A DNA stretch of 64,000 bases from Anaerolineae bacterium (GCA_029907105.1 JARYMM010000002.1:18992-82991); one strand, 5' to 3'. Positions 1 to 64,000 are shown, counted from the stretch's first letter. Notes: generated from the letters alone by a model not told the origin. Made by a program: numbers and translations.

Positions 1-808
1 GCATTTTCTCGTCTCCGAGGCCCATCTGCGGGGCATCGTGGCCGCGGCGGAGCTTGCGCCGGACGATATGGTGCTGGAGATTGGGCCGGGACTGGGCACG
101 CTGACCGCGCGGCTGGCCGCGCAGGCTGGCCACGTCGTGGCCGTGGAGCTGGACGAGCAACTCATCCCTATCCTGCAGCGCACGCTGGCTGGCCACGCCA
201 ACGTCACCATCGTCCACGGCGACATCTTGCAGCTTCAGCCTTCTGACCTGGTTTCACGTTGCACGCTTCAGGTTTCAGGTCCACTCGAAACCCGAAACGC
301 GAACCCCGAAACCTACAAAGTCGTTGCTAACCTGCCTTACTACATCACCTCCGCCGTATTGCGCCATCTGCTGGAGGCGGAGCCGCCGCCGCATTTGCTG
401 GTGCTGACCGTGCAGCAGGAGGTGGCGGAGCGCATCTGCGCCGCGCCGCCGGAGATGAGCCTGCTGGCGGTGAGCGTGCAGTTCTACGCTGAGCCGGAGC
501 TGGTGCAGCGCATTCCGGCAGGGGCCTTCTATCCCCGGCCCAAGGTGGACTCAGGCGTAGTGCGGCTCAGGCTTCGGCCACAGCCGGCAGCGGCGGTGGG
601 GGACGTGGAGCGCTTCTTCGAGATCGTGCGGGCCGGCTTCGGGCAGCGGCGCAAGCAGTTGCGCAACGCCCTGGCCCACGGCCTGGGGCAGCCGGCGGCG
701 GAGGTGGCCGCGGCGCTGGAACGGGCAGGCATCGAGCCCCGCCGCCGGGCGGAAACGCTGACCCTGACGGAATGGGGACAGGTGTATCGCCAACTGAATG
801 GCGGATGA
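1..808 (+). CDS. rsmA: 16S rRNA (adenine1518/1519-N6)-dimethyltransferase RsmA/KsgA; 5' end lies outside the window
   Basis: The ORF 38..808 stays open in the same frame back to nt 2 (HFLVSEAHLRGIV...). It has the SAM motif VLEIGPGLGTLT and the conserved NLPYYITS motif. Confidence 0.85.
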   Translation, partial: HFLVSEAHLRGIVAAAELAPDDMVLEIGPGLGTLTARLAAQAGHVVAVELDEQLIPILQRTLAGHANVTIVHGDILQLQPSDLVSRCTLQVSGPLETRNANPETYKVVANLPYYITSAVLRHLLEAEPPPHLLVLTVQQEVAERICAAPPEMSLLAVSVQFYAEPELVQRIPAGAFYPRPKVDSGVVRLRLRPQPAAAVGDVERFFEIVRAGFGQRRKQLRNALAHGLGQPAAEVAAALERAGIEPRRRAETLTLTEWGQVYRQLNGG

Positions 809-939
809 ACGGGGCGCCGTCCGATTTGACAGCTTCATGGATATGATGAAGACCTCCTGGCGCTTGGGAACTTTGAGGGTATTGAGATTATAGACGCGTG
901 CCTTCTTGGAGCGATTGGGAGCGTGAGAGGAGTAGGCTG

Positions 940-2709
940 ATGAAACTCGGCTTCTCGGTCAAGGTACTGGGCCGGCCCGGCCTCAAGTCGCATGACACCC
1001 GCCGCTGGCAGAACCATCCCCACCTCAGCGTCAGCCTGGTCTACCTGCGTGACATCTTCGCCTACCTGCGGCAGCAGGGAATCCGCATGTACCGCATGGC
1101 CTCCGAACTGGCCCCTTACCTCACCCACCCCGTCATGGGGCAGTTTCACCATCAGATTGACGAATGCCAGACGGAGCTGGCTGCCGTGGGGGAGATCGCC
1201 CGCGCCGACGGGCTGCGGCTTTCCTTTCATCCCGGTTCGCATGTCGTGCTCAACGCCCCTGACGAGGCCGTAGCTGCCAGGAGCCGGGCGGACCTGGTCG
1301 CCCTGGCACGGCTTCTGGAAGGCATGGGCCTGGGCCCGGAGGCGATGATCGTCGTGCATGTAGGCGGCGTGTATGATGACCGCCAGGCGGCGATGGCGCG
1401 CTTCGTCGAGGCCATCGGCCAACTGCCGGAAGCCACGCGGCGGCGGCTGGCGCTGGAGCATGATGATGCCCACTTCTCGCTGAGCGACTGCTATCGGCTG
1501 CACCAACACACGGGCCTGCCCCTGGTCTACGATCACCAACACCACCTGGTGCACAACCCGGAGCGGTTGCCAGCAGGCGAGGCGCTGCGATTGGCACTGA
1601 GCACCTGGCCGGCGGGCGTGCGCCCCAAGGTGCACTTCAGTTCGCCGCGCACGGAGATGCGCCTGGTGGAACGGGCCAACCCGGACGGCGGTCAGCGGTC
1701 ATTGCTCCAGCCGCCCCTCTGGACGCAACACGCCGACTACATCAACCCCTTCGAGTTCATCGCCTTCCTGCGCCTGGCGGAGGGGCTTCCGGACTTCGAC
1801 GTGTTGCTGGAGTGCAAGGCCAAGGACCTGGCCCTGCTGCGCTTGCGGGCCGACCTGGCCCGCTACGCGCCGGAACTGGCGGTCAGGCTGGAAGGCGTCG
1901 AATCCCTCCGTTTGGCCGAGGCGCGGGAACTGTACGAGGCGGAGATGGAGAGCCTGGAGGGGGTACAGCCGGACGAAGTGCGGGTGCTGGTAGTGGTGGT
2001 GAACAATCGCCGCGATTTCGAGCTGGCCCGCCGAGAGGGCTGGTACCGCATTCCCGTCAAACGGGCGCCGCCCCAGGTGGGCGCCGACATCCTGGCCTTC
2101 TACCAGACGGCGGCCTTTGGGCCGGAGGAGCGCTGGGCGGTGAACACCTATGCCCTCGTAAAGCGCTACCGCATCGTCACTCGCGCCGAGCTACTGCCCG
2201 AGGAAGCCGATCACCCGCGGGCCGGCGACCGCTACTTCAAGGTGGAGATCGGCCCGCTGCAAAAGCTGCCCCGACCGGTGCCCAGCCGGCGGCTGCGGCG
2301 CATCACCTTCATCCCCACCACGCTGGAACGGCTGCTGCATGCCGAAGAGATCAACGACCTCTGGCTGGGCAACCCCCTGCAGGAGCGGCTGTGGGCAGCG
2401 TTGAAAGCGGAGGAGATTGCTGCTGAGCGGGAGGTGGAGGTGCCGGAGGTGCTGGCCACGGAGGCCGCCGATTTCGTCATCCCCTGCGCTGAGGGAGAGG
2501 TGATAGTCCTTTGCGGCGGAAGGGTGTTGGGGGAAGGAATGCACACGCTGCGAGAGGAAGGTATCAGCTATGGCACCGCAGCGCGGCAGGTGATCTTGCG
2601 CTTCAACACCCGGCAAATAGCCGAAGCCCTGTCGGACTGCGTGACCGCCGTCGCCGAGGCCATCGCTCGCCTGGGCGGTCTGGCGGGCCAAAACCGCTCT
2701 CTTCCCTGA
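940..2709 (+). CDS. uvdE: UV-damage endonuclease UvdE (N-terminal ~300 aa) fused to a ~290-aa C-terminal extension of unknown function
   Basis: MKLGFSVKVLG...HPGSHVVLN...HDDAHF matches the UvdE TIM-barrel. ATG 940 is preceded by GAGAGGAG. A single 589-aa ORF runs through to TGA 2707..2709. Confidence 0.75.
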   Translation: MKLGFSVKVLGRPGLKSHDTRRWQNHPHLSVSLVYLRDIFAYLRQQGIRMYRMASELAPYLTHPVMGQFHHQIDECQTELAAVGEIARADGLRLSFHPGSHVVLNAPDEAVAARSRADLVALARLLEGMGLGPEAMIVVHVGGVYDDRQAAMARFVEAIGQLPEATRRRLALEHDDAHFSLSDCYRLHQHTGLPLVYDHQHHLVHNPERLPAGEALRLALSTWPAGVRPKVHFSSPRTEMRLVERANPDGGQRSLLQPPLWTQHADYINPFEFIAFLRLAEGLPDFDVLLECKAKDLALLRLRADLARYAPELAVRLEGVESLRLAEARELYEAEMESLEGVQPDEVRVLVVVVNNRRDFELARREGWYRIPVKRAPPQVGADILAFYQTAAFGPEERWAVNTYALVKRYRIVTRAELLPEEADHPRAGDRYFKVEIGPLQKLPRPVPSRRLRRITFIPTTLERLLHAEEINDLWLGNPLQERLWAALKAEEIAAEREVEVPEVLATEAADFVIPCAEGEVIVLCGGRVLGEGMHTLREEGISYGTAARQVILRFNTRQIAEALSDCVTAVAEAIARLGGLAGQNRSLP

Positions 2710-2745
2710 TCACGCTTCACGCATCACGTTTCACGCATCACGTAC
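2710..2745. repeat. REP-like element (family F4) built from CACGCATCACG units
   Basis: TCACGCTTCACGCATCACGTTTCACGCATCACGTACGG lies between the uvdE stop and the next gene. Confidence 0.7.
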
Positions 2746-2757
2746 GGAGTGTGACCC

Positions 2758-3549
2758 ATGCCTCAACCATCTCACCTGAGCACTGACCCTTTCTTCTTCG
2801 ACGGTGGCCCTGTGGGTATGCTGCTCATCCACGGCTTCACCGGCGCGCCGACGGAGATGCGGCCCATGGGCGAATACCTGGCTGCCCGTGGGCTGACCGT
2901 GGCCGGCGTGCGGCTGCCAGGGCACGGCACGACGCCGGAAGAACTGGCCCGCACCACCCGCCAGGAGTGGATCGCCGCCTGCGAGGCGGAGCTGGCCAGG
3001 CTGCGCGCCCGCTGTCCGACGCTCTTTGTCGGCGGCCTGTCGCTGGGGGCCCTGCTGACCCTCTGGCTGGGTGCCCATCACGACGACCTGGCGGGACTGA
3101 TCCTGCTGGCTCCGGCGGTCAAAGTGCGGGATTGGCGGATGCGCTTCACCCCCATCGCCAGGTATTTCATCAAGTACTCGCCGGTGGATTCCGCAGCGGA
3201 GAGTGACCTCGAGGATCCCGGGGCACTCGACCGCGTCTGGTGCTACGACACCCGACCCATCGCCGCCGCTGCCGAGGTGTATGCCCTGCAGCGCTGGGTG
3301 CAACGGGCGCTGCCCCGCATCAGGCAACCCGCGCTGATCATCCAGGGGAGGCGTGACCGTGCGCTCACGCCCGACGCGGCGCAGTTCACCTACGAGCGCA
3401 TCGGCTCGGCAGACAGGACGCTGATCTGGCTGGAGCATTCGGGGCATAATATTCTGGTGGACGGCGAGCGGGAGGAGGTCTGGGAAAAGAGCTATAGCTG
3501 GATCAGAGAGAGGATGGGGGAAGCACAGGAAACAATTCGTGTTGCGTGA
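2758..3549 (+). CDS. alpha/beta-hydrolase, carboxylesterase/monoacylglycerol-lipase-like
   Basis: Has HGFTG (oxyanion hole) and GLSLGA (nucleophile elbow) motifs. 263 aa. Confidence 0.7.
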   Translation: MPQPSHLSTDPFFFDGGPVGMLLIHGFTGAPTEMRPMGEYLAARGLTVAGVRLPGHGTTPEELARTTRQEWIAACEAELARLRARCPTLFVGGLSLGALLTLWLGAHHDDLAGLILLAPAVKVRDWRMRFTPIARYFIKYSPVDSAAESDLEDPGALDRVWCYDTRPIAAAAEVYALQRWVQRALPRIRQPALIIQGRRDRALTPDAAQFTYERIGSADRTLIWLEHSGHNILVDGEREEVWEKSYSWIRERMGEAQETIRVA

Positions 3550-3589
3550 TCCGTGTTGTATGAGGTCACGTTTCACGCATCACGCGTCA
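3544..3589. repeat. family F4 REP-like element between convergent genes
   Basis: GCGTGATCCGTG (inverted unit) ... TCACGTTTCACGCATCACGCGTCA. Confidence 0.7.
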
Positions 3590-3593
3590 TGTC

Positions 3594-4682
3594 TCAGTAA
3601 TCCCGCGAGAGCAGGTGGCGGTTGCCGATGTGCACACGGGTCAGCCCGGCAGCGCGGGCGGCGGCCTCTGCCTCCTCGGCGTGGCGCACGGAGGTGCAGG
3701 GCAGGTCGGGCATGTAGAAGTGGGGGCCGAAGCCGAGGAGCGAGTAGGGGATGGTGGGGTCCAACCCGGCGATGAAGCGGGCAATGCGCCCCACCTCTTC
3801 GGCATCCACGTAGCCGGGCACCAGCAGCGTGCTGGCAACGACCAGTGGCGGCTCCGGCCGTTCGGCAGCCCGGCGGGCCACACGGGCGAAGTTGGCCAGC
3901 GTTCCCCGGTTGGAGATGCCCGTCAGCGCCCGGTGCAGGTTCTCGTCGTAGGCCTTGAGGTCAAATTTGACGCAGCCTCCCGTACGCCGCGAGAGTTCGA
4001 CGGCGCGATCCAACAGTTTGGGGTTCTCGCTGCCGTTGGTCTCCCAGCAGATAGCCACGCCCCGTTCGGCCAGCCGTGTGGAGGCCGCCAGGGCGTGCGG
4101 CATCTGGCTGGCGGGGTCGCCGCCGAAATAGCAGACGCAGTAGGTGTGCGCGTTGGCGGTTGCTGCCAGTTCTGCGGCGCTCAGGCCCTGGCTGCGTGCC
4201 AGGTCCACCTGGCGATAGTGCCAGTTCTGACAGAAGAGACAGTCGGCGGTGCAACTGCAATAGAAGACGGCCAGGTTGTGGTAGCCCCGCTGACGGTGGC
4301 CGGCGCAGACCCAGTCGGCGACGCAGTTGGTGGGCAGCGGATCGCGGTACCAGTGCAGGATGCCCCGCTCTGGCGTGCCCGCCAGGTGGCGCAGCCGTCC
4401 CCCCTGGTTCACCCGCAACCCGCAGAAACCCCGCTCCCCCTCGCCCATCTGACAGCCGTTGGCGCAGAGCGGGCAGCGCACGCCGCCTGCCGTGCGCGGC
4501 GGGGCCTCGGGCAGGCCGAATTCGCGGCGCGCCTCGGCGTGGGCCTGTGCCGCCCGCGGCAACGCCTCATCCGGCCGTTGGCGGATGCAATCCGCGCACA
4601 CCCCCAGATGGGCGGCGATGAGGGGCGAACTCCGCCCGCACACAGCGCAGGTGGTCGAGGTCAGGATGCCGTAGTCGAACAT
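3594..4682 (-). CDS. radical SAM enzyme, AmmeMemoRadiSam-system (AmrS)/PFL-activase-like
   Basis: Has an N-terminal Cys cluster and the motif CSCTADCLFCQNW (CxxxCxxC followed by FCQN) typical of the AmrS family. 362 aa. Confidence 0.55.
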   Translation of the reverse strand: MFDYGILTSTTCAVCGRSSPLIAAHLGVCADCIRQRPDEALPRAAQAHAEARREFGLPEAPPRTAGGVRCPLCANGCQMGEGERGFCGLRVNQGGRLRHLAGTPERGILHWYRDPLPTNCVADWVCAGHRQRGYHNLAVFYCSCTADCLFCQNWHYRQVDLARSQGLSAAELAATANAHTYCVCYFGGDPASQMPHALAASTRLAERGVAICWETNGSENPKLLDRAVELSRRTGGCVKFDLKAYDENLHRALTGISNRGTLANFARVARRAAERPEPPLVVASTLLVPGYVDAEEVGRIARFIAGLDPTIPYSLLGFGPHFYMPDLPCTSVRHAEEAEAAARAAGLTRVHIGNRHLLSRDY

Positions 4683-4702
4683 GGTGAATTCGTCTTGAGA
4701 AT

Positions 4703-4785
4703 GCGCGATACGTGATCCGTGATGCGTGTTGCGCGATTTACGATGCGGGGTTACGTTTCACGCATCACGCATTACGCATCACGCC
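4703..4785. repeat. family F4 REP-like element, largest copy, with inverted (ACGTGATCCGTGATGCGTG) and direct (ACGTTTCACGCATCACGCATTACGCATCACGCC) units able to form a long hairpin
   Basis: Lies between the radical-SAM gene start and the EF-G gene end. Confidence 0.75.
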
Positions 4786-4786
4786 C

Positions 4787-6892
4787 TCACCGTTTCGGGA
4801 CCTTGCCCTCCTCTTTCCTCCGCTCGATCACCTGCTCGGCCAGGCTGTCGGGCAGCAGGTCGTAGCGGGCAAATTCCAGGGTGAAGGTGCCACGGCCGGA
4901 GGTCAGGCTGCGCAGGGTCGTGGCGTAGCCAAAGGTTTCGGCCAACGGCACTTCGCCTTCCACGTGACGCATATCCCCGCGCGGGCGCAGGTCCCTCACC
5001 AGGCCGCGCCGCTGGCTCAGGTCGCCCACGACGGCGCCCACGTGTTCCTCGCCGACGGTCATGTCCAGGGACATGATCGGTTCGAGCAGCGCAGGGCGGG
5101 CCTGGCGCACCGCCTGGCGCACGGCCATAGAGCCGGCGATCTCGAAGTCCATAGCCGCCGAGTCCACCTCGTGAAAGCGGCCGCCCAGCAGCGTCACCCG
5201 CACGTCGGTGACCGGATAGCCGGCAAGGATGCCTCTTTCCAGCGCCTGGCGTACCCCCATCTCCGTAGGGCGCACGAAATCGCGGGGGAACTCGGCGGGC
5301 GGCGCTGCGTTCTCGAAGATGACCCCCGCGCCCCGCTCCAGCGGCTCAACGCGCACCTGCACCTCGGCAAAGTGGCCGCGGCCGCCGGTCTGCTTCTTGT
5401 AGCGCCCCACGGCCTCGGCGGTGCCGCGCACCGTCTCGCGGTAGGAAACCTGCGGCGGGCTGACCCGCGGCCTGACGCCGAACTCCCGCCGCAGCCGCTC
5501 CACGGCAATCTCCAGGTGCAGTTCGCCCATGCCGGCCAGCGTCTGCTCGTCCGTCTCCGCGTCGAAGCGACCGATCAGAGTGGGGTCTTCGGTGCATAGC
5601 CGCGCCACGGCCTGGCTGAGTTTCTCCCGTTCCTCTGCGGAGGCGGGCGTCAGGGCCACGGCGATGACCGGCTCCGGAAAGCGCAAGGTCTCCAGGACGA
5701 TGGGGTGCGCGGGATCGCAGAGTGTGTCGCCGGTGATGGCCGACTTGACGCCCACCAGGGCCACCACATCGCTGGCCGCCATGTGGTCCACCTGCTCGCG
5801 CTGGTTGCCGTGTATGCGGTAGATGCGGCCCACCCGCTCCTGGACATCGGCGCGAGGGTTGTAGACCATCTCCCCTACCCGCAGCGCGCCGGAAAAGACA
5901 CGTACCCAGGTGAGATGTCCCACGTGGGGGTCGGTGACGATTTTGAAGGCCGCCGCGCACAGCGGAGCGGAGGGGTCATCGGGCCGCTCGATGACCTCCT
6001 CTTCGTCGCCGGGGAGGGTGCCCAGCACAGGGGGCATGTCCACCGGCGCCGGCAGGTAGGCGACGATGGCGTCGAGCAGCGGTTGCACGCCGATGCGCTG
6101 GCGTGAGGCACCGCAGAGCACGGGCACCAGCTTGCCGGCGATGGTGGCGCGGCGCAGCGCCGCCTGGATCACGGCCACGTCAGGTTCAGGCCCCTCCAGG
6201 CATTGTTCCAGCAGTGTCTCATCCGTCTCGCAGATGGTGTCCACAAGCTTCTGCCGGGCCTCGGCGACCTGGGCGCGCAGGGTGGCGGGAACGGGTTCCA
6301 CCGTGGGATCGTCGGCGCCGGCGCGCCATAGAAGCGCCTGCTGGCTGAGCAGGTCCACGACGCCGGTGAAGGCAGCCTCGCGGCCGATGGGCAGTTGCAG
6401 GGGCACGGCGCGGGGGGTGAGCCGCTCGCGCACCTCGGCCAGCACACGGTCGAAGTCGGCGCCCAGCCGGTCGAGCTTGTTGATGAAAATGATGCGGGCC
6501 AGGTTCTCGCGGTTGGCGTGCCTCCAGACGGCCTCGGTTTGCGGCTCCACGCCGCCGACGCCGCACAACAGGACGACGGCTCCGTCAATGACGCGGATGG
6601 AGCGCACCACTTCGGCGGTGAAGTCAATGTGGCCGGGCGTGTCAATCAGGTTGATGCGGTGGCCGCGCCAGTGACAGGCGGTGGCAGCGGAGGTGATGGT
6701 GATGCCCCGCTCTCGTTCCTGCTCCATCCAGTCCAGTTGAGTGTCGCCGGCGTCCACACTGCCCAGGCGGTGCGTGCGGCCCGTGTAGTAGAGAATCGCC
6801 TCCGACGTGGTTGTCTTACCGGCGTCTACGTGGGCGAAGATGCCGATGATGCGTACTTTCTCGATGGGGGCTTCTTGCCTTTTTGCGCTCAT
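4787..6892 (-). CDS. fusA: translation elongation factor G (EF-G family GTPase); stand-alone copy outside the str operon, so probably an EF-G2-type paralog
   Basis: Has AHVDAGKTT (G1 motif) and DTPGHIDF, with full EF-G domain length. 701 aa. Confidence 0.9.
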   Translation of the reverse strand: MSAKRQEAPIEKVRIIGIFAHVDAGKTTTSEAILYYTGRTHRLGSVDAGDTQLDWMEQERERGITITSAATACHWRGHRINLIDTPGHIDFTAEVVRSIRVIDGAVVLLCGVGGVEPQTEAVWRHANRENLARIIFINKLDRLGADFDRVLAEVRERLTPRAVPLQLPIGREAAFTGVVDLLSQQALLWRAGADDPTVEPVPATLRAQVAEARQKLVDTICETDETLLEQCLEGPEPDVAVIQAALRRATIAGKLVPVLCGASRQRIGVQPLLDAIVAYLPAPVDMPPVLGTLPGDEEEVIERPDDPSAPLCAAAFKIVTDPHVGHLTWVRVFSGALRVGEMVYNPRADVQERVGRIYRIHGNQREQVDHMAASDVVALVGVKSAITGDTLCDPAHPIVLETLRFPEPVIAVALTPASAEEREKLSQAVARLCTEDPTLIGRFDAETDEQTLAGMGELHLEIAVERLRREFGVRPRVSPPQVSYRETVRGTAEAVGRYKKQTGGRGHFAEVQVRVEPLERGAGVIFENAAPPAEFPRDFVRPTEMGVRQALERGILAGYPVTDVRVTLLGGRFHEVDSAAMDFEIAGSMAVRQAVRQARPALLEPIMSLDMTVGEEHVGAVVGDLSQRRGLVRDLRPRGDMRHVEGEVPLAETFGYATTLRSLTSGRGTFTLEFARYDLLPDSLAEQVIERRKEEGKVPKR

Positions 6893-7020
6893 ATTCTTTT
6901 GCCCTCGGTTGTATCTGTTACCTCTTGTCCGTTTCCGTTTTCCGGTTTATGGTGAATCTCATTATACCCCATCAGGGTGGAACGTCAAAGAACTGCACTG
7001 AGGGCTCGGCAGTGGTCAGT

Positions 7021-7049
7021 TTGCTCACCGGCGATACCCGTGCTATACT
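7021..7049 (+). promoter_or_regulatory. sigma70-type promoter, TTGCTC-17-TATACT with TGc extended -10, upstream of the 7078 gene
   Basis: The -35 is at 7021..7026, the -10 at 7044..7049 and the spacer is 17 nt. An AAGGAGG ribosome-binding site lies 6 nt before ATG 7078. Confidence 0.55.
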
Positions 7050-7077
7050 TTAAATAGCAATCTCCAAGGAGGATGCC

Positions 7078-8283
7078 ATGATCCGTAATCTCAGAGTGTA
7101 CGAAGTTGACATCGCCAACCGCCGGGATCGCAAGCGGTTCATCAAGGTCCCCTGGAAGGTCTACAAGGGCGATCGCTACTGGGTGCCGCCGCTGATCAGC
7201 GAGCGTATGGAGTTCCTTGACCCCGAGAAGAACCCCTCTTTCGAGCATATAGAGGCAGCCTTCTTCCTGGCCGAGGGTTTCGTGACCGGGAGACCAATTG
7301 CCTCAACAGGACCTGGATTGCCTCTGGCTGTGGGTGAGGAGCAGGAATTGGGCAGCATTTGCGCCTTCGTCAACCATCGCCACAATGAGTTTCACAATGA
7401 ACAGGTGGGCTTCTTTGGCTTCTTCGAGACGGTCAATGCCCCCGAGGTGGCCGAAGCGCTGCTGCAGACGGCCTGCGACTGGGTGCGAGAGCGGGGCATG
7501 ACCGCCATCCGCGGCCCGGCCAACTTCACCGGCAACGACGACGCCTACGGCATGCTGGTGGACGGCTTCAACGCCCGCCCCGTGGTGCTGATGAGCTACA
7601 ATCCCCCCTACTACCCGGAGATGGTGGAGGCTTTCGGCTTTCAGAAGGCCATGGACCTGTGGGCCTGGTACGTGGATACGGCCCGTTACGGCAGGAATCT
7701 GGAAAACCTGCCTCCCAAGCTGGTGCGCATCGTGGAAAAGGTGCGCGAGCGAACGAACGTCCACGTTCGCAAGATCAACCTGGACGATTGGGACGCCGAA
7801 GTGGAGCGGGTCAAGAAGGTTTACAACTCGGCCTGGGAGCTGAACTGGGGCTTCGTGCCGCTGACCGACGCCGAGATGGATCACATCGCCGCCGGGCTGC
7901 GGCAGTTCATTGCCCCCGACGTTATCTTCATGGCCGAGATTGACGGGGAGCCGGTGGGCTTCAGCCTGCCGCTGCCGGACATGTGCATCCCCTTGCAGCA
8001 CATGAACGGGCGGCTCTTTCCCATCGGCTGGCTGAAGTACCTGTGGTACAGGCGCAGGATTGATTGGCTGCGCGTTTTCGCTCTGGGGGTGGTCAAAGAG
8101 CACCGCGGGCGGGGCATTGACGCGCTGCTCTACTACGAGACGGCCAGGGCGGCTGTCCCCAAAGGCTACCGCCACGTGGAGATGTCCTGGATCCTGGAGA
8201 ACAACGACATGATGAACCGCGCCATCCAGATGTTCGGCGCCGAGGTGTACAAGACCTATCGCATCTATGAAATGCTGCTATGA
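7078..8283 (+). CDS. hypothetical protein with a C-terminal GNAT-type acyl-CoA N-acyltransferase fold
   Basis: The C-terminal HRGRGIDALLYYE resembles GNAT motif A. No closer assignment is possible by eye. 401 aa. Confidence 0.5.
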   Translation: MIRNLRVYEVDIANRRDRKRFIKVPWKVYKGDRYWVPPLISERMEFLDPEKNPSFEHIEAAFFLAEGFVTGRPIASTGPGLPLAVGEEQELGSICAFVNHRHNEFHNEQVGFFGFFETVNAPEVAEALLQTACDWVRERGMTAIRGPANFTGNDDAYGMLVDGFNARPVVLMSYNPPYYPEMVEAFGFQKAMDLWAWYVDTARYGRNLENLPPKLVRIVEKVRERTNVHVRKINLDDWDAEVERVKKVYNSAWELNWGFVPLTDAEMDHIAAGLRQFIAPDVIFMAEIDGEPVGFSLPLPDMCIPLQHMNGRLFPIGWLKYLWYRRRIDWLRVFALGVVKEHRGRGIDALLYYETARAAVPKGYRHVEMSWILENNDMMNRAIQMFGAEVYKTYRIYEMLL

Positions 8284-8347
8284 GTATGGCACTTTAGAGG
8301 CCCATATCCCGAATTCACCTTTGGCCATGAGCAAACCATGGGCATCC

Positions 8348-8758
8348 CTATTCGTGCTCCCTTAATTTGCCTTTGAGTTCTCTCGCCGTTCCTAAGACAT
8401 GTTCTGCTCCTTCTCTCGCCTCTTTGGCCTGCTCTGGACCATAGAGCCGATCCATGTAGAAAGCGGGAGCACGCTCTCTGGCCAACATGGAGGACGTTCG
8501 CTTTATCCGATCCAACGTTTCTATCTCAACTTTGATCCCCTTCTCTCGGCAAGCGCGCTCGAAAATATCGCCCACATCGTGCTCCTTCGGATATTCGACC
8601 CCCATCATCTTGAGAAGCCCCTTCAAAGAGAGTTCGACCACTTCCTGAGCTCTTCTCACCACTGTGTTCCAGGACTTTCTCTCGTAAGCCCGGAGCATCT
8701 CTTCATGATACTCCTCGGCTTCGTTGAGGAGCTTATTCCCTAACTCGAAGTTGTTCAT
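8348..8758 (-). CDS. hepT: HEPN-domain toxin (HepT-like) of a type VII HEPN/MNT toxin-antitoxin pair
   Basis: It is a small helical protein. Its ATG 8758 overlaps the upstream mntA stop codon by 4 nt (ATGA). The locus is low-GC. Confidence 0.7.
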   Translation of the reverse strand: MNNFELGNKLLNEAEEYHEEMLRAYERKSWNTVVRRAQEVVELSLKGLLKMMGVEYPKEHDVGDIFERACREKGIKVEIETLDRIKRTSSMLARERAPAFYMDRLYGPEQAKEAREGAEHVLGTARELKGKLREHE

Positions 8759-9258
8759 AGCTCGATCACCTCGCCCGGCTTCCAAGCAGGCTTCAAGTCC
8801 CAGTACCACTTTCCACTTTCCAAAATCACCTTTTTGGAGCCAAGTTCCGCAAGCCTTCTCCTTAACGCCTCGAGCCTCTCCCTCAAAAGCCCGCTATCGT
8901 AGAGTATTATCCCTTCGTCCAGGAGATCCAGGAGGATATGAGGGCTTTCCCAAAGTTCCTTCGCCGTCATGAATACCGGGTAAGGATCTGGATTCAAGCC
9001 TCTTTCCTTTAACACCCTGTACTCCTCGCTGCGCTTTAATTCAAAAAGGATGTCTACAAATCTGCTCGTCGGGTTGAACCTCACTCCCTTGTGGACAATG
9101 AGGATGTCAATATCGCTATCCGGCTTCGCCTCACCTCTAGCCACAGAACCGAAAACAGCGAAGGAGAGAATGGTGTCCTCACCGAATCTCGCTTTCAGCT
9201 CTTTCAGCAAGAGTCTCAAAAAGGCTTCGTAAGTCTCGAAACCCACATAGCCAGTCAT
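8755..9258 (-). CDS. mntA: minimal nucleotidyltransferase (MNT) antitoxin, MntA-like
   Basis: Has the GSVARGEAKPDSDIDILIV motif (GS...D.D polymerase-beta-type nucleotidyltransferase signature). Confidence 0.8.
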   Translation of the reverse strand: MTGYVGFETYEAFLRLLLKELKARFGEDTILSFAVFGSVARGEAKPDSDIDILIVHKGVRFNPTSRFVDILFELKRSEEYRVLKERGLNPDPYPVFMTAKELWESPHILLDLLDEGIILYDSGLLRERLEALRRRLAELGSKKVILESGKWYWDLKPAWKPGEVIEL

Positions 9259-9503
9259 CTCTTTTCCTCACCCCTTGCTCTTTTCCCTACAGCTAACGCG
9301 ATTTCAACAATCATCTGGACTCCGGCGAGATTAATTTCGCCGGGCTCGGTGGATTTTGTTCTGAGGGGATCGTCAGATCCCCGGTTTTGGCCTGCTACCC
9401 CATGATAATGAACCGCGGCGCACGCCTTATGAGTTTTCGGCCCGCTCACCTGGTTCGCTCCTGGAGTTTGGTGGATTGGGGATGGTGGGGGCCAGTCTCC
9501 GCT

Positions 9504-10619
9504 CTAGAAGTACGCTTCGTAGCCCTGGATTCTCAGTTCGTCGCGCATGAACTGTAGCTCCTGGCGCAGGTTGGGGTTCACGGGGATGCCCAGCCGCCGC
9601 CGTTCCTGCTCCATCTCGTATTCCTTCTCGCCGGCGACGTAGATGCGATCGTGCCCCGGCCATTTGCGGGAAGCCTGCAGGTTGCGCATGATCTGGCCGG
9701 TGATGCGGCGGGAAAGCTCCAGCGGGATGAAGTGCTCGATGTCAATGGCCAGGAAGAAGTGCCCCAGCATGTAAGGCCTCCGGCTGCCATCGGGGGCCAG
9801 GCCCAGCAGGTCCTTCAGGAACATGCCGCCCGATAGCGAGGCGGAGAGGATCTCCACCATCGTCGCCAGCCCGTAACCCTTGTGTCCTCCCATCTCCTCG
9901 CCGGCGCCGCCCAGCGGCAGCAACGCCGCCGTTGCCTGACCAAACCTCTCCAGGATCTCGGTGGGATCGGTGAGGGGCCGGCCCTCCGTGTCAATGACCC
10001 ATCCCTCCGGCACGGGCTTTTCGGCCCGCTCCAGCACCTCGATCTTGCCCCGCTGGGTGATGGGCGTGGCAGCGTCGTAGCAGAAGGGGTAGGGCAGGTC
10101 CGAAGGCGCGGCGAAGGCGATGGGATTGGTGCCCAGCATGGGCTCCGTGCCAAACGTCGGCGCCATGGCCGGACGGGCATTGGTCACCGTGAAGCCCATC
10201 ATCCCCTCCCTGGCGGCCATCAGCGGATAGTAGCCGGCGATGCCGAAGTGCGTGCCGTTGCGTACGGCGACCGCACCCACCCCATACCGTCTAGCCTTGT
10301 CCATGGCCAGGCGCATGGCGCGATAGGCGATGACGTGACCCATGCCGTGCCCTCCGTCAAGCAGGGCTGTGGTTTCCGTCTCTTTGACCACGGCGATATG
10401 CGTCTGGGTGCGCTGGACGCCGGCGACGATGCGGTCGTAGTAGTACTTCAGCCGGGCCACGCCGTGCGACTCGATGCCCCGCAAATCTGACGTGATGAGC
10501 ACGTCGGCGCAGATGCGGGCGTCCTCTTCCGGCGTGCCCAGTGCCACGAAAACATCCACCATGAGCTGTTCGACCACTTCTACGGGGATTCTGATGATTT
10601 CGGTCATGGTTCTCCTCAC
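9504..10619 (-). CDS. Ldh_2 family (malate/L-lactate/ureidoglycolate-type) NAD(P)-dependent dehydrogenase
   Basis: Has VRNGTHFGIAGYY and LGTNPIAFAAP motifs, both typical of PF02615. Confidence 0.8.
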   Translation of the reverse strand: MRRTMTEIIRIPVEVVEQLMVDVFVALGTPEEDARICADVLITSDLRGIESHGVARLKYYYDRIVAGVQRTQTHIAVVKETETTALLDGGHGMGHVIAYRAMRLAMDKARRYGVGAVAVRNGTHFGIAGYYPLMAAREGMMGFTVTNARPAMAPTFGTEPMLGTNPIAFAAPSDLPYPFCYDAATPITQRGKIEVLERAEKPVPEGWVIDTEGRPLTDPTEILERFGQATAALLPLGGAGEEMGGHKGYGLATMVEILSASLSGGMFLKDLLGLAPDGSRRPYMLGHFFLAIDIEHFIPLELSRRITGQIMRNLQASRKWPGHDRIYVAGEKEYEMEQERRRLGIPVNPNLRQELQFMRDELRIQGYEAYF

Positions 10620-10696
10620 AGGCAGTCAGGGAAACAAGTAGACAAGGAAACGACGACGTCCAACGCCGAACACCCTGAACGCGCAATGCCGAACTC

Positions 10697-12115
10697 TCAG
10701 ACGACGTGCACCTTCATCAAGTCGGTCGTGCCCGGGACGCTGCCGGCGGACCCCGCCGTCACCACCACTACATCCCCCTCTTTCACAAAGCCATGCTCCT
10801 TGGCGGTCTGCACGGCGTCGGCGATGACCTCATCGGTGCTGTCGCTGCGGTGAGAGAGCAGGGGGTACACGCCCCAGTAGAGCATCAACTGGCGCTGGGT
10901 CACGGGGCTGGGGGTGACGGCCACGATGGGGCAGCAGGGCCGGAAACGGGAGAGGGTGCGCGCCGTGTAGCCGGAGACGGTGGGGGCGATGATGGCGGCG
11001 GCGTTGAGGTCCCGGGCCGTCTCGCAGGTGGCATGGCTTACCGCTTCGGCGATGCCGGCCGCCCGCGGTGGAACGACGCCCCGTGCCGCGCAACTGCCCA
11101 GGGCCTGCTCCGCCTGCTGAGCGATGCGGGCCATCGTCTGCACCGCCCGCAGGGGATATTGGCCCACGGCCGTCTCGCCGGAGAGCATGATGGCGTCGGT
11201 GCCGTCGAGGATGGCGTTGGCCACATCGCTGGCCTCGGCGCGGGTGGGCCGTGGGTTGCGGATCATGCTGTCCAGCATCTGCGTGGCCGTGATCACCGGT
11301 TTGCCGGCGGCGTTGCAGCGGGTGATGATCATCTTCTGCACCATGGGCACCGCTTCGGGCGAGGTCTCGATGCCCAGGTCGCCGCGGGCGACCATGATGC
11401 CGTCGGCGGCGGCGATGATGGCCTCGATGTTCTCCACCGCCTCCGGCTTTTCGATCTTGGCGATCACCGGCGGGCAGTGGCCAGAGCAGGAGAGCTCGCC
11501 GATCAGCGCTTTCAGGTCCAGCACTTCCTCTGCCGTGCGCACGAAGGAGAGGGCCACCCAGTCCACCTGCTGTTCCAGCGCGAAGCGCAGGTCGTCCCGG
11601 TCCTTGTCGGTGATGGCGGGAATACTCAGCGAGGCCCGGGGCAGATTGATGCCCTTGTTTGTCTGGAGCAGGCCGCCGGTGACCACCCGGCAGACCACTT
11701 CCCTGTCCACCGTGCGCAGCGCCTCCAGCTCGATCAGCCCATCGTCAATGAGGATGGGATCGCCCCTGGCTACCGCCTGCGGCAGCCTGGCGTACTGCAC
11801 CGGCACGCGTCCCGGCTGCCCGACGATGGACTCGGTGGTCAGGATGATCTCCTCACCAGCCCTGAGCGGCAGGCCCTCTTCTGGCATCTTCCCCACCCGC
11901 AGCCGGGGGCCTTGCAGGTCGGTGAGGATGGCCACGGGTTTGCCTGTTTCCACCGCCGCGGCGCGGATGCGGCGGATGTTTTCGCCGTGAACCTCCTGTC
12001 CGCCGTGGGAGAAGTTGAGGCGGGCCACATCCATGCCCGCCGCCATGAGTTGGGCCAGCATGGCCGGCTCCCGGCTGGCCGGGCCAATCGTGCAGACGAT
12101 TTTGGTGCGCAGCAT
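10697..12115 (-). CDS. pyk: pyruvate kinase
   Basis: Has MLRTKIVCTIGPAS...ARLNFSHG. ATG 12115 is preceded by AGGAGG. The longer upstream extension in the track is not supported. Confidence 0.9.
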   Translation of the reverse strand: MLRTKIVCTIGPASREPAMLAQLMAAGMDVARLNFSHGGQEVHGENIRRIRAAAVETGKPVAILTDLQGPRLRVGKMPEEGLPLRAGEEIILTTESIVGQPGRVPVQYARLPQAVARGDPILIDDGLIELEALRTVDREVVCRVVTGGLLQTNKGINLPRASLSIPAITDKDRDDLRFALEQQVDWVALSFVRTAEEVLDLKALIGELSCSGHCPPVIAKIEKPEAVENIEAIIAAADGIMVARGDLGIETSPEAVPMVQKMIITRCNAAGKPVITATQMLDSMIRNPRPTRAEASDVANAILDGTDAIMLSGETAVGQYPLRAVQTMARIAQQAEQALGSCAARGVVPPRAAGIAEAVSHATCETARDLNAAAIIAPTVSGYTARTLSRFRPCCPIVAVTPSPVTQRQLMLYWGVYPLLSHRSDSTDEVIADAVQTAKEHGFVKEGDVVVVTAGSAGSVPGTTDLMKVHVV

Positions 12116-12203
12116 AGGGTCCTCCTGGATCAGGCTGAGAATATGATAGCATAGTTTGCCGTGATTGTCCAATAGGACAGGGTTTCAGGGAGATTAAACG
12201 CTG

Positions 12204-12232
12204 TTGCCAGCTCAGCGAAAACGTGGTATACT
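12204..12232 (+). promoter_or_regulatory. sigma70-type promoter TTGCCA-17-TATACT for the LysM/L,D-transpeptidase gene, followed by a ~130-nt structured 5'UTR
   Basis: The -35 is at 12204..12209 and the -10 at 12227..12232. An inverted repeat in the 5'UTR, TCTTTCTAGCC...GGCTAGAAAGGA, can sequester the ribosome-binding site. Confidence 0.5.
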
Positions 12233-12368
12233 GGAGGCGGCAGAGCATCGCGTCTGGCCAGGTGGCCTTGTAGGGCTGTCTTTCTAGCCCGCCTGGCTGC
12301 CCAGCGCAGGCCAGAGGGCCTGCCCATTCTCGCTCTGATGATCTGCAGAGGCTAGAAAGGAGATGGTG

Positions 12369-13364
12369 ATGAACGTTAAAATATCGCGCTGGCTCCCTAT
12401 GATTGTGTTGGCCTTGAGCCTGGTCATCTCGAGCGCGCCCGCCGCCGCGCAGGGCTCTACGGTGCACGTGGTACAAAGAGGCGAGACGCTGTCGCAGATC
12501 GCCCTGCGCTACGGCACCACGGTCAGCGCGCTGATGCAGGCCAACGGGCTGAGCAACGCCAACTTCATCTGGTGGGGGCAGCGGCTGCACATCCCCGGCG
12601 GCGCCGGCGCGCCGTCGGCCTCCACGCCGTCCACTGTCCAGGGCTACCACGTGGTGCAGCGAGGCGAGACGCTCTCACAGATCGCCCTGCGCTACGGCAC
12701 CACGGTCAGCGCGCTGATGCAGGCCAACGGGCTGAGCAACGCCAACTTCATCTGGTGGGGGCAGCGGCTGCACATCCCCGGCGGCGCCGGCGCGCCGTCG
12801 GCCTCCACGCCGTCCACTGTCCAGGGCTACCACGTGGTGCAGCGAGGTGAGACGCTCTCACAGATCGCCCGGCGCTACGGCACGACGATCAATGCCCTGA
12901 TGCAGGCCAACGGGCTGGGCAATGCCGATTTCATCTACGTTGGACAGCGGCTGCGCATCCCTGCCGGCGGCAGCGCGCCGGCATCCAATCCGTCCGTCTC
13001 CGCTCCGACCGGCGGCAAATGGATTGACATTGACCTGAGCAGCCAATGGTTGACAGCCTATGTGGGGGATACGGCGGTGTTCAGCACCGCGGTGAGCACG
13101 GGGCTGCCGGGCACGCCGACGCCGGTAGGACGTTACAGCATCCGCTATAAGGTGGCTTCGACGACCATGTCTGGCCCCGGCTACTACCTGCCCGGCGTGC
13201 CATGGGTGATGTCTTTCTCCAGCGGCTACACCATTCACGGCACCTACTGGCACAATAACTTTGGCCATCCCATGAGCCACGGCTGCGTGAACATGCGCGT
13301 CTCCGAGGCGCAATGGCTCTATAACTGGGCGCCCGTGGGCACGCCGGTCGTCATACACTGGTAA
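12369..13364 (+). CDS. secreted LysM-repeat (x3) L,D-transpeptidase (YkuD domain)
   Basis: Has a signal peptide, three LysM modules (VHVVQRGETLSQIA...) and a C-terminal HGCVNM catalytic motif. Confidence 0.85.
   Translation: MNVKISRWLPMIVLALSLVISSAPAAAQGSTVHVVQRGETLSQIALRYGTTVSALMQANGLSNANFIWWGQRLHIPGGAGAPSASTPSTVQGYHVVQRGETLSQIALRYGTTVSALMQANGLSNANFIWWGQRLHIPGGAGAPSASTPSTVQGYHVVQRGETLSQIARRYGTTINALMQANGLGNADFIYVGQRLRIPAGGSAPASNPSVSAPTGGKWIDIDLSSQWLTAYVGDTAVFSTAVSTGLPGTPTPVGRYSIRYKVASTTMSGPGYYLPGVPWVMSFSSGYTIHGTYWHNNFGHPMSHGCVNMRVSEAQWLYNWAPVGTPVVIHW
12465..12830 (+). repeat. near-perfect 183-bp tandem duplication (2 units plus a diverged third) inside the LysM L,D-transpeptidase gene, each unit encoding one LysM module
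   Basis: Units 12465..12647 and 12648..12830 differ at only a handful of positions. A third unit starting at 12831 is diverged. Confidence 0.9.
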
Positions 13365-13438
13365 CGTGGACAACCCTGTGGAATGCACCGGCTCTGCTGG
13401 TGCAGGGGGTCAACTCCTTACAGCCATCAGACGGTGAG

Positions 13439-14362
13439 TCAGCGAAACTGCGGGTCGCTTTTCAGCAATAGCCGCAGGCCCGTTTCCAGGTCCACCTGGG
13501 GCTGGTAACCGAGCAGCGCCCTGGCGCGGTGCAGGTCGGCCACCATGCGTCTGATGCCGCCGCTCTGCTGCTCGTTGGTGATCACGTTCGCCTTGCGCCC
13601 GGTGATCTGCAGGACCAGATGGGCCAGGTCGTTGATGCTGACCTCCTGGCCGGACCCGACGTTGATGATCTGACGGTCCACGGCCGGTGCAGTGGCCGCG
13701 GCGACGAGGGCATCCACAACGTCATCAATGTAGACGAAATCGCGTCGCTGCTGCCCGTCGCCGAAGATGACCAGCGAGCCTCCGCTCAGAGCCTGCTTCA
13801 GGAATTGGGGAACCACGGGGGGATGAGAAGGGGGAATGGCCTGCCAGCGTCCGTAGGCGTTGAAGATGCGCAAGGCGACCGTCTCGATGCCGTACAGCGC
13901 CCCCAGAGTGAACAGATAGTGCTCGGCGGCGATTTTGGTCACGGCATAAGGCACCAGCGGATGGGGGCGCATCTCCTCGTGCAGGGGTTGCCGGCTCTGC
14001 TCGCCGTAGACCGTGGCCGAGGAGGCCAGGATCACTCGCTGCACACCCACGTCACGCATGGCCTCCATCAGGCTTACCGTGCCGCCCACGTTGACGTCGT
14101 TGTACTCCCGTGGGAAGAGCACCGATTCGGGCACCGACACCCGGGCCGCCAGGTGAAAGACGCACTCCACGTCTTGCAACAGCGTCCAAAGCTTGGGGCG
14201 GTCTCTCACGTCGCCGCGAGTGAAGAGCACCTGCGGCCTGAGCCGCTGACGGTCGCCAGCGCTGAGGTCGTCGAGCACGCGCACGTGATGGCCCTCGGCC
14301 ACCAGGCGGTTGGCCAGGTTGGCGCCGATGAAGCCGGCACCGCCGGTGATGAGCACACGCAT
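13439..14362 (-). CDS. NAD-dependent epimerase/dehydratase (UDP-glucose 4-epimerase-like SDR)
   Basis: MRVLITGGAGFIG Rossmann motif at the N-terminus. Confidence 0.8.
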   Translation of the reverse strand: MRVLITGGAGFIGANLANRLVAEGHHVRVLDDLSAGDRQRLRPQVLFTRGDVRDRPKLWTLLQDVECVFHLAARVSVPESVLFPREYNDVNVGGTVSLMEAMRDVGVQRVILASSATVYGEQSRQPLHEEMRPHPLVPYAVTKIAAEHYLFTLGALYGIETVALRIFNAYGRWQAIPPSHPPVVPQFLKQALSGGSLVIFGDGQQRRDFVYIDDVVDALVAAATAPAVDRQIINVGSGQEVSINDLAHLVLQITGRKANVITNEQQSGGIRRMVADLHRARALLGYQPQVDLETGLRLLLKSDPQFR

Positions 14363-14517
14363 GTAATCGCCAACTCCTTGCCGATGAGACTCGGTAGATA
14401 GAATGGCTCCGCCAGGATCGCCAGTCCTGGCGAAAAGCGGAGGTCTGGCGATCCCCTCGGAGCAGGTTTCCATCCACTGAGGCTTGGGCGGCCGCTCAGG
14501 GTAAGCCGCCTGCCGAC

Positions 14518-14546
14518 ATTATAGCATAGAGGTCATCCTGCCGGAA
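14518..14546 (-). promoter_or_regulatory. extended -10 promoter (TGCTATAAT on the minus strand) upstream of the epimerase gene
   Basis: Plus-strand ATTATAGCA at 14518..14526. The -35 is weak. Confidence 0.4.
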
Positions 14547-14647
14547 ATCCTCAACCTCAAACTCGAAACCTCAAATCCCGGTCTCGTCCTCTGGCGAGTC
14601 TGGCGGGCGTAGCGGTTTTGAAGTTTGGATTTTGAGGTTTGAAGTTC
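14545..14647. repeat. heptamer-periodic palindromic element (family F1), full hairpin copy
   Basis: Left arm AAATCCT CAACCTC AAACTCG AAACCTC AAATCCC at 14545..14579. A 35-nt centre follows. The inverted right arm GTTTTGA AGTTTGG ATTTTGA GGTTTGA AGTTC at 14615..14647 ends directly at ATG 14648. Confidence 0.8.
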
Positions 14648-17113
14648 ATGTGGGATGTGTTCATTGCCGACGCTGAGCAGCCCCCGGACCCGCTCTGGGT
14701 GGCCGAGCGTCCATCCTGGCGGGAGGAGTTATTGCGCGCCTATGTGGAGGAGTTCAGTACGCCCGGCGCGCTGCTGCTGGACCCCTTTGCCCGCCATCCG
14801 GCCTTGCTGCGGGTAGCCCGGGCGACAGGGCGACGCGTCCTGGCCTCCAACTTCGACCCCCTGCCCCTGCTCCAGATCCGCCTGAGCCTCTCGCCGCCAC
14901 CGCCGCGAGCCCTGGACAGCATCGTCTCCCGCCTGGCCGACGCGCCCAAGGCGGGCAAACCCCTCTTCCGCCATCTTGACGACCTCTATCGCATCTACTG
15001 CCCGCGCTGTCAGCGTGTCCTGGCGGCCGATTACTTCGTCTGGGAAGGAGGCGTACCGGTAGAAAAGGGCTTTCATTGTGCCCGGTGTGGGGAGGAAGGC
15101 GCCGCGCCGATGACCGCCCAGGACCTGGACATCCAGGTCGCCGTGGAGGAGAAAGGCGTGACCTATTGGTGGCTGCGGCAGCGGCTGGCCGATGCGGAGA
15201 ATGAAGAGTTCGGCAAGCGGGTGGCGGAGCTTCTCGATCTGTACACGCCGCGCAACCGCTATGCTCTCGCCGAGCTGATGCTGCAGGCCGAGACTCTCTT
15301 CCTCCCCAAAGAGAAAGCGGCCCTGGAGATCATCCAGGGCCTCTGCCTGGCCTGCCTGCAACGGTGCCACTCCCTGCACAGCGAGGCCGGGCAACCCACC
15401 TTCCCCCATTCGCTGCACCGGCCGGAGCGCTTTGTGGAGCGCAACGTCTGGCGGACGTTCGAGGCCGCCTATCGCACGCTGCGAAGCTGGCCCGAGGCGC
15501 CTCCGGCCACCTGGGCGGCCAGCCTGCCGGCGTTGTTTCAACCTGTTCCTGGCCCGGACTTTGGCCCGATGCTGACCCTGCATCGTACCAGCCGCCTGCT
15601 GGTCGAGGCGTTAAGGCCATATCCCCGCCTCAGCCTCATCTGCACCGACCCGCCGCGTCCCTCCCTGGTTGCCCACACCCTGGCCTTTCTCTGGAGTGGC
15701 TGGCTTTTGGGGAGGGAAGCGACGCAGCCCTTGCGCCCGTTGCTGCGGCGGCGCACTGCGGACTGGGAGTGGTACAGCGAGGCCATGGCCGGCGTCTTCG
15801 GGGCGCTGAGCCGCCTGCTGGCCGATGGCGGGCGGTTGCTCCTGGCTTTCACCGCTGAGGAGGAGAGGCTGCTGCCGGCGCTGCTCTTGGCCGCAGCGCG
15901 GGCCGATCTGGCCCTGGAGCACAGTGTCTACCAGTTTCAGGGCGAGGGGGTTCGCGGTGAGCGCGTAACCTGCCGGCTGCTTTTCCGCCGTCATCCCCGG
16001 CCGCTTCGCCGGTCATCCGAGTCGGAAGAGGCGGTCAAACGCTGGGCGGAGGACAGCGCGCCCACATTTCAGGAAGAAGGGGCAAAGGCGGCCCGGGCGG
16101 CGCTGCGAGCTCGAGGGGAGCCGGCCTTCCCCTCCTGGCTGCAGGCGGCCATCGTCACCCACTGGGGCAGCAGTGGGCTGCTGCGAACCGTGCCGCTCCG
16201 CACCTGGTCCTTCAGGCCGCTGTCCTGGCTGATGCGCCAGGTGAAAGCGGTGATGCCGGCCGAAGGGCTGGCGCCGGGTGGGTTGCAGTGGCTGGCGCCG
16301 GGGGCGGAATCGGAAGGCAGGCCCGCTCTGGCCGCCTGTTGCTGGCTGGCCGATCCCTCGTCGGCCGCCGAGCCACTGAGCCAGCGGGTGGAACTGGCCA
16401 TGGCCGACCTGCTGCAGAGGGTCGAACCCTGGCCATGGATGGAATTGCACGATGCGCTGTGCCGCCGGTTCCGCGGCCTGTTGACGCCGGATCGCCCCTT
16501 GCTGGAGGCGTGCATCGCCTCCTACGGCCAGGAGCTGAGCACCGGCTCTTGGCAGTTGCGGCCGGAAGACCGGCCCCCGGCGCGGGCCGAAGCGCGCCGC
16601 CAGATGGTCCAGTTACTGGTGCAGACCGGGCAACGCCTGGGTTTCGACGTCTGGCTGGCGGAGGGGGAGCGACCAGGAGACAGGGAGACAAGGGGACAAG
16701 GAGACAGGGGAGAAGTCACCTTGTCACCCCCTCCCCTTGGCGCCTCCTCCCCTCTGGAAGTGGTCTGGCATGAGGGCGGCGTGCCGGCCTATGGCTTCGC
16801 TCTGAGCGACACGGCGGCGCTTGCGCCGTGGCTGGAGCCGCTGCCGCCTGCGCTGGCCGATGTTCCCCGCTACATCGTCGTGCCCGGCGGGCGCAGCGGG
16901 CTGCTGGCCTTCAAGCTGCGCTGCTGTCCCGCCTGGCGCCGCCAACTGGAGGCGCACGGTTGGATGTTCGTCAAGCAGCGTCACCTGCGCCGCCTGGCCG
17001 AGGCGGAGGACCTGGACCGCGCCGGCTGGCAGGCGCGTATCGGGCTGGACCCCATTGTGGAGCGAAGCGAGGAACAACTGGCATTATTTGAAACCACCGA
17101 TCTCCACGGATGA
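14648..17113 (+). CDS. large hypothetical protein with a degenerate N-terminal methyltransferase-like motif and a C4 zinc ribbon; very Arg/Ala/Leu-rich
   Basis: LLLDPFARHPALL resembles MTase motif I (DPFxGSGT) but lacks the glycines. Zinc ribbon CPRCQ...CARCG. 821 aa. An alternative TTG start at 14639 lies inside the repeat arm. Confidence 0.6.
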   Translation: MWDVFIADAEQPPDPLWVAERPSWREELLRAYVEEFSTPGALLLDPFARHPALLRVARATGRRVLASNFDPLPLLQIRLSLSPPPPRALDSIVSRLADAPKAGKPLFRHLDDLYRIYCPRCQRVLAADYFVWEGGVPVEKGFHCARCGEEGAAPMTAQDLDIQVAVEEKGVTYWWLRQRLADAENEEFGKRVAELLDLYTPRNRYALAELMLQAETLFLPKEKAALEIIQGLCLACLQRCHSLHSEAGQPTFPHSLHRPERFVERNVWRTFEAAYRTLRSWPEAPPATWAASLPALFQPVPGPDFGPMLTLHRTSRLLVEALRPYPRLSLICTDPPRPSLVAHTLAFLWSGWLLGREATQPLRPLLRRRTADWEWYSEAMAGVFGALSRLLADGGRLLLAFTAEEERLLPALLLAAARADLALEHSVYQFQGEGVRGERVTCRLLFRRHPRPLRRSSESEEAVKRWAEDSAPTFQEEGAKAARAALRARGEPAFPSWLQAAIVTHWGSSGLLRTVPLRTWSFRPLSWLMRQVKAVMPAEGLAPGGLQWLAPGAESEGRPALAACCWLADPSSAAEPLSQRVELAMADLLQRVEPWPWMELHDALCRRFRGLLTPDRPLLEACIASYGQELSTGSWQLRPEDRPPARAEARRQMVQLLVQTGQRLGFDVWLAEGERPGDRETRGQGDRGEVTLSPPPLGASSPLEVVWHEGGVPAYGFALSDTAALAPWLEPLPPALADVPRYIVVPGGRSGLLAFKLRCCPAWRRQLEAHGWMFVKQRHLRRLAEAEDLDRAGWQARIGLDPIVERSEEQLALFETTDLHG
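16671..16720 (+). repeat. GGAGACAAGGGGACAAGGAGACA-type repeat (family F3), in-frame inside the 824-aa gene (encodes ...ERPGDRETRGQGDRGE...)
   Basis: Shares a 20-nt identity with the reverse complement of 55831..55872. Confidence 0.7.
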
Positions 17114-17198
17114 CACGGAGGCGGGCGGTTGGTAACGTCCGTGATGCCTGGCCTTTGGGTCGTAAGTGCCGCCGGGTGCATTTCAGTTTTTTGGAAAT

Positions 17199-17328
17199 GT
17201 CATTGCGAGCCGAAGGCGAAGCAATCTCCTGCCAGCTAGTGGGAGATTGCCCTTCGGCAAAGCTCAGGGCAGGCTTCGGCACAAACCATGCCCTGAGCGC
17301 AGCGAATGGGGGCGTGCCTCGCAATGAC
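17199..17328. repeat. MITE-like element (family F2) with 12-bp terminal inverted repeats GTCATTGCGAGC...CTCGCAATGAC and an internal hairpin GCAATCTCC/GGAGATTGC
   Basis: The same termini and a GAAGCAATC internal motif recur at 20721..20825. Confidence 0.75.
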
Positions 17329-17493
17329 ACAGGCCAGGTTGGCTCTCGCTCTCGCCACTAAAGTGAAATACACCCGTGCCGCCTTGATGTTTGTGCCCGG
17401 CGGGCAGATGTGCTAAAATAGATGTGCAATACCCGATAGCGGATACCAGACTGGAGGTGGAGACTGAATTCGACAGCATTAGCCCATAGGATT

Positions 17494-17808
17494 GTGGAAC
17501 TGGTGGAGGAGAAGCAGGCCGAGGACATCGTCCTGCTCGACCTGCGCCAGGTGTCCATCCTTGCCGACTATTTCGTGATCTGCTCGGCCACGACGGAACG
17601 GCAGACGAGGGCCATCATTGACGCCCTGAGCGAGGACATCCGAAAGGAAGGGGTGCGGCCACTCCACGTGGAAGGGGAGATGGGCAGCGGCTGGCTGCTG
17701 GTGGACTATGGCAGCGTCATCGTACATGTTTTCGCCCCTGTGCAGCGGGCCTACTACCAACTGGAGGGGCTATGGCAGCATGCGGCCATGGTGGTGAAGA
17801 TCCAGTGA
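17494..17808 (+). CDS. rsfS: ribosomal silencing factor RsfS (Iojap family)
   Basis: Has DIVLLDLRQVSILADYFVICS. GTG start. Confidence 0.75.
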   Translation: MELVEEKQAEDIVLLDLRQVSILADYFVICSATTERQTRAIIDALSEDIRKEGVRPLHVEGEMGSGWLLVDYGSVIVHVFAPVQRAYYQLEGLWQHAAMVVKIQ

Positions 17809-17911
17809 ACGAGGGATGAGGGGCGAGGCCCCAGCACGCAGAGGAGGATGTGCAAAGAACCCCGCGTCAGGCAATGACGCGGGGTTCTTTCGTACACCGA
17901 CAGCGGACAGC

Positions 17912-18361
17912 CTACTCGAAGATCCAACGGTCCGTGTCCCGTGACCAGGAGATCAGCTCAGCCTGGTCGAAGAAGAGGGCCACTTCGAAGGCGGCCGTCT
18001 CCGGGCCATCGGAGCCGTGCACCAGATTGCGCCCCACCTCCAGGGCGAAGTCGGCGCGGATGGTGCCCGGCGCAGCCTCGGCCGGCCTGGTTGCGCCCAG
18101 CGTTCGCCGCACGATCTCGATGGCTTCTCGTCCTTCCAGGACCATCACCACTACGGGGGCAGAGGTGATGTAGCGGATCAGGCCGGGGAAGAAGGGCTTG
18201 CCCTCGTGGACGGCATAGTGCCGTCGGGCCAGCGCTTCGTCTATCTGCATGAGCTTCAGGCCCACAATCTTCAGGCCGCGTCGCTCCAGACGGCTGATGA
18301 TCTCGCCGATCAGGCCACGTTGCACGGCGTCGGGTTTGATGATGACCAGCGTACGTTCCAC
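17912..18361 (-). CDS. ndk: nucleoside diphosphate kinase
   Basis: Has [12 protein letters not shown] and NLVHGSD motifs. GTG start. Confidence 0.9.
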
Positions 18362-18397
18362 GTTGTCGTTCCTCCTGAGTTGTTGTTAGCTGCGTGC

Positions 18398-19441
18398 CTA
18401 CACCAGCCGATGCAGCCCCTTGAGCTGAAGCAACAGGGTGTCCACCGGCGTTTCGTCATAGGGGGAGGGCCCCAGAGGGTCCAGCACCTCTCCTTCTTCT
18501 GGCGTCAGCTCGCCCAGCAGCACGCGCAGGGTGTTGAGGATGGCGTAGGCCAGTGCTTGCAGATGGTAGCCGCCCTCCAGGGTGAAGGCCAGGCGGCCGC
18601 CACACAGCTCGTCGGCCATCGTCTTGAGGGCGTGAGCGAGATAGACATAACCACTGAGCGAGAGCTGCATTCCGGCCAATGGGTCCTGCCAGTGGGCATC
18701 GTAGCCGGCGGAGACCAGGATCAGTTGGGGCTGAAAACGCTCCGCCAGGGGCCACAGCAGTTCGTCGAAGATGCGGGCGTAGCCCTGATCGCCGACGCCG
18801 GGGCGCAGGGGCACGTTGCAGATGGTGCCCTGGCCTTCGCCGCCGCCGATTTCCCGCCAGTCGCCGCTGCCGGGATAGTAGGGGTATTGATGGGTGGAGA
18901 AGAAGAAGACCGCCGGATCGCGCCAGAAGGTGTCCTGCGTGCCGTTGCCGTGGTGCACGTCGAAGTCCACGATGAGCACCCGTTCCACGCCGCCCTCGGC
19001 CTGGGCGTAGCGGGCAGCGATGGCCACGTTGTTGAAGATGCAGAAACCCATGCCGCGGCCGGTGATGGCGTGATGGCCCGGCGGCCGCATCAGGTTGAAG
19101 CCATACGTCGCCTGGCCCTGCAGCACGGCCGCCACCAGGTTCACCAGGCCACCGGCCGACAGCAACGCCGCGTCGTAAGTGCGGGGGGCGACGTAGGTGT
19201 CCGGGTCGAGGTAGCCGCCGCCGCGTTCGGCCATGCGTTGCACCGTCTCCACGTAGGAGGGCGAGTGCACGCGTTGCAGGCGTTCCATGCTCACCGGGGT
19301 GGCCTCCACCAGGGCCATGCGGGCCAGCAGCCCCTGCTGGCGCAGCAGGTCCATCGTGCCTCGGAGCCGTTCGCGGTTTTCCGGATGGCCTGGGAGGGTG
19401 TGTTCCTGTTCCAGGGGATGATAGCAGTAGGCTACAGACAT
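18398..19441 (-). CDS. histone deacetylase-family protein (AcuC/acetylpolyamine amidohydrolase-like)
   Basis: Has HHGNGTQ and DFDVHHG motifs of the arginase/deacetylase fold. Confidence 0.8.
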   Translation of the reverse strand: MSVAYCYHPLEQEHTLPGHPENRERLRGTMDLLRQQGLLARMALVEATPVSMERLQRVHSPSYVETVQRMAERGGGYLDPDTYVAPRTYDAALLSAGGLVNLVAAVLQGQATYGFNLMRPPGHHAITGRGMGFCIFNNVAIAARYAQAEGGVERVLIVDFDVHHGNGTQDTFWRDPAVFFFSTHQYPYYPGSGDWREIGGGEGQGTICNVPLRPGVGDQGYARIFDELLWPLAERFQPQLILVSAGYDAHWQDPLAGMQLSLSGYVYLAHALKTMADELCGGRLAFTLEGGYHLQALAYAILNTLRVLLGELTPEEGEVLDPLGPSPYDETPVDTLLLQLKGLHRLV

Positions 19442-19489
19442 GGCGCACCTCGTTACGTAGGCAATGGTTTGACGTCAACATTATAGCAG

Positions 19490-19518
19490 ATGCAGTCGCT
19501 AATGTCAATGTAAAACAA
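19490..19518 (-). promoter_or_regulatory. extended -10 promoter (TGCTATAAT, -35 TTGTTT) for the deacetylase gene, divergent from the next promoter
   Basis: Plus-strand ATTATAGCA at 19490..19498. Confidence 0.4.
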
Positions 19519-19519
19519 C

Positions 19520-19548
19520 TTGACAGGAATCGCAGAAGGTGTTATACT
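19520..19548 (+). promoter_or_regulatory. sigma70 promoter TTGACA-17-TATACT for the LysM/PQPC gene; ~135-nt 5'UTR
   Basis: The -35 is at 19520..19525 and the -10 at 19543..19548. Confidence 0.55.
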
Positions 19549-19688
19549 CGTCATCGAGTTCCGGCCCCAGACGAGACCTTGGGCAGGCTTGTGCAGCAGG
19601 AACCTGGGCGCTCCCTTCGGCTCTCTCCCCGTTTCGTCATGTTGCTGCGCAAGGGCCCAGGCACAGAAGACAGGCAAAGGAGGATGCC

Positions 19689-20603
19689 ATGAGACGATTG
19701 CTTTTCCTCACCCTCATCGTGGTCTTGTTGCTGGCAATGCTGCCGGTCACAGCCGCGGCCGCCCCAATGGGATCTGGATGCACCCCCCTCTACCACCGGG
19801 TGCAGCGAGGGGAGACCCTTTCCAAGATCGCTGCTCGCTATGGTGTCAGCGTATGGGCCATCGCCAGTGCCAACGGCATCAAAAACATCAATGTCGTCTA
19901 TGTTGGCCAACTGCTGGTCATCCCCTGCGCTGCGACGCCTCCGCCTTCCTGCATCCACATCGTGCAGCGCGGGGAGTGGTTGAGCCAGATCGCCCGCCGC
20001 TACGGGGTCAGCGTGTGGGCCATCGCCAGCGCCAACGGCATCTGGAATCTCAACTACATCTATCCGGGGCAGCGGCTGGTCATCCCCGGCTGCAAGCCGA
20101 CTCCGCCGCCACCGCCGCCGAAACCGCCTGCCCCGCCTTCACCGCCGCCCTGCCCACAGCCGTGTCCACAGCCTTGCCCACAGCCATGTCCACAACCCTG
20201 CCCGCAGCCCTGTCCGCCGCAGTGCAGCATCACGCCGGTGGAGGGCTTCGGCCGCGTGTGGACCCAGAACGCCACCGTGCGCCAGAAGCTGGGCTGCCCC
20301 AAAGCAGCGGAGTACTCCGTGGACGGCGCTGAGCAACAATTCCAGCAGGGTATTGTCATCTGGCGGGGGGACATGGAGAAAGTCATTGTTCTCTACCATA
20401 GTGGGCGCTGGGGCACGGAAGACGATCCGTGGAAGGCTTGCCACTGCTACCATCCCCTGATCCCCAAGCTGGGCTGGCCGACCACGGGCCGTTGGGAGGG
20501 CAGGATTTCGGTGCAGGATTTCGAGGGCGGCACCATGCTCTGGACCCCCTGCGGTGGCATCTACGTGCTCTACAACGACGGTACGTGGAAGCATTACGAC
20601 TAA
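19689..20603 (+). CDS. secreted protein: signal peptide, two LysM domains, Pro-rich linker with a (PQPC)6 repeat, and a C-terminal domain of unknown function
   Basis: Starts MRRLLFLTLIVVLLLA.... Has two (VQRGETLSKIA) LysM modules and the linker PPPPPKPPAPPSPPP-CPQPCPQPCPQPCPQPCPQPCPPQC. AAAGGAGG lies before the ATG. Confidence 0.75.
   Translation: MRRLLFLTLIVVLLLAMLPVTAAAAPMGSGCTPLYHRVQRGETLSKIAARYGVSVWAIASANGIKNINVVYVGQLLVIPCAATPPPSCIHIVQRGEWLSQIARRYGVSVWAIASANGIWNLNYIYPGQRLVIPGCKPTPPPPPPKPPAPPSPPPCPQPCPQPCPQPCPQPCPQPCPPQCSITPVEGFGRVWTQNATVRQKLGCPKAAEYSVDGAEQQFQQGIVIWRGDMEKVIVLYHSGRWGTEDDPWKACHCYHPLIPKLGWPTTGRWEGRISVQDFEGGTMLWTPCGGIYVLYNDGTWKHYD
20148..20225 (+). repeat. 12-nt tandem repeat (CCNTGYCCRCAR)x6 encoding (PQPC/CPQP)6
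   Basis: Read directly from the sequence. Confidence 0.85.
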
Positions 20604-20702
20604 ACCGGTGATTGCCGTCCACTGCTAACGGAGGGGAGAGGACAGGCTCCGCGGGTGTGGCGCGTCCTTTACCGCGACTGCCTGCAAGAGAGGGCACCTT
20701 AC

Positions 20703-20848
20703 CTCGACAATGTTAGATTAGTCATTGCGAGCGGAGCACCGCACGGGTTTCGCGGTGCGGAGCGAAGCAATCCCCTTCGCAAAGCAAGAGATTGCTTCGT
20801 CGCAAACCCCGCTCCTCGCAATGACTGGCGAAATGTAACATTGTCGAG
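20703..20848. repeat. family F2 MITE-like element (inner TIR GTCATTGCGAGC 20721..20825) nested within an outer 13-bp inverted repeat CTCGACAATGTTA / TAACATTGTCGAG
   Basis: Same TIR as 17199..17328. Internal hairpins CCGCAC/GTGCGG and GAAGCAATC/GATTGCTTC. Confidence 0.75.
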
Positions 20849-20980
20849 TTACATCGCAGCCGTGGAGTTCCCGGCCGTCACCATGGTCGAGACAAGGCCG
20901 ACATACGAGATTGGCGAAGAAGCGGGTGAGGCTTCTCCAGATCAGGGGTCTCGAGGCTAAGTCTGTCGGGTTAAGAGGGC

Positions 20981-21029
20981 AAAGCCCCTTCGGGCTGCGA
21001 TGGTCAGCCCTGAAGGGGCTTTGTTCTTT
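20981..21029. terminator. bidirectional Rho-independent-type terminator between convergent genes
   Basis: Perfect 10-bp inverted repeat AAAGCCCCTT...AAGGGGCTTT followed by TTGTTCTTT. The 21049 gene stop lies 20 nt away on the minus strand. Confidence 0.55.
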
Positions 21030-21048
21030 CAGCGCGGGGCCTCCAGCT

Positions 21049-22527
21049 TTACATCGTCCGCAGCCGCATCCTGCCATCCGAACCAGGGACATACTCCATC
21101 GGCCCCTGCGGGATAAGATTATCCACCTCCAGGTAGCCGGCATCCATGTATTCCCATATGACCTGGAAAGGGGCTTTGCCGGACACCCACTTTTCCACGA
21201 TGGCGACACCATGCCCGGGCAGAACCGTGAAGACCACCGGGCGCGGGTCCTCGGGATGCTGCAACGCCTCCGAGCGGGCAAAGGCCTCTTTGATGCCCCG
21301 GGCCTGAGCATCTGTGCCGCAGGAAACCGGATAGTGATAGTAGGGCGGGTCCAGGGGCACGTACTCCACCCGGCGGGGATCGTAGGCAGCAAGGCCGCGG
21401 TGTCCGTGTAGCTTCGAGCGGGCCACCGGTACCCGAACCGGGGTATCCCATGCTGATCCCAGCTCAACGGTGGGCAGCGCGCTGTCCATATCCATCATCT
21501 CCACCGCCTCGACGGAAGGGGGGTCGTTGCGTTTCCCTTCCACATGGCGCACCAGCGCCCCCCGACCGTCGGGCCGCACCCCTACGATCACGGCCAGGTC
21601 ATCTTCGGTGATGTTCCCTTTATCCACAGGGCGGGCGCTTCCCGTCACCGTGGCGATGAGCGCGTTCAGCGTCGCATCCCAGGTGGCGAAGCAGCCCTCG
21701 CTGTATTGGCTGGCCACGGCATCCGAGACGACGGGTACTGATACCAAATCGGCAATGCGCACCATCTCGGTGAAGAAACGCCGCCGATCCAGTTGCTGGC
21801 CAGCGGCACACATGGCCGCAGGCGTGCTGATCTGTTGCCAAAGCGGGCGAGGGATGGGGTCTTCCACAACCTGGTGTTGATTGACCTCAATGGCGCTGAG
21901 CGTGGTGACCATGCGCAGCACGATGTCTTCGTAGAACGATTCCCGGTCCTCCGCCTCGCTGCGGGGATGGGCACCCACCAGGTCGAAATGATACACCGCC
22001 TGCGGATGGTCCTCCCCGACCAGAAGCAGGACACGGATGCTCTTGGTTTGAGCCTGTACCAGCCGTTCCAGAGCCAGAATGGGGCCGCCACGGTGGCCTT
22101 GCTCGAAGAGGACGCGGTAGGCCCGGGGAGCAAGGCCGGGGAAATCGTAGTCGGCCGGGTCAGGAGGTTCCTTCATCAACAGAGCCCGAAGGCGATCCAG
22201 CAATTGTTGAAACCTCAGGGGAGCCACTGGTACCAGCGTGTAGAGGGTGGGAGTGCGCTTGAGCTTGAAACGCCGACGAGCGGTGAAGAAGAGAGCCTCA
22301 TGCCAATCCAAAGGCTCACCAAAGAGGGCGGTGGTCAGAATGGCATCCGTGCGCTCATCGGGTGTTGACTGGACCTGATGGCCCAGACGGCGGAGGTGAC
22401 GCTTCAGACCATCCACTACTTCCTCAAGCAGGGGTGTCATGGGGCCGGGTATGAAGGCCACCTGCACCCTGCGCAGCCATGGATGGATAGGTTTGACGGC
22501 TGTGGATTTCCTGAGCGCAATACTCAT
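21049..22527 (-). CDS. hypothetical protein, 492 aa, apparently co-transcribed with the upstream Zn-dependent dehydrogenase
   Basis: Long ORF with a clean codon pattern. No recognisable motif. Confidence 0.55.
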   Translation of the reverse strand: MSIALRKSTAVKPIHPWLRRVQVAFIPGPMTPLLEEVVDGLKRHLRRLGHQVQSTPDERTDAILTTALFGEPLDWHEALFFTARRRFKLKRTPTLYTLVPVAPLRFQQLLDRLRALLMKEPPDPADYDFPGLAPRAYRVLFEQGHRGGPILALERLVQAQTKSIRVLLLVGEDHPQAVYHFDLVGAHPRSEAEDRESFYEDIVLRMVTTLSAIEVNQHQVVEDPIPRPLWQQISTPAAMCAAGQQLDRRRFFTEMVRIADLVSVPVVSDAVASQYSEGCFATWDATLNALIATVTGSARPVDKGNITEDDLAVIVGVRPDGRGALVRHVEGKRNDPPSVEAVEMMDMDSALPTVELGSAWDTPVRVPVARSKLHGHRGLAAYDPRRVEYVPLDPPYYHYPVSCGTDAQARGIKEAFARSEALQHPEDPRPVVFTVLPGHGVAIVEKWVSGKAPFQVIWEYMDAGYLEVDNLIPQGPMEYVPGSDGRMRLRTM

Positions 22528-22576
22528 GATGTGCTGCTCCCTCTATGGAGTAAACCTTCGTGTGGGCCTGCCTGCG

Positions 22577-23704
22577 TCAATCAAACACGAAGATGGACTT
22601 GATCGCCCGATGTCGGCCTTTGTTGGCTGTGACGGCCAGAGCTCTCTTGTAATCCTCCAACTGGAAACGATGGGTCACCATCGGGGAAAGATCAAGCTTG
22701 CCTTCGGCCATCCACTCCAGGGCCAGTTGTATAGTGCGCACCGCCCGGCCCTGGAACGTTTCCACCCCGCCCCAAACACTGCCCTTGACCGTCAGCTCAT
22801 TCAGCCAGATGGGGGTCCAGTCCACCTGCTGGAGGAGGCCGGCCATGCCCAGCAGCACCACGGTGCCGCCGCTGCGGGCCAGGCGCAGGCTATCGTCCAC
22901 GCTGTGCTTGGTGCCCACGCATTCGTAGACGATGTCGGCGCCGCCCACCAGGATCCTCTTGCCCAGCACCGGCTTATACAGCTTGCCGCCCGTGGCCTCG
23001 GCTACGGCCTGGAAATAATCCCCATCCCGTAGATAAATGATCTCGTCGGCGCCGAAGCGGCGGGCCATCTCGCCCTGGAAGGGATACTTGGCTACAACCA
23101 GCACTCGCGCCTTGCAGCCCAGGGCCCGCAGGGCGGCCACAACGCACAGGCCGGCGGTGCCGGCCCCTGACACCAAGACGGTGTCCTCATCTTTCGGCAG
23201 GTTGCGCATCACCGGATGCAGGGCCACGGAAAAGGGTTCGGCCATCAGCGCATTCTCATCGCTGACGTTTTGGGGCACTCGAACAAGCTGAGAGCGATGC
23301 GCCACAAAGTAGGGGCCCCAGCTTCCGCCCGTATCCCGACAGAAGCCGATGCTGAGGCCGGACACCACGCCTTTTTCGGCCAGGTTCTGACATAAAGAGA
23401 TCTCACCCCGCCGGCAGAAATCGCACGGCTCCTCGATGCCGCGCGCGACGCAGGGGAGCAGGGGGTCCGCCACCACCCGATCGCCGGGGGCGAAGCCTTC
23501 TGCCTCCTGCCCTGCCTCAACGATGGTCCCCACGTTCTCGTGGCCCAGGATGGTGGGCAGTGGAACGAGAACGGAGAGGGCCGGGTTCACCTTCAGCAGG
23601 ACGGCATTCATGTCGCTGCCGCAGATGCCACCATAACGGGTCTTGATCTTCACCCACTGGGGGCCGGGAAGGGCGGGCTCAGGCACTTCACTGTGGCGGA
23701 TCAT
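22577..23704 (-). CDS. zinc-dependent medium-chain alcohol/polyol dehydrogenase (sorbitol/threonine-dehydrogenase-like)
   Basis: Has the GICGSDMNAV structural-zinc motif and a GxGxxG Rossmann motif. Start taken at MIRHSE (ATG 23704). Confidence 0.8.
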   Translation of the reverse strand: MIRHSEVPEPALPGPQWVKIKTRYGGICGSDMNAVLLKVNPALSVLVPLPTILGHENVGTIVEAGQEAEGFAPGDRVVADPLLPCVARGIEEPCDFCRRGEISLCQNLAEKGVVSGLSIGFCRDTGGSWGPYFVAHRSQLVRVPQNVSDENALMAEPFSVALHPVMRNLPKDEDTVLVSGAGTAGLCVVAALRALGCKARVLVVAKYPFQGEMARRFGADEIIYLRDGDYFQAVAEATGGKLYKPVLGKRILVGGADIVYECVGTKHSVDDSLRLARSGGTVVLLGMAGLLQQVDWTPIWLNELTVKGSVWGGVETFQGRAVRTIQLALEWMAEGKLDLSPMVTHRFQLEDYKRALAVTANKGRHRAIKSIFVFD

Positions 23705-24123
23705 GGCCAGGGGACCCCAAAGAACCGGCGGATAGAGCGCTCCCACGGCTCTGGCCAGGAGGTAGCGGGGAATGTGTTGGGTCAACTCGATCAACTGGAT
23801 GGCTTTCACGGCAGCCTCGTATAATTGGAGCTCCTGCTGGACGGCCACGTCCAGCCCTTGCTTCTGAGAGTGTAATGAATTATACGCCTTCCCCTGGTTT
23901 CCTACAAGCTTCTACACCCCAGGCTTGTGCAGCGATCAGGCGCAAGCCTCAGCAAATGCCCACCCCGATTTGGCGCAGTGCTCCCATTCAAGCCCTTACT
24001 GCCCTTTCAGACCTCCCTGCTTCTTCAACCACACTTGAACATAGTGGTCCCTGCGTGCTCTGCGGTGAGATAAACCTGTCGGTTTGAGGCGAAGCTTCAC
24101 TGGGCAGTTACAGGCAAAGAAGA

Positions 24124-26769
24124 TCAGGGAGCAAGCTCGATGGCTTTCAAGATCACATATTCACCGCGCAGAAGCCCGAAGGGGCCGCGGCGGGCGGGGA
24201 TGCGCTGGCCGTCGCTGGCCCGTTCCAGGGCGACGACGAGCCGGTAGCGGCCAGGCGGCGCGTCAGCGGGGACAGTCAGCTCGTGGCGGTCGCCCACAGG
24301 GTAATCCGTCGCCCAGAGCGAGGTGGGATAACGGCCATCCACCGGCCGGCCCGCGGCGCGGGCCACGATGCGGTCGCCTGCGTCCAGCAGTTGCAGCACC
24401 ACCAGATAGTCGTCCACGTACGGCGAGGGACGGGGACGCCAACACAGCTTGACGGGGATGACATCGCCGGGCCGCAGCCGCGTGGCCGGGCTGTAAGCTT
24501 CGAGCAGTTCGATATAGTCGAAGCGGGCCAGCGGGCGCTCGCCAGGCCTCATGGACGGCTCCTCGGGCAGGGTGATCTCCACGCCGCCCAGTTGCAGGCG
24601 ATGGCCATCGGCCACGGAGAGGCCATCTTCGGAGACCGCAGGCAGCGGTTCAGCCATGGCCGGGTCATACAGCACCAGCTCGACGCTGTACCGGCCGGGA
24701 GGCGTATCCCCAGGCACAGGCAGGCGCACAGGCTGGCGTTCAACGCCCCCCGCTGGCCAGCGGGAGGTGGTATAGAGGCTGCCCAACGGGCGCTCGTCCG
24801 GCGGCTGGCTCCAGACGCGGCCCTGGGCATCCACCAGGCGCAGCGAGGTGGCGTAGTCGGCGGCCGGAGGCTGGCGTACCTGCCAAAAGAGGGCCGTGTA
24901 CAGCGTCTGCCCGGCGGCAAGGGTGCCGCAACAGGGCGGGACGTAGAGCGTGAACAGGTCGCCGAAGGCAGCGCGGCGGGCATCGGCCGGCGGCTCAACA
25001 GCACGCTGGCGGGGCAGCACCCCCTGCACCCGCATGTTGGCCTCGCCAGTGAAGACCCGATCCTCGAACAGCTCCCCATAGGCGTCCAACAGGCCCCGGA
25101 TCACCCCCTGCGGGTCGTTGACCGTGTCGTAGATGCGGTAGTGCCACAGGCGAGGATGGGTGGCCAGGAGCAGGGCGAGCTTCTCCTTCGCCAGGTCGCC
25201 GGGCAAGGCGTAAAAGTCGGACGCCGGATCGCCCCAGCCCAGGCGGGGGTCGCCGTCAATGTGCCCTGTCTGCACGATGACCGCGCCGTCGGCGGAAGCC
25301 GCTGCTGGGGTGTAGTCGCTCAGCCGCCCGCGCCAGGCGATGGGCAACTGCAAGTAGGTCAGCAGCGCCGTGTAGCTATAGCCGGCGTTGACCAGGATGA
25401 CGTCACCGGGCCGCCACTGTTCGCTCAGCAAGCGTGCGGCGGCGCGGTGGTCGTCGCTGGCGTAGCGCGGGTCGCCCCACAGGTTGTGCAGGGAGAAGCC
25501 GGAAGCGGCGAGGATGACGGCCAGCGCGCCGACGGCCAGCGGCCGCCTCCAGCGCCGCCAGCGGAGGAGAGCCACAATGCCTGCCGCCAGGACCAGGCTG
25601 AAGGGCGGTGCGTAGGCGAAGACGTAGCGGACGTGATATAGCGGCGTGAACAAAGAAGCCAGGAAGACAAGCAGCACCGGGACGAGAGTATGGATGGCCA
25701 GGGGAAAGGAAGGAAAGGAGGGAAAGGAAGGGACGATCTCTTGCATTCCCTCCATTTCCTTCTCTTCCTTCGTTTCCCTTCTTAGAAGCCCAAGTATGTA
25801 AAGGGCAGCCGTCATGACTAAGAGCGGCCACACGCGTTGCGGTTCCACGGATTGTCCGAAGCTGAGCGCACTCCAGGTTTCCGTCAGCATGTCCCACAGC
25901 CCGGTAAAGGTGCGCCAGGGCGGCACGGGCGGGTCGGTGGCCTGCCGCCAGGCGATGGGCAGCCAGGGTGCGTACAGGAGCAGAACGGCGGCCTGGGCGA
26001 GGAACCAGGCCCGAAGCCGGAACCTGGAACCTGAAACCTGGAACCCTCCGGGCCGAGCGCCTCGGCCGACGCCTCGGCGGAGGCCCTCAGGGCGAAGCCT
26101 GGAACACGCCACTACGATGACCCATAGATTAAGGGCGACGAGGAGGAAGGCGAAGTAGTAGAGAACGTAGAGGCCAGCGGCAGCAGCGAGGACGTAAAGG
26201 ATGAGTGCGCAGCGGTCAGGGGTCAAGGGATAGGGGTTAGGGGAGGTTCCCTTTGGCTCAGAACCTGAAACCATCTGGGGGCTCACGAAGTGGATGATGC
26301 ACCGAAGACAGATCAGCCCCAGCACCGCGCCGAGGGTGTACATGCGCACCTCTTGCGCGTACCAGACGTGGAAGGGGGAGATGGCCGTGAGCGCTGCCGC
26401 CAAAAGCGCCGTCGGCTCATCGTACAGGCGGCGGCCCAGGGTGTAGATGAGCGGGATCAGCATCATGCCGAAGACGAGGGAGAGGAGCGCAGCAGCGAAC
26501 TCCAGGCCGTGGCCGTCGGCGTCGGCATGGCCGGTGGGATAGCCGAAGAGAAGCAGCCAGCCGCGCAGCAGCAGATAGTAGCCGGGCGGATGGATGTCGC
26601 CGGCGGTGTGGGCGATGAGGGCGGGCACGGGCTTGCCCGCCAGGTGCACGCTGACCGTCTCGTCGTACCAGAGGCTCTGCGCGCCGAGCCGGTGCAGGCG
26701 CAGGCCAAAGGCGGCCAGCAGGATGAGCAGCAGGATCAGGCGAGAGCGAGCAGCGGCATGGCGAACCAT
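24124..26769 (-). CDS. GT39/GT83-family (ArnT/PMT-like) membrane glycosyltransferase with a large C-terminal extracytoplasmic domain
   Basis: N-terminus LILLLILLAAFGLRLHRLGAQSLWYDE...DIHPPGYYLLLRGW. Multiple transmembrane helices. 881 aa. Contains an in-frame F1 repeat insertion. Confidence 0.65.
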   Translation of the reverse strand: MVRHAAARSRLILLLILLAAFGLRLHRLGAQSLWYDETVSVHLAGKPVPALIAHTAGDIHPPGYYLLLRGWLLLFGYPTGHADADGHGLEFAAALLSLVFGMMLIPLIYTLGRRLYDEPTALLAAALTAISPFHVWYAQEVRMYTLGAVLGLICLRCIIHFVSPQMVSGSEPKGTSPNPYPLTPDRCALILYVLAAAAGLYVLYYFAFLLVALNLWVIVVACSRLRPEGLRRGVGRGARPGGFQVSGSRFRLRAWFLAQAAVLLLYAPWLPIAWRQATDPPVPPWRTFTGLWDMLTETWSALSFGQSVEPQRVWPLLVMTAALYILGLLRRETKEEKEMEGMQEIVPSFPSFPSFPLAIHTLVPVLLVFLASLFTPLYHVRYVFAYAPPFSLVLAAGIVALLRWRRWRRPLAVGALAVILAASGFSLHNLWGDPRYASDDHRAAARLLSEQWRPGDVILVNAGYSYTALLTYLQLPIAWRGRLSDYTPAAASADGAVIVQTGHIDGDPRLGWGDPASDFYALPGDLAKEKLALLLATHPRLWHYRIYDTVNDPQGVIRGLLDAYGELFEDRVFTGEANMRVQGVLPRQRAVEPPADARRAAFGDLFTLYVPPCCGTLAAGQTLYTALFWQVRQPPAADYATSLRLVDAQGRVWSQPPDERPLGSLYTTSRWPAGGVERQPVRLPVPGDTPPGRYSVELVLYDPAMAEPLPAVSEDGLSVADGHRLQLGGVEITLPEEPSMRPGERPLARFDYIELLEAYSPATRLRPGDVIPVKLCWRPRPSPYVDDYLVVLQLLDAGDRIVARAAGRPVDGRYPTSLWATDYPVGDRHELTVPADAPPGRYRLVVALERASDGQRIPARRGPFGLLRGEYVILKAIELAP
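26001..26107. repeat. family F1 element (half hairpin plus conserved 43-bp core) inserted in-frame in the GT39 gene
   Basis: Heptamers CGGAACC TGGAACC TGAAACC TGGAACC are followed by the core CGGGCCGAGCGCCTCGGCCGACGCCTCGGCGGAGGCCCTCAG. The core is identical at 42/43 positions to 53820..53862. It encodes ...LRPEGLRRGVGRGARPGGFQVSGSRFRLRAW... in the glycosyltransferase. Confidence 0.8.
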
Positions 26770-26855
26770 ACTTTCATCTTACCACAATCGGCCCGTTCTG
26801 GCAATCGAGTGCCCTCGGCCCTTGACGAGAACCGCCTTTGTGCATATCCTGCTTC

Positions 26856-26894
26856 GAAAATGTCACCCTGAGCGCAGCGAAGGGTGACATTTTC
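26856..26894. repeat. perfect 14-bp inverted repeat GAAAATGTCACCCT-(11)-AGGGTGACATTTTC, related to the interior of family F2
   Basis: The loop GAGCGCAGCGA matches CCTGAGCGCAGCGAA in the 17199 element. Confidence 0.6.
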
Positions 26895-26962
26895 AACTTC
26901 AGGGTGGCCCGTTGGGCCATGACGACTGCCTCCAAGTTGGCTGCACAAGTCTATACACAAAT

Positions 26963-26991
26963 TTGACAAAGCTTTGACATTGTGCTATAAT
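26963..26991 (+). promoter_or_regulatory. consensus sigma70 promoter TTGACA-17-TATAAT (TGc extended -10)
   Basis: The -35 is at 26963..26968 and the -10 at 26986..26991. It drives the 27090 gene via a ~90-nt leader. Confidence 0.6.
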
Positions 26992-27089
26992 GATGGCCGA
27001 GTTCAGGCGAGCGCCATGTGTTCTGGCCACAGCCCACAGGACGCCCAGGGCGCTCCAACCGCCGACCGCGCACTGTTCAGGAGGATGAC

Positions 27090-27713
27090 ATGAGAATACT
27101 ACGCCTCGCCGCTTTTCTGCTGCTGGCCACAGCAATGTTGGCCGGAGTCTCTCCCGCCTATGCCCATGTGCCCTACATCGAGCGGGAAGACTACACGGAG
27201 GAGGCTCCCGCCGTTGTGCGTAACGTCGAGCAGTCCAAGGCGTTCTATGCCTGGCTGCAATCGGCCGATGACGTGGACTATTATCGCCTGCAAGTACAGG
27301 GGCCGACCCGGATCTTCGCCCAGGTCATTGTCCCCGTCTGCCCCGGCTACGAGGAGTTCCGGCCCAGTTTCGCCGTGATCGGCCCGGGTCTGCCCGATCC
27401 CACCGAGGAGCTGCCGGTGCTGTTGCCCGAAGGCTATGGCGCTATCATCGTGCCCAACGGAACCCCCGGCCAGCCGCGGGAGAGCTTCTACGAGCCCTTT
27501 GGCGGCAAATCCTATTACGACGGCCCCCTGTTCGACCAGACGGTCGAGATGCCCGGCGATTGGCAACTGATCGCCTGGGACCCCTACGGCATGGGCGGTG
27601 ACTACGTCACTGTGGTGGGGGCCGGAGAGCAGTTCGCACCCGCTGACATCCTGCGCTCCATCCACAACACGCTGATCATCCGGCGGAACGGTGAATTACA
27701 CACCGACTGCTGA
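27090..27713 (+). CDS. secreted hypothetical protein (signal peptide)
   Basis: Starts MRILRLAAFLLLATAMLAGVSPAYA. GGAGGA ribosome-binding site. Confidence 0.55.
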   Translation: MRILRLAAFLLLATAMLAGVSPAYAHVPYIEREDYTEEAPAVVRNVEQSKAFYAWLQSADDVDYYRLQVQGPTRIFAQVIVPVCPGYEEFRPSFAVIGPGLPDPTEELPVLLPEGYGAIIVPNGTPGQPRESFYEPFGGKSYYDGPLFDQTVEMPGDWQLIAWDPYGMGGDYVTVVGAGEQFAPADILRSIHNTLIIRRNGELHTDC

Positions 27714-27786
27714 GATCCCGGACCGTGGACAAAGCAGGAACCGCATCTGTCCCGTTAGAGGTAGAAGACGGGTTTCTGGGGCTATC

Positions 27787-29109
27787 ATGACCTACACGAC
27801 GCCGATGTTCAATCTGAAAGCTGTCGTCGAAGAGACCGGCATCACCGCCCACACGCTGCGCGCCTGGGAACGGCGCTATGGCCTGCCGCGGCCGGCGCGC
27901 AGCGAAGCTGGACACCGCCTCTATTCGCAGCGGGACATTGATGTGCTCAAATGGCTGATAGCCCGCCAACAGGAAGGCCTGAGCATCGGGAGAGCAGCGG
28001 AATTGTGGCAGGCGCTGGAAGCCGAAGGCCGGGAACCTCTGCAGGCGATGCCATTGCTTCCTCCAGCCGCCATGCCGGCTGGAGGAAAGCTCGCCGAATT
28101 GCGCCAGGCTTGGGTCTCGGCCTGCCTGGCCTTCGACGAAGCCCGCGCCGAACAGGTGGTCACGGGGGCTTTCGCCCTCTACGGGCCGGAGATGGCCTGC
28201 CTGGAGGTGCTGCAGAGGGGGCTTGCGCAGATCGGCGAGGCCTGGTACGCTGGCCAGGCCAGCGTGCAGCAGGAACACTTCGCCACCGCGCTGGCCATGC
28301 GCCGCCTGGACGGATCGGTCCTGGCCACGCCGCCACCGACACGGGCTGGCCGCATCCTGGTTGCCTGCCCGCCGGAGGAGGAACACGCCTTCAGCCTGCT
28401 GCTGGCCGCCTTCCTGTTGCGGCGACGGGGTTGGGATGTGCTCTACCTGGGTGCCAATGTGCCCATCGCCCGCCTGGAGACGGCCATCGCTGCTCGCCGG
28501 CCGCAACTGGTGCTCTCAGCGGCCCAACAGTTGCCCACAGCGGCCACCCTGCTGGAGATGGCGCGCTTCCTGTACGGGGAGCAGATTCCGCTGGCCTTTG
28601 GCGGGTGGATCTTCAACCGCCTGCCGGCATTGCCTGCCCGCATCCCCGGTCACTTCCTGGGCCAGACTATCCCGCAGGGAGTGCAGGCAGCGGAGCAATT
28701 GATGCTGGCGCCCCGCCCGCTGCCTCAGGCCGGGGGTCAGGAGGTCGCCTTCGAACACGAGAGCAGCCAGGAGCGGCGTCGGGCGCTGGCCCACTACCGT
28801 GAGCGCCAACCGCGCATCGAGGCGGAGCTGTGGCAGAACCTGGCCACGATGGGCATGGCCGAAAAGGACCTGACCATGGCCAACGACGCGCTGGCGCGCC
28901 ATATCAGTGCTGCCCTGATCCTGTGCGAGATGAGTTTTCTCGACACCTGCCTGGATTGGGCGCAGGGTCTGTTGCACAACCATGGCCTGCCCTTGGACGT
29001 CCTGTCAAACTATCTGCGCGCTTACCATCGAGCCGCCCAGGCACATCTGGATGAACGCGCCACGCCTATCGTCAATTGGCTGGCCACACAATTATCACAG
29101 GAGAAATAG
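27787..29109 (+). CDS. carH: MerR-family regulator with a cobalamin (B12)-binding domain, CarH/LitR-type light sensor, with ~130 extra C-terminal residues
   Basis: N-terminal MerR helix-turn-helix (ITAHTLRAWERRYGLPRPARSEAGHRLYS). B12-binding Rossmann motif ILVACPPEEEHAFSLLLAAFLLRRRGWDVLYLGANVP. Confidence 0.75.
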   Translation: MTYTTPMFNLKAVVEETGITAHTLRAWERRYGLPRPARSEAGHRLYSQRDIDVLKWLIARQQEGLSIGRAAELWQALEAEGREPLQAMPLLPPAAMPAGGKLAELRQAWVSACLAFDEARAEQVVTGAFALYGPEMACLEVLQRGLAQIGEAWYAGQASVQQEHFATALAMRRLDGSVLATPPPTRAGRILVACPPEEEHAFSLLLAAFLLRRRGWDVLYLGANVPIARLETAIAARRPQLVLSAAQQLPTAATLLEMARFLYGEQIPLAFGGWIFNRLPALPARIPGHFLGQTIPQGVQAAEQLMLAPRPLPQAGGQEVAFEHESSQERRRALAHYRERQPRIEAELWQNLATMGMAEKDLTMANDALARHISAALILCEMSFLDTCLDWAQGLLHNHGLPLDVLSNYLRAYHRAAQAHLDERATPIVNWLATQLSQEK

Positions 29110-29111
29110 AA

Positions 29112-29897
29112 ATGCGAAAAGACATCGTCAGACAATGGGTCAATGTGCTGGCATTGGTCGTGACCTTCGTTATCAACTCGTTGGCCGCGGCCCTGCCCCT
29201 GGGCGGGCTGACCACGGGAGAGATATCCGATCTCTTCCCTGTCTACTTCACGCCCGCCAACTATGTGTTCAGGATCTGGTTCCTGATCTACGCGGCACTG
29301 TTTGGTTTCATCGTCTACCAGGCTCTCCCTTCGCAACGGGAGAACCCACGTCTGCGCCGCGTCGGCTACCTGTTTGTCCTCAGTGCTCTGGCCAATACCG
29401 TCTGGCTGCTGCTGTGGCACTTCTGGCGCTTCCCGCTCAGCCTGGTGGCCATGATCGTGCTGCTGCTGACGCTGATCGTCATCTACCTGCGCCTGGGCAT
29501 CGGCCGCACCAGGGTCAGCACGGCCGAGACCTGGCTGGTGCGCGTGCCCTTCAGCATTTACCTGGGCTGGATCACCGTGGCCACCATCGCCAACGCCACC
29601 ACAGTCCTGCAGTATTTCAACTGGAGCGGCTGGGGCCTTAGCCCGCAGGTCTGGACGGTGATCATGCTGGCCGCGGCCACGGTCATCGGCGCGCTGGTGA
29701 GCCTGAGGCGGGGCGATGCGGCTTACATGCTCGTCCTCGTCTGGGCCTTCGCCGGCATCGCCGTGAAGCATGCGGCCACGCCCGTGGTGGCCATCGCCGC
29801 CTGGGTGGCCGCGGCGCTGGCCGCCGTCATGCTCGTTGTGGGCGTGCTGCTGAAAAGGGCGAGAGGCGGGGGACGAGAGGCGAGAAGCGAGGCGTGA
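29112..29897 (+). CDS. TspO/MBR-like tryptophan-rich membrane protein with a C-terminal extension
   Basis: Five or more transmembrane helices and high Trp content. FTPANYVFRIWFLIYAALFG and YLGWITVATIAN resemble TspO TM1 and TM5. AGGAGA ribosome-binding site; the start follows the carH stop by 2 nt. Confidence 0.5.
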   Translation: MRKDIVRQWVNVLALVVTFVINSLAAALPLGGLTTGEISDLFPVYFTPANYVFRIWFLIYAALFGFIVYQALPSQRENPRLRRVGYLFVLSALANTVWLLLWHFWRFPLSLVAMIVLLLTLIVIYLRLGIGRTRVSTAETWLVRVPFSIYLGWITVATIANATTVLQYFNWSGWGLSPQVWTVIMLAAATVIGALVSLRRGDAAYMLVLVWAFAGIAVKHAATPVVAIAAWVAAALAAVMLVVGVLLKRARGGGREARSEA

Positions 29898-30035
29898 GAG
29901 GCGAGGGGCAAAGATGAGCATCGTCCTGCTGGAAGGCCAGCGGGGTGTGCCGCGCTGCCTGCGGGAACTGGGCTCACCTTTCGTTTCCCGGAAGCGGAGA
30001 GGGCCCTGTGCGACGTGCTTGGAGCAGCGTGACAG

Positions 30036-31457
30036 ATGAGCACGGCGATCTGGTGGGCGCGGCGCGATCTGCGTCTGGCCGACAACCAGGCCCTGCAAGC
30101 GGCGCTGGCCCACGCCGGGCAGGTGGTCCCCGTCTTCGTGCTTGACCCGGTGCTGCTGACGGCGCCCGAAGCCGGGGCGAAGCGCGCGGCCTTCCTCTTC
30201 GGCGGGCTGCGAGCGCTGGATGCGCAACTGCGCGCCCGCGGCAGCCGGCTGATCATCCGCCAGGGCGACCCGCGGGACGAGCTGGCCGCGCTGCTCGCCG
30301 AAAGCGGTGCCACGGCCATCTTCGCCGAGGAGGACCCCTGGCCCTACGGCCGGCAGCGGGACCTGCGCGTGGCGGCGACGTTGCCCCTGCACCTGGTCGG
30401 CGGCCTCACCGTACAGCCGCCGGGGGCTGTGCTGAAGGCCGACGGCAATCCCTACACCGTCTTCACCCCCTTCAGCCGGCAATGGCAGGCCCTGCTGTCG
30501 TCCCAAGAGCCCACACCCCTTCCGGCGCCCGAGCGGCTGGCCGCGCCGCCTGCTGTGGCCAGTCTGCCCATACCGGAGAAACCGGCCTTGCCTGCGGCAG
30601 TGCCCTTTCCGCCTGGCGAGGGTGAAGCCTGGAAGCGGCTGCGCGGTTTCGCCGTGGGCGAAAATGCACCCATCTATGACTATGCGACGCGGCGCGACCG
30701 GCTGGACCTGGAGGGCACGTCGCGCCTTTCGCCGTACCTGCGCTTCGGCATGCTCTCTGCCGGCCAGGCTGTGGCTGCGGCGCGCCAGGCGATGGACGCT
30801 GCCCCGAACGCGGCCGCCCGCCGGGGTGCGGAGACCTGGCTCAACGAGCTCATCTGGCGCGAGTTCTACATACATATCCTGCACCATTTCCCATACGTGC
30901 TGGAGCAAAGCTTCCGCGCCGACCTGCGGGCCATTCCCTGGGCCAACGACGAGGGGGACTTCGCCGCCTGGTGCGCCGGGCGCACCGGCATCCCCGTGGT
31001 GGATGCCGCGTTGCGCCAGTTGGCCGAGACCGGCTGGATGCATAACCGGGCGCGCATGATCGTGGCTTCGTTCCTGACCAGGGATTTGCTGATTGACTGG
31101 CGCTGGGGGGAACGCGTTTTCATGCAGCACCTGGTGGATGGCGACCCGGCGGCCAACAACGGCGGCTGGCAGTGGACGGCGGGCACCGGCAGCGACGCCG
31201 CGCCCTACTTCCGCCTCTTCAACCCCACCCTGCAGGGTCAAAGACACGACCCGCAGGGGGCCTACGTGCGGCACTGGCTGCCGGAACTGGCCCGCGTGCC
31301 CGAACGCTTTATCCACGAACCTTGGAAAATGCCGCTGGAGATGCAGCGCGCAGCCGGCTGCATCATCGGCGTGGACTACCCCGCCCCCATCGTGGATCAC
31401 CGCTGGGCCCGCGAGAGGGCACTGGACGCCTATGGTGCCGCTCGTCGCAGGATGTGA
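30036..31457 (+). CDS. phr: deoxyribodipyrimidine (CPD) photolyase, class I
   Basis: Starts [21 protein letters not shown]-terminal FAD-binding domain motifs WREFY and [13 protein letters not shown]. Confidence 0.9.
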
Positions 31458-31566
31458 AGCTCGAGCAGAAGGATCGGAACGGACAGGCTCAATCACTTAT
31501 CCCGCGATTGCGCTGATAGATCAGGAGGCGGCCAGGAGATCGCCTCTGAAGGACGGAGACAGAAAA

Positions 31567-32571
31567 ATGATTCCCAATCAGTGGTATGTCGTCCTGGATT
31601 CCAGCCAGGTCAAAGAAAGGCCCGTGGGCGTGACGCGCCTGGGCGAGAAGCTGGTGTTCTGGCGAGACCGAAGCGGGCAGGTGAACTGCTTCGGCGACCG
31701 CTGCGTACACCGCGGTGTCCAACTGAGCAAGGGCAAGGTCCTGGATAACGGCTGTCTGCAGTGCCCATTCCATGGCTTCCAGTACGATGCCTCTGGCCGC
31801 GTCATCATGATCCCGGCCAACGGCAAGAACATGCCGGTGCCTGAGCGCTACCGGGTGCATCGCTATCCCACTCACGAGGCACACGACTTCATCTGGATCT
31901 GGTGGGGCGAGGAGCCGCCCACAGAGTTGAAGCCGCCGCGCTTCTTTGACGACATAGACGATAGCTTCTGCTATGGCAAAGCCTATGATCCCTGGAACGC
32001 CCATTACTCTCGCGTCATTGAAAACCAACTCGACGTGGTGCACTTGCCCTTCGTCCACTACAACACCATTGGACGGGGCGGTCGCACATTGGTGGACGGC
32101 CCTGGTCTGCAGTGGGTAGACGACGACATGTTCTTCGTCTACGTCTTCAACCGTGTGGACGACGGCAGGCCTCCGCGCAGGCCCGATGAGGTGCCTACCC
32201 CCGACCCCACACGGGAGTACAAACTGGAGTTCATCTTCCCTAACCTGTGGCAGAACTACATCCATAGAGATATGCGCGTGGTGGGTGCCTTCGTGCCCGT
32301 GGACGATGAGCATACCCTGTTGTACCTGCGCTACTACCAGAGGTTCCTGACCATGCCCATCCTGGGAAACCTGGTCAGCCGCCTGGCCATGCCTTTCAAC
32401 CTCTACGTCGCCCATCAGGACCGGCGGGTGGTCATCACCCAGCAGCCCAAGGCCTCCGCCCTGGTCATGGGCGAAAAGCTGATCCAGGGCGACCATCCCA
32501 TCGTGGCCTACCGCAGACGACGGCAGGAACTGATGGAAGCAGCGGCGCGAGGCAAGGGAGACAAAGTGTAG
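31567..32571 (+). CDS. Rieske [2Fe-2S] non-heme-iron oxygenase (small PAO/KshA-like type)
   Basis: Has CVHRG...CPFHG (Rieske motif) and DVVHLPFVH (mononuclear iron site). Confidence 0.8.
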   Translation: MIPNQWYVVLDSSQVKERPVGVTRLGEKLVFWRDRSGQVNCFGDRCVHRGVQLSKGKVLDNGCLQCPFHGFQYDASGRVIMIPANGKNMPVPERYRVHRYPTHEAHDFIWIWWGEEPPTELKPPRFFDDIDDSFCYGKAYDPWNAHYSRVIENQLDVVHLPFVHYNTIGRGGRTLVDGPGLQWVDDDMFFVYVFNRVDDGRPPRRPDEVPTPDPTREYKLEFIFPNLWQNYIHRDMRVVGAFVPVDDEHTLLYLRYYQRFLTMPILGNLVSRLAMPFNLYVAHQDRRVVITQQPKASALVMGEKLIQGDHPIVAYRRRRQELMEAAARGKGDKV

Positions 32572-32590
32572 GGGTGTGTGGAGAGATCGC

Positions 32591-33796
32591 ATGAGGAATA
32601 TGAGAAGAGAACTGGTACTGATCCTGCTCTTCGTCTTCATTGACGTCTTGGGCTTCAGCCTGATCCTGCCGCTGCTGCCCTTCTACGCCGAGACCTTCGC
32701 CGCCACCCCCACCACGGTGGGCCTGCTGCTGGGGGCCAACGCCTTGACCCAACTCATCGGGGCACCGATCATCGGACGGCTCTCCGACCGCTACGGTCGG
32801 CGGCCGTTGCTCATCCTGAGCATCGCCGGCACCCTGGTCGGATTCATCATGCTGGGCCTGGCCAATTCCCTGGCCATGCTCTTCGCCAGCCGCATCCTCG
32901 ATGGCTTCCTGGGCGGCAATGTCTCCCTGGCCCAGGCCTACATCAGCGACGTGACAGACAGCAAAGAGCGAGCCAGGGGGCTGGGGCTGATCGGCGCTGC
33001 CTTTGGCCTGGGCTTCATCATTGGCCCGGCTCTGGGCGGGACGCTGGCCAGAAACGGGAACTACGCCCTGCCTGCCCTGGTTGCCTCGGCATTCTCGTTC
33101 CTCAACCTGCTCGGAGTACTCCTGTGGTTGCCCGAGTCGTTGCCGCCAGAAGAGCAGGCACGGCGGGCCGCAGAGCCTCGTGCCGCCTTCACGGCGCGGG
33201 CGCTGTGGGAGGCCCTGCAATTGCCTTGTGTGGGCCCTCTTTTGCAGAGCCAACTCGTTTTCGCCCTGGCCTTTACCACCTTCGAGACGATCTTTTCCCT
33301 CTTCGCCCAGCAACGCCTGGCCTTGAACGCCCAGCGCACCGGTTATGTGCTCACCTATGTGGGCGTTCTGGTGGTGCTGGTACAGGGAGTGGGCATCCGT
33401 TTCCTGGTGAGACGGTTCAACGACAAGCAACTGGTCTTCGGCGGAGCGATTCTGGGCCTCTTCTCCCTGCTCGCCTGGGCGCTCACGCCCTCGCTGGCCG
33501 TGCTCCTGGTGGTGCTGGCCCCGCTGGCTCTGGCTTCCGGCGTGCTGCGCGTCTCCATCAGCAGCGCGCTGACCAAGTCCGTCTGGCCGGAGGAGGTGGG
33601 TGGGGTGTTGGGACTCTCCGCCTCCCTGGGAAGCCTGGCGCGCGTCGTCTCGCCCACCGTGGGTGGGTTCCTGCTCAGCCAGGTGGGGACCGCCGCGCCG
33701 GGGATTCTGGGGGCCTTGTTAATGGGCTGGCTGATCTACTACACGCGGAAGCGAGTGCTCTTCGTGCCCGACCTGCAATGCCCGGCGCCGCGCTGA
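32591..33796 (+). CDS. MFS transporter
   Basis: 12 predicted transmembrane helices. GRLSDRYGRRP loop motif. Confidence 0.8.
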   Translation: MRNMRRELVLILLFVFIDVLGFSLILPLLPFYAETFAATPTTVGLLLGANALTQLIGAPIIGRLSDRYGRRPLLILSIAGTLVGFIMLGLANSLAMLFASRILDGFLGGNVSLAQAYISDVTDSKERARGLGLIGAAFGLGFIIGPALGGTLARNGNYALPALVASAFSFLNLLGVLLWLPESLPPEEQARRAAEPRAAFTARALWEALQLPCVGPLLQSQLVFALAFTTFETIFSLFAQQRLALNAQRTGYVLTYVGVLVVLVQGVGIRFLVRRFNDKQLVFGGAILGLFSLLAWALTPSLAVLLVVLAPLALASGVLRVSISSALTKSVWPEEVGGVLGLSASLGSLARVVSPTVGGFLLSQVGTAAPGILGALLMGWLIYYTRKRVLFVPDLQCPAPR

Positions 33797-33916
33797 GGTA
33801 ACGGCCACTTTTTCCAGAAGGGAGAGAAACGATGAAATGGATAGACGTATTGGAGGAAACCCAATTCATCTTCCCGGTCAAGATCGAGGCCGGGCGCGTG
33901 TGGGGGGTGTGAGCTC

Positions 33917-34528
33917 TTGCCTGGGGCCGTGTTCCTCTGGTCGCTGTTGGGTTTTCTTTGCGGCGCGCTTCCCTTCTCGCTGTGGATAGGCCATCTGATC
34001 GCCCGCACTGACATCCGTCGCTACGGTGATGGCAACCCCGGTGCTACCAACGCCTGGCGGGCCGGCGGGTGGCGGGCGGGAGTCCCGGCGAGCCTGCTGG
34101 ATTATCTGAAGGGGGTGGCGCCGGTGTCGCTGGCCTGCTACGGCGCCGGCCTCAGCGGTTGGGCCCTGCTGCCGGTGGCCCTGGCCCCGGTCCTGGGCCA
34201 TGCCTTCTCCCCGTTCCTGGGCTTCCGGGGCGGCAAAGCCCTTGCCGTCACCTTTGGCATCTGGACAGGGCTGACCTTGTGGGCGGGGCCGACCATGCTG
34301 GGCCTGGGCCTGGCCCTTGGCGCTCTCATCAACTCCGCCGATGCCTGGTCAGCGCTCTTCGGCCTGCTGGCCCTTCTGAGCTACCTGGTGCTCTCACATG
34401 CCCCGGCAACGTTCCTGGCCATCTGGGCGGGGAACCTGGCCATCTTTCTCTACAAGCACCGGCAGGACCTGAGAGCACCGCTCTGTATCCGCCCCTGGCT
34501 GCGCAAGCTGCTGAAGAGGTCCCCGTGA
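33917..34528 (+). CDS. plsY: glycerol-3-phosphate acyltransferase PlsY
   Basis: Has RYGDGNPGATNAWRAGG (GSGNxGATN-type motif). TTG/GTG start. The TGA stop overlaps the GTG of the next gene. Confidence 0.8.
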   Translation: MPGAVFLWSLLGFLCGALPFSLWIGHLIARTDIRRYGDGNPGATNAWRAGGWRAGVPASLLDYLKGVAPVSLACYGAGLSGWALLPVALAPVLGHAFSPFLGFRGGKALAVTFGIWTGLTLWAGPTMLGLGLALGALINSADAWSALFGLLALLSYLVLSHAPATFLAIWAGNLAIFLYKHRQDLRAPLCIRPWLRKLLKRSP

Positions 34529-35688
34529 GTTCCTCCTTCTGGCTACAGCATCAGGTGAGCATCGCCGTCTTCCTGGCCGTTCTGCTTCTCATCGTCCTGA
34601 GCAACCTGCGGGCGCTGCGTCCGCTGGGCACCTATCCTGCTCCTCCCCGCATGCCGCGGGTCTCGATGCTCCTCCCCGTGCGCGACGAGGCGGAGACAGT
34701 CGTCTCCTGCCTGCGCTCGCTGCTGGCCCAGGACTATCCCGATTTCGAGGTGCTGGTGCTGGATGATGGCTCCACTGATGGGACAGGAGATCGCCTGGCC
34801 GAACTGCAGGCGCAAAACCGGCGGTTGCAGGTATTGCCAGGACAGCCGCTGCCAGAAGGGTGGCTGGGCAAGCATTGGGCCTGTCAGCAACTGGCGCAGA
34901 AGGCCTCGGGTGACCTGCTCCTCTTCACCGACGCCGATACCCGCCACGGGCCGGGCATGCTGCGGGCAGCCGTGGCCGCCTTGCTGGCCGAGGAGGCGGA
35001 CCTGATGACGGCGTTTGTGCAGCAAGAGGTCATCTCCTGGGGGGAGCGGCTGACGGTGCCCGTCGTCTTCTGGTGTTTCTTCTCCGTGCTGCCCATAGGC
35101 CTGGCCCATCGGCTGCGCCTCCCCGGTCTGTCCCTGACCAACGGACAGTTCATGCTCTTTCGACGGGCAGCCTATGAGGCCATCGGCGGGCACGAGGCGG
35201 TGCGGGCCAACCCCGTAGACGACATCGCCCTGGGCCGACGGGTGAAAGAAGCAGGGCTGCGCTGGCGGCTGGTGGATGCCTTGGAGTTCGTGCGCTGTCG
35301 GATGTATCGCTCCTTTGGCCAGGCGCTGGAAGGGTTCGGCAAGAACCTCTTCGCCGCCTTTGACTTTCGGCTGCTGGAGTACCTGTTCGTCTGGCTCTGG
35401 ATGATGTGGATCGTCTGGGAGCCGCTGGTCGTGCTGATGCTGAAGGCGACGGCGATGTCGCCGCCGAAGCCTATGCTCTGGCCGGCAACCCTGGCCGTTG
35501 CCGAGACCCTGGCCCTGTGGCTCATCGTCCTCAGCCGCCTCCGCTTCCCGCGCGTTCTGGCCTTCCTCTATCCGCTCAGTGTGTCCCTGCTCCTGGGCGT
35601 TGCCCTCCGCTCCCTGGCCTGGACGGTGGCCGGCAGGGCCGCCTGGAAGGGCCGGCCGCTGCCCCGTCAGCGGGTGAGACTGGTGTAA
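34525..35688 (+). CDS. family 2 glycosyltransferase with an N-terminal transmembrane helix
   Basis: Has LVLDDGSTDGT and DAD motifs. GTG start overlapping the plsY stop (GTGA). Confidence 0.75.
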   Translation: MSSSFWLQHQVSIAVFLAVLLLIVLSNLRALRPLGTYPAPPRMPRVSMLLPVRDEAETVVSCLRSLLAQDYPDFEVLVLDDGSTDGTGDRLAELQAQNRRLQVLPGQPLPEGWLGKHWACQQLAQKASGDLLLFTDADTRHGPGMLRAAVAALLAEEADLMTAFVQQEVISWGERLTVPVVFWCFFSVLPIGLAHRLRLPGLSLTNGQFMLFRRAAYEAIGGHEAVRANPVDDIALGRRVKEAGLRWRLVDALEFVRCRMYRSFGQALEGFGKNLFAAFDFRLLEYLFVWLWMMWIVWEPLVVLMLKATAMSPPKPMLWPATLAVAETLALWLIVLSRLRFPRVLAFLYPLSVSLLLGVALRSLAWTVAGRAAWKGRPLPRQRVRLV

Positions 35689-35692
35689 GCCG

Positions 35693-36613
35693 TCAGAGGT
35701 TTCCAAGCAGATCCCCCAGCTCCTCCTCCCAGAGATCCCTGAAGGGCATGAACTGCCTTTCAGTGAACTCGGCGTTCACCTTTTGCAGGTAACCGGCCAC
35801 ATCGAGCTGCGGCATGGCCCGGGCCAGGTGGTCCATCTTGGCCTCCCATTCGGCGATGAGCCTGTCGGCGCGCCGGGCCAGGTCTGCAAGATCCAGACCC
35901 AGACGGAACATGTGGTCGAGCCTGCGCATCAGGTCGTACCAGGCCTTGAAGTCTTCCTCCATGGCCACCTGTTGCACGAGCACCGCAGGCTGGGAGAAGT
36001 CATAGGCCGGAACGAAGGCATAGAAGCTGAAGAACTCGATCCCCCTCGCCTCTGCCTTATCTGCCAGGTACGTGCTGATGGTGGCGCCACCCTCGTAGTC
36101 GGAAAAGCGGACAGCGTACTCGGCCAATTCGGCCTTCAGCGCCGGCAGGCTGTAGATGCAGGAAATGTCCCTCTCCTTGTTGTAGGGAACCGGCGCATGG
36201 ACGCCTCCCAGGGCCGCCACCCGTTGGATGCCCAGGGCCTCCACAGCGTCGAAAAACGCCTCCGCATAACGCTCCTCGTTCAGGTGAGGCTCCTCTCCCA
36301 GGAAGATGACGAACCCCTTTCGATCATCACCGGCATAGAAGAACTCGTTGCTTCTGCGCTCTAACGATTCCCGGTACCCCTCGCTGAGTTTGACCACCGG
36401 CCGGAGAAAGTGGTGCGCGCCGGGGAGCTGGAACAGATAGAACCCCTCCGGGGCCATTTCCCCGATGCGTCTGGCCGAGGTCTGTTCGATCAAGTACCTG
36501 GGCAAACCGGAGGACACATTGCCGGCATCTGCCCATTGCTGCCAGCCGGCGATCATGTACTGCGCAGCCTGGGGAAACTCCCAGAGTTGGATCACATCGC
36601 TCATTGCCATCAC
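35693..36613 (-). CDS. PAC2-family (proteasome-assembly-chaperone-like) protein
   Basis: The N-terminal YMIAGWQQWADAGN resembles the PAC2 GW.DAG motif. Weak call. Confidence 0.45.
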   Translation of the reverse strand: MMAMSDVIQLWEFPQAAQYMIAGWQQWADAGNVSSGLPRYLIEQTSARRIGEMAPEGFYLFQLPGAHHFLRPVVKLSEGYRESLERRSNEFFYAGDDRKGFVIFLGEEPHLNEERYAEAFFDAVEALGIQRVAALGGVHAPVPYNKERDISCIYSLPALKAELAEYAVRFSDYEGGATISTYLADKAEARGIEFFSFYAFVPAYDFSQPAVLVQQVAMEEDFKAWYDLMRRLDHMFRLGLDLADLARRADRLIAEWEAKMDHLARAMPQLDVAGYLQKVNAEFTERQFMPFRDLWEEELGDLLGNL

Positions 36614-36628
36614 CTCCTCAGGTGGCTG

Positions 36629-37747
36629 TCACCTGGCTGCCGCAACATCGCGGATGACCAGGGGGAAATAGGTGACGGGCCAGGCGTCGTTGATCGCCGC
36701 AAACCAGTCTTCCGCGCGGCGATAGTCGGAATGTTGCTCCATATGGATAAAATGCCCGGAATAGCCGGAAGCCTCTGTGCCGCAGACCTGATCACCCGGC
36801 ACGCCGTTGAGCAGCCGTCCTTCCACGTTCGTCGTGCCATTCAGGTGGCATTCGGGGTTCTCTCCCGGCCCATTCGCTATCCATGTCGGATTGTGTTGTA
36901 CCAGGTTGGCCCTCAGTTCCAACACCTTATCGCCTGCAACCGGCGGTGAGGCCGAACCGTGCGTCAGATAGACATCCACTCCAGGGCAGCTTGAACTGCC
37001 CATGCCGTGAAACTGCAGGTGGTAGAACGGGACGCCGCGACCGTCGTAGTACTCCAGCAGCTCGGCCACGGTGGCGTAGAACATGTGCTGCGTGTTGTGC
37101 GCGGCGTCGGAGCGCTTGCCGTCGGCCTGGCAATCGCTGCCCACATCGCTGGCGTAGCGGTGGGCACCGTTCATCAGCAGCGTGCGGCTGCGCGTGCGCT
37201 TGAAGATGCCGGCAGCCTGGCGGTCGGTCCAGGCCTCGTATTTGATGTGCGGGGCGGCGATGCTCAGCTCCCGCAGGGCGAGCGGGTTGTAGACAAACGT
37301 GCCCCAGCCGTGGGTCAGGCGGGGCCCCGCCGGGTCAGGGTAGGTCTCGTAGCGGGTCTCCATGAGGATGCAGTAGGTGCTGCTGGCCTCAACATCGGTG
37401 AAAGTGGTTACCGTGAAATCGCCGCCCCAGTCGTAGCCGTTCAGGTCAATGCTCTCGCATTGGCCATTCATCATCTGTGCCACCACCTCACGCCACTGCG
37501 CCACCTCCTCCGCCGTAGGCACGTCGAAACCATCGCGGCCATCCTTGCTGTAGCGGTCAGGCACGTAGTCGTAGAAGCAATAGACCAGCTCTTCCAACGT
37601 GTCGCTGCTGCCCAGGCAGGGCACAGTCCCCCCTTGGGCTGCCGGGCTGCCCTCGGCAACAGACCAGACGAAAAGCAGACACAGCAAAAGGGTCACCGTT
37701 GCCCGCGTTGAAGAGAAGCGATGAACTTTCCCCTCCCTGGCCTTCAT
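36629..37747 (-). CDS. secreted hypothetical protein
   Basis: Starts MKAREGKVHRFSSTRATVTLLLCLLFVWSVAEGSPAAQG (signal peptide). 372 aa. GGAGG lies before ATG 37747. Confidence 0.5.
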   Translation of the reverse strand: MKAREGKVHRFSSTRATVTLLLCLLFVWSVAEGSPAAQGGTVPCLGSSDTLEELVYCFYDYVPDRYSKDGRDGFDVPTAEEVAQWREVVAQMMNGQCESIDLNGYDWGGDFTVTTFTDVEASSTYCILMETRYETYPDPAGPRLTHGWGTFVYNPLALRELSIAAPHIKYEAWTDRQAAGIFKRTRSRTLLMNGAHRYASDVGSDCQADGKRSDAAHNTQHMFYATVAELLEYYDGRGVPFYHLQFHGMGSSSCPGVDVYLTHGSASPPVAGDKVLELRANLVQHNPTWIANGPGENPECHLNGTTNVEGRLLNGVPGDQVCGTEASGYSGHFIHMEQHSDYRRAEDWFAAINDAWPVTYFPLVIRDVAAAR

Positions 37748-38255
37748 GTCTTTCACCTCCAAATCGTTTATAGCTGGAGCAGCGAGCAACAGGCAGCGCC
37801 TGTGGCAGGGGGGCGCACAAGGAAGCGCAGGCGGCCCTTACTGGCAAGTATAGCACAATCAGACCGGGACTGCAACAGTGGGGAAAGCGCCCAGGGTGCG
37901 GAATCCCTTCTTGATGAGGAAGCGCAGGTTGCCGGCTTTAGTGCCCACAGCGGGCGGCAACCTGGCCTCCCTCAGATCAAACAGATAACGCTGGCGCATG
38001 GGTCATCCTCGATGGGCAAAAGGCGCGGTGCTTGTTGGCACAAAGATGAGAGATGTGGTATGATATAGTGAATCTACTACATGATACACCAATATGCATC
38101 CCTGTCCAAAACGACATAGCGGTACCAGCCCGGGCTGACCGCGGGCGGCCAGGCTGTATGGTCGGATTGCGGCGATTATTCAGCCGCCAGGAGCAGCAGC
38201 GTCAGATCGTCGCTGCCACGCTGGAACTTCTGCAAGACCTGGAGGGAAGAAGACG

Positions 38256-39224
38256 ATGAAGCGATCCCTGCGTATCGTGTTGACCCTGTTAGCCGTCCTG
38301 CTGGCCATCCTGGCCATAGGCCCTTTTCTGGTGCCCGTGCCCGCGCTGCAGGATACCGTCCCGCCGCAACAACTGGCCGACCCCGACAGCCGCTTCATCG
38401 AGGTGAACGGCCTGACCGTCCATTACAAGATGGCCGGTCAGGGCGAGCCGGCGCTGGTGCTTTTGCACGGCTTCGCTGCCAGCACCTTCTCCTGGCGAGA
38501 GGTCATGGCCCCGCTGGCCGAGCTCGGCACCGTCGTGGCCTTCGATCGGCCTTCCTCCGGCCTGACCGAACGGCCCCTGCCCGGCGATTGGGTCGGCGAG
38601 AGTCCCTATAGCCGGGAGGCTCAAGCTGACCTCACCATCGGCCTGCTGGACGCCCTGGGCATCGGACAGGCGGTGCTGGTGGGCAACTCTGCCGGCGGCA
38701 CCATCGCTGCCCTCACCGCCCTGCGCTATCCGCAGCGCATCAGGGCATTGGTGCTGGTAGATGCGGCCATCTACGAGGGAGGCGGCTCCCCCGCCTGGTT
38801 GCGTCCGCTCTTCCACACGCCGCAGATGCGCCATCTTGGCCCGCTCATCGCCCGCACCATCCGCAGGCAGGGCGAGGAGCTGCTGCGCCTGGCCTGGCAC
38901 GATCCCTCCCGCATCACCGCCGAGGTGATGGATGGCTACCGCGAGGCTTTGCAAGCGGAGAACTGGGATCGCGCTCTGTGGGAGCTGACTCTGGCCAGCC
39001 GTGCTTCCGACCTGCCGGAGCGGCTGGACGAACTCACGTTGCCGGTGCTGGTCATCACCGGTGACGACGACCGCATCGTGCCCCCCGAACTGAGCGTGCG
39101 CCTGGCCGGGGAGCTGCCCAATGCTGAACTGGCGGTGCTTGCCAATTGCGGCCATGTGCCGCACGAGGAATGCCCGCAGCCCTTCCTGCAGGCGGTGACG
39201 GCGTTTCTGGATAGACTCCCGTAG
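38256..39224 (+). CDS. alpha/beta-hydrolase
   Basis: Has HGFAAS and GNSAGG nucleophile-elbow motifs. N-terminal transmembrane/signal segment. Confidence 0.75.
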   Translation: MKRSLRIVLTLLAVLLAILAIGPFLVPVPALQDTVPPQQLADPDSRFIEVNGLTVHYKMAGQGEPALVLLHGFAASTFSWREVMAPLAELGTVVAFDRPSSGLTERPLPGDWVGESPYSREAQADLTIGLLDALGIGQAVLVGNSAGGTIAALTALRYPQRIRALVLVDAAIYEGGGSPAWLRPLFHTPQMRHLGPLIARTIRRQGEELLRLAWHDPSRITAEVMDGYREALQAENWDRALWELTLASRASDLPERLDELTLPVLVITGDDDRIVPPELSVRLAGELPNAELAVLANCGHVPHEECPQPFLQAVTAFLDRLP

Positions 39225-39239
39225 AACTGAGGGGAGAAC

Positions 39240-39725
39240 ATGGCCAAAAGAGTACAAATCAACACACCAGCTCCAGACTTCACCCTGGAGGATTTCCGCG
39301 GGCAGGCTGTCAGCCTGGCCGATTTCCGCGGCCAGAAACACGTCTTCCTGGTCTTCAACCGCGGCTTCGCCTGACCCTTCTGCCGCCGGCACATGGCGCA
39401 GTTGCGCCAGGACTATGCGGAGTTCACGGCCCGAGATGCCGAGATCGTGGTCGTCGGCCCAGAGGATGCGACGGCCTTCGAACGTTACTGGACGCAGGAG
39501 AAGCTGCCTTTCCTTGGCCTGCCCGACCCCCAATCCAGCGTGCTCAAGCTGTACGGCCAGGAGGTGAACCTCTTCAAACTTGGCCGCATGCCGGCGCAAG
39601 TCCTGGTGGACAAGGACGGCACGGCCCGTTACGTGCACTACGGCCACTCCATGAGCGACATCCCCTCCAACGAGGAGTTGCTCGCCCTGCTGGATGAGCT
39701 GAAGTCCGCCATCGGCGCGCAATAG
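39240..39725 (+). CDS. PRXL2/AhpC-TSA_2-type thiol-disulfide oxidoreductase with in-frame TGA (codon 45) at the first Cys of its CxxC motif; candidate selenoprotein (UPFC)
   Basis: ATG 39240 is preceded by GAGGGGAG. The sequence ...HVFLVFNRGFA-TGA-PFCRRHMAQL... continues in the same frame into ORF 39393..39725. A hairpin lies 20 nt downstream of the TGA. Confidence 0.6.
39372..39374 (+). other. in-frame UGA, putative selenocysteine codon
   Basis: Occupies the Cys position of the RGF-C-P-x-C redoxin motif. Confidence 0.55.
39395..39408 (+). promoter_or_regulatory. hairpin GGCGC-AGTT-GCGCC, putative bacterial SECIS apical stem-loop
   Basis: Lies 20 nt 3' of the UGA. Shares the loop context GCAGTTGC with the hairpin after the second UGA. 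Confidence 0.4.
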
Positions 39726-39984
39726 CCTGTGGGTAGCCGTCAACCGCCTGCGCCGTCTGTTGGAGCCGGAGGCGAGCGGCGATTTCTACGTGGGCTTCTT
39801 CCATCTGGAGAACTACCGCCCCACTCTGGGGATTGACACCACCTTCGCCGACGGCCGCAGCTTCGAGGTGGACGGGGCATACTGGGAGCAACAGGCCAGC
39901 GACTACATGATCCGGGCGGTGGTTGTACACCGCTAAAGCTGTTTCAGAGCGGTCACCTGATTATTTTCGAGGGAGGTAAGCAAA

Positions 39985-40233
39985 ATGAGCAGCAAGAGAA
40001 TCCTGACGATCATTGTCATCGCCAGCACTGTGATGCTGGCAGTAGGGGCCGGCCCCCAGGTTAGCGGCAACGTCTATGCGCTGCCTGCTGCCCAGGCCGG
40101 CGTGACCATCCCCTACTCGGGGCGTCTGTCCCTTGCTTCGCCTGGGGATGCTGCGCAGAGCGCCGAGGCCGGGCAGCCTGCGGCCGACGGAGCCTACGAT
40201 TTCAGCTTCGCCCTGTACTTTAGTTTCCGCTAA
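39985..40233 (+). CDS. small secreted hypothetical protein (82 aa)
   Basis: Signal peptide MSSKRILTIIVIASTVMLAVGAG. Confidence 0.4.
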   Translation: MSSKRILTIIVIASTVMLAVGAGPQVSGNVYALPAAQAGVTIPYSGRLSLASPGDAAQSAEAGQPAADGAYDFSFALYFSFR

Positions 40234-40244
40234 CTTGTTTTGCC

Positions 40245-40289
40245 ACTACATGTAGTAGCTTTGTTGATTCAGGCTACCGCATGTAGTAG
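40245..40289. promoter_or_regulatory. two copies of CATGTAGTAG (the first within the 12-bp palindrome ACTACATGTAGT) spaced ~34 bp apart, 30-70 nt upstream of the repeat-protein gene; candidate operator
   Basis: 40245..40258 and 40280..40289. Confidence 0.35.
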
Positions 40290-40315
40290 GTCATCGGAGC
40301 GCAAAATGGCCCAAA

Positions 40316-42037
40316 ATGGCTCAAAACCCCAACTTAGCGGAAAGTAGAGTGTACGATGTCCCGGCTGGCGGGGAGCCGCTGTGGACGGAGACGCAGGAAG
40401 GCGTGATGGTGCAGGGGGGCGCCTTCACGGCCTTGCTGGGGAGCGTGAACGGCATTCCCCCGGAGGTATTGGCGGGGAAAGAGCTCTGGCTGGCGGTGGC
40501 TGTGCGCGGGCCAGGGGAGGGGGAGTTCACGCTGCTGGCGCCGCGGCAGGGGGTGAGCGCCGCCTCGTCGCCGACCGGCGCGGCCGGCGGCATGACCTGC
40601 CCTCACGACCACTTTGGGGAAACCTGGACCGGCAGCGGCTCTTCTGGGCTGAACATCACGAACACCGGCGCCGGCAACGGCATCACGCTCCACAATAACA
40701 GCCAGTTTGCCACACTCCTGGCATACAACGCCTCCAGCGGCACCGGCGTGTACGGTTCCAGCAGCACCAGCGGCAAGGGCGTGTGGGGCTTCAGCACCAC
40801 CGGCTTCGGGGTGTATGGAGAAAGCCCCCGCGGCACGGGCGTGTATGGGACGACCGCGATCACGACGGGCACGACGAGCGGCGTAGTAGGCGTGGTCTCC
40901 TCGCCCGACGGCTACGGCGTGTACGGCATGAACACCACTAACGGCACGGGCGTGTATGGCTATAGCAACGGCGGTGCTGGCGTGAATGCCCGGGGTGCGA
41001 ACGCCGTAGTGGGTATCTCCAGCTCGCCCGGCTATGCCGCGATCTACGGTCGCAATGACGCCACCACGGGCACCGGCAGCGGCATCTGGGGCGAGGCCAA
41101 GTCTCCCGACGGCTATGGCGGCTACTTCAAGAACACGGCCGGCGATGGCGTGCGTGTGGAGTCGGTTGGCGGCAATGGTGTGTACGTGCACTCGGCGACC
41201 GATAATGGCGTGGAAGTGCGGTCGGCGGGCGATCATGGTGTGAAGGTGGAGTCGGCGTACTACGACGGTGTGTTTGTGAACTCCGCGGGCATCCACGGCC
41301 TGTACGTGAATTCGGCGGGCGGCAACGGCGTACTCGTGGGGTCAGCCGTGGATAGCGGCGTGTACGTGCAGTCGGCGCACAAAGGCTTGTATGTGGAGTC
41401 GTCAGAGTTGTACGGCGTGCACGCATTTGGAAAGTGGATGGGAGTATGGGGCGAAGTAGAAGGAACCCGCCATGATTGGGGCCTCCACACAACCGACTAC
41501 ATATACGCGCTTAGCTACTTTCTGCTTGGTTCGGTGATGCACGTCATGCAGAACGGGGGCAGCGAGCCTCTGGAACCGGGGGATGTGGTCGTCTTCAGCG
41601 GCCTGGGCGCGCCCCTGGAGGAGGGTGTGCCGACGGTCCAGGTGGCCAAAGCTGCCTCAGCTAACAGCACCGGCGTGGCCGGCGTGGTGTTCAGCCGCTA
41701 TAATCCCCTCATTGTGCCGGAGAACGCGAAGCCGGGAGAGGACAGCATGCCCTCTGGCTGGGAGTTCATGCCGGCGGGGCCCGTGCCGCCGGGCGAATAC
41801 CTGACGGTGGTGATTCAGGGCCCGGCTCAGGTGAAAGCCAGCGCCGTCGCCGGCCCCATCCGGTCCGGCGACCTGCTCTCCAGCGCCCCTGAGGCCGGCT
41901 ATGCCGCCAAAGCGGCCGAGGTCTCGCTGGGAGGGGTCAAGATGGCCCTGCCGGGGACGGTCTTCGGCAAGGCGCTGGAAGCGCTGGACGCCGGCCAAGA
42001 CACCGGCCTGGTATGGGTATGCGTGACGCTGCAGTGA
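40316..42037 (+). CDS. repetitive beta-solenoid-like protein (Gly/Tyr/Val-rich 10-11-residue repeats), function unknown
   Basis: Repeats GTGVYG, NGVYVHSATD, NGVEVRSAGD, HGVKVESAYY, DGVFVNSAGI, HGLYVNSAGG, NGVLVGSAVD, SGVYVQSA. No signal peptide. Confidence 0.6.
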   Translation: MAQNPNLAESRVYDVPAGGEPLWTETQEGVMVQGGAFTALLGSVNGIPPEVLAGKELWLAVAVRGPGEGEFTLLAPRQGVSAASSPTGAAGGMTCPHDHFGETWTGSGSSGLNITNTGAGNGITLHNNSQFATLLAYNASSGTGVYGSSSTSGKGVWGFSTTGFGVYGESPRGTGVYGTTAITTGTTSGVVGVVSSPDGYGVYGMNTTNGTGVYGYSNGGAGVNARGANAVVGISSSPGYAAIYGRNDATTGTGSGIWGEAKSPDGYGGYFKNTAGDGVRVESVGGNGVYVHSATDNGVEVRSAGDHGVKVESAYYDGVFVNSAGIHGLYVNSAGGNGVLVGSAVDSGVYVQSAHKGLYVESSELYGVHAFGKWMGVWGEVEGTRHDWGLHTTDYIYALSYFLLGSVMHVMQNGGSEPLEPGDVVVFSGLGAPLEEGVPTVQVAKAASANSTGVAGVVFSRYNPLIVPENAKPGEDSMPSGWEFMPAGPVPPGEYLTVVIQGPAQVKASAVAGPIRSGDLLSSAPEAGYAAKAAEVSLGGVKMALPGTVFGKALEALDAGQDTGLVWVCVTLQ

Positions 42038-42048
42038 GGAGGCCGGCG

Positions 42049-42321
42049 ATGAAGGGGATAATGCTTCTGCTAACCTTGCTGGTTCTCCTCCTGCTGGTCG
42101 GCGCCGTGCTGGCCCAACCGGGCGGGCCCGGCCCGGCCGTCTGGTACACGGTCGAGGAGGGGATGGCCTCCGGCGGGGGTTATCGCCTGACCGGGCTGGC
42201 CTGGCAGTTTAGCGGCATTGCCAGCGGCGGAAAGTATCGTCTGCTGGGGCCGGCGGCGCCGGCCCTGCGGGGCAACGGCTGCTGCTGCACCTATCTGCCC
42301 TGTATCGTGCGGAGGTGGTGA
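42049..42321 (+). CDS. small secreted Cys-containing protein (90 aa) with duplicated GGxYRLxG motif and C-terminal GNGCCCTYLPCIVRRW
   Basis: GAGGAGG ribosome-binding site 7 nt before ATG 42049. Signal peptide MKGIMLLLTLLVLLLLVGAVLA. Confidence 0.45.
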   Translation: MKGIMLLLTLLVLLLLVGAVLAQPGGPGPAVWYTVEEGMASGGGYRLTGLAWQFSGIASGGKYRLLGPAAPALRGNGCCCTYLPCIVRRW

Positions 42322-42448
42322 GAGATATCCGAGCCTCAGGCAACACACAAGTCGCTCGTGGCCGTCCAGCAGGAGCACGTGTTATACGAGCGGTATCGGG
42401 CAGCACGCCCCAACGCCGATCGTGGATGCCACATAACCGTTCATTGCT

Positions 42449-42877
42449 CTACAAATCCAGCACACACTGCACCACGTGCTGCCCGTTCTCGTCCAGGAAG
42501 TACTTCAATCCCCCGTAGGTGGCGGCTTTGACTTCCACCTTCGGCTGGTGCCGCTCGATGTCCATCGGCTCGCCGCGGGCGATGCCCTCCAGCACATAGC
42601 CGTCATCGGTCCGCTCCAGGCGGGTGACCTGGAAATCGCTGAAGAACAGCCCCTCGATGTCGCGCTGCGCCAGTAACTCGTTGAGCAGCTCCACGAACAA
42701 AGCCGCCGGGTCACCCGCCGCGCAGCGGATAGGGACTTCCTGCCGCGCCACAACCCGCTCCAGATCCACCATCAAATGAAACAGGCCGAGGGCACCATCT
42801 GTCAGCGCCTCGGCCAGCGTCCGCCCGCAACTCCGCAGCCCCACGTCGGCTGTGTGGTCAAGATATTCGTAAGGCAT
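42449..42877 (-). CDS. archease (RtcB ligase activator/chaperone)
   Basis: Starts MPYEYLDHTADVGLR (archease N-terminal signature). 142 aa. Confidence 0.85.
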   Translation of the reverse strand: MPYEYLDHTADVGLRSCGRTLAEALTDGALGLFHLMVDLERVVARQEVPIRCAAGDPAALFVELLNELLAQRDIEGLFFSDFQVTRLERTDDGYVLEGIARGEPMDIERHQPKVEVKAATYGGLKYFLDENGQHVVQCVLDL

Positions 42878-42916
42878 AGATTTTCTCCAAAGCCGAAGGC
42901 AAAAACCTGAACCCGC

Positions 42917-43570
42917 CTACCTCCGCCAGAAGCGCCAATCCCAGCCGCCTTCCTCCTTCTCTGGCCAGCCATGCTCGCCGATCAGCGGCACGAAGGCCAC
43001 GGGGGCCATGTTGCGGGTGGTCGTGCTCTGGCCCTTCTTGCGCACGCAGATCAGATTCTGGAACCCTGCCGGGCCCACGGGAGCCACCAGCCGCCCGCCG
43101 TCGGCCAGTTGATCCAGCAAAGGCTGGGGCACCTCCGGCGCGGCGGCAGTGACGATGATGGCCTCGAAGGGCGCATGCTCTGGCCAGCCGGCCGTGCCAT
43201 TGCCCACCCGCACGTGCACGTTGTGATAGCCCAACTCGGCCAGCAATCTCTGCGCCCGTTCGGCCAGCACGGCGTGGCGCTCGATGGTGTAGACGTCCCG
43301 GGCCAGCTTGCTGAGGATGGCGGCCTGGTAGCCCGACCCTGTGCCGATCTCCAGCACTCGCTCGTGGCTTTGTAATTCCAGCGCCTCCGTCATCAGGGCC
43401 ACGATGTAGGGCTGTGAGATCGTCTGCCCCTCGCCGATGGGCAGCGCACAGTCGGCGTAGGCCGAGGAGAGAAGATGCTCGGGAACGAAGCGATGGCGGG
43501 GCACCTCGCGCATGGCCTGCAGCACCCGCTCATCGGCAATGCCCCGGCTGGCGATCTGGGTCTCCACCAT
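42917..43570 (-). CDS. pcm: protein-L-isoaspartate O-methyltransferase
   Basis: Has TISQPYIVALMTE and LEIGTGSGYQAA motifs. ATG 43570 is preceded by GGGAG. The track's upstream TTG extension overlaps rpoD. Confidence 0.85.
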   Translation of the reverse strand: MVETQIASRGIADERVLQAMREVPRHRFVPEHLLSSAYADCALPIGEGQTISQPYIVALMTEALELQSHERVLEIGTGSGYQAAILSKLARDVYTIERHAVLAERAQRLLAELGYHNVHVRVGNGTAGWPEHAPFEAIIVTAAAPEVPQPLLDQLADGGRLVAPVGPAGFQNLICVRKKGQSTTTRNMAPVAFVPLIGEHGWPEKEEGGWDWRFWRR

Positions 43571-43638
43571 CCGCTCCCGCAGCCGTTGATATTCGGCCGA
43601 AGAGGCTTTCACCTCGCCACTTCCTCCAGGCCGCCAGC

Positions 43639-44838
43639 TCAATCAATGAAGTCGCGCAGACGGCGGCTGCGGCTGGGGTGGCGCAGCCGGTTGAGGGCGT
43701 GGGCTTCGATCTGGCGGATACGCTCCCGGGTCAGGCCGAACTTCTGGCCCACTTCCTCCAGTGTGTAGCTGCGCCCGTCTTGCAGGCCGAAGCGCAGGCG
43801 CAGGATGCGCGCCTCCCGCGGTTGCAATGTCTCCAGGATCTCTTCCAATTCCTCGCGCAGGAGAGCGTTGTCGGCCATCGCCGGCGGTGGCGGCGCTTCC
43901 TCGTCGGCGATAAAGCTGCCCAGCATCGTCTCCTCCTCCTCGCCGACAGGCTGTTCCAGCGACAGCGGACGGCGGGAGAGACGCAACAGTCGCCGCACCC
44001 GGTCAGGGGCCGATTCCATCCGGTCGGCGATCTCCTCGGGGGTGGCGGGGCGTCCCTGATCCTGCTCCAATTCCCGCGAGGCGCGATGCAACAGGCGCAG
44101 CTTGTCGCCGATGTGCACGGGCAGGCGGATGGTGCGCCCCTGATCGGATACGGCACGGCTGACCGCCTGGCGGATCCACCAGGTGGCGTAGGTGCTGAAC
44201 TTGTAGCCCCGTGTGTGATCGAACTTGTCCACCGCCTTCATCAGCCCCAGGTTCCCCTCCTGCACCAGATCGAGGAAGGGCACGCCCTGGCCGATGTAGC
44301 GCTTGGCCACGCTGATCACCAGGCGGGTGTTGGCCTTGATCAGTCGCCGGCGGGCCGCTTCACCTTCCTGTACCGCTTTCTTCAGGGCTTCGATCTTCCT
44401 GGCGCTGAGTCGCCCATCGTCCCTGGCCAGCCGCTCGGCGGCCTCTGCCCCTTTGGCCACGGCTTTGGCCAGTTCCACCTCTTCTTCGGCGGTGAGCAGG
44501 GGCTCCCGCCCCATCTCCCGAAAATAGAGATCGGTGGGGTCGCCCACAGGCACGTCGCTCAGATCGGGCACCTCCTCCTCTCGCTTCGGGGGCTGCCCTC
44601 GGCGTGGCGGCCTGTCCTCCCAGACGTCAATGCCGCGCTCGTGCAACTGAGCAAACAGGTCCTCCAGCAGGTCCAGGCGCTCCTCTGCGTTGGGCAGGGA
44701 GTACAGGATATCGTCATAGGTGATATACCCCTGCTCTTCGGCCTGGCTCAGCAGCTCTTCCATGATGGCCTCAGCCGGCTCAATTTCCATTTCTGTTTCT
44801 GTGGTCTGACCCAGTTCTTCGTAAATCTCGTCCTTCAT
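43639..44838 (-). CDS. rpoD: RNA polymerase primary-type sigma-70 factor
   Basis: Region 2.4 YATWWIRQA and region 4 helix-turn-helix are present. 399 aa. Confidence 0.9.
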   Translation of the reverse strand: MKDEIYEELGQTTETEMEIEPAEAIMEELLSQAEEQGYITYDDILYSLPNAEERLDLLEDLFAQLHERGIDVWEDRPPRRGQPPKREEEVPDLSDVPVGDPTDLYFREMGREPLLTAEEEVELAKAVAKGAEAAERLARDDGRLSARKIEALKKAVQEGEAARRRLIKANTRLVISVAKRYIGQGVPFLDLVQEGNLGLMKAVDKFDHTRGYKFSTYATWWIRQAVSRAVSDQGRTIRLPVHIGDKLRLLHRASRELEQDQGRPATPEEIADRMESAPDRVRRLLRLSRRPLSLEQPVGEEEETMLGSFIADEEAPPPPAMADNALLREELEEILETLQPREARILRLRFGLQDGRSYTLEEVGQKFGLTRERIRQIEAHALNRLRHPSRSRRLRDFID

Positions 44839-44995
44839 TCTCTCAACCTCGCCTCTGCATGAAACACAGATAGCTGTGAACGAACACAGAGAAACGTCAT
44901 GGTGCTTCTCCGCGTTTGTCCGCGTCTGATTGATCTTAACTCAATCTGCACCGTGTGCATATGATGTAAAGCATACCGCCGCGCCGCCCGCCGGA

Positions 44996-47900
44996 TCAAG
45001 GCCTGGACGGGCGCTGACGCGCCGCCTTCAGCTCCCGCACGCGCCCACGGCGATCAATCTGGAAACGCCGCACGTAGCGGGGCGGCAACTCGAAAGCAAA
45101 ACGTGAAGGGCCGCGCAGGAAACCATCGCCCCGATCGCGGGTGGAACAGAGATAGAGCCGTTCCCTGGCCCGCGTCATGCCCACGTAAAACACCCGCCGT
45201 TCCTCGGCCAGCGCGGCTTCCTGCCCCTCCTGCAGCGTCGTCCACAGCGGCAGGTTCTCTTCCTCCACGCCGATGATGATGACCACCGGAAACTCGGTGC
45301 CCTTGGCGTTATGCAGGGTCATCAACGTCACCCGGTCTGGCCGGGTCTCGTGGGCGAAGGTGTCCACGTTGACCACCAGCGCCTGATAGTCAAGAAAGGC
45401 GGAAAGGGAACGGTCTGCGCTGAAACGCAGGAAGGCGGCCACCTGCTGCTGGAACGCCTCCCGCAGGCGATCCCAGGCTTCGTCCACCAGCGGTGGCGGT
45501 TCCTCCGCCTCCAGCCGTGCGGCAAGCAAGGTCAGCCTCTCCTCCGCCTGTGGCCGCAGCTCCCGCACCCGTGCCAGACCCACGATCTCCCCCGAACGCT
45601 GCACGACCCGTCGCGCCGCATTGAGCAGGGCCGCCATCGGGATCATTCCGCCATCCGCATTCCGCTTTTCGCAATGCAGCTCCAGCAGTCCCAGGACGGC
45701 CAACGGCAACAACTCGGGCAGAGCACGCAACGCCGTCTGCCAGCGGTTCTCGGCCAGCAAACGCTCGAAGAGCGCCGCTACCTGGCGCACATCCCCGGCC
45801 GCGCGGTGCTCCACCCGCTCTCCCAGGCCGAAATAGCGCAGCAGGCTCTCCAGACTGTAGCTCGCCGGCGCATCCGGCCCATCGCGCAGCAGGCGGCGGG
45901 CCAGCGTCAACGTGTCCAGGTACGGGTTGCGAAAGCCCCGTCCCAGCAACCGCCCGGCCTCGCGGTCGAGAAAGCGATTGTCGAAGCCTTCGACATTGTG
46001 CCCGACCACGGTGTCGGTGCCGACGTAGGCCAGGAAGCGGGGCAGCACCCTCTCGATGCCCTCGGCGTCCCTGACGTCTTCCCAGCGCAATCCGTGAACC
46101 TGGGTGGCCGCTTTGGGAATGAAACCCTGTTCCGGCCGCACCCTGGCGTAGAAGGGTTCCCCGGCCGGCCTGCCTCCCCGCATGGCCATCCCACCGATCT
46201 CGATGATCTCATCACGTCGGGCATTGGTGCCCGTGGTCTCCAGATCGTAGACGACGAAAGAACCTTCGCCCAGCCGCTCGTGGGCGGCCAGCAGGTCCTG
46301 GGCGAAACGGTAGGCAACCACGCTGCACGGAGTTTCGGGTTCCAGGTTCCGGGTTTCAGGCTCCAGGCTCCAGGCTTCGGGTTCTGAGGCCGGGCTTCTG
46401 GCCTCGAGTCTTAAACCCCCGGCTTCGGGGATGAGTTCAATGTCCAACGGGCGGCCCAGGTAGTGCTGCAGGGTGTGCTCCAGGATGGCCGCCGCGCAGG
46501 CGCCGTCGAGGGTAGCCGGCGCAGTCAGCCGGAGGCGGGCACCCGCCTGGAGTTGGTCGCGCAGCCGTCCAGCCTCCTCGGAAAACGCGCATCCGCTGGC
46601 CCAGGTGCGCCATTTCTGCCATTCTCCCCGCTCAAAGGGACTGCGCCGCTGCTCCAGCAGGGTGAACAGCTTTTCCATGATGACGTCTACGGCCTCCGCG
46701 CTGGCCGGTTTCAACTCCTCCTCGAACAGGCGCAGAAAGCCTTGCAGATTGGCGCGGGTGAGCGGGCTGAGCTCGGGGAAGGCCTGGGCACGGCGGGCCA
46801 GATCGGCCAACCCCACGGCGTGGAAGTCCGCCAGCCTTTGCAACTGCATCACCGTCAGCTCGTCGGCCAGCGTCTGCGGGAAGTTGAGCGCTTCGAGGAT
46901 GGCCTGGTCGTCGGCCAGCGAGCGAATGAGGTGCAGGTAGCGCACCACTTCCCGCGCCCCCGGTTGCTCGAAGAAGTTTTTCTTGCGCACCCGCTGCAGC
47001 GGGATCTGCTCTTGTCCCAGGTATCCCTCCAGGTCGTCGGCCAGTTGATGGGTGCGATAAAAGATGGCGATGTCCCCGCAGGCATAGCCATGCCCGTCGG
47101 CCAGGCGGCGGATGAGACGGGTGATCAGGCGATGCTCCTGTGCGACATCGGCCAGCAGATAGTGATGGATGGGAGCCCCGCGGCCCCGGCTGGTGTGCAG
47201 AAACCGCCGGCGCTGCGGCGACCGCTGGCGGGCGATCATGTTCTGGGCAGCATAGAGAATGGTCTCCGTGCTGCGATAACACTCGGTGAGTTCGATCACC
47301 CGCGGGTGATAGCGGGCGATGAACTCGTCCACCAACTGCGGCTGCGCCCCTCGCCATTCGTAGATGGACTGGTCGTCGTCGGCCACGGCCATGACGTCGG
47401 CCCCTGGCGGGCACAGCAGGGTGAGCAGTTCGTATTGGGCGCGGTTGATGTCCTGATACTCATCCACCAGCACGTGCGGCAGCAGGCGTTGCAACTCCTG
47501 GCGCACCTCCGCCCGCTCCCGCAGCAGGCGCACGGTTTCGCCGATGAGATCGTCGAAGTCGAGGGCCCGGCGGGCACGCAAACCTTCGGCATAATCGGCA
47601 GCCAATTCGGCCCACAGTGGATCCCCGACGCTTTCGCCCGAGGCAGCTCGCGCCAGATCGCGCAACGCCGCTTTCTCGTAGCTGACGAAATCCCGCAGGC
47701 GATAGACCGGGTACAGCTCCTGGCTCAGGTTGCGCCGCGTGATGACGCTCCGCCAGATGGCGTCCTGCAGTACTTCGTCGGCGACGATGAAATCGGGCAG
47801 CAGGCCGATGGCCGCGCCATGCCGGCGCAGGATGCGCAGGCAGGCGGCGTGAAAGGTGTGGATCCAGATGTCTGCTGCCGCCGGCCCCAGCAGGTGTTCC

Positions 47901-48130
47901 AGGCGCGAGCGCATCTCCTCAGCGGCTTTGTTGGTAAAGGTCACGCAGAGCAACCGCGTGGGGGGCACCTTTCGCTCGACGACGAGATAGGCCACACGGG
48001 AGGTCAGGGTACGGGTCTTGCCGCTCCCCGGGCCGGCCAGCACCAACACCGGACCGGGCTCGAGTGTCACTGCCTGCCGTTGGCTGTCGTTCAGGCTTGC
48101 CAGAATCTCTTCCGTCGTGTGCAGGGTCAT
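44996..48130 (-). CDS. UvrD/PcrA-family SF1 helicase with an inserted DnaQ-type (DEDDh) 3'-5' exonuclease domain
   Basis: N-terminal VLVLAGPGSGKTRTL (Walker A). Middle segment VVYDLETTG...HNVEGFD...HRAAGD has exonuclease motifs I-III. C-terminal MTLHNAKGTEFP...VGMTRAR (UvrD C-domain). Start at MTLHTTEE (ATG 48130). Contains an in-frame F1 heptamer insertion. Confidence 0.8.
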   Translation of the reverse strand: MTLHTTEEILASLNDSQRQAVTLEPGPVLVLAGPGSGKTRTLTSRVAYLVVERKVPPTRLLCVTFTNKAAEEMRSRLEHLLGPAAADIWIHTFHAACLRILRRHGAAIGLLPDFIVADEVLQDAIWRSVITRRNLSQELYPVYRLRDFVSYEKAALRDLARAASGESVGDPLWAELAADYAEGLRARRALDFDDLIGETVRLLRERAEVRQELQRLLPHVLVDEYQDINRAQYELLTLLCPPGADVMAVADDDQSIYEWRGAQPQLVDEFIARYHPRVIELTECYRSTETILYAAQNMIARQRSPQRRRFLHTSRGRGAPIHHYLLADVAQEHRLITRLIRRLADGHGYACGDIAIFYRTHQLADDLEGYLGQEQIPLQRVRKKNFFEQPGAREVVRYLHLIRSLADDQAILEALNFPQTLADELTVMQLQRLADFHAVGLADLARRAQAFPELSPLTRANLQGFLRLFEEELKPASAEAVDVIMEKLFTLLEQRRSPFERGEWQKWRTWASGCAFSEEAGRLRDQLQAGARLRLTAPATLDGACAAAILEHTLQHYLGRPLDIELIPEAGGLRLEARSPASEPEAWSLEPETRNLEPETPCSVVAYRFAQDLLAAHERLGEGSFVVYDLETTGTNARRDEIIEIGGMAMRGGRPAGEPFYARVRPEQGFIPKAATQVHGLRWEDVRDAEGIERVLPRFLAYVGTDTVVGHNVEGFDNRFLDREAGRLLGRGFRNPYLDTLTLARRLLRDGPDAPASYSLESLLRYFGLGERVEHRAAGDVRQVAALFERLLAENRWQTALRALPELLPLAVLGLLELHCEKRNADGGMIPMAALLNAARRVVQRSGEIVGLARVRELRPQAEERLTLLAARLEAEEPPPLVDEAWDRLREAFQQQVAAFLRFSADRSLSAFLDYQALVVNVDTFAHETRPDRVTLMTLHNAKGTEFPVVIIIGVEEENLPLWTTLQEGQEAALAEERRVFYVGMTRARERLYLCSTRDRGDGFLRGPSRFAFELPPRYVRRFQIDRRGRVRELKAARQRPSRP
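46331..46432. repeat. family F1 heptamer array (about 14 consecutive 7-nt units: GGTTCCA GGTTCCG GGTTTCA GGCTCCA GGCTCCA GGCTTCG ...) in-frame inside the helicase gene
   Basis: Encodes ...ARSPASEPEAWSLEPETRNLEPETP... between the helicase and exonuclease domains. Confidence 0.8.
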
Positions 48131-48179
48131 GATCAGGTGTCCACCGCCTCGTGCGGTTGCCCGGCTTGCTCTATGTTCT

Positions 48180-48207
48180 ATTATAGCATACTCCTGGCGT
48201 AAGTCAA
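48180..48207 (-). promoter_or_regulatory. promoter TTGACT-16-TATAAT (TGc extended -10) for the helicase-exonuclease gene
   Basis: Plus-strand ATTATA at 48180..48185 and AGTCAA at 48202..48207. Confidence 0.5.
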
Positions 48208-48276
48208 GGGGTTTTTTGAAACGAGTTTCGATCGTTGAGGCTTGTGCGCCATCCTTGCACAGGTCTGGCCTCCAAC

Positions 48277-48305
48277 TTGACAAATATCAAGGGACATGCT
48301 ACAAT
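48277..48305 (+). promoter_or_regulatory. consensus sigma70 promoter TTGACA-17-TACAAT for the perR-led oxidative-stress operon
   Basis: The -35 is at 48277..48282 and the -10 at 48300..48305. The imperfect dyad TTAGAATGGTTATCGTTTAA (48314..48333) over the transcript start is a possible autoregulatory box. Confidence 0.6.
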
Positions 48306-48357
48306 CTCCTCAGTTTAGAATGGTTATCGTTTAATGAGGCTTGTCGTGAGGCAGACG

Positions 48358-48828
48358 ATGCTGACAACTGAGGAGATGTGTCGGAAGTTTCGGGCCCTGG
48401 GGCTGAAGGTGACGCCCCAGAGGCGCTTCATCTTCCAGGTGCTGGAGGGAAACCCCCATCACCCCTCGGCCGAGGCGGTTTACGCAGAAGTGCGTGCTTT
48501 TATCCCTGAGATCTCTCTGGCTACCGTGTACAACACGCTGCGCGAGCTGGTGGACCTGGGTGAACTGCGCGAGTTGAACCTGGGGGATGGCAAGAGCCAT
48601 TACGATCCCGACCTGAGCAACCACCAACATCTGGTGTGCGTGCGCTGCCACGCCGTCGCAGACGTGACCTGTGATATCGGTGGCCTTACCCTGACTCCGG
48701 AGCAAAGCCGGGGCTACCGACTTCTGGGCACTGATGTGACGTTCTACGGCCTGTGCCCCGCCTGCCAGCAGCAGGCGGATTGGCCGGGGCAGGCTTTGCA
48801 CCTGTGGGGGGTATCACCCGCAGCCTGA
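48358..48828 (+). CDS. perR: Fur-family metalloregulator, PerR-like
   Basis: Has a KVTPQRRFIFQVL DNA-binding helix and the HHxHxxCxxC metal site (NHQHLVCVRCH). Position heads a peroxide-stress operon. Confidence 0.7.
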   Translation: MLTTEEMCRKFRALGLKVTPQRRFIFQVLEGNPHHPSAEAVYAEVRAFIPEISLATVYNTLRELVDLGELRELNLGDGKSHYDPDLSNHQHLVCVRCHAVADVTCDIGGLTLTPEQSRGYRLLGTDVTFYGLCPACQQQADWPGQALHLWGVSPAA

Positions 48829-48861
48829 ATGCACATTACGATCGAAAGAAAGGATGACCCA

Positions 48862-49356
48862 ATGGCAAGAACAGATTTCGATTACATGAGCGGGGAGCAA
48901 TACCTGGAGGAGATCCTTCGCCAGGCGATCCGCTTCGAAGAGGAATCGTACGCCCTTTACACCAACGCCATCCGGATCAGCACGATGGCCGATGCCCGGG
49001 CCATGCTGGAGGACCTGGCTGCGCAGGAGTTGGGGCACAAACAGAAATTGCAGCGCCTTCAGGCACAGGGAGTCGCCAACCTTGTCCCTGTGGTGAGGAC
49101 GGCGGAGGCTCGGGACCTCAAACTGGCCGAGGTCTTGCAGGCGCCCTCGGAACTGGATGAAGAAGCCGACCTGCAGGACGTATTACTGGTGGCCATGCAG
49201 CGAGAGAAATCCACTCGCGAGTTCTATCTGAAGCTGGGACAGGTCACCGAAGAAGGGCCGGTCAGGAGCCTGTTCGATTTTCTGGCCGAAGAGGAGTTGA
49301 AGCATAAGCAGCGGGTCGAGTCGCTCTACGAGCAACTGGTCTACCGGGAGTTCTGA
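48862..49356 (+). CDS. rubrerythrin-like ferritin-fold diiron protein (no rubredoxin domain)
   Basis: Has two E...ExxH pairs ([30 protein letters not shown]). Confidence 0.6.
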
Positions 49357-49411
49357 TCGGAAAACGGCCAATGCGATTGGCCTTCTACCCTTTACACGAG
49401 GAGAACATAGC

Positions 49412-49573
49412 ATGAAGAAGTACGAATGTCTCGCTTGCGGCTACATTTACGATCCTGAGCTGGGCGATCCCGATGGGGGCATCGCTCCCGGCACCGCTTT
49501 CGAGGACTTGCCCGACGATTGGGTCTGCCCTCAGTGCGGTGTGGGCAAGGACATGTTCGAGCCCCTGGATTGA
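49412..49573 (+). CDS. rub: rubredoxin (53 aa); not present in the supplied ORF track
   Basis: Sequence [53 protein letters not shown] has two CxxCG knuckles. GAGGAG ribosome-binding site. Confidence 0.85.
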
Positions 49574-49590
49574 GTGAGGCCGGCGAAAGC

Positions 49591-50793
49591 ATGTCAGCCA
49601 TTGCCATCAAACCCGACGTCTATTGGATCGGTGTCAACGATCGGACGACCGACCTTTTTGAGGGCTTGTGGCCGATCTCGCAAGAGGGCGTTTCCTACAA
49701 CGCCTACCTCATCAACGACGAGAAGAAAGCGCTCATAGACCTGGCCAAAGCCTTCAAGGCGGACGAATTCTTCGACCACATCGGCGAAGTGGTGGATCCC
49801 TCGCGGCTTGACTACGTCATCATCAACCACATGGAGCCCGACCACACCGGCGTCTTGAACACGCTGCGCCGCATTGCCCCGCAGGTGACCCTTCTGGGTT
49901 CGGCCAAGACGAAGGAGATGCTGGCCTCTTTCTACGGTGTCACGGAAAACGTCGAGGTGGTCGGCGATGGCGATACCCTCTCTCTGGGCCACAGCACATT
50001 GCAGTTTTTCTCCACGCCCTTTGTGCACTGGCCGGAGACGATGATGACCTACGAGACCGGGCGGCGCATCCTTTTCTCCTGCGACGCTTTCGGTGGCTAC
50101 GGCGCGCTGCGCGGGGCCATCTTCGACGACGAGTACCCCGACCTGGGCTTCTATCAGCGGGAGGCCCTTCGCTACTATGCGAACATCATCGCCGGTTTCA
50201 GCAAACGGGTGCTGATGGCCATCGAGAAGCTGGCCGATGTGCCCGTGGAGATCATCGCCCCTTCGCACGGGCTGATCTGGCGGCAGCATCCCCAGCTCAT
50301 CGTCAACCTTTACCGCCAATGGGCCGAGTATGCCGAGAGCGGTGGCGAGGTCGGCGTGACCCTCGTCTACGGGTCCATGTACGGCTACACGGAGAAGATG
50401 ATGAATGCGGTGGCGCAAGGCATCTCCCGCGCTGGCGTGCCGGTGGAGATTTTCGACGCCGCCAGGACGCACGTCAGCTACATCCTGCCCTCCCTGTGGG
50501 CCCGGATCGGCGTGATGGTCGGCGCTCCGACCTACGAGGTCTCCCTGTTTCCTCCCGTGGCCCAGGTGCTGGACATGGCCGTGCACAAGCGCGTACGGCA
50601 TAAGAAGGCAGCCCGGTTCGGCAGCTACGGCTGGAGCGGCGGCGCGCAGAAACACTTCGAGCGCCTCGTTGAATCGGCAGGCTGGGAATTGCTGGACGTT
50701 TTCGAGTTCGTGGGCAGCCCTTCGCCGGAGGAGCTGGAGCAGGGCGAGGAATTCGGTGCCCGCTTCGCTGCACGGATCAGGGAGGGGCGATGA
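49591..50793 (+). CDS. fprA: flavodiiron protein (FprA; rubredoxin:oxygen/NO oxidoreductase)
   Basis: N-terminal metallo-beta-lactamase fold with HxExDH (HMEPDH) and a C-terminal flavodoxin domain. 400 aa. Confidence 0.85.
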   Translation: MSAIAIKPDVYWIGVNDRTTDLFEGLWPISQEGVSYNAYLINDEKKALIDLAKAFKADEFFDHIGEVVDPSRLDYVIINHMEPDHTGVLNTLRRIAPQVTLLGSAKTKEMLASFYGVTENVEVVGDGDTLSLGHSTLQFFSTPFVHWPETMMTYETGRRILFSCDAFGGYGALRGAIFDDEYPDLGFYQREALRYYANIIAGFSKRVLMAIEKLADVPVEIIAPSHGLIWRQHPQLIVNLYRQWAEYAESGGEVGVTLVYGSMYGYTEKMMNAVAQGISRAGVPVEIFDAARTHVSYILPSLWARIGVMVGAPTYEVSLFPPVAQVLDMAVHKRVRHKKAARFGSYGWSGGAQKHFERLVESAGWELLDVFEFVGSPSPEELEQGEEFGARFAARIREGR

Positions 50794-50811
50794 CGGTTGT
50801 CACATAATGTC

Positions 50812-52029
50812 ATGAATTTCACGATTATCGGCAACGGTGTGGCCGGCAACACCGCCGCCCTGGCCCTGAGCAGGCTCGTCCCAGGGGCGCGGGTTGACGT
50901 CTATGCTGCCGAAGCGCATCCCTACTACCCCCGCCCGCTGCTGCCCGAATTCCTGGCCGGCGAGCTGGACCTGGAACACCTGTACTTCAAGCCCCTGTCC
51001 TGGTATGCCGGGCGGAGCATCGCCCTGCACCTGGGCGTGCCGGTGGTCGCCATCATCCTGCAGGAACATCGCATCACGCTGGCGGATGGCACGAAGGCTG
51101 GCTACGATCGTTTGCTCCTGGCCGCCGGTGGCCAGGCCTGGGTTCCCCCCATTCGGGGCGCAGACAAGCCGGGGGTGTTTACCCTGCGCACGGTGGACGA
51201 TGCCCTGGCCATCCAGTCCTATGCCCGCCGGGCGCGCCGGGCCATCGTCATCGGCGGTGGCCTGCTGGGCCTGGAGGCGGCGCGGGCGCTGCGTGTCCTG
51301 GGTCTCCAGGTGAAAGTGGTCGAGTTTCTGCCCCGCCTGTTGCCCCGCCAGCTCGATGCCGAAGGCGCTGCCGTGCTGCAGGGGCTGATCGAGGGCCGGG
51401 GCATCGAGGTCATGGTGGATGCGGCTGCGGAGGAAATCCTGGGAGCAGATGGCGTGACGGGGCTGCGGCTCAAAGACGGTCGGGAGATCGAAGGGGAGCT
51501 TGTGCTGGTCTCCACGGGCATCCGCAGCAACGTCGCCCTGGCCCGAGAGGCGGGCCTGGAGGTGAACCATGGCGTGGTCGTAGACGAACATCTGCGCACC
51601 AGCGCCGCCGACGTCTACGCCGCGGGGGACGTGGCGGAGTTCGATGCTCGGGTCTATGGCATTGTGCCCGCGGCCATCGAGCAGGCGCGGGTTGCCGCTG
51701 CCCACATGGCCGGCGACGAGAGCGCCACTTATCAGGGCACCGTGCCCTTTACCACGCTGAAGGTCACCGGCATTGATCTGACCAGCGTGGGCGTGATCAT
51801 GCCGGAGGAGGGCCGGGAAGCGGAATATCAGGAGCTGCGGCGCACGGATGGCGCCCAGGGGCTGTACCGCAAGCTGGTGTTGAAGGACGGCTGCATTGTG
51901 GGGGCCATCCTGCTGGGCGACAAGGCCCGTGTGGGCCCCGTCACGCAGTTGATCAACCGGTCAGTGGATGTCTCGGCTCACGTCGAGCGGCTCCTGGATG
52001 ACGATTTCGACCTTAAATCCCTGCTGTGA
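50812..52029 (+). CDS. NAD(P)H:rubredoxin oxidoreductase (FAD-dependent pyridine nucleotide-disulfide oxidoreductase family)
   Basis: Has FTIIGNGVAGNTAA and IVIGGGLLGLEAA dinucleotide-binding motifs. Confidence 0.75.
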   Translation: MNFTIIGNGVAGNTAALALSRLVPGARVDVYAAEAHPYYPRPLLPEFLAGELDLEHLYFKPLSWYAGRSIALHLGVPVVAIILQEHRITLADGTKAGYDRLLLAAGGQAWVPPIRGADKPGVFTLRTVDDALAIQSYARRARRAIVIGGGLLGLEAARALRVLGLQVKVVEFLPRLLPRQLDAEGAAVLQGLIEGRGIEVMVDAAAEEILGADGVTGLRLKDGREIEGELVLVSTGIRSNVALAREAGLEVNHGVVVDEHLRTSAADVYAAGDVAEFDARVYGIVPAAIEQARVAAAHMAGDESATYQGTVPFTTLKVTGIDLTSVGVIMPEEGREAEYQELRRTDGAQGLYRKLVLKDGCIVGAILLGDKARVGPVTQLINRSVDVSAHVERLLDDDFDLKSLL

Positions 52030-52077
52030 AGCGATGGTTTCCCTCTGGAAGCACTGTTTCCACCTGTGTGGTTGGTA

Positions 52078-52105
52078 GTAGGACAACTGCGAGCAGTTGT
52101 CCTAC
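52078..52105. promoter_or_regulatory. perfect 28-bp palindrome GTAGGACAACTGC-GAG-GCAGTTGTCCTAC between nror and rbr, flanked by direct repeats AGCACTGTTTC (52050 and 52143)
   Basis: Read directly. No U-tract follows, so this is not a classical terminator. Confidence 0.5.
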
Positions 52106-52205
52106 GCTGGTAGCCAGCAGCGCCCATCGCAACCGCACAGGTAGCACTGTTTCAGGATGTGTTGGCATCCTGACCACGACTCTTCACATTCAAGGAGAAG
52201 CAACG

Positions 52206-52709
52206 ATGAAACTGATGACCAAAGACAATCTGCAAGCTGCCTTTGCCGGCGAGAGCCAGGCGCACATGAAGTATCTGATCTTCGCCGATCAGGCGGAGAA
52301 GGAAGGCTTTCCCGATGTCGCCCGTCTCTTCCGCGCCATTGCCTTCGCCGAGCAGGTCCATGCCACCAACCACTTCCGCACCCTGGGCAAAATCGGCCAG
52401 ACGGCGGAGAACCTGCAGGCGGGGATTGATGGGGAGACCTATGAGGTGAACGAGATGTACCCCGCCTTCCGCGCCGTGGCTGAGCTGCAGGAGGAAAAAG
52501 GGGCGAACCGCTCGATGAGCTGGGCCCTGGAGGCGGAGAAGGTGCATGCCGGGATGTACGAACAGGCCCGCCAGGCCGTCCTCTCCGGCAAGGATGCCGA
52601 GGTGGGTGAGGTGTACATCTGCGAAGTCTGCGGCTGGACCGTCGAAGGCGAGCTGCCTGAGCGTTGCCCCATCTGCGGGGCCAGGAAGGAGAAGTTCCGC
52701 CGCTTCTGA
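52206..52709 (+). CDS. rbr: rubrerythrin (ferritin-like diiron domain plus C-terminal rubredoxin-like CxxC...CxxC)
   Basis: Has AFAGESQAHMKY and the C-terminal CEVCGW...CPICGA. AAGGAGA ribosome-binding site. Confidence 0.85.
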   Translation: MKLMTKDNLQAAFAGESQAHMKYLIFADQAEKEGFPDVARLFRAIAFAEQVHATNHFRTLGKIGQTAENLQAGIDGETYEVNEMYPAFRAVAELQEEKGANRSMSWALEAEKVHAGMYEQARQAVLSGKDAEVGEVYICEVCGWTVEGELPERCPICGARKEKFRRF

Positions 52710-52907
52710 GATGGGCGGACAGGAAAGACACGGTGTTGCCACGTTGATCGTCGCAGGTTGCCTGTGGGGTGCTGAACAGGAGGTTTGCTCATGGCAGAGA
52801 AGGAAAAGATCCCCTCTTGCGTGCAACCAGCAGCCGGCCCGTTAGTGCCGGCACCGAAGCTCGCCTCCGCCAAAGGCGAGCCGGCAACCGAGAAGGAGGT
52901 ACCTGAG

Positions 52908-53498
52908 ATGATCGCACGTGTGGGCAAGGAAGCGCCGGATTTTGAGACCAATGCCTTTGTGGACGGAGGCTTTAAGAACATCAAGCTGTCGGACTATCGC
53001 GGCCAGTGGGTGGTGCTCTGCTTCTACCCCGGCGACTTCACCTTCGTTTGACCGACGGAACTGACGGCAGTTGCCGCCAGGTATCCGGAGCTGAAGGCGT
53101 TGGGCGTCGAGGTGCTGGCCATGAGCGTGGACAGCGTCTTCGTTCACAAGGTCTGGCAGGAAGAAGAGCTGTCCAGGATGATCGAGGGGGGAGTTCCCTA
53201 TCCCATGCTCTCCGACCGGGGCGGGCGCATCGGCACCGTCTACGGAGTCTACGACGAGGCCGCTGGTGTGGACATTCGGGGCCGTTTCCTGATTGACCCC
53301 GATGGCGTGATCCAGGCCATGGAGGTCCTGACACCGTCTGTGGGCCGCAACCCGGACGAGCTGGTCCGCCAGGTCAAGGCGTATCAGCATGTGCGGGAAA
53401 CGGGCGAAGTCACCCCCTCCGGCTGGACACCAGGCCAACCCACCCTCAAACCAGGTCCTGGTCTGGTGGGCAAGGTCTGGAAGGTGTGGAAGCCCTGA
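52908..53498 (+). CDS. AhpC/Prx1-type peroxiredoxin with in-frame TGA at the peroxidatic cysteine ([14 protein letters not shown]); candidate selenoperoxiredoxin with no resolving Cys
   Basis: ATG 52908 is preceded by AAGGAGGT. ORFs 52785..53051 and 53100..53498 share a frame across TGA 53049..53051. A hairpin lies 13 nt downstream. Confidence 0.65.
53049..53051 (+). other. in-frame UGA, putative selenocysteine codon
   Basis: Replaces the Cys codon of the universal peroxiredoxin motif DFTFVCPTE. Confidence 0.6.
53065..53076 (+). promoter_or_regulatory. hairpin CGGC-AGTT-GCCG, putative bacterial SECIS apical stem-loop
   Basis: Lies 13 nt 3' of the UGA. Loop context GCAGTTGC is shared with 39395..39408. 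Confidence 0.4.
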
Positions 53499-53559
53499 GC
53501 ATCCTGGAGGCAACCGTCCGACGATCAGCGTGGCTATTCTTCGAGAGGAGGGAGGGGCG

Positions 53560-53736
53560 ATGACAGAGTTGAAATGCGATTTCTGCGGCGATCCTATCGA
53601 GGGGGAAGCGATCAGGCGCGGCGATCGCGTCTACTGCTGCGAGGCCTGTGCCTTTGAGGCCACCCGCAGCAAGGATTGCGGCGGCCGCGGCGATTCCCAT
53701 CTGCCTCACCAGGTCGCGGAACCCGTCGAGCGGTGA
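53560..53736 (+). CDS. small Cys-rich metal-binding protein (TRASH/zinc-ribbon-like), 58 aa
   Basis: Sequence MTELKCDFCGDPIEGEAIRRGDRVYCCEACAF... has C-x2-C...CC-x2-C. GGAGGGG ribosome-binding site. It is the last gene of the operon. Confidence 0.4.
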   Translation: MTELKCDFCGDPIEGEAIRRGDRVYCCEACAFEATRSKDCGGRGDSHLPHQVAEPVER

Positions 53737-53756
53737 GACCTGATCAGTGCATGGAA

Positions 53757-53909
53757 GGGTTTCAGGTTTCAGGTTCCAGGTTCCCGGTTTCCGGACCGAA
53801 CCTGAAACCTGAAACCCTTCGGGCTGAGCGCCTCGGCCGACGCCTCGGCGGAGGCCCTCAGAGCTTGCCCTGAGTGAAGCGAAGGGGCGAAGCCTTTGAA
53901 TCTGGAACC
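53757..53909. repeat. family F1 element, most complete copy: 38-nt heptamer arm (GGGTTTC AGGTTTC AGGTTCC AGGTTCC CGGTTTC CGG), 4-nt loop, inverted arm, then the conserved 43-bp core and tail; it acts as an intergenic hairpin/terminator between convergent operons
   Basis: Arms at 53757..53794 and 53799..53817. The core at 53820..53862 is 42/43 identical to 26050..26092. The tail GAAGCCT..GGAAC is shared with 26096..26105. The metalloprotease stop and last ~15 codons lie inside the element. Confidence 0.85.
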
Positions 53910-56041
53910 GCAGAGGGCGGTCGGATCTCGAAGGTATAAGATGCCTCTTCCGTGGTCACCGGCGCCAGCGCGCTGACCACCAATACGGCCTTTCTCCCCG
54001 TCTGCCCCAGGCCCTTGATGGGCAACTGCCCGCATCCCGTATCGTCTATCGTCATGCGCTGCACGCTGAGGCTGAGGAGGCCCTGCTCGATGACCTGCAC
54101 CAGCCAGCGCTGCGGCAGGCGACCGTCAGTCAGCACCCAGCCTTCGGTTTGCCAGTCTCCCTCCCCGCTCTCGCCGTCATCGAAAAAACCCAGCGCAGGG
54201 ATGGCGATATCGTCCACGAACCAGCCGGGGTAGTTCACCGCATCGTCGGTGACGTACTCGAAACGCACCAGCACCTCCTGCCCGACATACGGGCTCAAGT
54301 CCATCCGCTCCTTCACCCACTCCGCCTCTGCCGATGTTGGCGTTTGGATTTTGGTTTTTGGATTTTGAGCTCCGGACTTCCCTGTATAGCCGACGCCGAA
54401 AGCGTTGCCCACCGGATTGTAGTCGCTGCTGTGCTCTCCTTCCAGAATGTGCCAGGTGGCCCCGCCATCGGTGGAGACCTCCACGTAACCGTAGTCGTAC
54501 CCTTCTTCGAGGTCGTACCAGAGCCAGAACTCCAGCGTGGCCTGGCTGACCTCGCTGAGGTCGAAGGCATGGGTCAGGCGGGTGTCGCTATCGTCGGCGC
54601 GGTGCGCCCACCAGGCGAAACGGCCGCTGTGCGCGGCGGTGGCTGCCAGCCGTGTCTCCGTTGCTCCGCAAAAGTCAATCACCACATCTCCCCGCCCGCT
54701 CAGCTCGAAGTAGTCGGCAGCATACTGGTGGACGGTCGTCCTTTCGCTGACAGGGTAGCTGCGATAACGGGCCTCCAGGGCCACCGGGCGGGGATTGTCC
54801 CGCTCGTAGCCGTAACGGCCATCCTCCAGCCTGGGCCTGTCCAGAAGGTTGGCGATCACCCAGTCGGCGAAGACGTCATCGAAGCGCAGGTCATAGCCTG
54901 CAGCAGCCAGTGCCTCATCGAAGCCGGCCGGCCCGTTGGCCGGCGAGGCCACCACGGCTTGCGTCAGCTCTTCGCCGAAGCGGTCGAGGAAGTAGCTCAT
55001 GAAAAGATAGGCGTTGCCATAGTGGTAGGCATTCAACTCCGGATCGTCGGTCCAGGTGGTGAGCTGCGTGTCCGGCTCCTGGCTGAAGACCACATCTGCC
55101 CCGCCGCGGGAGAAGCCGTTCAGCTCCGTGGCCAGCTCTGAAAGCCCCTCGTTGACCCAGGTCTCCTCGTTGCGGTCGTTGGCCCAATGGATCATGTGCT
55201 GGAACTCGTGGGCCAGCGTGCCATCGTAGAAGGCGGTCCCCGGCGGGTTGTTCTCCAGGTTGATGTAGAAGATCTCCCGCTCGTTGGAGTAGGGGTTGGC
55301 CAGGCGGGAGAACTCATCGGCAGAGGAGAAGTAACCGGCCACGCTGTCGCCCAGGTTGGTGGCGTTCAGGATGGTCAGATGCACATCGTTGTCCACGCCG
55401 GGCGACCATTCGGAGCCGAAGAAGGCGCGGTTGGTGGGGTAAGTCCGCTCCTCGAAGCGCCGCGCCGAGCGCTCCAGGTCGTCCAGGTCCACGTCCACCC
55501 CCTTCTCCACCCACATGTAGACGTGCGGCAGCTTCACCAGCAGCTCCGCTTCGATCTGGAAGTGCTCTTCCGTGTCCACGTTGCCCAGCCAGAAAGTCTC
55601 CACATCGCCCACCTCGTAGTGGGGCGGGGTGGCGTTGACCACCACGGGGATCTCGCCGGCGTGGTGGCGCAGGCGCAAGGCCAGGTCGCGCAGGTCCCGC
55701 GTGGGCAACACGGCCTGCGCCAGGTGTTCCTCGGTGCTGGGCGCGGGTGTGGCCATGGCCTTCGCGGTGGGTGTCGGCGCCGGCGTATCTGTGACGAGAG
55801 GGGGAGACGGGGAGAGGGGGAGACCTTCTTCCTGTCCCCTTGTCTCCTTGTCCCCTTGTCCCCCTGTCTCAGAAGGCGTGGGCGTGCGTGTGGGCGTCGG
55901 TATCGCTGTCGGCGTCGGCGGCTGACAGGAGACGAGCAGCGAGGTCATCAGGCAAACGGCTGCCAGGCAGCAGCAGGCGAGGATGACCAATGTGACAAGG
56001 AGGATGATGAGATTACGGTTGGTGGTGCTCATTGATGCCAT
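53858..56041 (-). CDS. secreted/membrane-anchored zinc metalloprotease (HExxH; InhA/M6-like) with a Pro/Thr-rich linker
   Basis: Has HEFQHMIHWAND...NEGLSE (HExxH plus downstream Glu). N-terminal transmembrane anchor. Linker TPTAIPTPTRTPTPSE. 727 aa. Confidence 0.65.
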   Translation of the reverse strand: MASMSTTNRNLIILLVTLVILACCCLAAVCLMTSLLVSCQPPTPTAIPTPTRTPTPSETGGQGDKETRGQEEGLPLSPSPPLVTDTPAPTPTAKAMATPAPSTEEHLAQAVLPTRDLRDLALRLRHHAGEIPVVVNATPPHYEVGDVETFWLGNVDTEEHFQIEAELLVKLPHVYMWVEKGVDVDLDDLERSARRFEERTYPTNRAFFGSEWSPGVDNDVHLTILNATNLGDSVAGYFSSADEFSRLANPYSNEREIFYINLENNPPGTAFYDGTLAHEFQHMIHWANDRNEETWVNEGLSELATELNGFSRGGADVVFSQEPDTQLTTWTDDPELNAYHYGNAYLFMSYFLDRFGEELTQAVVASPANGPAGFDEALAAAGYDLRFDDVFADWVIANLLDRPRLEDGRYGYERDNPRPVALEARYRSYPVSERTTVHQYAADYFELSGRGDVVIDFCGATETRLAATAAHSGRFAWWAHRADDSDTRLTHAFDLSEVSQATLEFWLWYDLEEGYDYGYVEVSTDGGATWHILEGEHSSDYNPVGNAFGVGYTGKSGAQNPKTKIQTPTSAEAEWVKERMDLSPYVGQEVLVRFEYVTDDAVNYPGWFVDDIAIPALGFFDDGESGEGDWQTEGWVLTDGRLPQRWLVQVIEQGLLSLSVQRMTIDDTGCGQLPIKGLGQTGRKAVLVVSALAPVTTEEASYTFEIRPPSAVPDSKASPLRFTQGKL
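54339..54375. repeat. family F1-like heptamer stretch (GGCGTTT GGATTTT GGTTTTT GGATTTT GAGCTCC) in-frame inside the metalloprotease gene
   Basis: Encodes the AQNPKTKIQTPTS segment. Confidence 0.7.
55801..55872. repeat. family F3 repeat (reverse complement GACAAGGGGACAAGGAGACA...) in-frame inside the metalloprotease gene
   Basis: Encodes SETGGQGDKETRGQEEG. It pairs with 16671..16720, which encodes ETRGQGDRGE. Confidence 0.7.
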
Positions 56042-56068
56042 GCCTTGTTGCCCCGTTGCCTTGTTGCC

Positions 56069-59000
56069 CTATTCCCGCGGCGGCAGGGGTTCGATCGCCG
56101 AAATGCGCCAGTCGGTGACATCCCTTCGGAAATGGACGCGGAAATGAAAGGCGCTGTCGCCCTCGGAGAAGAACTCGATGGGCTCTCCTTCCGCCTCCAG
56201 ATAGCCACCGGTGGCCAGCAGGCGATCGCCTTCGGGCCGCGGCAGCGACCAGCCTAGACCCAGCGCGGCTTCCACCAGCGCCTGATCGCTGACCCGTTCC
56301 GCCGCCGCGTCCAGGTCCCCCTCCCGCAGGGCGGCGATGAACTGGCTGAGCACGCTCATCGGCGTCTGCTGCAACTGCGCCGTCACCCGCACGTAGCTGT
56401 CCCCCTGCCGTTCCCAGACGGCGCCCACCCGCTGTTTGCTGTAATCGCCGATCTCGGCAAAGATTCGCGGCGCGGCGACGAAATCATCCGGCGGAGCGCC
56501 TGTCAGCCGCAGTTGCTCCAGGCCCCTGCCAGTAAACTGCACCTGCCCATCCACGCCACCCCAACTGCCGGGTGGCGCGTCCCACCAGGTCCACACCGGC
56601 TCCCAGTGGCCCGCTATCCTGCCGCTGCTGCTTATCTGCGAGGCGCAAAGCCGCAGCAACTGGTAATGCGCCTGCCGGCGGCTCCCCAGACGGTCGCCGG
56701 CAATGCCCAGTTCCAGGCCCTTCTCTCCATAGGCCGATCGCACGGCCTGCGGCGGCCGGCGCAGCGCTTCCCACATCCCGGTGCCGCTCGCCCACCACTG
56801 CTGCCACAGCTCGCCATTCTCCGGCCACAGCAGGTAGACCCACTCCCCCAGGGCAGCTACGGCGACCGGCCCTGCCCCTTCGCCGATGAAGAGGTACTCC
56901 TGGGTGCCGCGCTGGAAAACCAGCCCGCGGCCGGGCGAAGCGAGGAGGGCGCGCAGCGCGTCGGCGGCTTCTCCGCTGACCAGCCCGGACCCGCTGCTGG
57001 CGGGGGCGACGTCCGGCCGGGTCGCGGCCAGCGCTTCGGCCAGGAGGGTGGCAGTGTCACCCACGTAGACCATTGCGCCGTTCACCGTGGACGTCAGCGG
57101 CGGCCGCGGTGCATTCACGCCGCAGCCGACGATGGGCTCATCTTCCAGCGGGAAATAAGTGCGTGCATCGGCCCCATGCGCCCAGATGGTAGGGTAGGTG
57201 GTCACACCTTCCACCTCTGCCCACAGGTAGAGCTTGTTCCACGGGTTGCGGGCGGCGCGCACATCCACGTTGTTGAAATCCCACACCGGAAAGGTGATCG
57301 CCCCACGCCGCACCAGCCGCTTCTCCGCTTTCGTGGCCAGCGGCTTGCCCGTGCCCTGATTCCAGGCTCCATAGAGGGTGAGGCCGGCCGGCTCCCAGTC
57401 AACGGGCACGCTGCGGCCTGTCTCCGGCTCGAAGAGGGCCACGGTGACATTGGCCCAATCGGCCCGCTCCGCCGGCTGTTCGTGACCCAGGCCATCGTGC
57501 GGCCAGACGATCTGGATGCGCGCCTCTACTGCTTCCGGCGGGGCAGTGGCGATGCCTGTCGGCGTGTCCTGCTGGGGGAAATAGGTGCGGGGGTCGGCAC
57601 CGTGCGCCCAGATGCTGGTGGCCGTCTCCACGCCGGGCACCCGCACCAGGAAATAGAGCGTGCTCTGCCCATCGCGGGCGAGGGAGACATCCACGTCGTT
57701 CAGCTCCCAGAAGGGGAAGGGGCGGCCTTCCACGGAGCGCGGTTCGGCGGGCTTCAGCAAGCGCGCCGGCTCCGTGTTTACCGCCTGCCACACTTCGACG
57801 CGCGGCGTCCAGTGGCAGGGCGGCGGCACCAGGCTGCCAGGCCAGAAGAGCCGCAGGCCCAGGTTGGCCAGGGTTGCTTCCTGCACGGGCGCGCCGCCAT
57901 GCGGCCAGACGATCTCGATGCGGGCGTCCACCGCCTGAGGCGATGGGGGCGGCTGGGCTTCTTCTCCGGGGTTCAGGGCCCAAAGGCCGGCGGTGTCCGT
58001 GGCCGCCAGCAGGCCGGACCGTTCGCCGTGGCTTTCGGCCAGCGCCAGGACCAGGTTCTCGCCCAGGCCAGCAGCCACATTCTGCCAGCGCTGGCCACCG
58101 TCTGTGGAACGGTACACGCCGCCGCCATCGCGGCTGGCCCAGAGGGTCCCATCGGCCGTTTGCAGGAGCGAGAGGATGTCGCTGCCCGCCGGCAGCCCGG
58201 CGTGGCTGGCTTCCCAGCTCTCGCCGCCATCGCCGGAACGATAGAGGCCGGCACCGCTGGGGGCGATGTACACCTTCTCTGGGTTGGCCGCGTCCAGCAA
58301 TACACGGCGAACGGACGTCGTTTCCAGGCCCCTCGCCGCCGTGGTCAGCCGCTCCCAGCTCTGCCCGCCGTCGGACGAACGGTACAGGCCGCCCTGCTTC
58401 TCGCCGGACGATTGGGTCGCGGCGTAGAGGTCACCGCCGGCAGTCACGGCCAGGTCGTGGACGGGGAGAGGTTCCAGGCCGCTGGCCATCCAGGTGCGCC
58501 CGCCGTCTGTCGAGCGGTAGACGCCGCCATAGGTCCCGGCATAGAGCGTGTCGGCATCGTCGGGATCGAAGGCCAGGGCCTGGACAGGATGAGCATCGAG
58601 TGACACTTCCGCCCACGTCGTGCCGCTGTCTGCGCTCCACACCAGACCCCGGGAGGTGGCCACGAAGAGGTGAGAAGCCCACTTGGGGTGCTGCGTGAGG
58701 GCCCGCACGTCTTCCCACGGCCCTGTGGCCAGCGTGCGCCAGCTCTGGCCCCCATCGTCGCTGGAGAGCAGGGAGACCAACGGCTGGCCGAAAGCGGCAT
58801 GGGCCCACTGTAAGGCGACGGTGATGGTGCCGGGCGGAAACGGCGAGGTGAGCAACGCTCGCAGTTTGCTATTGGGCGGCAGGCCGACGCCGGTGGGCTG
58901 CCAGTGCTCCCCCGCGTCGGGGCTGAGGTACAGGCCGTGGCCGGTGGCGGCGAAGACGCTGCCCGGCTGAGCGGGGCGGGCCAGCAATGCCGTGGCTCCG

Positions 59001-60172
59001 GCCACTTCCAGGCCCCCCGGCAGCCGTTCCCAACGTTCGCCGCCGTCCAGGGAGCGATACAGGGCGCGGTCTGTGGCCAGCAAGAGAGCGGCGGGGTCGC
59101 CGGGAAGCCAGGCCAGGGCCTGTGCGCTGCCCGGCAGGGGGTCGCCGGGCAGCTCCCGCCAGGTGGCGCCGCCGTCGTCGCTGCGCAGCAGGCGCGTGGC
59201 GGTGAAGCCCTCGCCCGTCTCCGGGCAGGTCAGATAAAGCCGGGACGGGAGCACTTTGCCTCTGGATACGGCGATCAGCGTCTTCTGTCCCACCGGGCAG
59301 CGGGGCAGTGTGGCTTCCTGCCAGCTCTGTCCGCTGTCGTTGCTGATGAAGAGCCCGCCATAGGTGACCAGGTACAGCCGTCGGGCGTGCTGGGGGTCGA
59401 GCACGAGGTCGGTGAGGATGCCGTCGGGTGGCTGCCCGGACGCCAGAGCCTGGAACTCCTGCCAGGTGGTGCCGTTGTCGTCGCTGCGGTAGACGAGGGT
59501 GCGGGGGGATGCGGCGGCTTCCACGGCCCCCACGTACAGGGCGGCGCCATCGCTGCTGCGGCCGATGGCCAGGACCTTGAGCCGCCGGTAGGCAGGTGCC
59601 AGGTCCACTTTCTGCCAGGTAGTCCCGCCATCGCCGGAGCGGAGGAGGCCCTGGAACGGCGTGAGTTCTTCGCCATCGCCTGCCAGTCCGGCGTAGAGCT
59701 GGGCGGAGAACGAATCATAGGTCAGCGCCGTGATCTTGCCGTAAGGAAGGCTGTTGCCGGCGGGCTGCCAGGTATCGCCGCCATCGGTGGAGCGGTAGAG
59801 GGCCTGGGCCTGGCGGAGGGTGCCCCGCGCCAGCCATTGGGCATGGTCGTCCCCGCGTGTGCATTGCGTGGCGGCCACTGCCCACAGGCGGTCGGGCTGG
59901 CGCGTGTCCCAGGTCAGCAGGGTGACGGTGCCCGGCGGCCCATTCAGCGCCTGCCACAGCGGTTCCGGGGGCGGCGCAGCATGCACAGGCGCCGTCAGGG
60001 CCAGGGCACACAAAATCCAAAGCTCAAAGCTCAAAATCCAAAGCTTATGGCGAATGGGACGAAGGATGGCGAAAGAGACGATCGGTTTTCGCGTCTTTTG
60101 TGGGGTTTCGAGCTGTTCGCAGGCGGTTTTGAGGTTTGAACTTTGAGCTTTGACATCTAAAGAATTGTTCAC
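56069..60172 (-). CDS. very large secreted BNR/Asp-box-repeat beta-propeller protein (sialidase/xyloglucanase/Ycf48-like folds), ~1370 aa
   Basis: At least 13 S-x-D-x-G-x-T/S-W repeats (STDGGDTWQ, SGDGGTTWQ, SDDNGTTWQ, ...). Start proposed at GTG 60172 overlapping the upstream stop (GTGA). The signal peptide region is partly built from an F1 repeat arm. Confidence 0.65.
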   Translation of the reverse strand: MNNSLDVKAQSSNLKTACEQLETPQKTRKPIVSFAILRPIRHKLWILSFELWILCALALTAPVHAAPPPEPLWQALNGPPGTVTLLTWDTRQPDRLWAVAATQCTRGDDHAQWLARGTLRQAQALYRSTDGGDTWQPAGNSLPYGKITALTYDSFSAQLYAGLAGDGEELTPFQGLLRSGDGGTTWQKVDLAPAYRRLKVLAIGRSSDGAALYVGAVEAAASPRTLVYRSDDNGTTWQEFQALASGQPPDGILTDLVLDPQHARRLYLVTYGGLFISNDSGQSWQEATLPRCPVGQKTLIAVSRGKVLPSRLYLTCPETGEGFTATRLLRSDDGGATWRELPGDPLPGSAQALAWLPGDPAALLLATDRALYRSLDGGERWERLPGGLEVAGATALLARPAQPGSVFAATGHGLYLSPDAGEHWQPTGVGLPPNSKLRALLTSPFPPGTITVALQWAHAAFGQPLVSLLSSDDGGQSWRTLATGPWEDVRALTQHPKWASHLFVATSRGLVWSADSGTTWAEVSLDAHPVQALAFDPDDADTLYAGTYGGVYRSTDGGRTWMASGLEPLPVHDLAVTAGGDLYAATQSSGEKQGGLYRSSDGGQSWERLTTAARGLETTSVRRVLLDAANPEKVYIAPSGAGLYRSGDGGESWEASHAGLPAGSDILSLLQTADGTLWASRDGGGVYRSTDGGQRWQNVAAGLGENLVLALAESHGERSGLLAATDTAGLWALNPGEEAQPPPSPQAVDARIEIVWPHGGAPVQEATLANLGLRLFWPGSLVPPPCHWTPRVEVWQAVNTEPARLLKPAEPRSVEGRPFPFWELNDVDVSLARDGQSTLYFLVRVPGVETATSIWAHGADPRTYFPQQDTPTGIATAPPEAVEARIQIVWPHDGLGHEQPAERADWANVTVALFEPETGRSVPVDWEPAGLTLYGAWNQGTGKPLATKAEKRLVRRGAITFPVWDFNNVDVRAARNPWNKLYLWAEVEGVTTYPTIWAHGADARTYFPLEDEPIVGCGVNAPRPPLTSTVNGAMVYVGDTATLLAEALAATRPDVAPASSGSGLVSGEAADALRALLASPGRGLVFQRGTQEYLFIGEGAGPVAVAALGEWVYLLWPENGELWQQWWASGTGMWEALRRPPQAVRSAYGEKGLELGIAGDRLGSRRQAHYQLLRLCASQISSSGRIAGHWEPVWTWWDAPPGSWGGVDGQVQFTGRGLEQLRLTGAPPDDFVAAPRIFAEIGDYSKQRVGAVWERQGDSYVRVTAQLQQTPMSVLSQFIAALREGDLDAAAERVSDQALVEAALGLGWSLPRPEGDRLLATGGYLEAEGEPIEFFSEGDSAFHFRVHFRRDVTDWRISAIEPLPPRE
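60011..60154. repeat. family F1 element with inverted heptamer arms (CAAAATC CAAAGCT CAAAGCT CAAAATC CAAAGCT ... GGTTTTG AGGTTTG AACTTTG AGCTTTG AC) overlapping the 5' coding region of the BNR gene
   Basis: Arms at 60011..60045 and 60125..60154. The minus-strand translation of the arm gives HKLWILSFELWIL within the predicted signal peptide. Confidence 0.8.
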
Positions 60173-60915
60173 TGTCCCACCGTGACCTGTACGCGACAGG
60201 GTGGAGCGATCCAGTTGCCCGTGTAGTCTACCACCTTCAGTTGCAGCGTGTACACCCCAGGGGGAAGGCCGGAGACGTCCCACGTGCCCAGCACGCCATC
60301 GTACACCGGGGTGTCACCGCGCAGGATGAAGGAGAGGTCCTCGTCCCTTGGGTTGGGTCCCACCCCGAATTCCAGCTTGTAATACTCGAACCCCTCCCGG
60401 TAAGCCGAACCGGTCACCTGTACAGCGCCTCGCAGCACGGCATTCACTCCCGGCCAGGTCAGACGCGAGCGGGGGTCAGGGCAGGCCGGTGGCTGCACCG
60501 GTGGTGTTTCGGGAGTGGGCGGTTCCGTGGGCCGCGGGGTCGGCCGGGGCCGTGGCGTGGGCGTCACCGTGGGCGTGGGGGTGGGAGGGAGCGGCGTGGG
60601 TGTCGGCGTGGGCAGCAATAGCGCCGAGGTCGGTGTGAGGGCCTTGACTTCCTCTTCTATGGTCGGCGTGGGCACGGCCTCCACCAGGTAGGTGCTGATG
60701 TAGTAGACCACCCCTATCACGGCGAGGAGAACGAAGGCCACGCCGAAGATACCGCGCAGGCGGGCCAGGGCCGTCTCCCGCTCCAGGGTGTACATGGCCT
60801 GCCGCCGCTCTCGGCGCACGCGAAAGGTTTCGCGCAGATACCAGAGGGCGATCACGCCGCACAGGGCGTAGATCCAGGGGGCGTAATCTGCGATGAGCTG
60901 GATCAGCACACTCAT
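60169..60915 (-). CDS. membrane protein with two transmembrane helices, a Pro/Thr-rich linker and a C-terminal beta-rich domain
   Basis: Linker TPTPTPLPPTPTPTVTPTPRPRPTPRPTEPPTPETPP. Its start overlaps the pnp stop (ATGA). Confidence 0.55.
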   Translation of the reverse strand: MSVLIQLIADYAPWIYALCGVIALWYLRETFRVRRERRQAMYTLERETALARLRGIFGVAFVLLAVIGVVYYISTYLVEAVPTPTIEEEVKALTPTSALLLPTPTPTPLPPTPTPTVTPTPRPRPTPRPTEPPTPETPPVQPPACPDPRSRLTWPGVNAVLRGAVQVTGSAYREGFEYYKLEFGVGPNPRDEDLSFILRGDTPVYDGVLGTWDVSGLPPGVYTLQLKVVDYTGNWIAPPCRVQVTVGQ

Positions 60916-61769
60916 GGCTGTTGCCTCGCCAGCTCGGCCAGGATGCCCCGCAGCAGGGCCGTCAGGCGGGGCACCAGTAAGCGGCCAGCTTCCAGCACTT
61001 CCTCGTGGCTGGCTTCGCCGGCGGCGTCCGCCTCGGCGATGGCCACGTTGCTGATGCCGGAGATGCCCAACACGCGCATGGAGCCATGGCGGGCGACGAT
61101 GGCCTCGGGGACGGTGGACATGCCCACGGCATCGGCGCCGATAAGGCGCAGGAAGCGGATGTCGGCAGGGGTCTCGAAGGTAGGCCCGGCCAGGCCGATG
61201 TAGACGCCTTGTTGCAGGGGGATGTTCAGCTCGCCGGCCACGCGCAGGGCCAGCCGCCGCAGGCCGGGGTCGTACACTTTGGACATGTCGGGGAAGCGAG
61301 GCCCCAGGGCCGGATCGTTCGGCCCGCGCAGCGGGTTCAGGCCGGTCATGCCCATGAGGTTGATGTGGTCGGTGATCAGCATCAGGTCACCGGCCCGGAA
61401 GGCGGGATTGAGCCCGCCGGCGGCGTTGGTCAGGATCAACGTGTGCACGCCCAGGGTGCGCATGACGCGCACAGGGAAGGTGACCTGCTGCATGGAGTAG
61501 CCTTCGTAGTAATGCACACGCCCTTGCATGACCAACACAGGCATCCCCTGCAGCAGCCCCAGAAGCAGACGGCCGACGTGTCCCTCGACGGTGGCCGCAG
61601 GGAAGTAGGGGATCTCTTCGTAGGGGATGACATCCGCCTGGGCGATCTCTTCGGCCAGGGGGTTAAGACCGGAACCCAGCACCACGCCCACAGTGGGGCG
61701 GTGGGCGCTTCTGGCGCGGATATAGGCTGCCGCCTTCTCGAATTCTGCACGACCGAAGGTGTCAGGCAT
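60912..61769 (-). CDS. punA: purine nucleoside phosphorylase (PNP-I/PunA family)
   Basis: Has VVLGSGLNPLAE, HVGRLLLG and THGVY-type family motifs. Start at MPDTFG (ATG 61769). Confidence 0.85.
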   Translation of the reverse strand: MPDTFGRAEFEKAAAYIRARSAHRPTVGVVLGSGLNPLAEEIAQADVIPYEEIPYFPAATVEGHVGRLLLGLLQGMPVLVMQGRVHYYEGYSMQQVTFPVRVMRTLGVHTLILTNAAGGLNPAFRAGDLMLITDHINLMGMTGLNPLRGPNDPALGPRFPDMSKVYDPGLRRLALRVAGELNIPLQQGVYIGLAGPTFETPADIRFLRLIGADAVGMSTVPEAIVARHGSMRVLGISGISNVAIAEADAAGEASHEEVLEAGRLLVPRLTALLRGILAELARQQP

Positions 61770-61780
61770 GGCTTGGCTGT

Positions 61781-62701
61781 CTACTCTCCCTGCTCTTTGG
61801 CGCGCGGGTGGGCCTCGTCGTAAACCTCTCGCAGCCGTTGGTTGGAGACGTGTGTGTAGACCTGGGTTGTGGAAAGGCTGGCGTGCCCCAGCAGGTCCTG
61901 CACGTTGCGCAGGTCGGCCCCGCGGTCGAGCATGTGCGTGGCGAAGGAGTGGCGCAACGTGTGTGGGGTGACGTTCATATCGAGGTTGGCCTCCTGAACG
62001 TACTGCTTGACGATCAGCCACAGGCCCTGACGGGTCAGCCGCTGCCCGCGGGGGTTCAGGAACAGGGCCTGTTCATCCTGCCGATCGTGCAGGAGGCGGG
62101 CACGTCCCTTCTCCAGGTAGCGCTTCAGGGCTTCCACCGACCGGGCGTGGATCGGTAACTCCCGTTCTTTGGCCCCTTTGCCGTAGCAGCGGATGGTGCC
62201 CGTTTCCAGGTCCACATCGGTCAGATTCAGAGAGACAAGTTCCGTCACCCTCATGCCGGTGGCGTAGAGGAGTTCCAGCAGTGCCGTATCGCGCAGGGCT
62301 TTGGGGGATTCGCCTCTGGCCGCTGCCAGCAACCGCTCGATGTCTTCCGTAGCGGCCGCCCGCGGCAAGCGTTTCTTCACACGAGGGGAATCCAGGGTTA
62401 CTGTGGGGTCATCGGCGAGGACACCGCTCTGCAACAGATGGTGGAAGAAGGACTTGACGGCGGCTATCTTGCGGGCGACGGTGGATGAAGCATACTCGCG
62501 CTCCTTGAGATAGAGGATGTAAGCAATGATGGTATCCCTGCTCACCTTTTTCCAGTCCAGAGGGCTTTCCATACCGCGCTCTTGCGCCAGATACCTGGTC
62601 AATTGTGAAAGGTCATTGCGGTAGGCGGCAATGGTGTTGTTGGAGTAGCCCTTTTCCACCAGCAAGAAATCCAGAAAGCGCTGCACTTGCTCGTCAGTCA
62701 T
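61781..62701 (-). CDS. tyrosine site-specific recombinase, XerC/XerD family
   Basis: N-terminal SAM-like domain (NTIAAYRNDL) and C-terminal catalytic RHSFATHML...LGHASLSTTQVYTH with the Tyr. Confidence 0.85.
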   Translation of the reverse strand: MTDEQVQRFLDFLLVEKGYSNNTIAAYRNDLSQLTRYLAQERGMESPLDWKKVSRDTIIAYILYLKEREYASSTVARKIAAVKSFFHHLLQSGVLADDPTVTLDSPRVKKRLPRAAATEDIERLLAAARGESPKALRDTALLELLYATGMRVTELVSLNLTDVDLETGTIRCYGKGAKERELPIHARSVEALKRYLEKGRARLLHDRQDEQALFLNPRGQRLTRQGLWLIVKQYVQEANLDMNVTPHTLRHSFATHMLDRGADLRNVQDLLGHASLSTTQVYTHVSNQRLREVYDEAHPRAKEQGE

Positions 62702-62776
62702 GATACTCCCTCCCTGGTTTCAACCGAAAGATGAGATGTCGTCCTTGCCATCAGATGCTGACAAGCACTCCGGGTA

Positions 62777-62805
62777 AGCCATGTCTATTATAGCATAGCT
62801 TTTCA
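62777..62805 (-). promoter_or_regulatory. extended -10 promoter (TGCTATAAT) upstream of the recombinase gene; weak -35
   Basis: Plus-strand ATTATAGCA at 62777..62785. Confidence 0.35.
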
Positions 62806-62851
62806 TAAAGACAAAACGGGCAAGCTCAGGGCGTGCGTATTGGATTTCATA

Positions 62852-64000
62852 TCACCATTCCCCAGGCTCCAGCAATGGGTCCATGCCTACCACATCACCA
62901 TTTCGCAGGTAGACCCGTGTGACCCGCGGAAGGATGCTCGTCGTCACCTCGTAGTTGATGGTCTCGGCCCAGCCGGCCACTTCTTCGGCGGTGATCTCCG
63001 CCTCCCCCTGCCGTCCGAAGAGCACCACTTCGTCGTCCTGTTGCACGCCGGCGGTGCCACTGACGTCCACCACGAACTGGTCCATGCACACGCGGCCCAC
63101 GATGGGGGCGCGCTGGCCGCCGATGAGCACGGCACCGCGGTTGGACAGGAGGCGGTGGTAGCCGTCGCCATAGCCCACCGGCACCAGGGCCACCTCCGTC
63201 GGCCGCGTGGTGATGTAAGTGCGCCCGTAGCTGATGCTGGAGCCGGCGGGCAGCGTGCGCAGGCGGGCCACGCGGCTCTTGAGGCTCATCGCCGGGCGCA
63301 GGGGGACAGGCGGCTCCACCTCGGCGGAAGGGCGCAGCCCGTAGAGGGCGATGCCGCAGCGCACCGCGTCCAGGGACATCTCCGGCAGGTCCAGCGTGGC
63401 GGCGGAGTTGGCGACGTGGCGCAGGGGGATGGAGATGCCCACGTCCTGCAGCCGCGTCAGCAGTTGGCAGTAAATGGCGAACTGACGACGGGTGTAGGTT
63501 TTGTCGGCCGCATCGGCGGTGGCGAAGTGGGTGTAGAAGCCTTCCAGGTGCAGCCCGGGAAGCTGCACCAACGCCTGGGCGAAGTCGGCCACCTCTTCCG
63601 GCAGCAGCCCGAAGCGGCCCATGCCTGTGTCGGCCTTGATGTGTACGGGGAGCGACACGCCCGCCGCCGTCGCTGCGGCGCTGAGCGCTTGCGCCTGCGC
63701 CCAGGTGTTCACCGTAGGCGTGAGCCGCCAGCGGACGATAGTTTCCGCCTCGGCGGGCAAGGTGTAGCCCATAAGCAGGATGGGGGCCTCGATGCCTGCC
63801 CGGCGCAACTGCACGCCTTCCAGCGTGCGCACCACGGCCAGGCGGCTGGCCGCGGCCTGCAATGCGGCGCGGGCCACGGCCACCGCGCCGTGACCGTAGG
63901 CGTTGGCCTTGACCACAGCGATGAGTTCAGCCTGTTCGCCGGCCCGCCGCTTGAGTTGGCGGGCATTGTGCGCTACAGCGTCCAGATCAATCTCCGCCCA
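62852..64000 (-). CDS. alr: alanine racemase; N-terminus beyond the window end
   Basis: Has the AVVKANAYGHG PLP-lysine motif. The reading frame continues open to nt 64000 (WAEIDLDAV...). Confidence 0.85.
   Translation of the reverse strand, partial: WAEIDLDAVAHNARQLKRRAGEQAELIAVVKANAYGHGAVAVARAALQAAASRLAVVRTLEGVQLRRAGIEAPILLMGYTLPAEAETIVRWRLTPTVNTWAQAQALSAAATAAGVSLPVHIKADTGMGRFGLLPEEVADFAQALVQLPGLHLEGFYTHFATADAADKTYTRRQFAIYCQLLTRLQDVGISIPLRHVANSAATLDLPEMSLDAVRCGIALYGLRPSAEVEPPVPLRPAMSLKSRVARLRTLPAGSSISYGRTYITTRPTEVALVPVGYGDGYHRLLSNRGAVLIGGQRAPIVGRVCMDQFVVDVSGTAGVQQDDEVVLFGRQGEAEITAEEVAGWAETINYEVTTSILPRVTRVYLRNGDVVGMDPLLEPGEW

Follow-up and report, generated by a model that had tools for sequence, protein, structure and literature searches.

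We analysed a 64-kb stretch of DNA from an Anaerolineae bacterium, called the window throughout, and observed that positions 52791-53498 hold a single frame of 235 codons, here named prxU. All features described below lie on the plus strand. A TGA at 53049-53051 occupies codon 87 of this frame, and a second TGA (53496-53498) closes it. The gene is the seventh of eight in a same-strand oxidative-stress cluster (48334-53736) recognised from Pfam matches. Upstream of it lie a Fur/PerR-family regulator (48334-48828), a rubrerythrin-like protein (48829-49356), a rubredoxin (49412-49573), an FprA-like flavodiiron protein (ending at 50793), a rubredoxin-reductase-like flavoprotein (50797-52029) and a rubrerythrin (52206-52709). 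It is followed by a 58-residue Cys-rich protein (53560-53736) with metallothionein and TRASH matches that are sub-threshold only. A Fur/PerR, rubrerythrin, rubredoxin and flavodiiron set is the usual equipment of anaerobes for the detoxification of O2 and H2O2. A contig from a closely related genome (L094) shows the identical gene order, up to the rubrerythrin at the end of the stretch compared. prxU thus probably contributes to an oxidative-stress response of the anaerobe type, and its position in the cluster points naturally to peroxide removal as its role.

Reading frame, protein family and active site

Gene callers report the locus as two fragments. The preliminary description of this DNA had joined two open reading frames, 52785-53051 and 53100-53498, as parts of one frame interrupted only by the TGA at 53049-53051, and translation bears this out. 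The GC3 > GC2 coding signal runs on past this TGA. Beyond it the frame remains unbroken, with about 80% identity to homologs across 148 codons, and the terminal TGA at 53496-53498 coincides with the C-terminus (...VWKP) of homologs that carry Cys at the active site (P0010, P0018). The beginning of the gene had to be revised. In place of the TTG at 52785, the likelier first start is the ATG at 52791, which has a Shine-Dalgarno sequence, AGGAGG, 7 nt before it (52778-52783).

To place the protein in a family, we compared it with all PDB chains using phmmer. Residues 42-222 align to Prx1/AhpC-type structures (E about 1e-50). The TGA column falls on the peroxidatic Cys, the C of FTFVCPTE in 4fh8, 7kj1 and 1qmv, exactly where it had been proposed to lie. 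Codon 87 (53049-53051) is thus the peroxidatic position of a P80-x3-T84-x2-U87 motif. Written out, this is P80-G-D-F-T84-F-V-U87, which conforms to the PxxxTxxU/C active-site motif given in PMC13188914. The invariant Thr and Arg of the Prx1/AhpC subfamily are retained. The same alignment to PDB structures confirmed that the canonical C-terminal resolving Cys is absent, GEVTPSGW aligning with GEVCPAGW; its place is taken by Thr208 (53412-53414). Among the 120 closest homologs this column holds T in 101, A in 6, M in 5 and C in 4. A further cysteine, Cys77 (53019-53021, in LCFYPGD), is common in the PrxU clade at a position where Prx1/AhpC proteins have Phe (VLFFYP).

Profile scans, run with U replaced by C, gave a consistent family assignment. 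On the NCBIfam equivalog NF040737 (peroxi_PrxU, thioredoxin-dependent peroxiredoxin), whose cut-off is 270 bits, the long form scores 381.2 bits and a short form beginning at Met40 scores 369.7 bits. The match begins at residue 9 and spans profile positions 3-230 of 233, so the 39-residue N-terminal extension is part of the NF040737 model. In Pfam, the protein matches AhpC-TSA (1.3e-39), Redoxin and 1-cysPrx_C (PF10417). Two neighbouring classes were considered and rejected. The typical 2-Cys AhpC model (TIGR03137) yields 193.6 bits, below its cut-off of 272, and the protein has Thr208 at the resolving position of GEVCPA. The 1-Cys Prx6-type models (NF009668, NF009669, NF009670 and NF010122) all fall below cut-off, the best two reaching 122-137 bits against cut-offs of 211-261; from this class, only the generic PF10417 domain matches.

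Conservation of the TGA codon and of a downstream hairpin

We then asked what relatives carry at the peroxidatic column. The protein set comprised the 120 closest sequences in a collection of 5.8 billion proteins, at 56-82% identity (79-82% for the closest). In these, the column reads W in 69, C in 49, R in one and L in one. For all three of the 'W' proteins checked at the DNA level (P0093, P0002 and P0001) the codon is TGA, and the database 'W' is a gene-caller artefact. Some homolog clusters also hold truncated entries of 83 residues that stop at the TGA. At the genome level, we took the best 80 loci in GTDB contigs, with one genome per species, which are 66-78% identical to the query. The Sec87 codon is TGA in 79 of these 80 loci and TGC in the remaining one (L066). 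It is likewise TGA in all nine metagenome loci. The loci that carry it come from Anaerolineae, Dehalococcoidia, Caldilineae, Zixibacteria, Ignavibacteria and several deltaproteobacterial orders, and further from Acidobacteriota, Actinomycetota, Clostridia and other lineages. Orthologs thus alternate between TGA and Cys codons at one and the same catalytic column.

A hairpin, CGGC-AGTT-GCCG, had been noted 13 nt past the TGA. It was found at 53065-53076 and extends to 53061-53080, with arms at 53061-53068 and 53073-53080 and the loop AGUU at 53069-53072. Its stem consists of four perfect pairs and can be extended to eight pairs with one A.C mismatch. This is a predicted bacterial SECIS element. 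The Zhang and Gladyshev model, in the summary given by PMC13188914, describes a stem of 4-16 bp, a UGA-to-loop distance of 16-37 nt and a minimum free energy of -7.5 kcal/mol or lower. Its loop pattern is N1-G-[G/U]-N-N2, with N1 and N2 paired (PMC13188914). The window hairpin fits this description, with a stem of at least 4 bp and a 4-nt loop that has G at its second position followed by U (G22 and U23, counted from the U of the UGA). The spacing from UGA to loop is 17 nt (53052-53068), within the range of the model, and R:Y complementarity flanks the GU of the loop, matching the N1/N2 pairing. The predicted fold energy is -8.7 kcal/mol for the 20-mer and -15.8 kcal/mol for a 42-nt stretch. 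This 42-nt stretch has a z-score of -2.3, with 4 of 200 shuffled sequences equally stable. When 81 nt around the site were folded, the z-score was 0.09, so the signal is confined to the SECIS-sized stretch and comes mainly from covariation. At the terminal TGA (53496-53498), folding revealed no hairpin 3' of the stop (z = +1.8).

To assess covariation, we took the 57 nt that surround the TGA in 82 distinct sequences, aligned them and counted pairs between columns 19-27 and 30-38. Standard pairs fill 87.0% of the cells, compared with 79.9 +/- 0.6% after shuffling, and none of 500 shuffles reached the observed value. For covariation the hairpin scores 0.291, where shuffling gives 0.158 on average (again 0 of 500 reach it), and the score drops to 0.127 or less when the 3' arm is slid by one to three columns. 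Both sides change in six of the nine hairpin pairs. Pair 24-33, which joins synonymous third positions, is GC in 67 sequences, AU in 11 and GU in 4, and is never unpaired. Pair 27-30, formed by the third bases of an Ala and a Val codon, is AU in 46, GC in 33, GU in 2 and something else in one. Since these paired changes occur at synonymous third positions, the pattern cannot come from protein coding. Across relatives the loop reads AGUU or GGUC. The A.C mismatch of the window hairpin, at pair 16-29, is a G-C or A-U pair in many relatives. These compensatory synonymous changes in the alignment indicate that the hairpin structure is under selection.

The stem taken alone is weak evidence, because the Ala-Ala-Val-Ala codons partly force G-C pairs and some Cys forms keep part of it; the weight lies on the third-position covariation. 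Among the five Cys-form controls (L066 and L090-L093), which retain part of the stem, three show a degraded loop or stem, a sample too small for statistics. RNAalifold returned only the three innermost pairs from the 82-sequence alignment. Rfam contains no bacterial SECIS family that recognises the element: it gave no match in the whole window at gathering thresholds, and permissive E-values over 52980-53180 produced only noise (lncRNA and miRNA models).

A second TGA-interrupted gene and probable selenocysteine decoding

We scanned the window for in-frame TGAs with coding signal on either side. Under relaxed settings this brought up one further convincing case, a second gene of the same kind; with the GC3 threshold set at 0.75, neither it nor prxU was picked up. 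This second gene (39240-39725) sits 13.4 kb upstream of the prxU start and encodes a predicted AhpC/TSA-fold UxxC redox protein. It reads ...VFLVFNRGFA-U-PFCRRHMAQLRQDY... across a TGA at 39372-39374, the U standing in the context FNRGFA-U-PFC. A SECIS-like hairpin, UGGCGC-AGUU-GCGCCA, follows at 39394-39409 (-10.0 kcal/mol), with a UGA-to-loop spacing of 25 nt. Homologs carry either a false W or a C at the TGA column, and many are annotated as C-terminal fragments starting MAQLRQDY. They contain AhpC/TSA and Redoxin Pfam domains. The best NCBIfam match of the second gene, a SelL-related redox protein, reaches 85.5 bits and lies below the cut-off of 120, so that its exact family assignment is tentative. 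Set beside the known Prx-like thiol:disulfide oxidoreductase selenoproteins (UxxC), it offers a U-P-F-C motif, alternation of Sec and Cys, and the SECIS-like hairpin. Both the TGA and the hairpin are kept in the syntenic relative L094, whose C-terminal fragment is 93% identical to the window's protein, and in a homolog of 69% identity (L095).

The presence of two selenoprotein-type genes within 64 kb makes a Sec-decoding organism very likely, and on this sequence evidence the genome very probably decodes Sec. The 64-kb window itself contains no tRNA genes, and selA, selB and selD were not found among the window ORFs scanned. In a related Anaerolineaceae MAG (locus L054), prxU is preceded at a distance of 54 nt by a tRNA-Sec gene (anticodon TCA). 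The tRNA is the only Sec-related gene there, and the ten ORFs that neighbour prxU at this locus are unrelated to the Sec machinery.

These results bear on three other explanations of the TGA. The first holds that prxU is a pseudogene, in which a TGC or TGT Cys codon has mutated to TGA and an inactive 86-residue fragment is all that is left. One transition or transversion makes TGA from TGY, the split gene calls and the 83-residue homolog fragments in databases look like broken genes, and Sec machinery is not seen within the window. A private nonsense mutation is at odds, however, with a TGA that relatives across many phyla share (79 of 80 genomes). Nor would it account for a frame that stays intact and about 80% identical over the 148 codons beyond the TGA, for a hairpin with compensatory synonymous changes just after it, or for a second TGA-interrupted gene in the same window. 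We consider a pseudogene very unlikely.

A second possibility is that the UGA is read through independently of selenium, for instance if near-cognate or suppressor decoding, or a reassigned code, placed Trp, Cys or Gly at this codon. Some pipelines do translate the homologs with W, and that no Sec genes were seen among the window ORFs scanned could be cited in its favour. The code is standard, however, since 33 of the 48 genes predicted in the window, prxU included, end in TGA; the preliminary description had likewise treated TGA as a normal stop in this DNA. Trp cannot stand in for a peroxidatic Cys, and the peroxidatic column of the 120 homologs contains only TGA or Cys codons, bar one R and one L. 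The downstream element, moreover, fits the SelB-dependent SECIS model. Selenium-independent decoding is accordingly a highly improbable account of the site. Least credible is that a TGC or TGT codon was misread at one base during sequencing or assembly: the difference is indeed a single base, but the TGA recurs in independent assemblies of dozens of relatives, L066 being the sole TGC, and the window has the R-GU-Y loop just as TGA-bearing relatives do.

With these alternatives weighed, we are strongly confident that the region is one gene, prxU, predicted to encode an AhpC/Prx1-type peroxiredoxin of the thioredoxin fold whose peroxidatic residue is Sec. The family assignment, the TGA in 79 of 80 loci, the covariation and the second selenoprotein gene all argue for the proposal from which this work started, namely a peroxiredoxin with UGA-encoded Sec at its peroxidatic site and a local SECIS element.

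Possible nested starts, a candidate resolving cysteine and the proposed mechanism

The preliminary description had begun the feature at 52908. This position proved to be a second, internal in-frame ATG (52908-52910, Met40) with a Shine-Dalgarno-like element of its own, AAGGAGGT (52893-52900), which is the strongest peak of such motifs in the gene region. Translation from it would probably give a short isoform of 196 residues, and both the element and the start are conserved. A start at 52908 leaves out the N-terminal motif C10-V-Q-P-A-A-G-P (52818-52841), which is conserved in Sec loci and contains a candidate resolving Cys. The label '1-Sec enzyme', given earlier on the strength of the missing C-terminal resolving Cys, is therefore unsafe, both for the conserved Cys10 in the extension and for the family-typical Cys77.

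Nearly all unique Sec loci place the motif, CVxPAxGP in general form, at a distance of 74-78 codons on the 5' side of the Sec codon, and a second tally puts it in 78 of 86 unique loci. Its third positions are free: the Cys codon is TGT in 41 loci and TGC in 37, and all four GTN, CCN and GGN codons occur. This freedom indicates that the extension is translated and under selection at the protein level. The extension is present in Cys-form homologs as well. An AlphaFold2 model of one of them (P0010) has a confident core (mean pLDDT 89.9) and an N-terminal extension of low confidence, with values of 63, 55 and 46 for the three successive tens of residues 1-30.

The distribution of ribosome-binding motifs in 87 loci shows an upstream peak of Shine-Dalgarno cores at -267 to -250 nt from the Sec codon, corresponding to the upstream start, and an internal peak at -159 to -151 nt with 222 motif hits. 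Counted over 86 unique loci, the upstream site with Cys motif, Shine-Dalgarno sequence and start is present in 74. The internal site, with a Shine-Dalgarno sequence and an in-frame start, is present in 80 (ATG in 65, GTG in 11, TTG in 4). Both sites occur together in 70, and at a few loci (L031, L038 and L051) the internal start is the sole one. Of the 80 loci with an internal site, 19 have the GGAGG core shifted to a different codon phase, where it specifies other residues, such as KGG, EGG or RRE, which points to selection on the nucleotides. This arrangement suggests two nested starts, yielding a long form of 235 residues that includes Cys10 and a short form of 196 residues.

Cys10 and Sec87 are 77 residues apart. 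For the long form, Cys10 suggests itself as the likeliest resolving thiol, and Cys77 is another candidate. It is possible, if on balance doubtful, that two isoforms are made and that Cys10 takes over the resolving role in the long form through a Sec87-Cys10 selenenylsulfide, with the short form lacking this residue. In the literature searched, neither a nested-start architecture nor an N-terminal resolving Cys is described for Sec-peroxiredoxins. The family-wide pairing of a conserved N-terminal Cys with two conserved in-frame starts may therefore be new.

By analogy with the established bacterial Sec pathway, we infer the following sequence of events. The hairpin at 53061-53080 would expose G22 and U23 in its apical loop and be bound by SelB in complex with GTP and Sec-tRNA(Sec), which would deliver Sec to the UGA at 53049-53051 in place of a release factor. 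The UGA at 53496-53498, without a hairpin, would end the protein. In the finished enzyme, the Sec87 selenolate, placed by the conserved Pro80, Thr84 and Arg163, would reduce H2O2 or organic hydroperoxides. Sec87 would thereby become a selenenic acid and then be recycled by a thiol. A thioredoxin-type reductant might act on it directly, or Cys10 might act first, by way of a selenenylsulfide.

The predicted hairpin resembles the bacterial SECIS of the E. coli fdhF type in lying inside the coding region 3' of the UGA and in having a small loop with G followed by U. In fdhF these nucleotides are G23 and U24. The G22 and U23 of the window lie one nucleotide nearer the UGA, the stem is shorter and there is no bulged U. 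At the protein level, prxU shares the fold and the signature FYPxDFTFVCPTE with typical 2-Cys Prx1/AhpC enzymes (4fh8, 1qmv and 7kj1; AhpC 1yep and 4ma9). It differs from them in its predicted Sec for the peroxidatic Cys, in Thr for the C-terminal resolving Cys, and in its N-terminal extension, which contains a conserved Cys and lies outside every solved structure.

The closest characterised counterpart is PrxU of Eubacterium acidaminophilum. Like the window protein, it belongs to the family by HMM, has TxxU with UGA at the peroxidatic position and has lost the C-terminal resolving Cys. A Firmicute-type homolog in our set (P0093/L001) has the same layout, with 203 residues from its internal Met and Sec47. 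These are reportedly also the figures for the purified E. acidaminophilum protein. The window gene differs in lineage, its best genome matches being Anaerolineae/Chloroflexota MAGs at 74-75% identity. It differs in setting too, lying in a rubrerythrin/FprA cluster, and its protein is known from sequence alone.

Sec-peroxiredoxins have been on record for some time. One was purified and sequenced from Eubacterium (Peptoclostridium) acidaminophilum (Sohling et al. 2001, Biol Chem 382:979, as cited in PMC13188914 and PMC8533274), and 'Peroxiredoxin (Prx), TxxU' is listed among the prokaryotic selenoprotein families in a 2026 review (PMC13188914). Sequence surveys counted 12 Sec-Prx genes in the genomes of 2006, with Chloroflexi already among the selenoprotein-containing phyla (PMC1794560), and 43 Sec-Prx in the Sargasso Sea data (PMC1088965). 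PrxU is thus an established selenoprotein family, known since 2001, represented throughout the selenoproteome surveys and served by a curated NCBI model, and the window gene is a further member.

The locus is of practical value for annotation. Gene callers would split prxU, and likewise the second gene at 39240-39725, into two pieces. Of the nearest database entries, over half have a spurious Trp where the catalytic residue belongs or are stubs of 83 residues. If they prove true, Cys10 and the nested starts would bear on how a Sec-peroxiredoxin that lacks the canonical resolving Cys is recycled.

Paired starts and codon variants of prxU

We observed that PrxU genes conserve two in-frame start sites, each with its own SD sequence, about 39 codons apart, both in the window (52778-52910) and among the related loci L006-L089. 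Between the starts, the sequence encodes a linker of variable composition that follows a conserved Cys motif, CVxPAxGP, and the internal Met is the first residue of many database PrxU entries. This conserved pairing of SD and start sites suggests that PrxU genes produce a long and a short isoform.

Only one of the 80 best genome loci, L066, carries a Cys codon at the Sec column (TGC, 10226-10228). Despite this TGC, the locus retains a perfect hairpin, GGCGGC-GGUC-GCCGCC, which suggests a recent conversion from Sec to Cys. In L054, an Anaerolineaceae MAG (JACKCG010000008.1), a tRNA-Sec gene with anticodon TCA (9852-9947) lies 54 nt upstream of prxU; none of the ten scanned ORFs flanking this pair is a Sec-machinery gene.

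A second TGA-interrupted gene and the surrounding gene order

The window contains a further TGA-interrupted redox gene on the + strand (39240-39725), which encodes a UxxC protein of AhpC/TSA fold with the motif U-P-F-C. Gene callers split it into ORFs of 44 and 110 aa. Its in-frame TGA (39372-39374) is followed by a SECIS-like AGUU hairpin (39394-39409, +) within the gene, and both elements are kept in the related loci L094 and L095. At the Sec column, homologs alternate between TGA, displayed as W, and Cys. The top NCBIfam match is the SelL-related redox protein, with a score under that model's cut-off.

We compared window positions of about 38256-52709 with L094, a 21.9 kb contig from a close relative (ENA ERZ4756919, NODE_4237). 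Much of the gene order is common to both, running from a hydrolase through the UxxC selenoprotein, archease, a PCMT-type methyltransferase, sigma-70 and a UvrD-exonuclease fusion to Fur, a rubrerythrin-like protein, rubredoxin, FprA, rubredoxin reductase and rubrerythrin. The window has ~2.3 kb of additional genes (39985-42321) that are absent from L094. The L094 prxU ortholog would be expected just past the compared stretch. The rubredoxin ORF (49412-49573, +; 53 residues), located between the rubrerythrin-like and flavodiiron genes, corresponds to a called gene in L094. Immediately 3' of prxU, a 58-residue Cys-rich protein is encoded (53560-53736, +), whose sequence includes MTELKCDFCGDPIEGEAIRRGDRVYCCEACAFEATRSKDCGG; it scores 24.7 bits with the prokaryotic metallothionein model, whose threshold is 33, and its match to the TRASH domain is likewise sub-threshold.

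PrxU in protein databases

Among the 120 closest database homologs of PrxU (P0001-P0120), 69 have a Trp in their records where the catalytic residue belongs, the TGA being rendered as W. Many members of the cluster of P0093, a Firmicute-type homolog, are 83-residue stubs terminating at the TGA. The PrxU family is systematically misannotated in metagenome protein sets.
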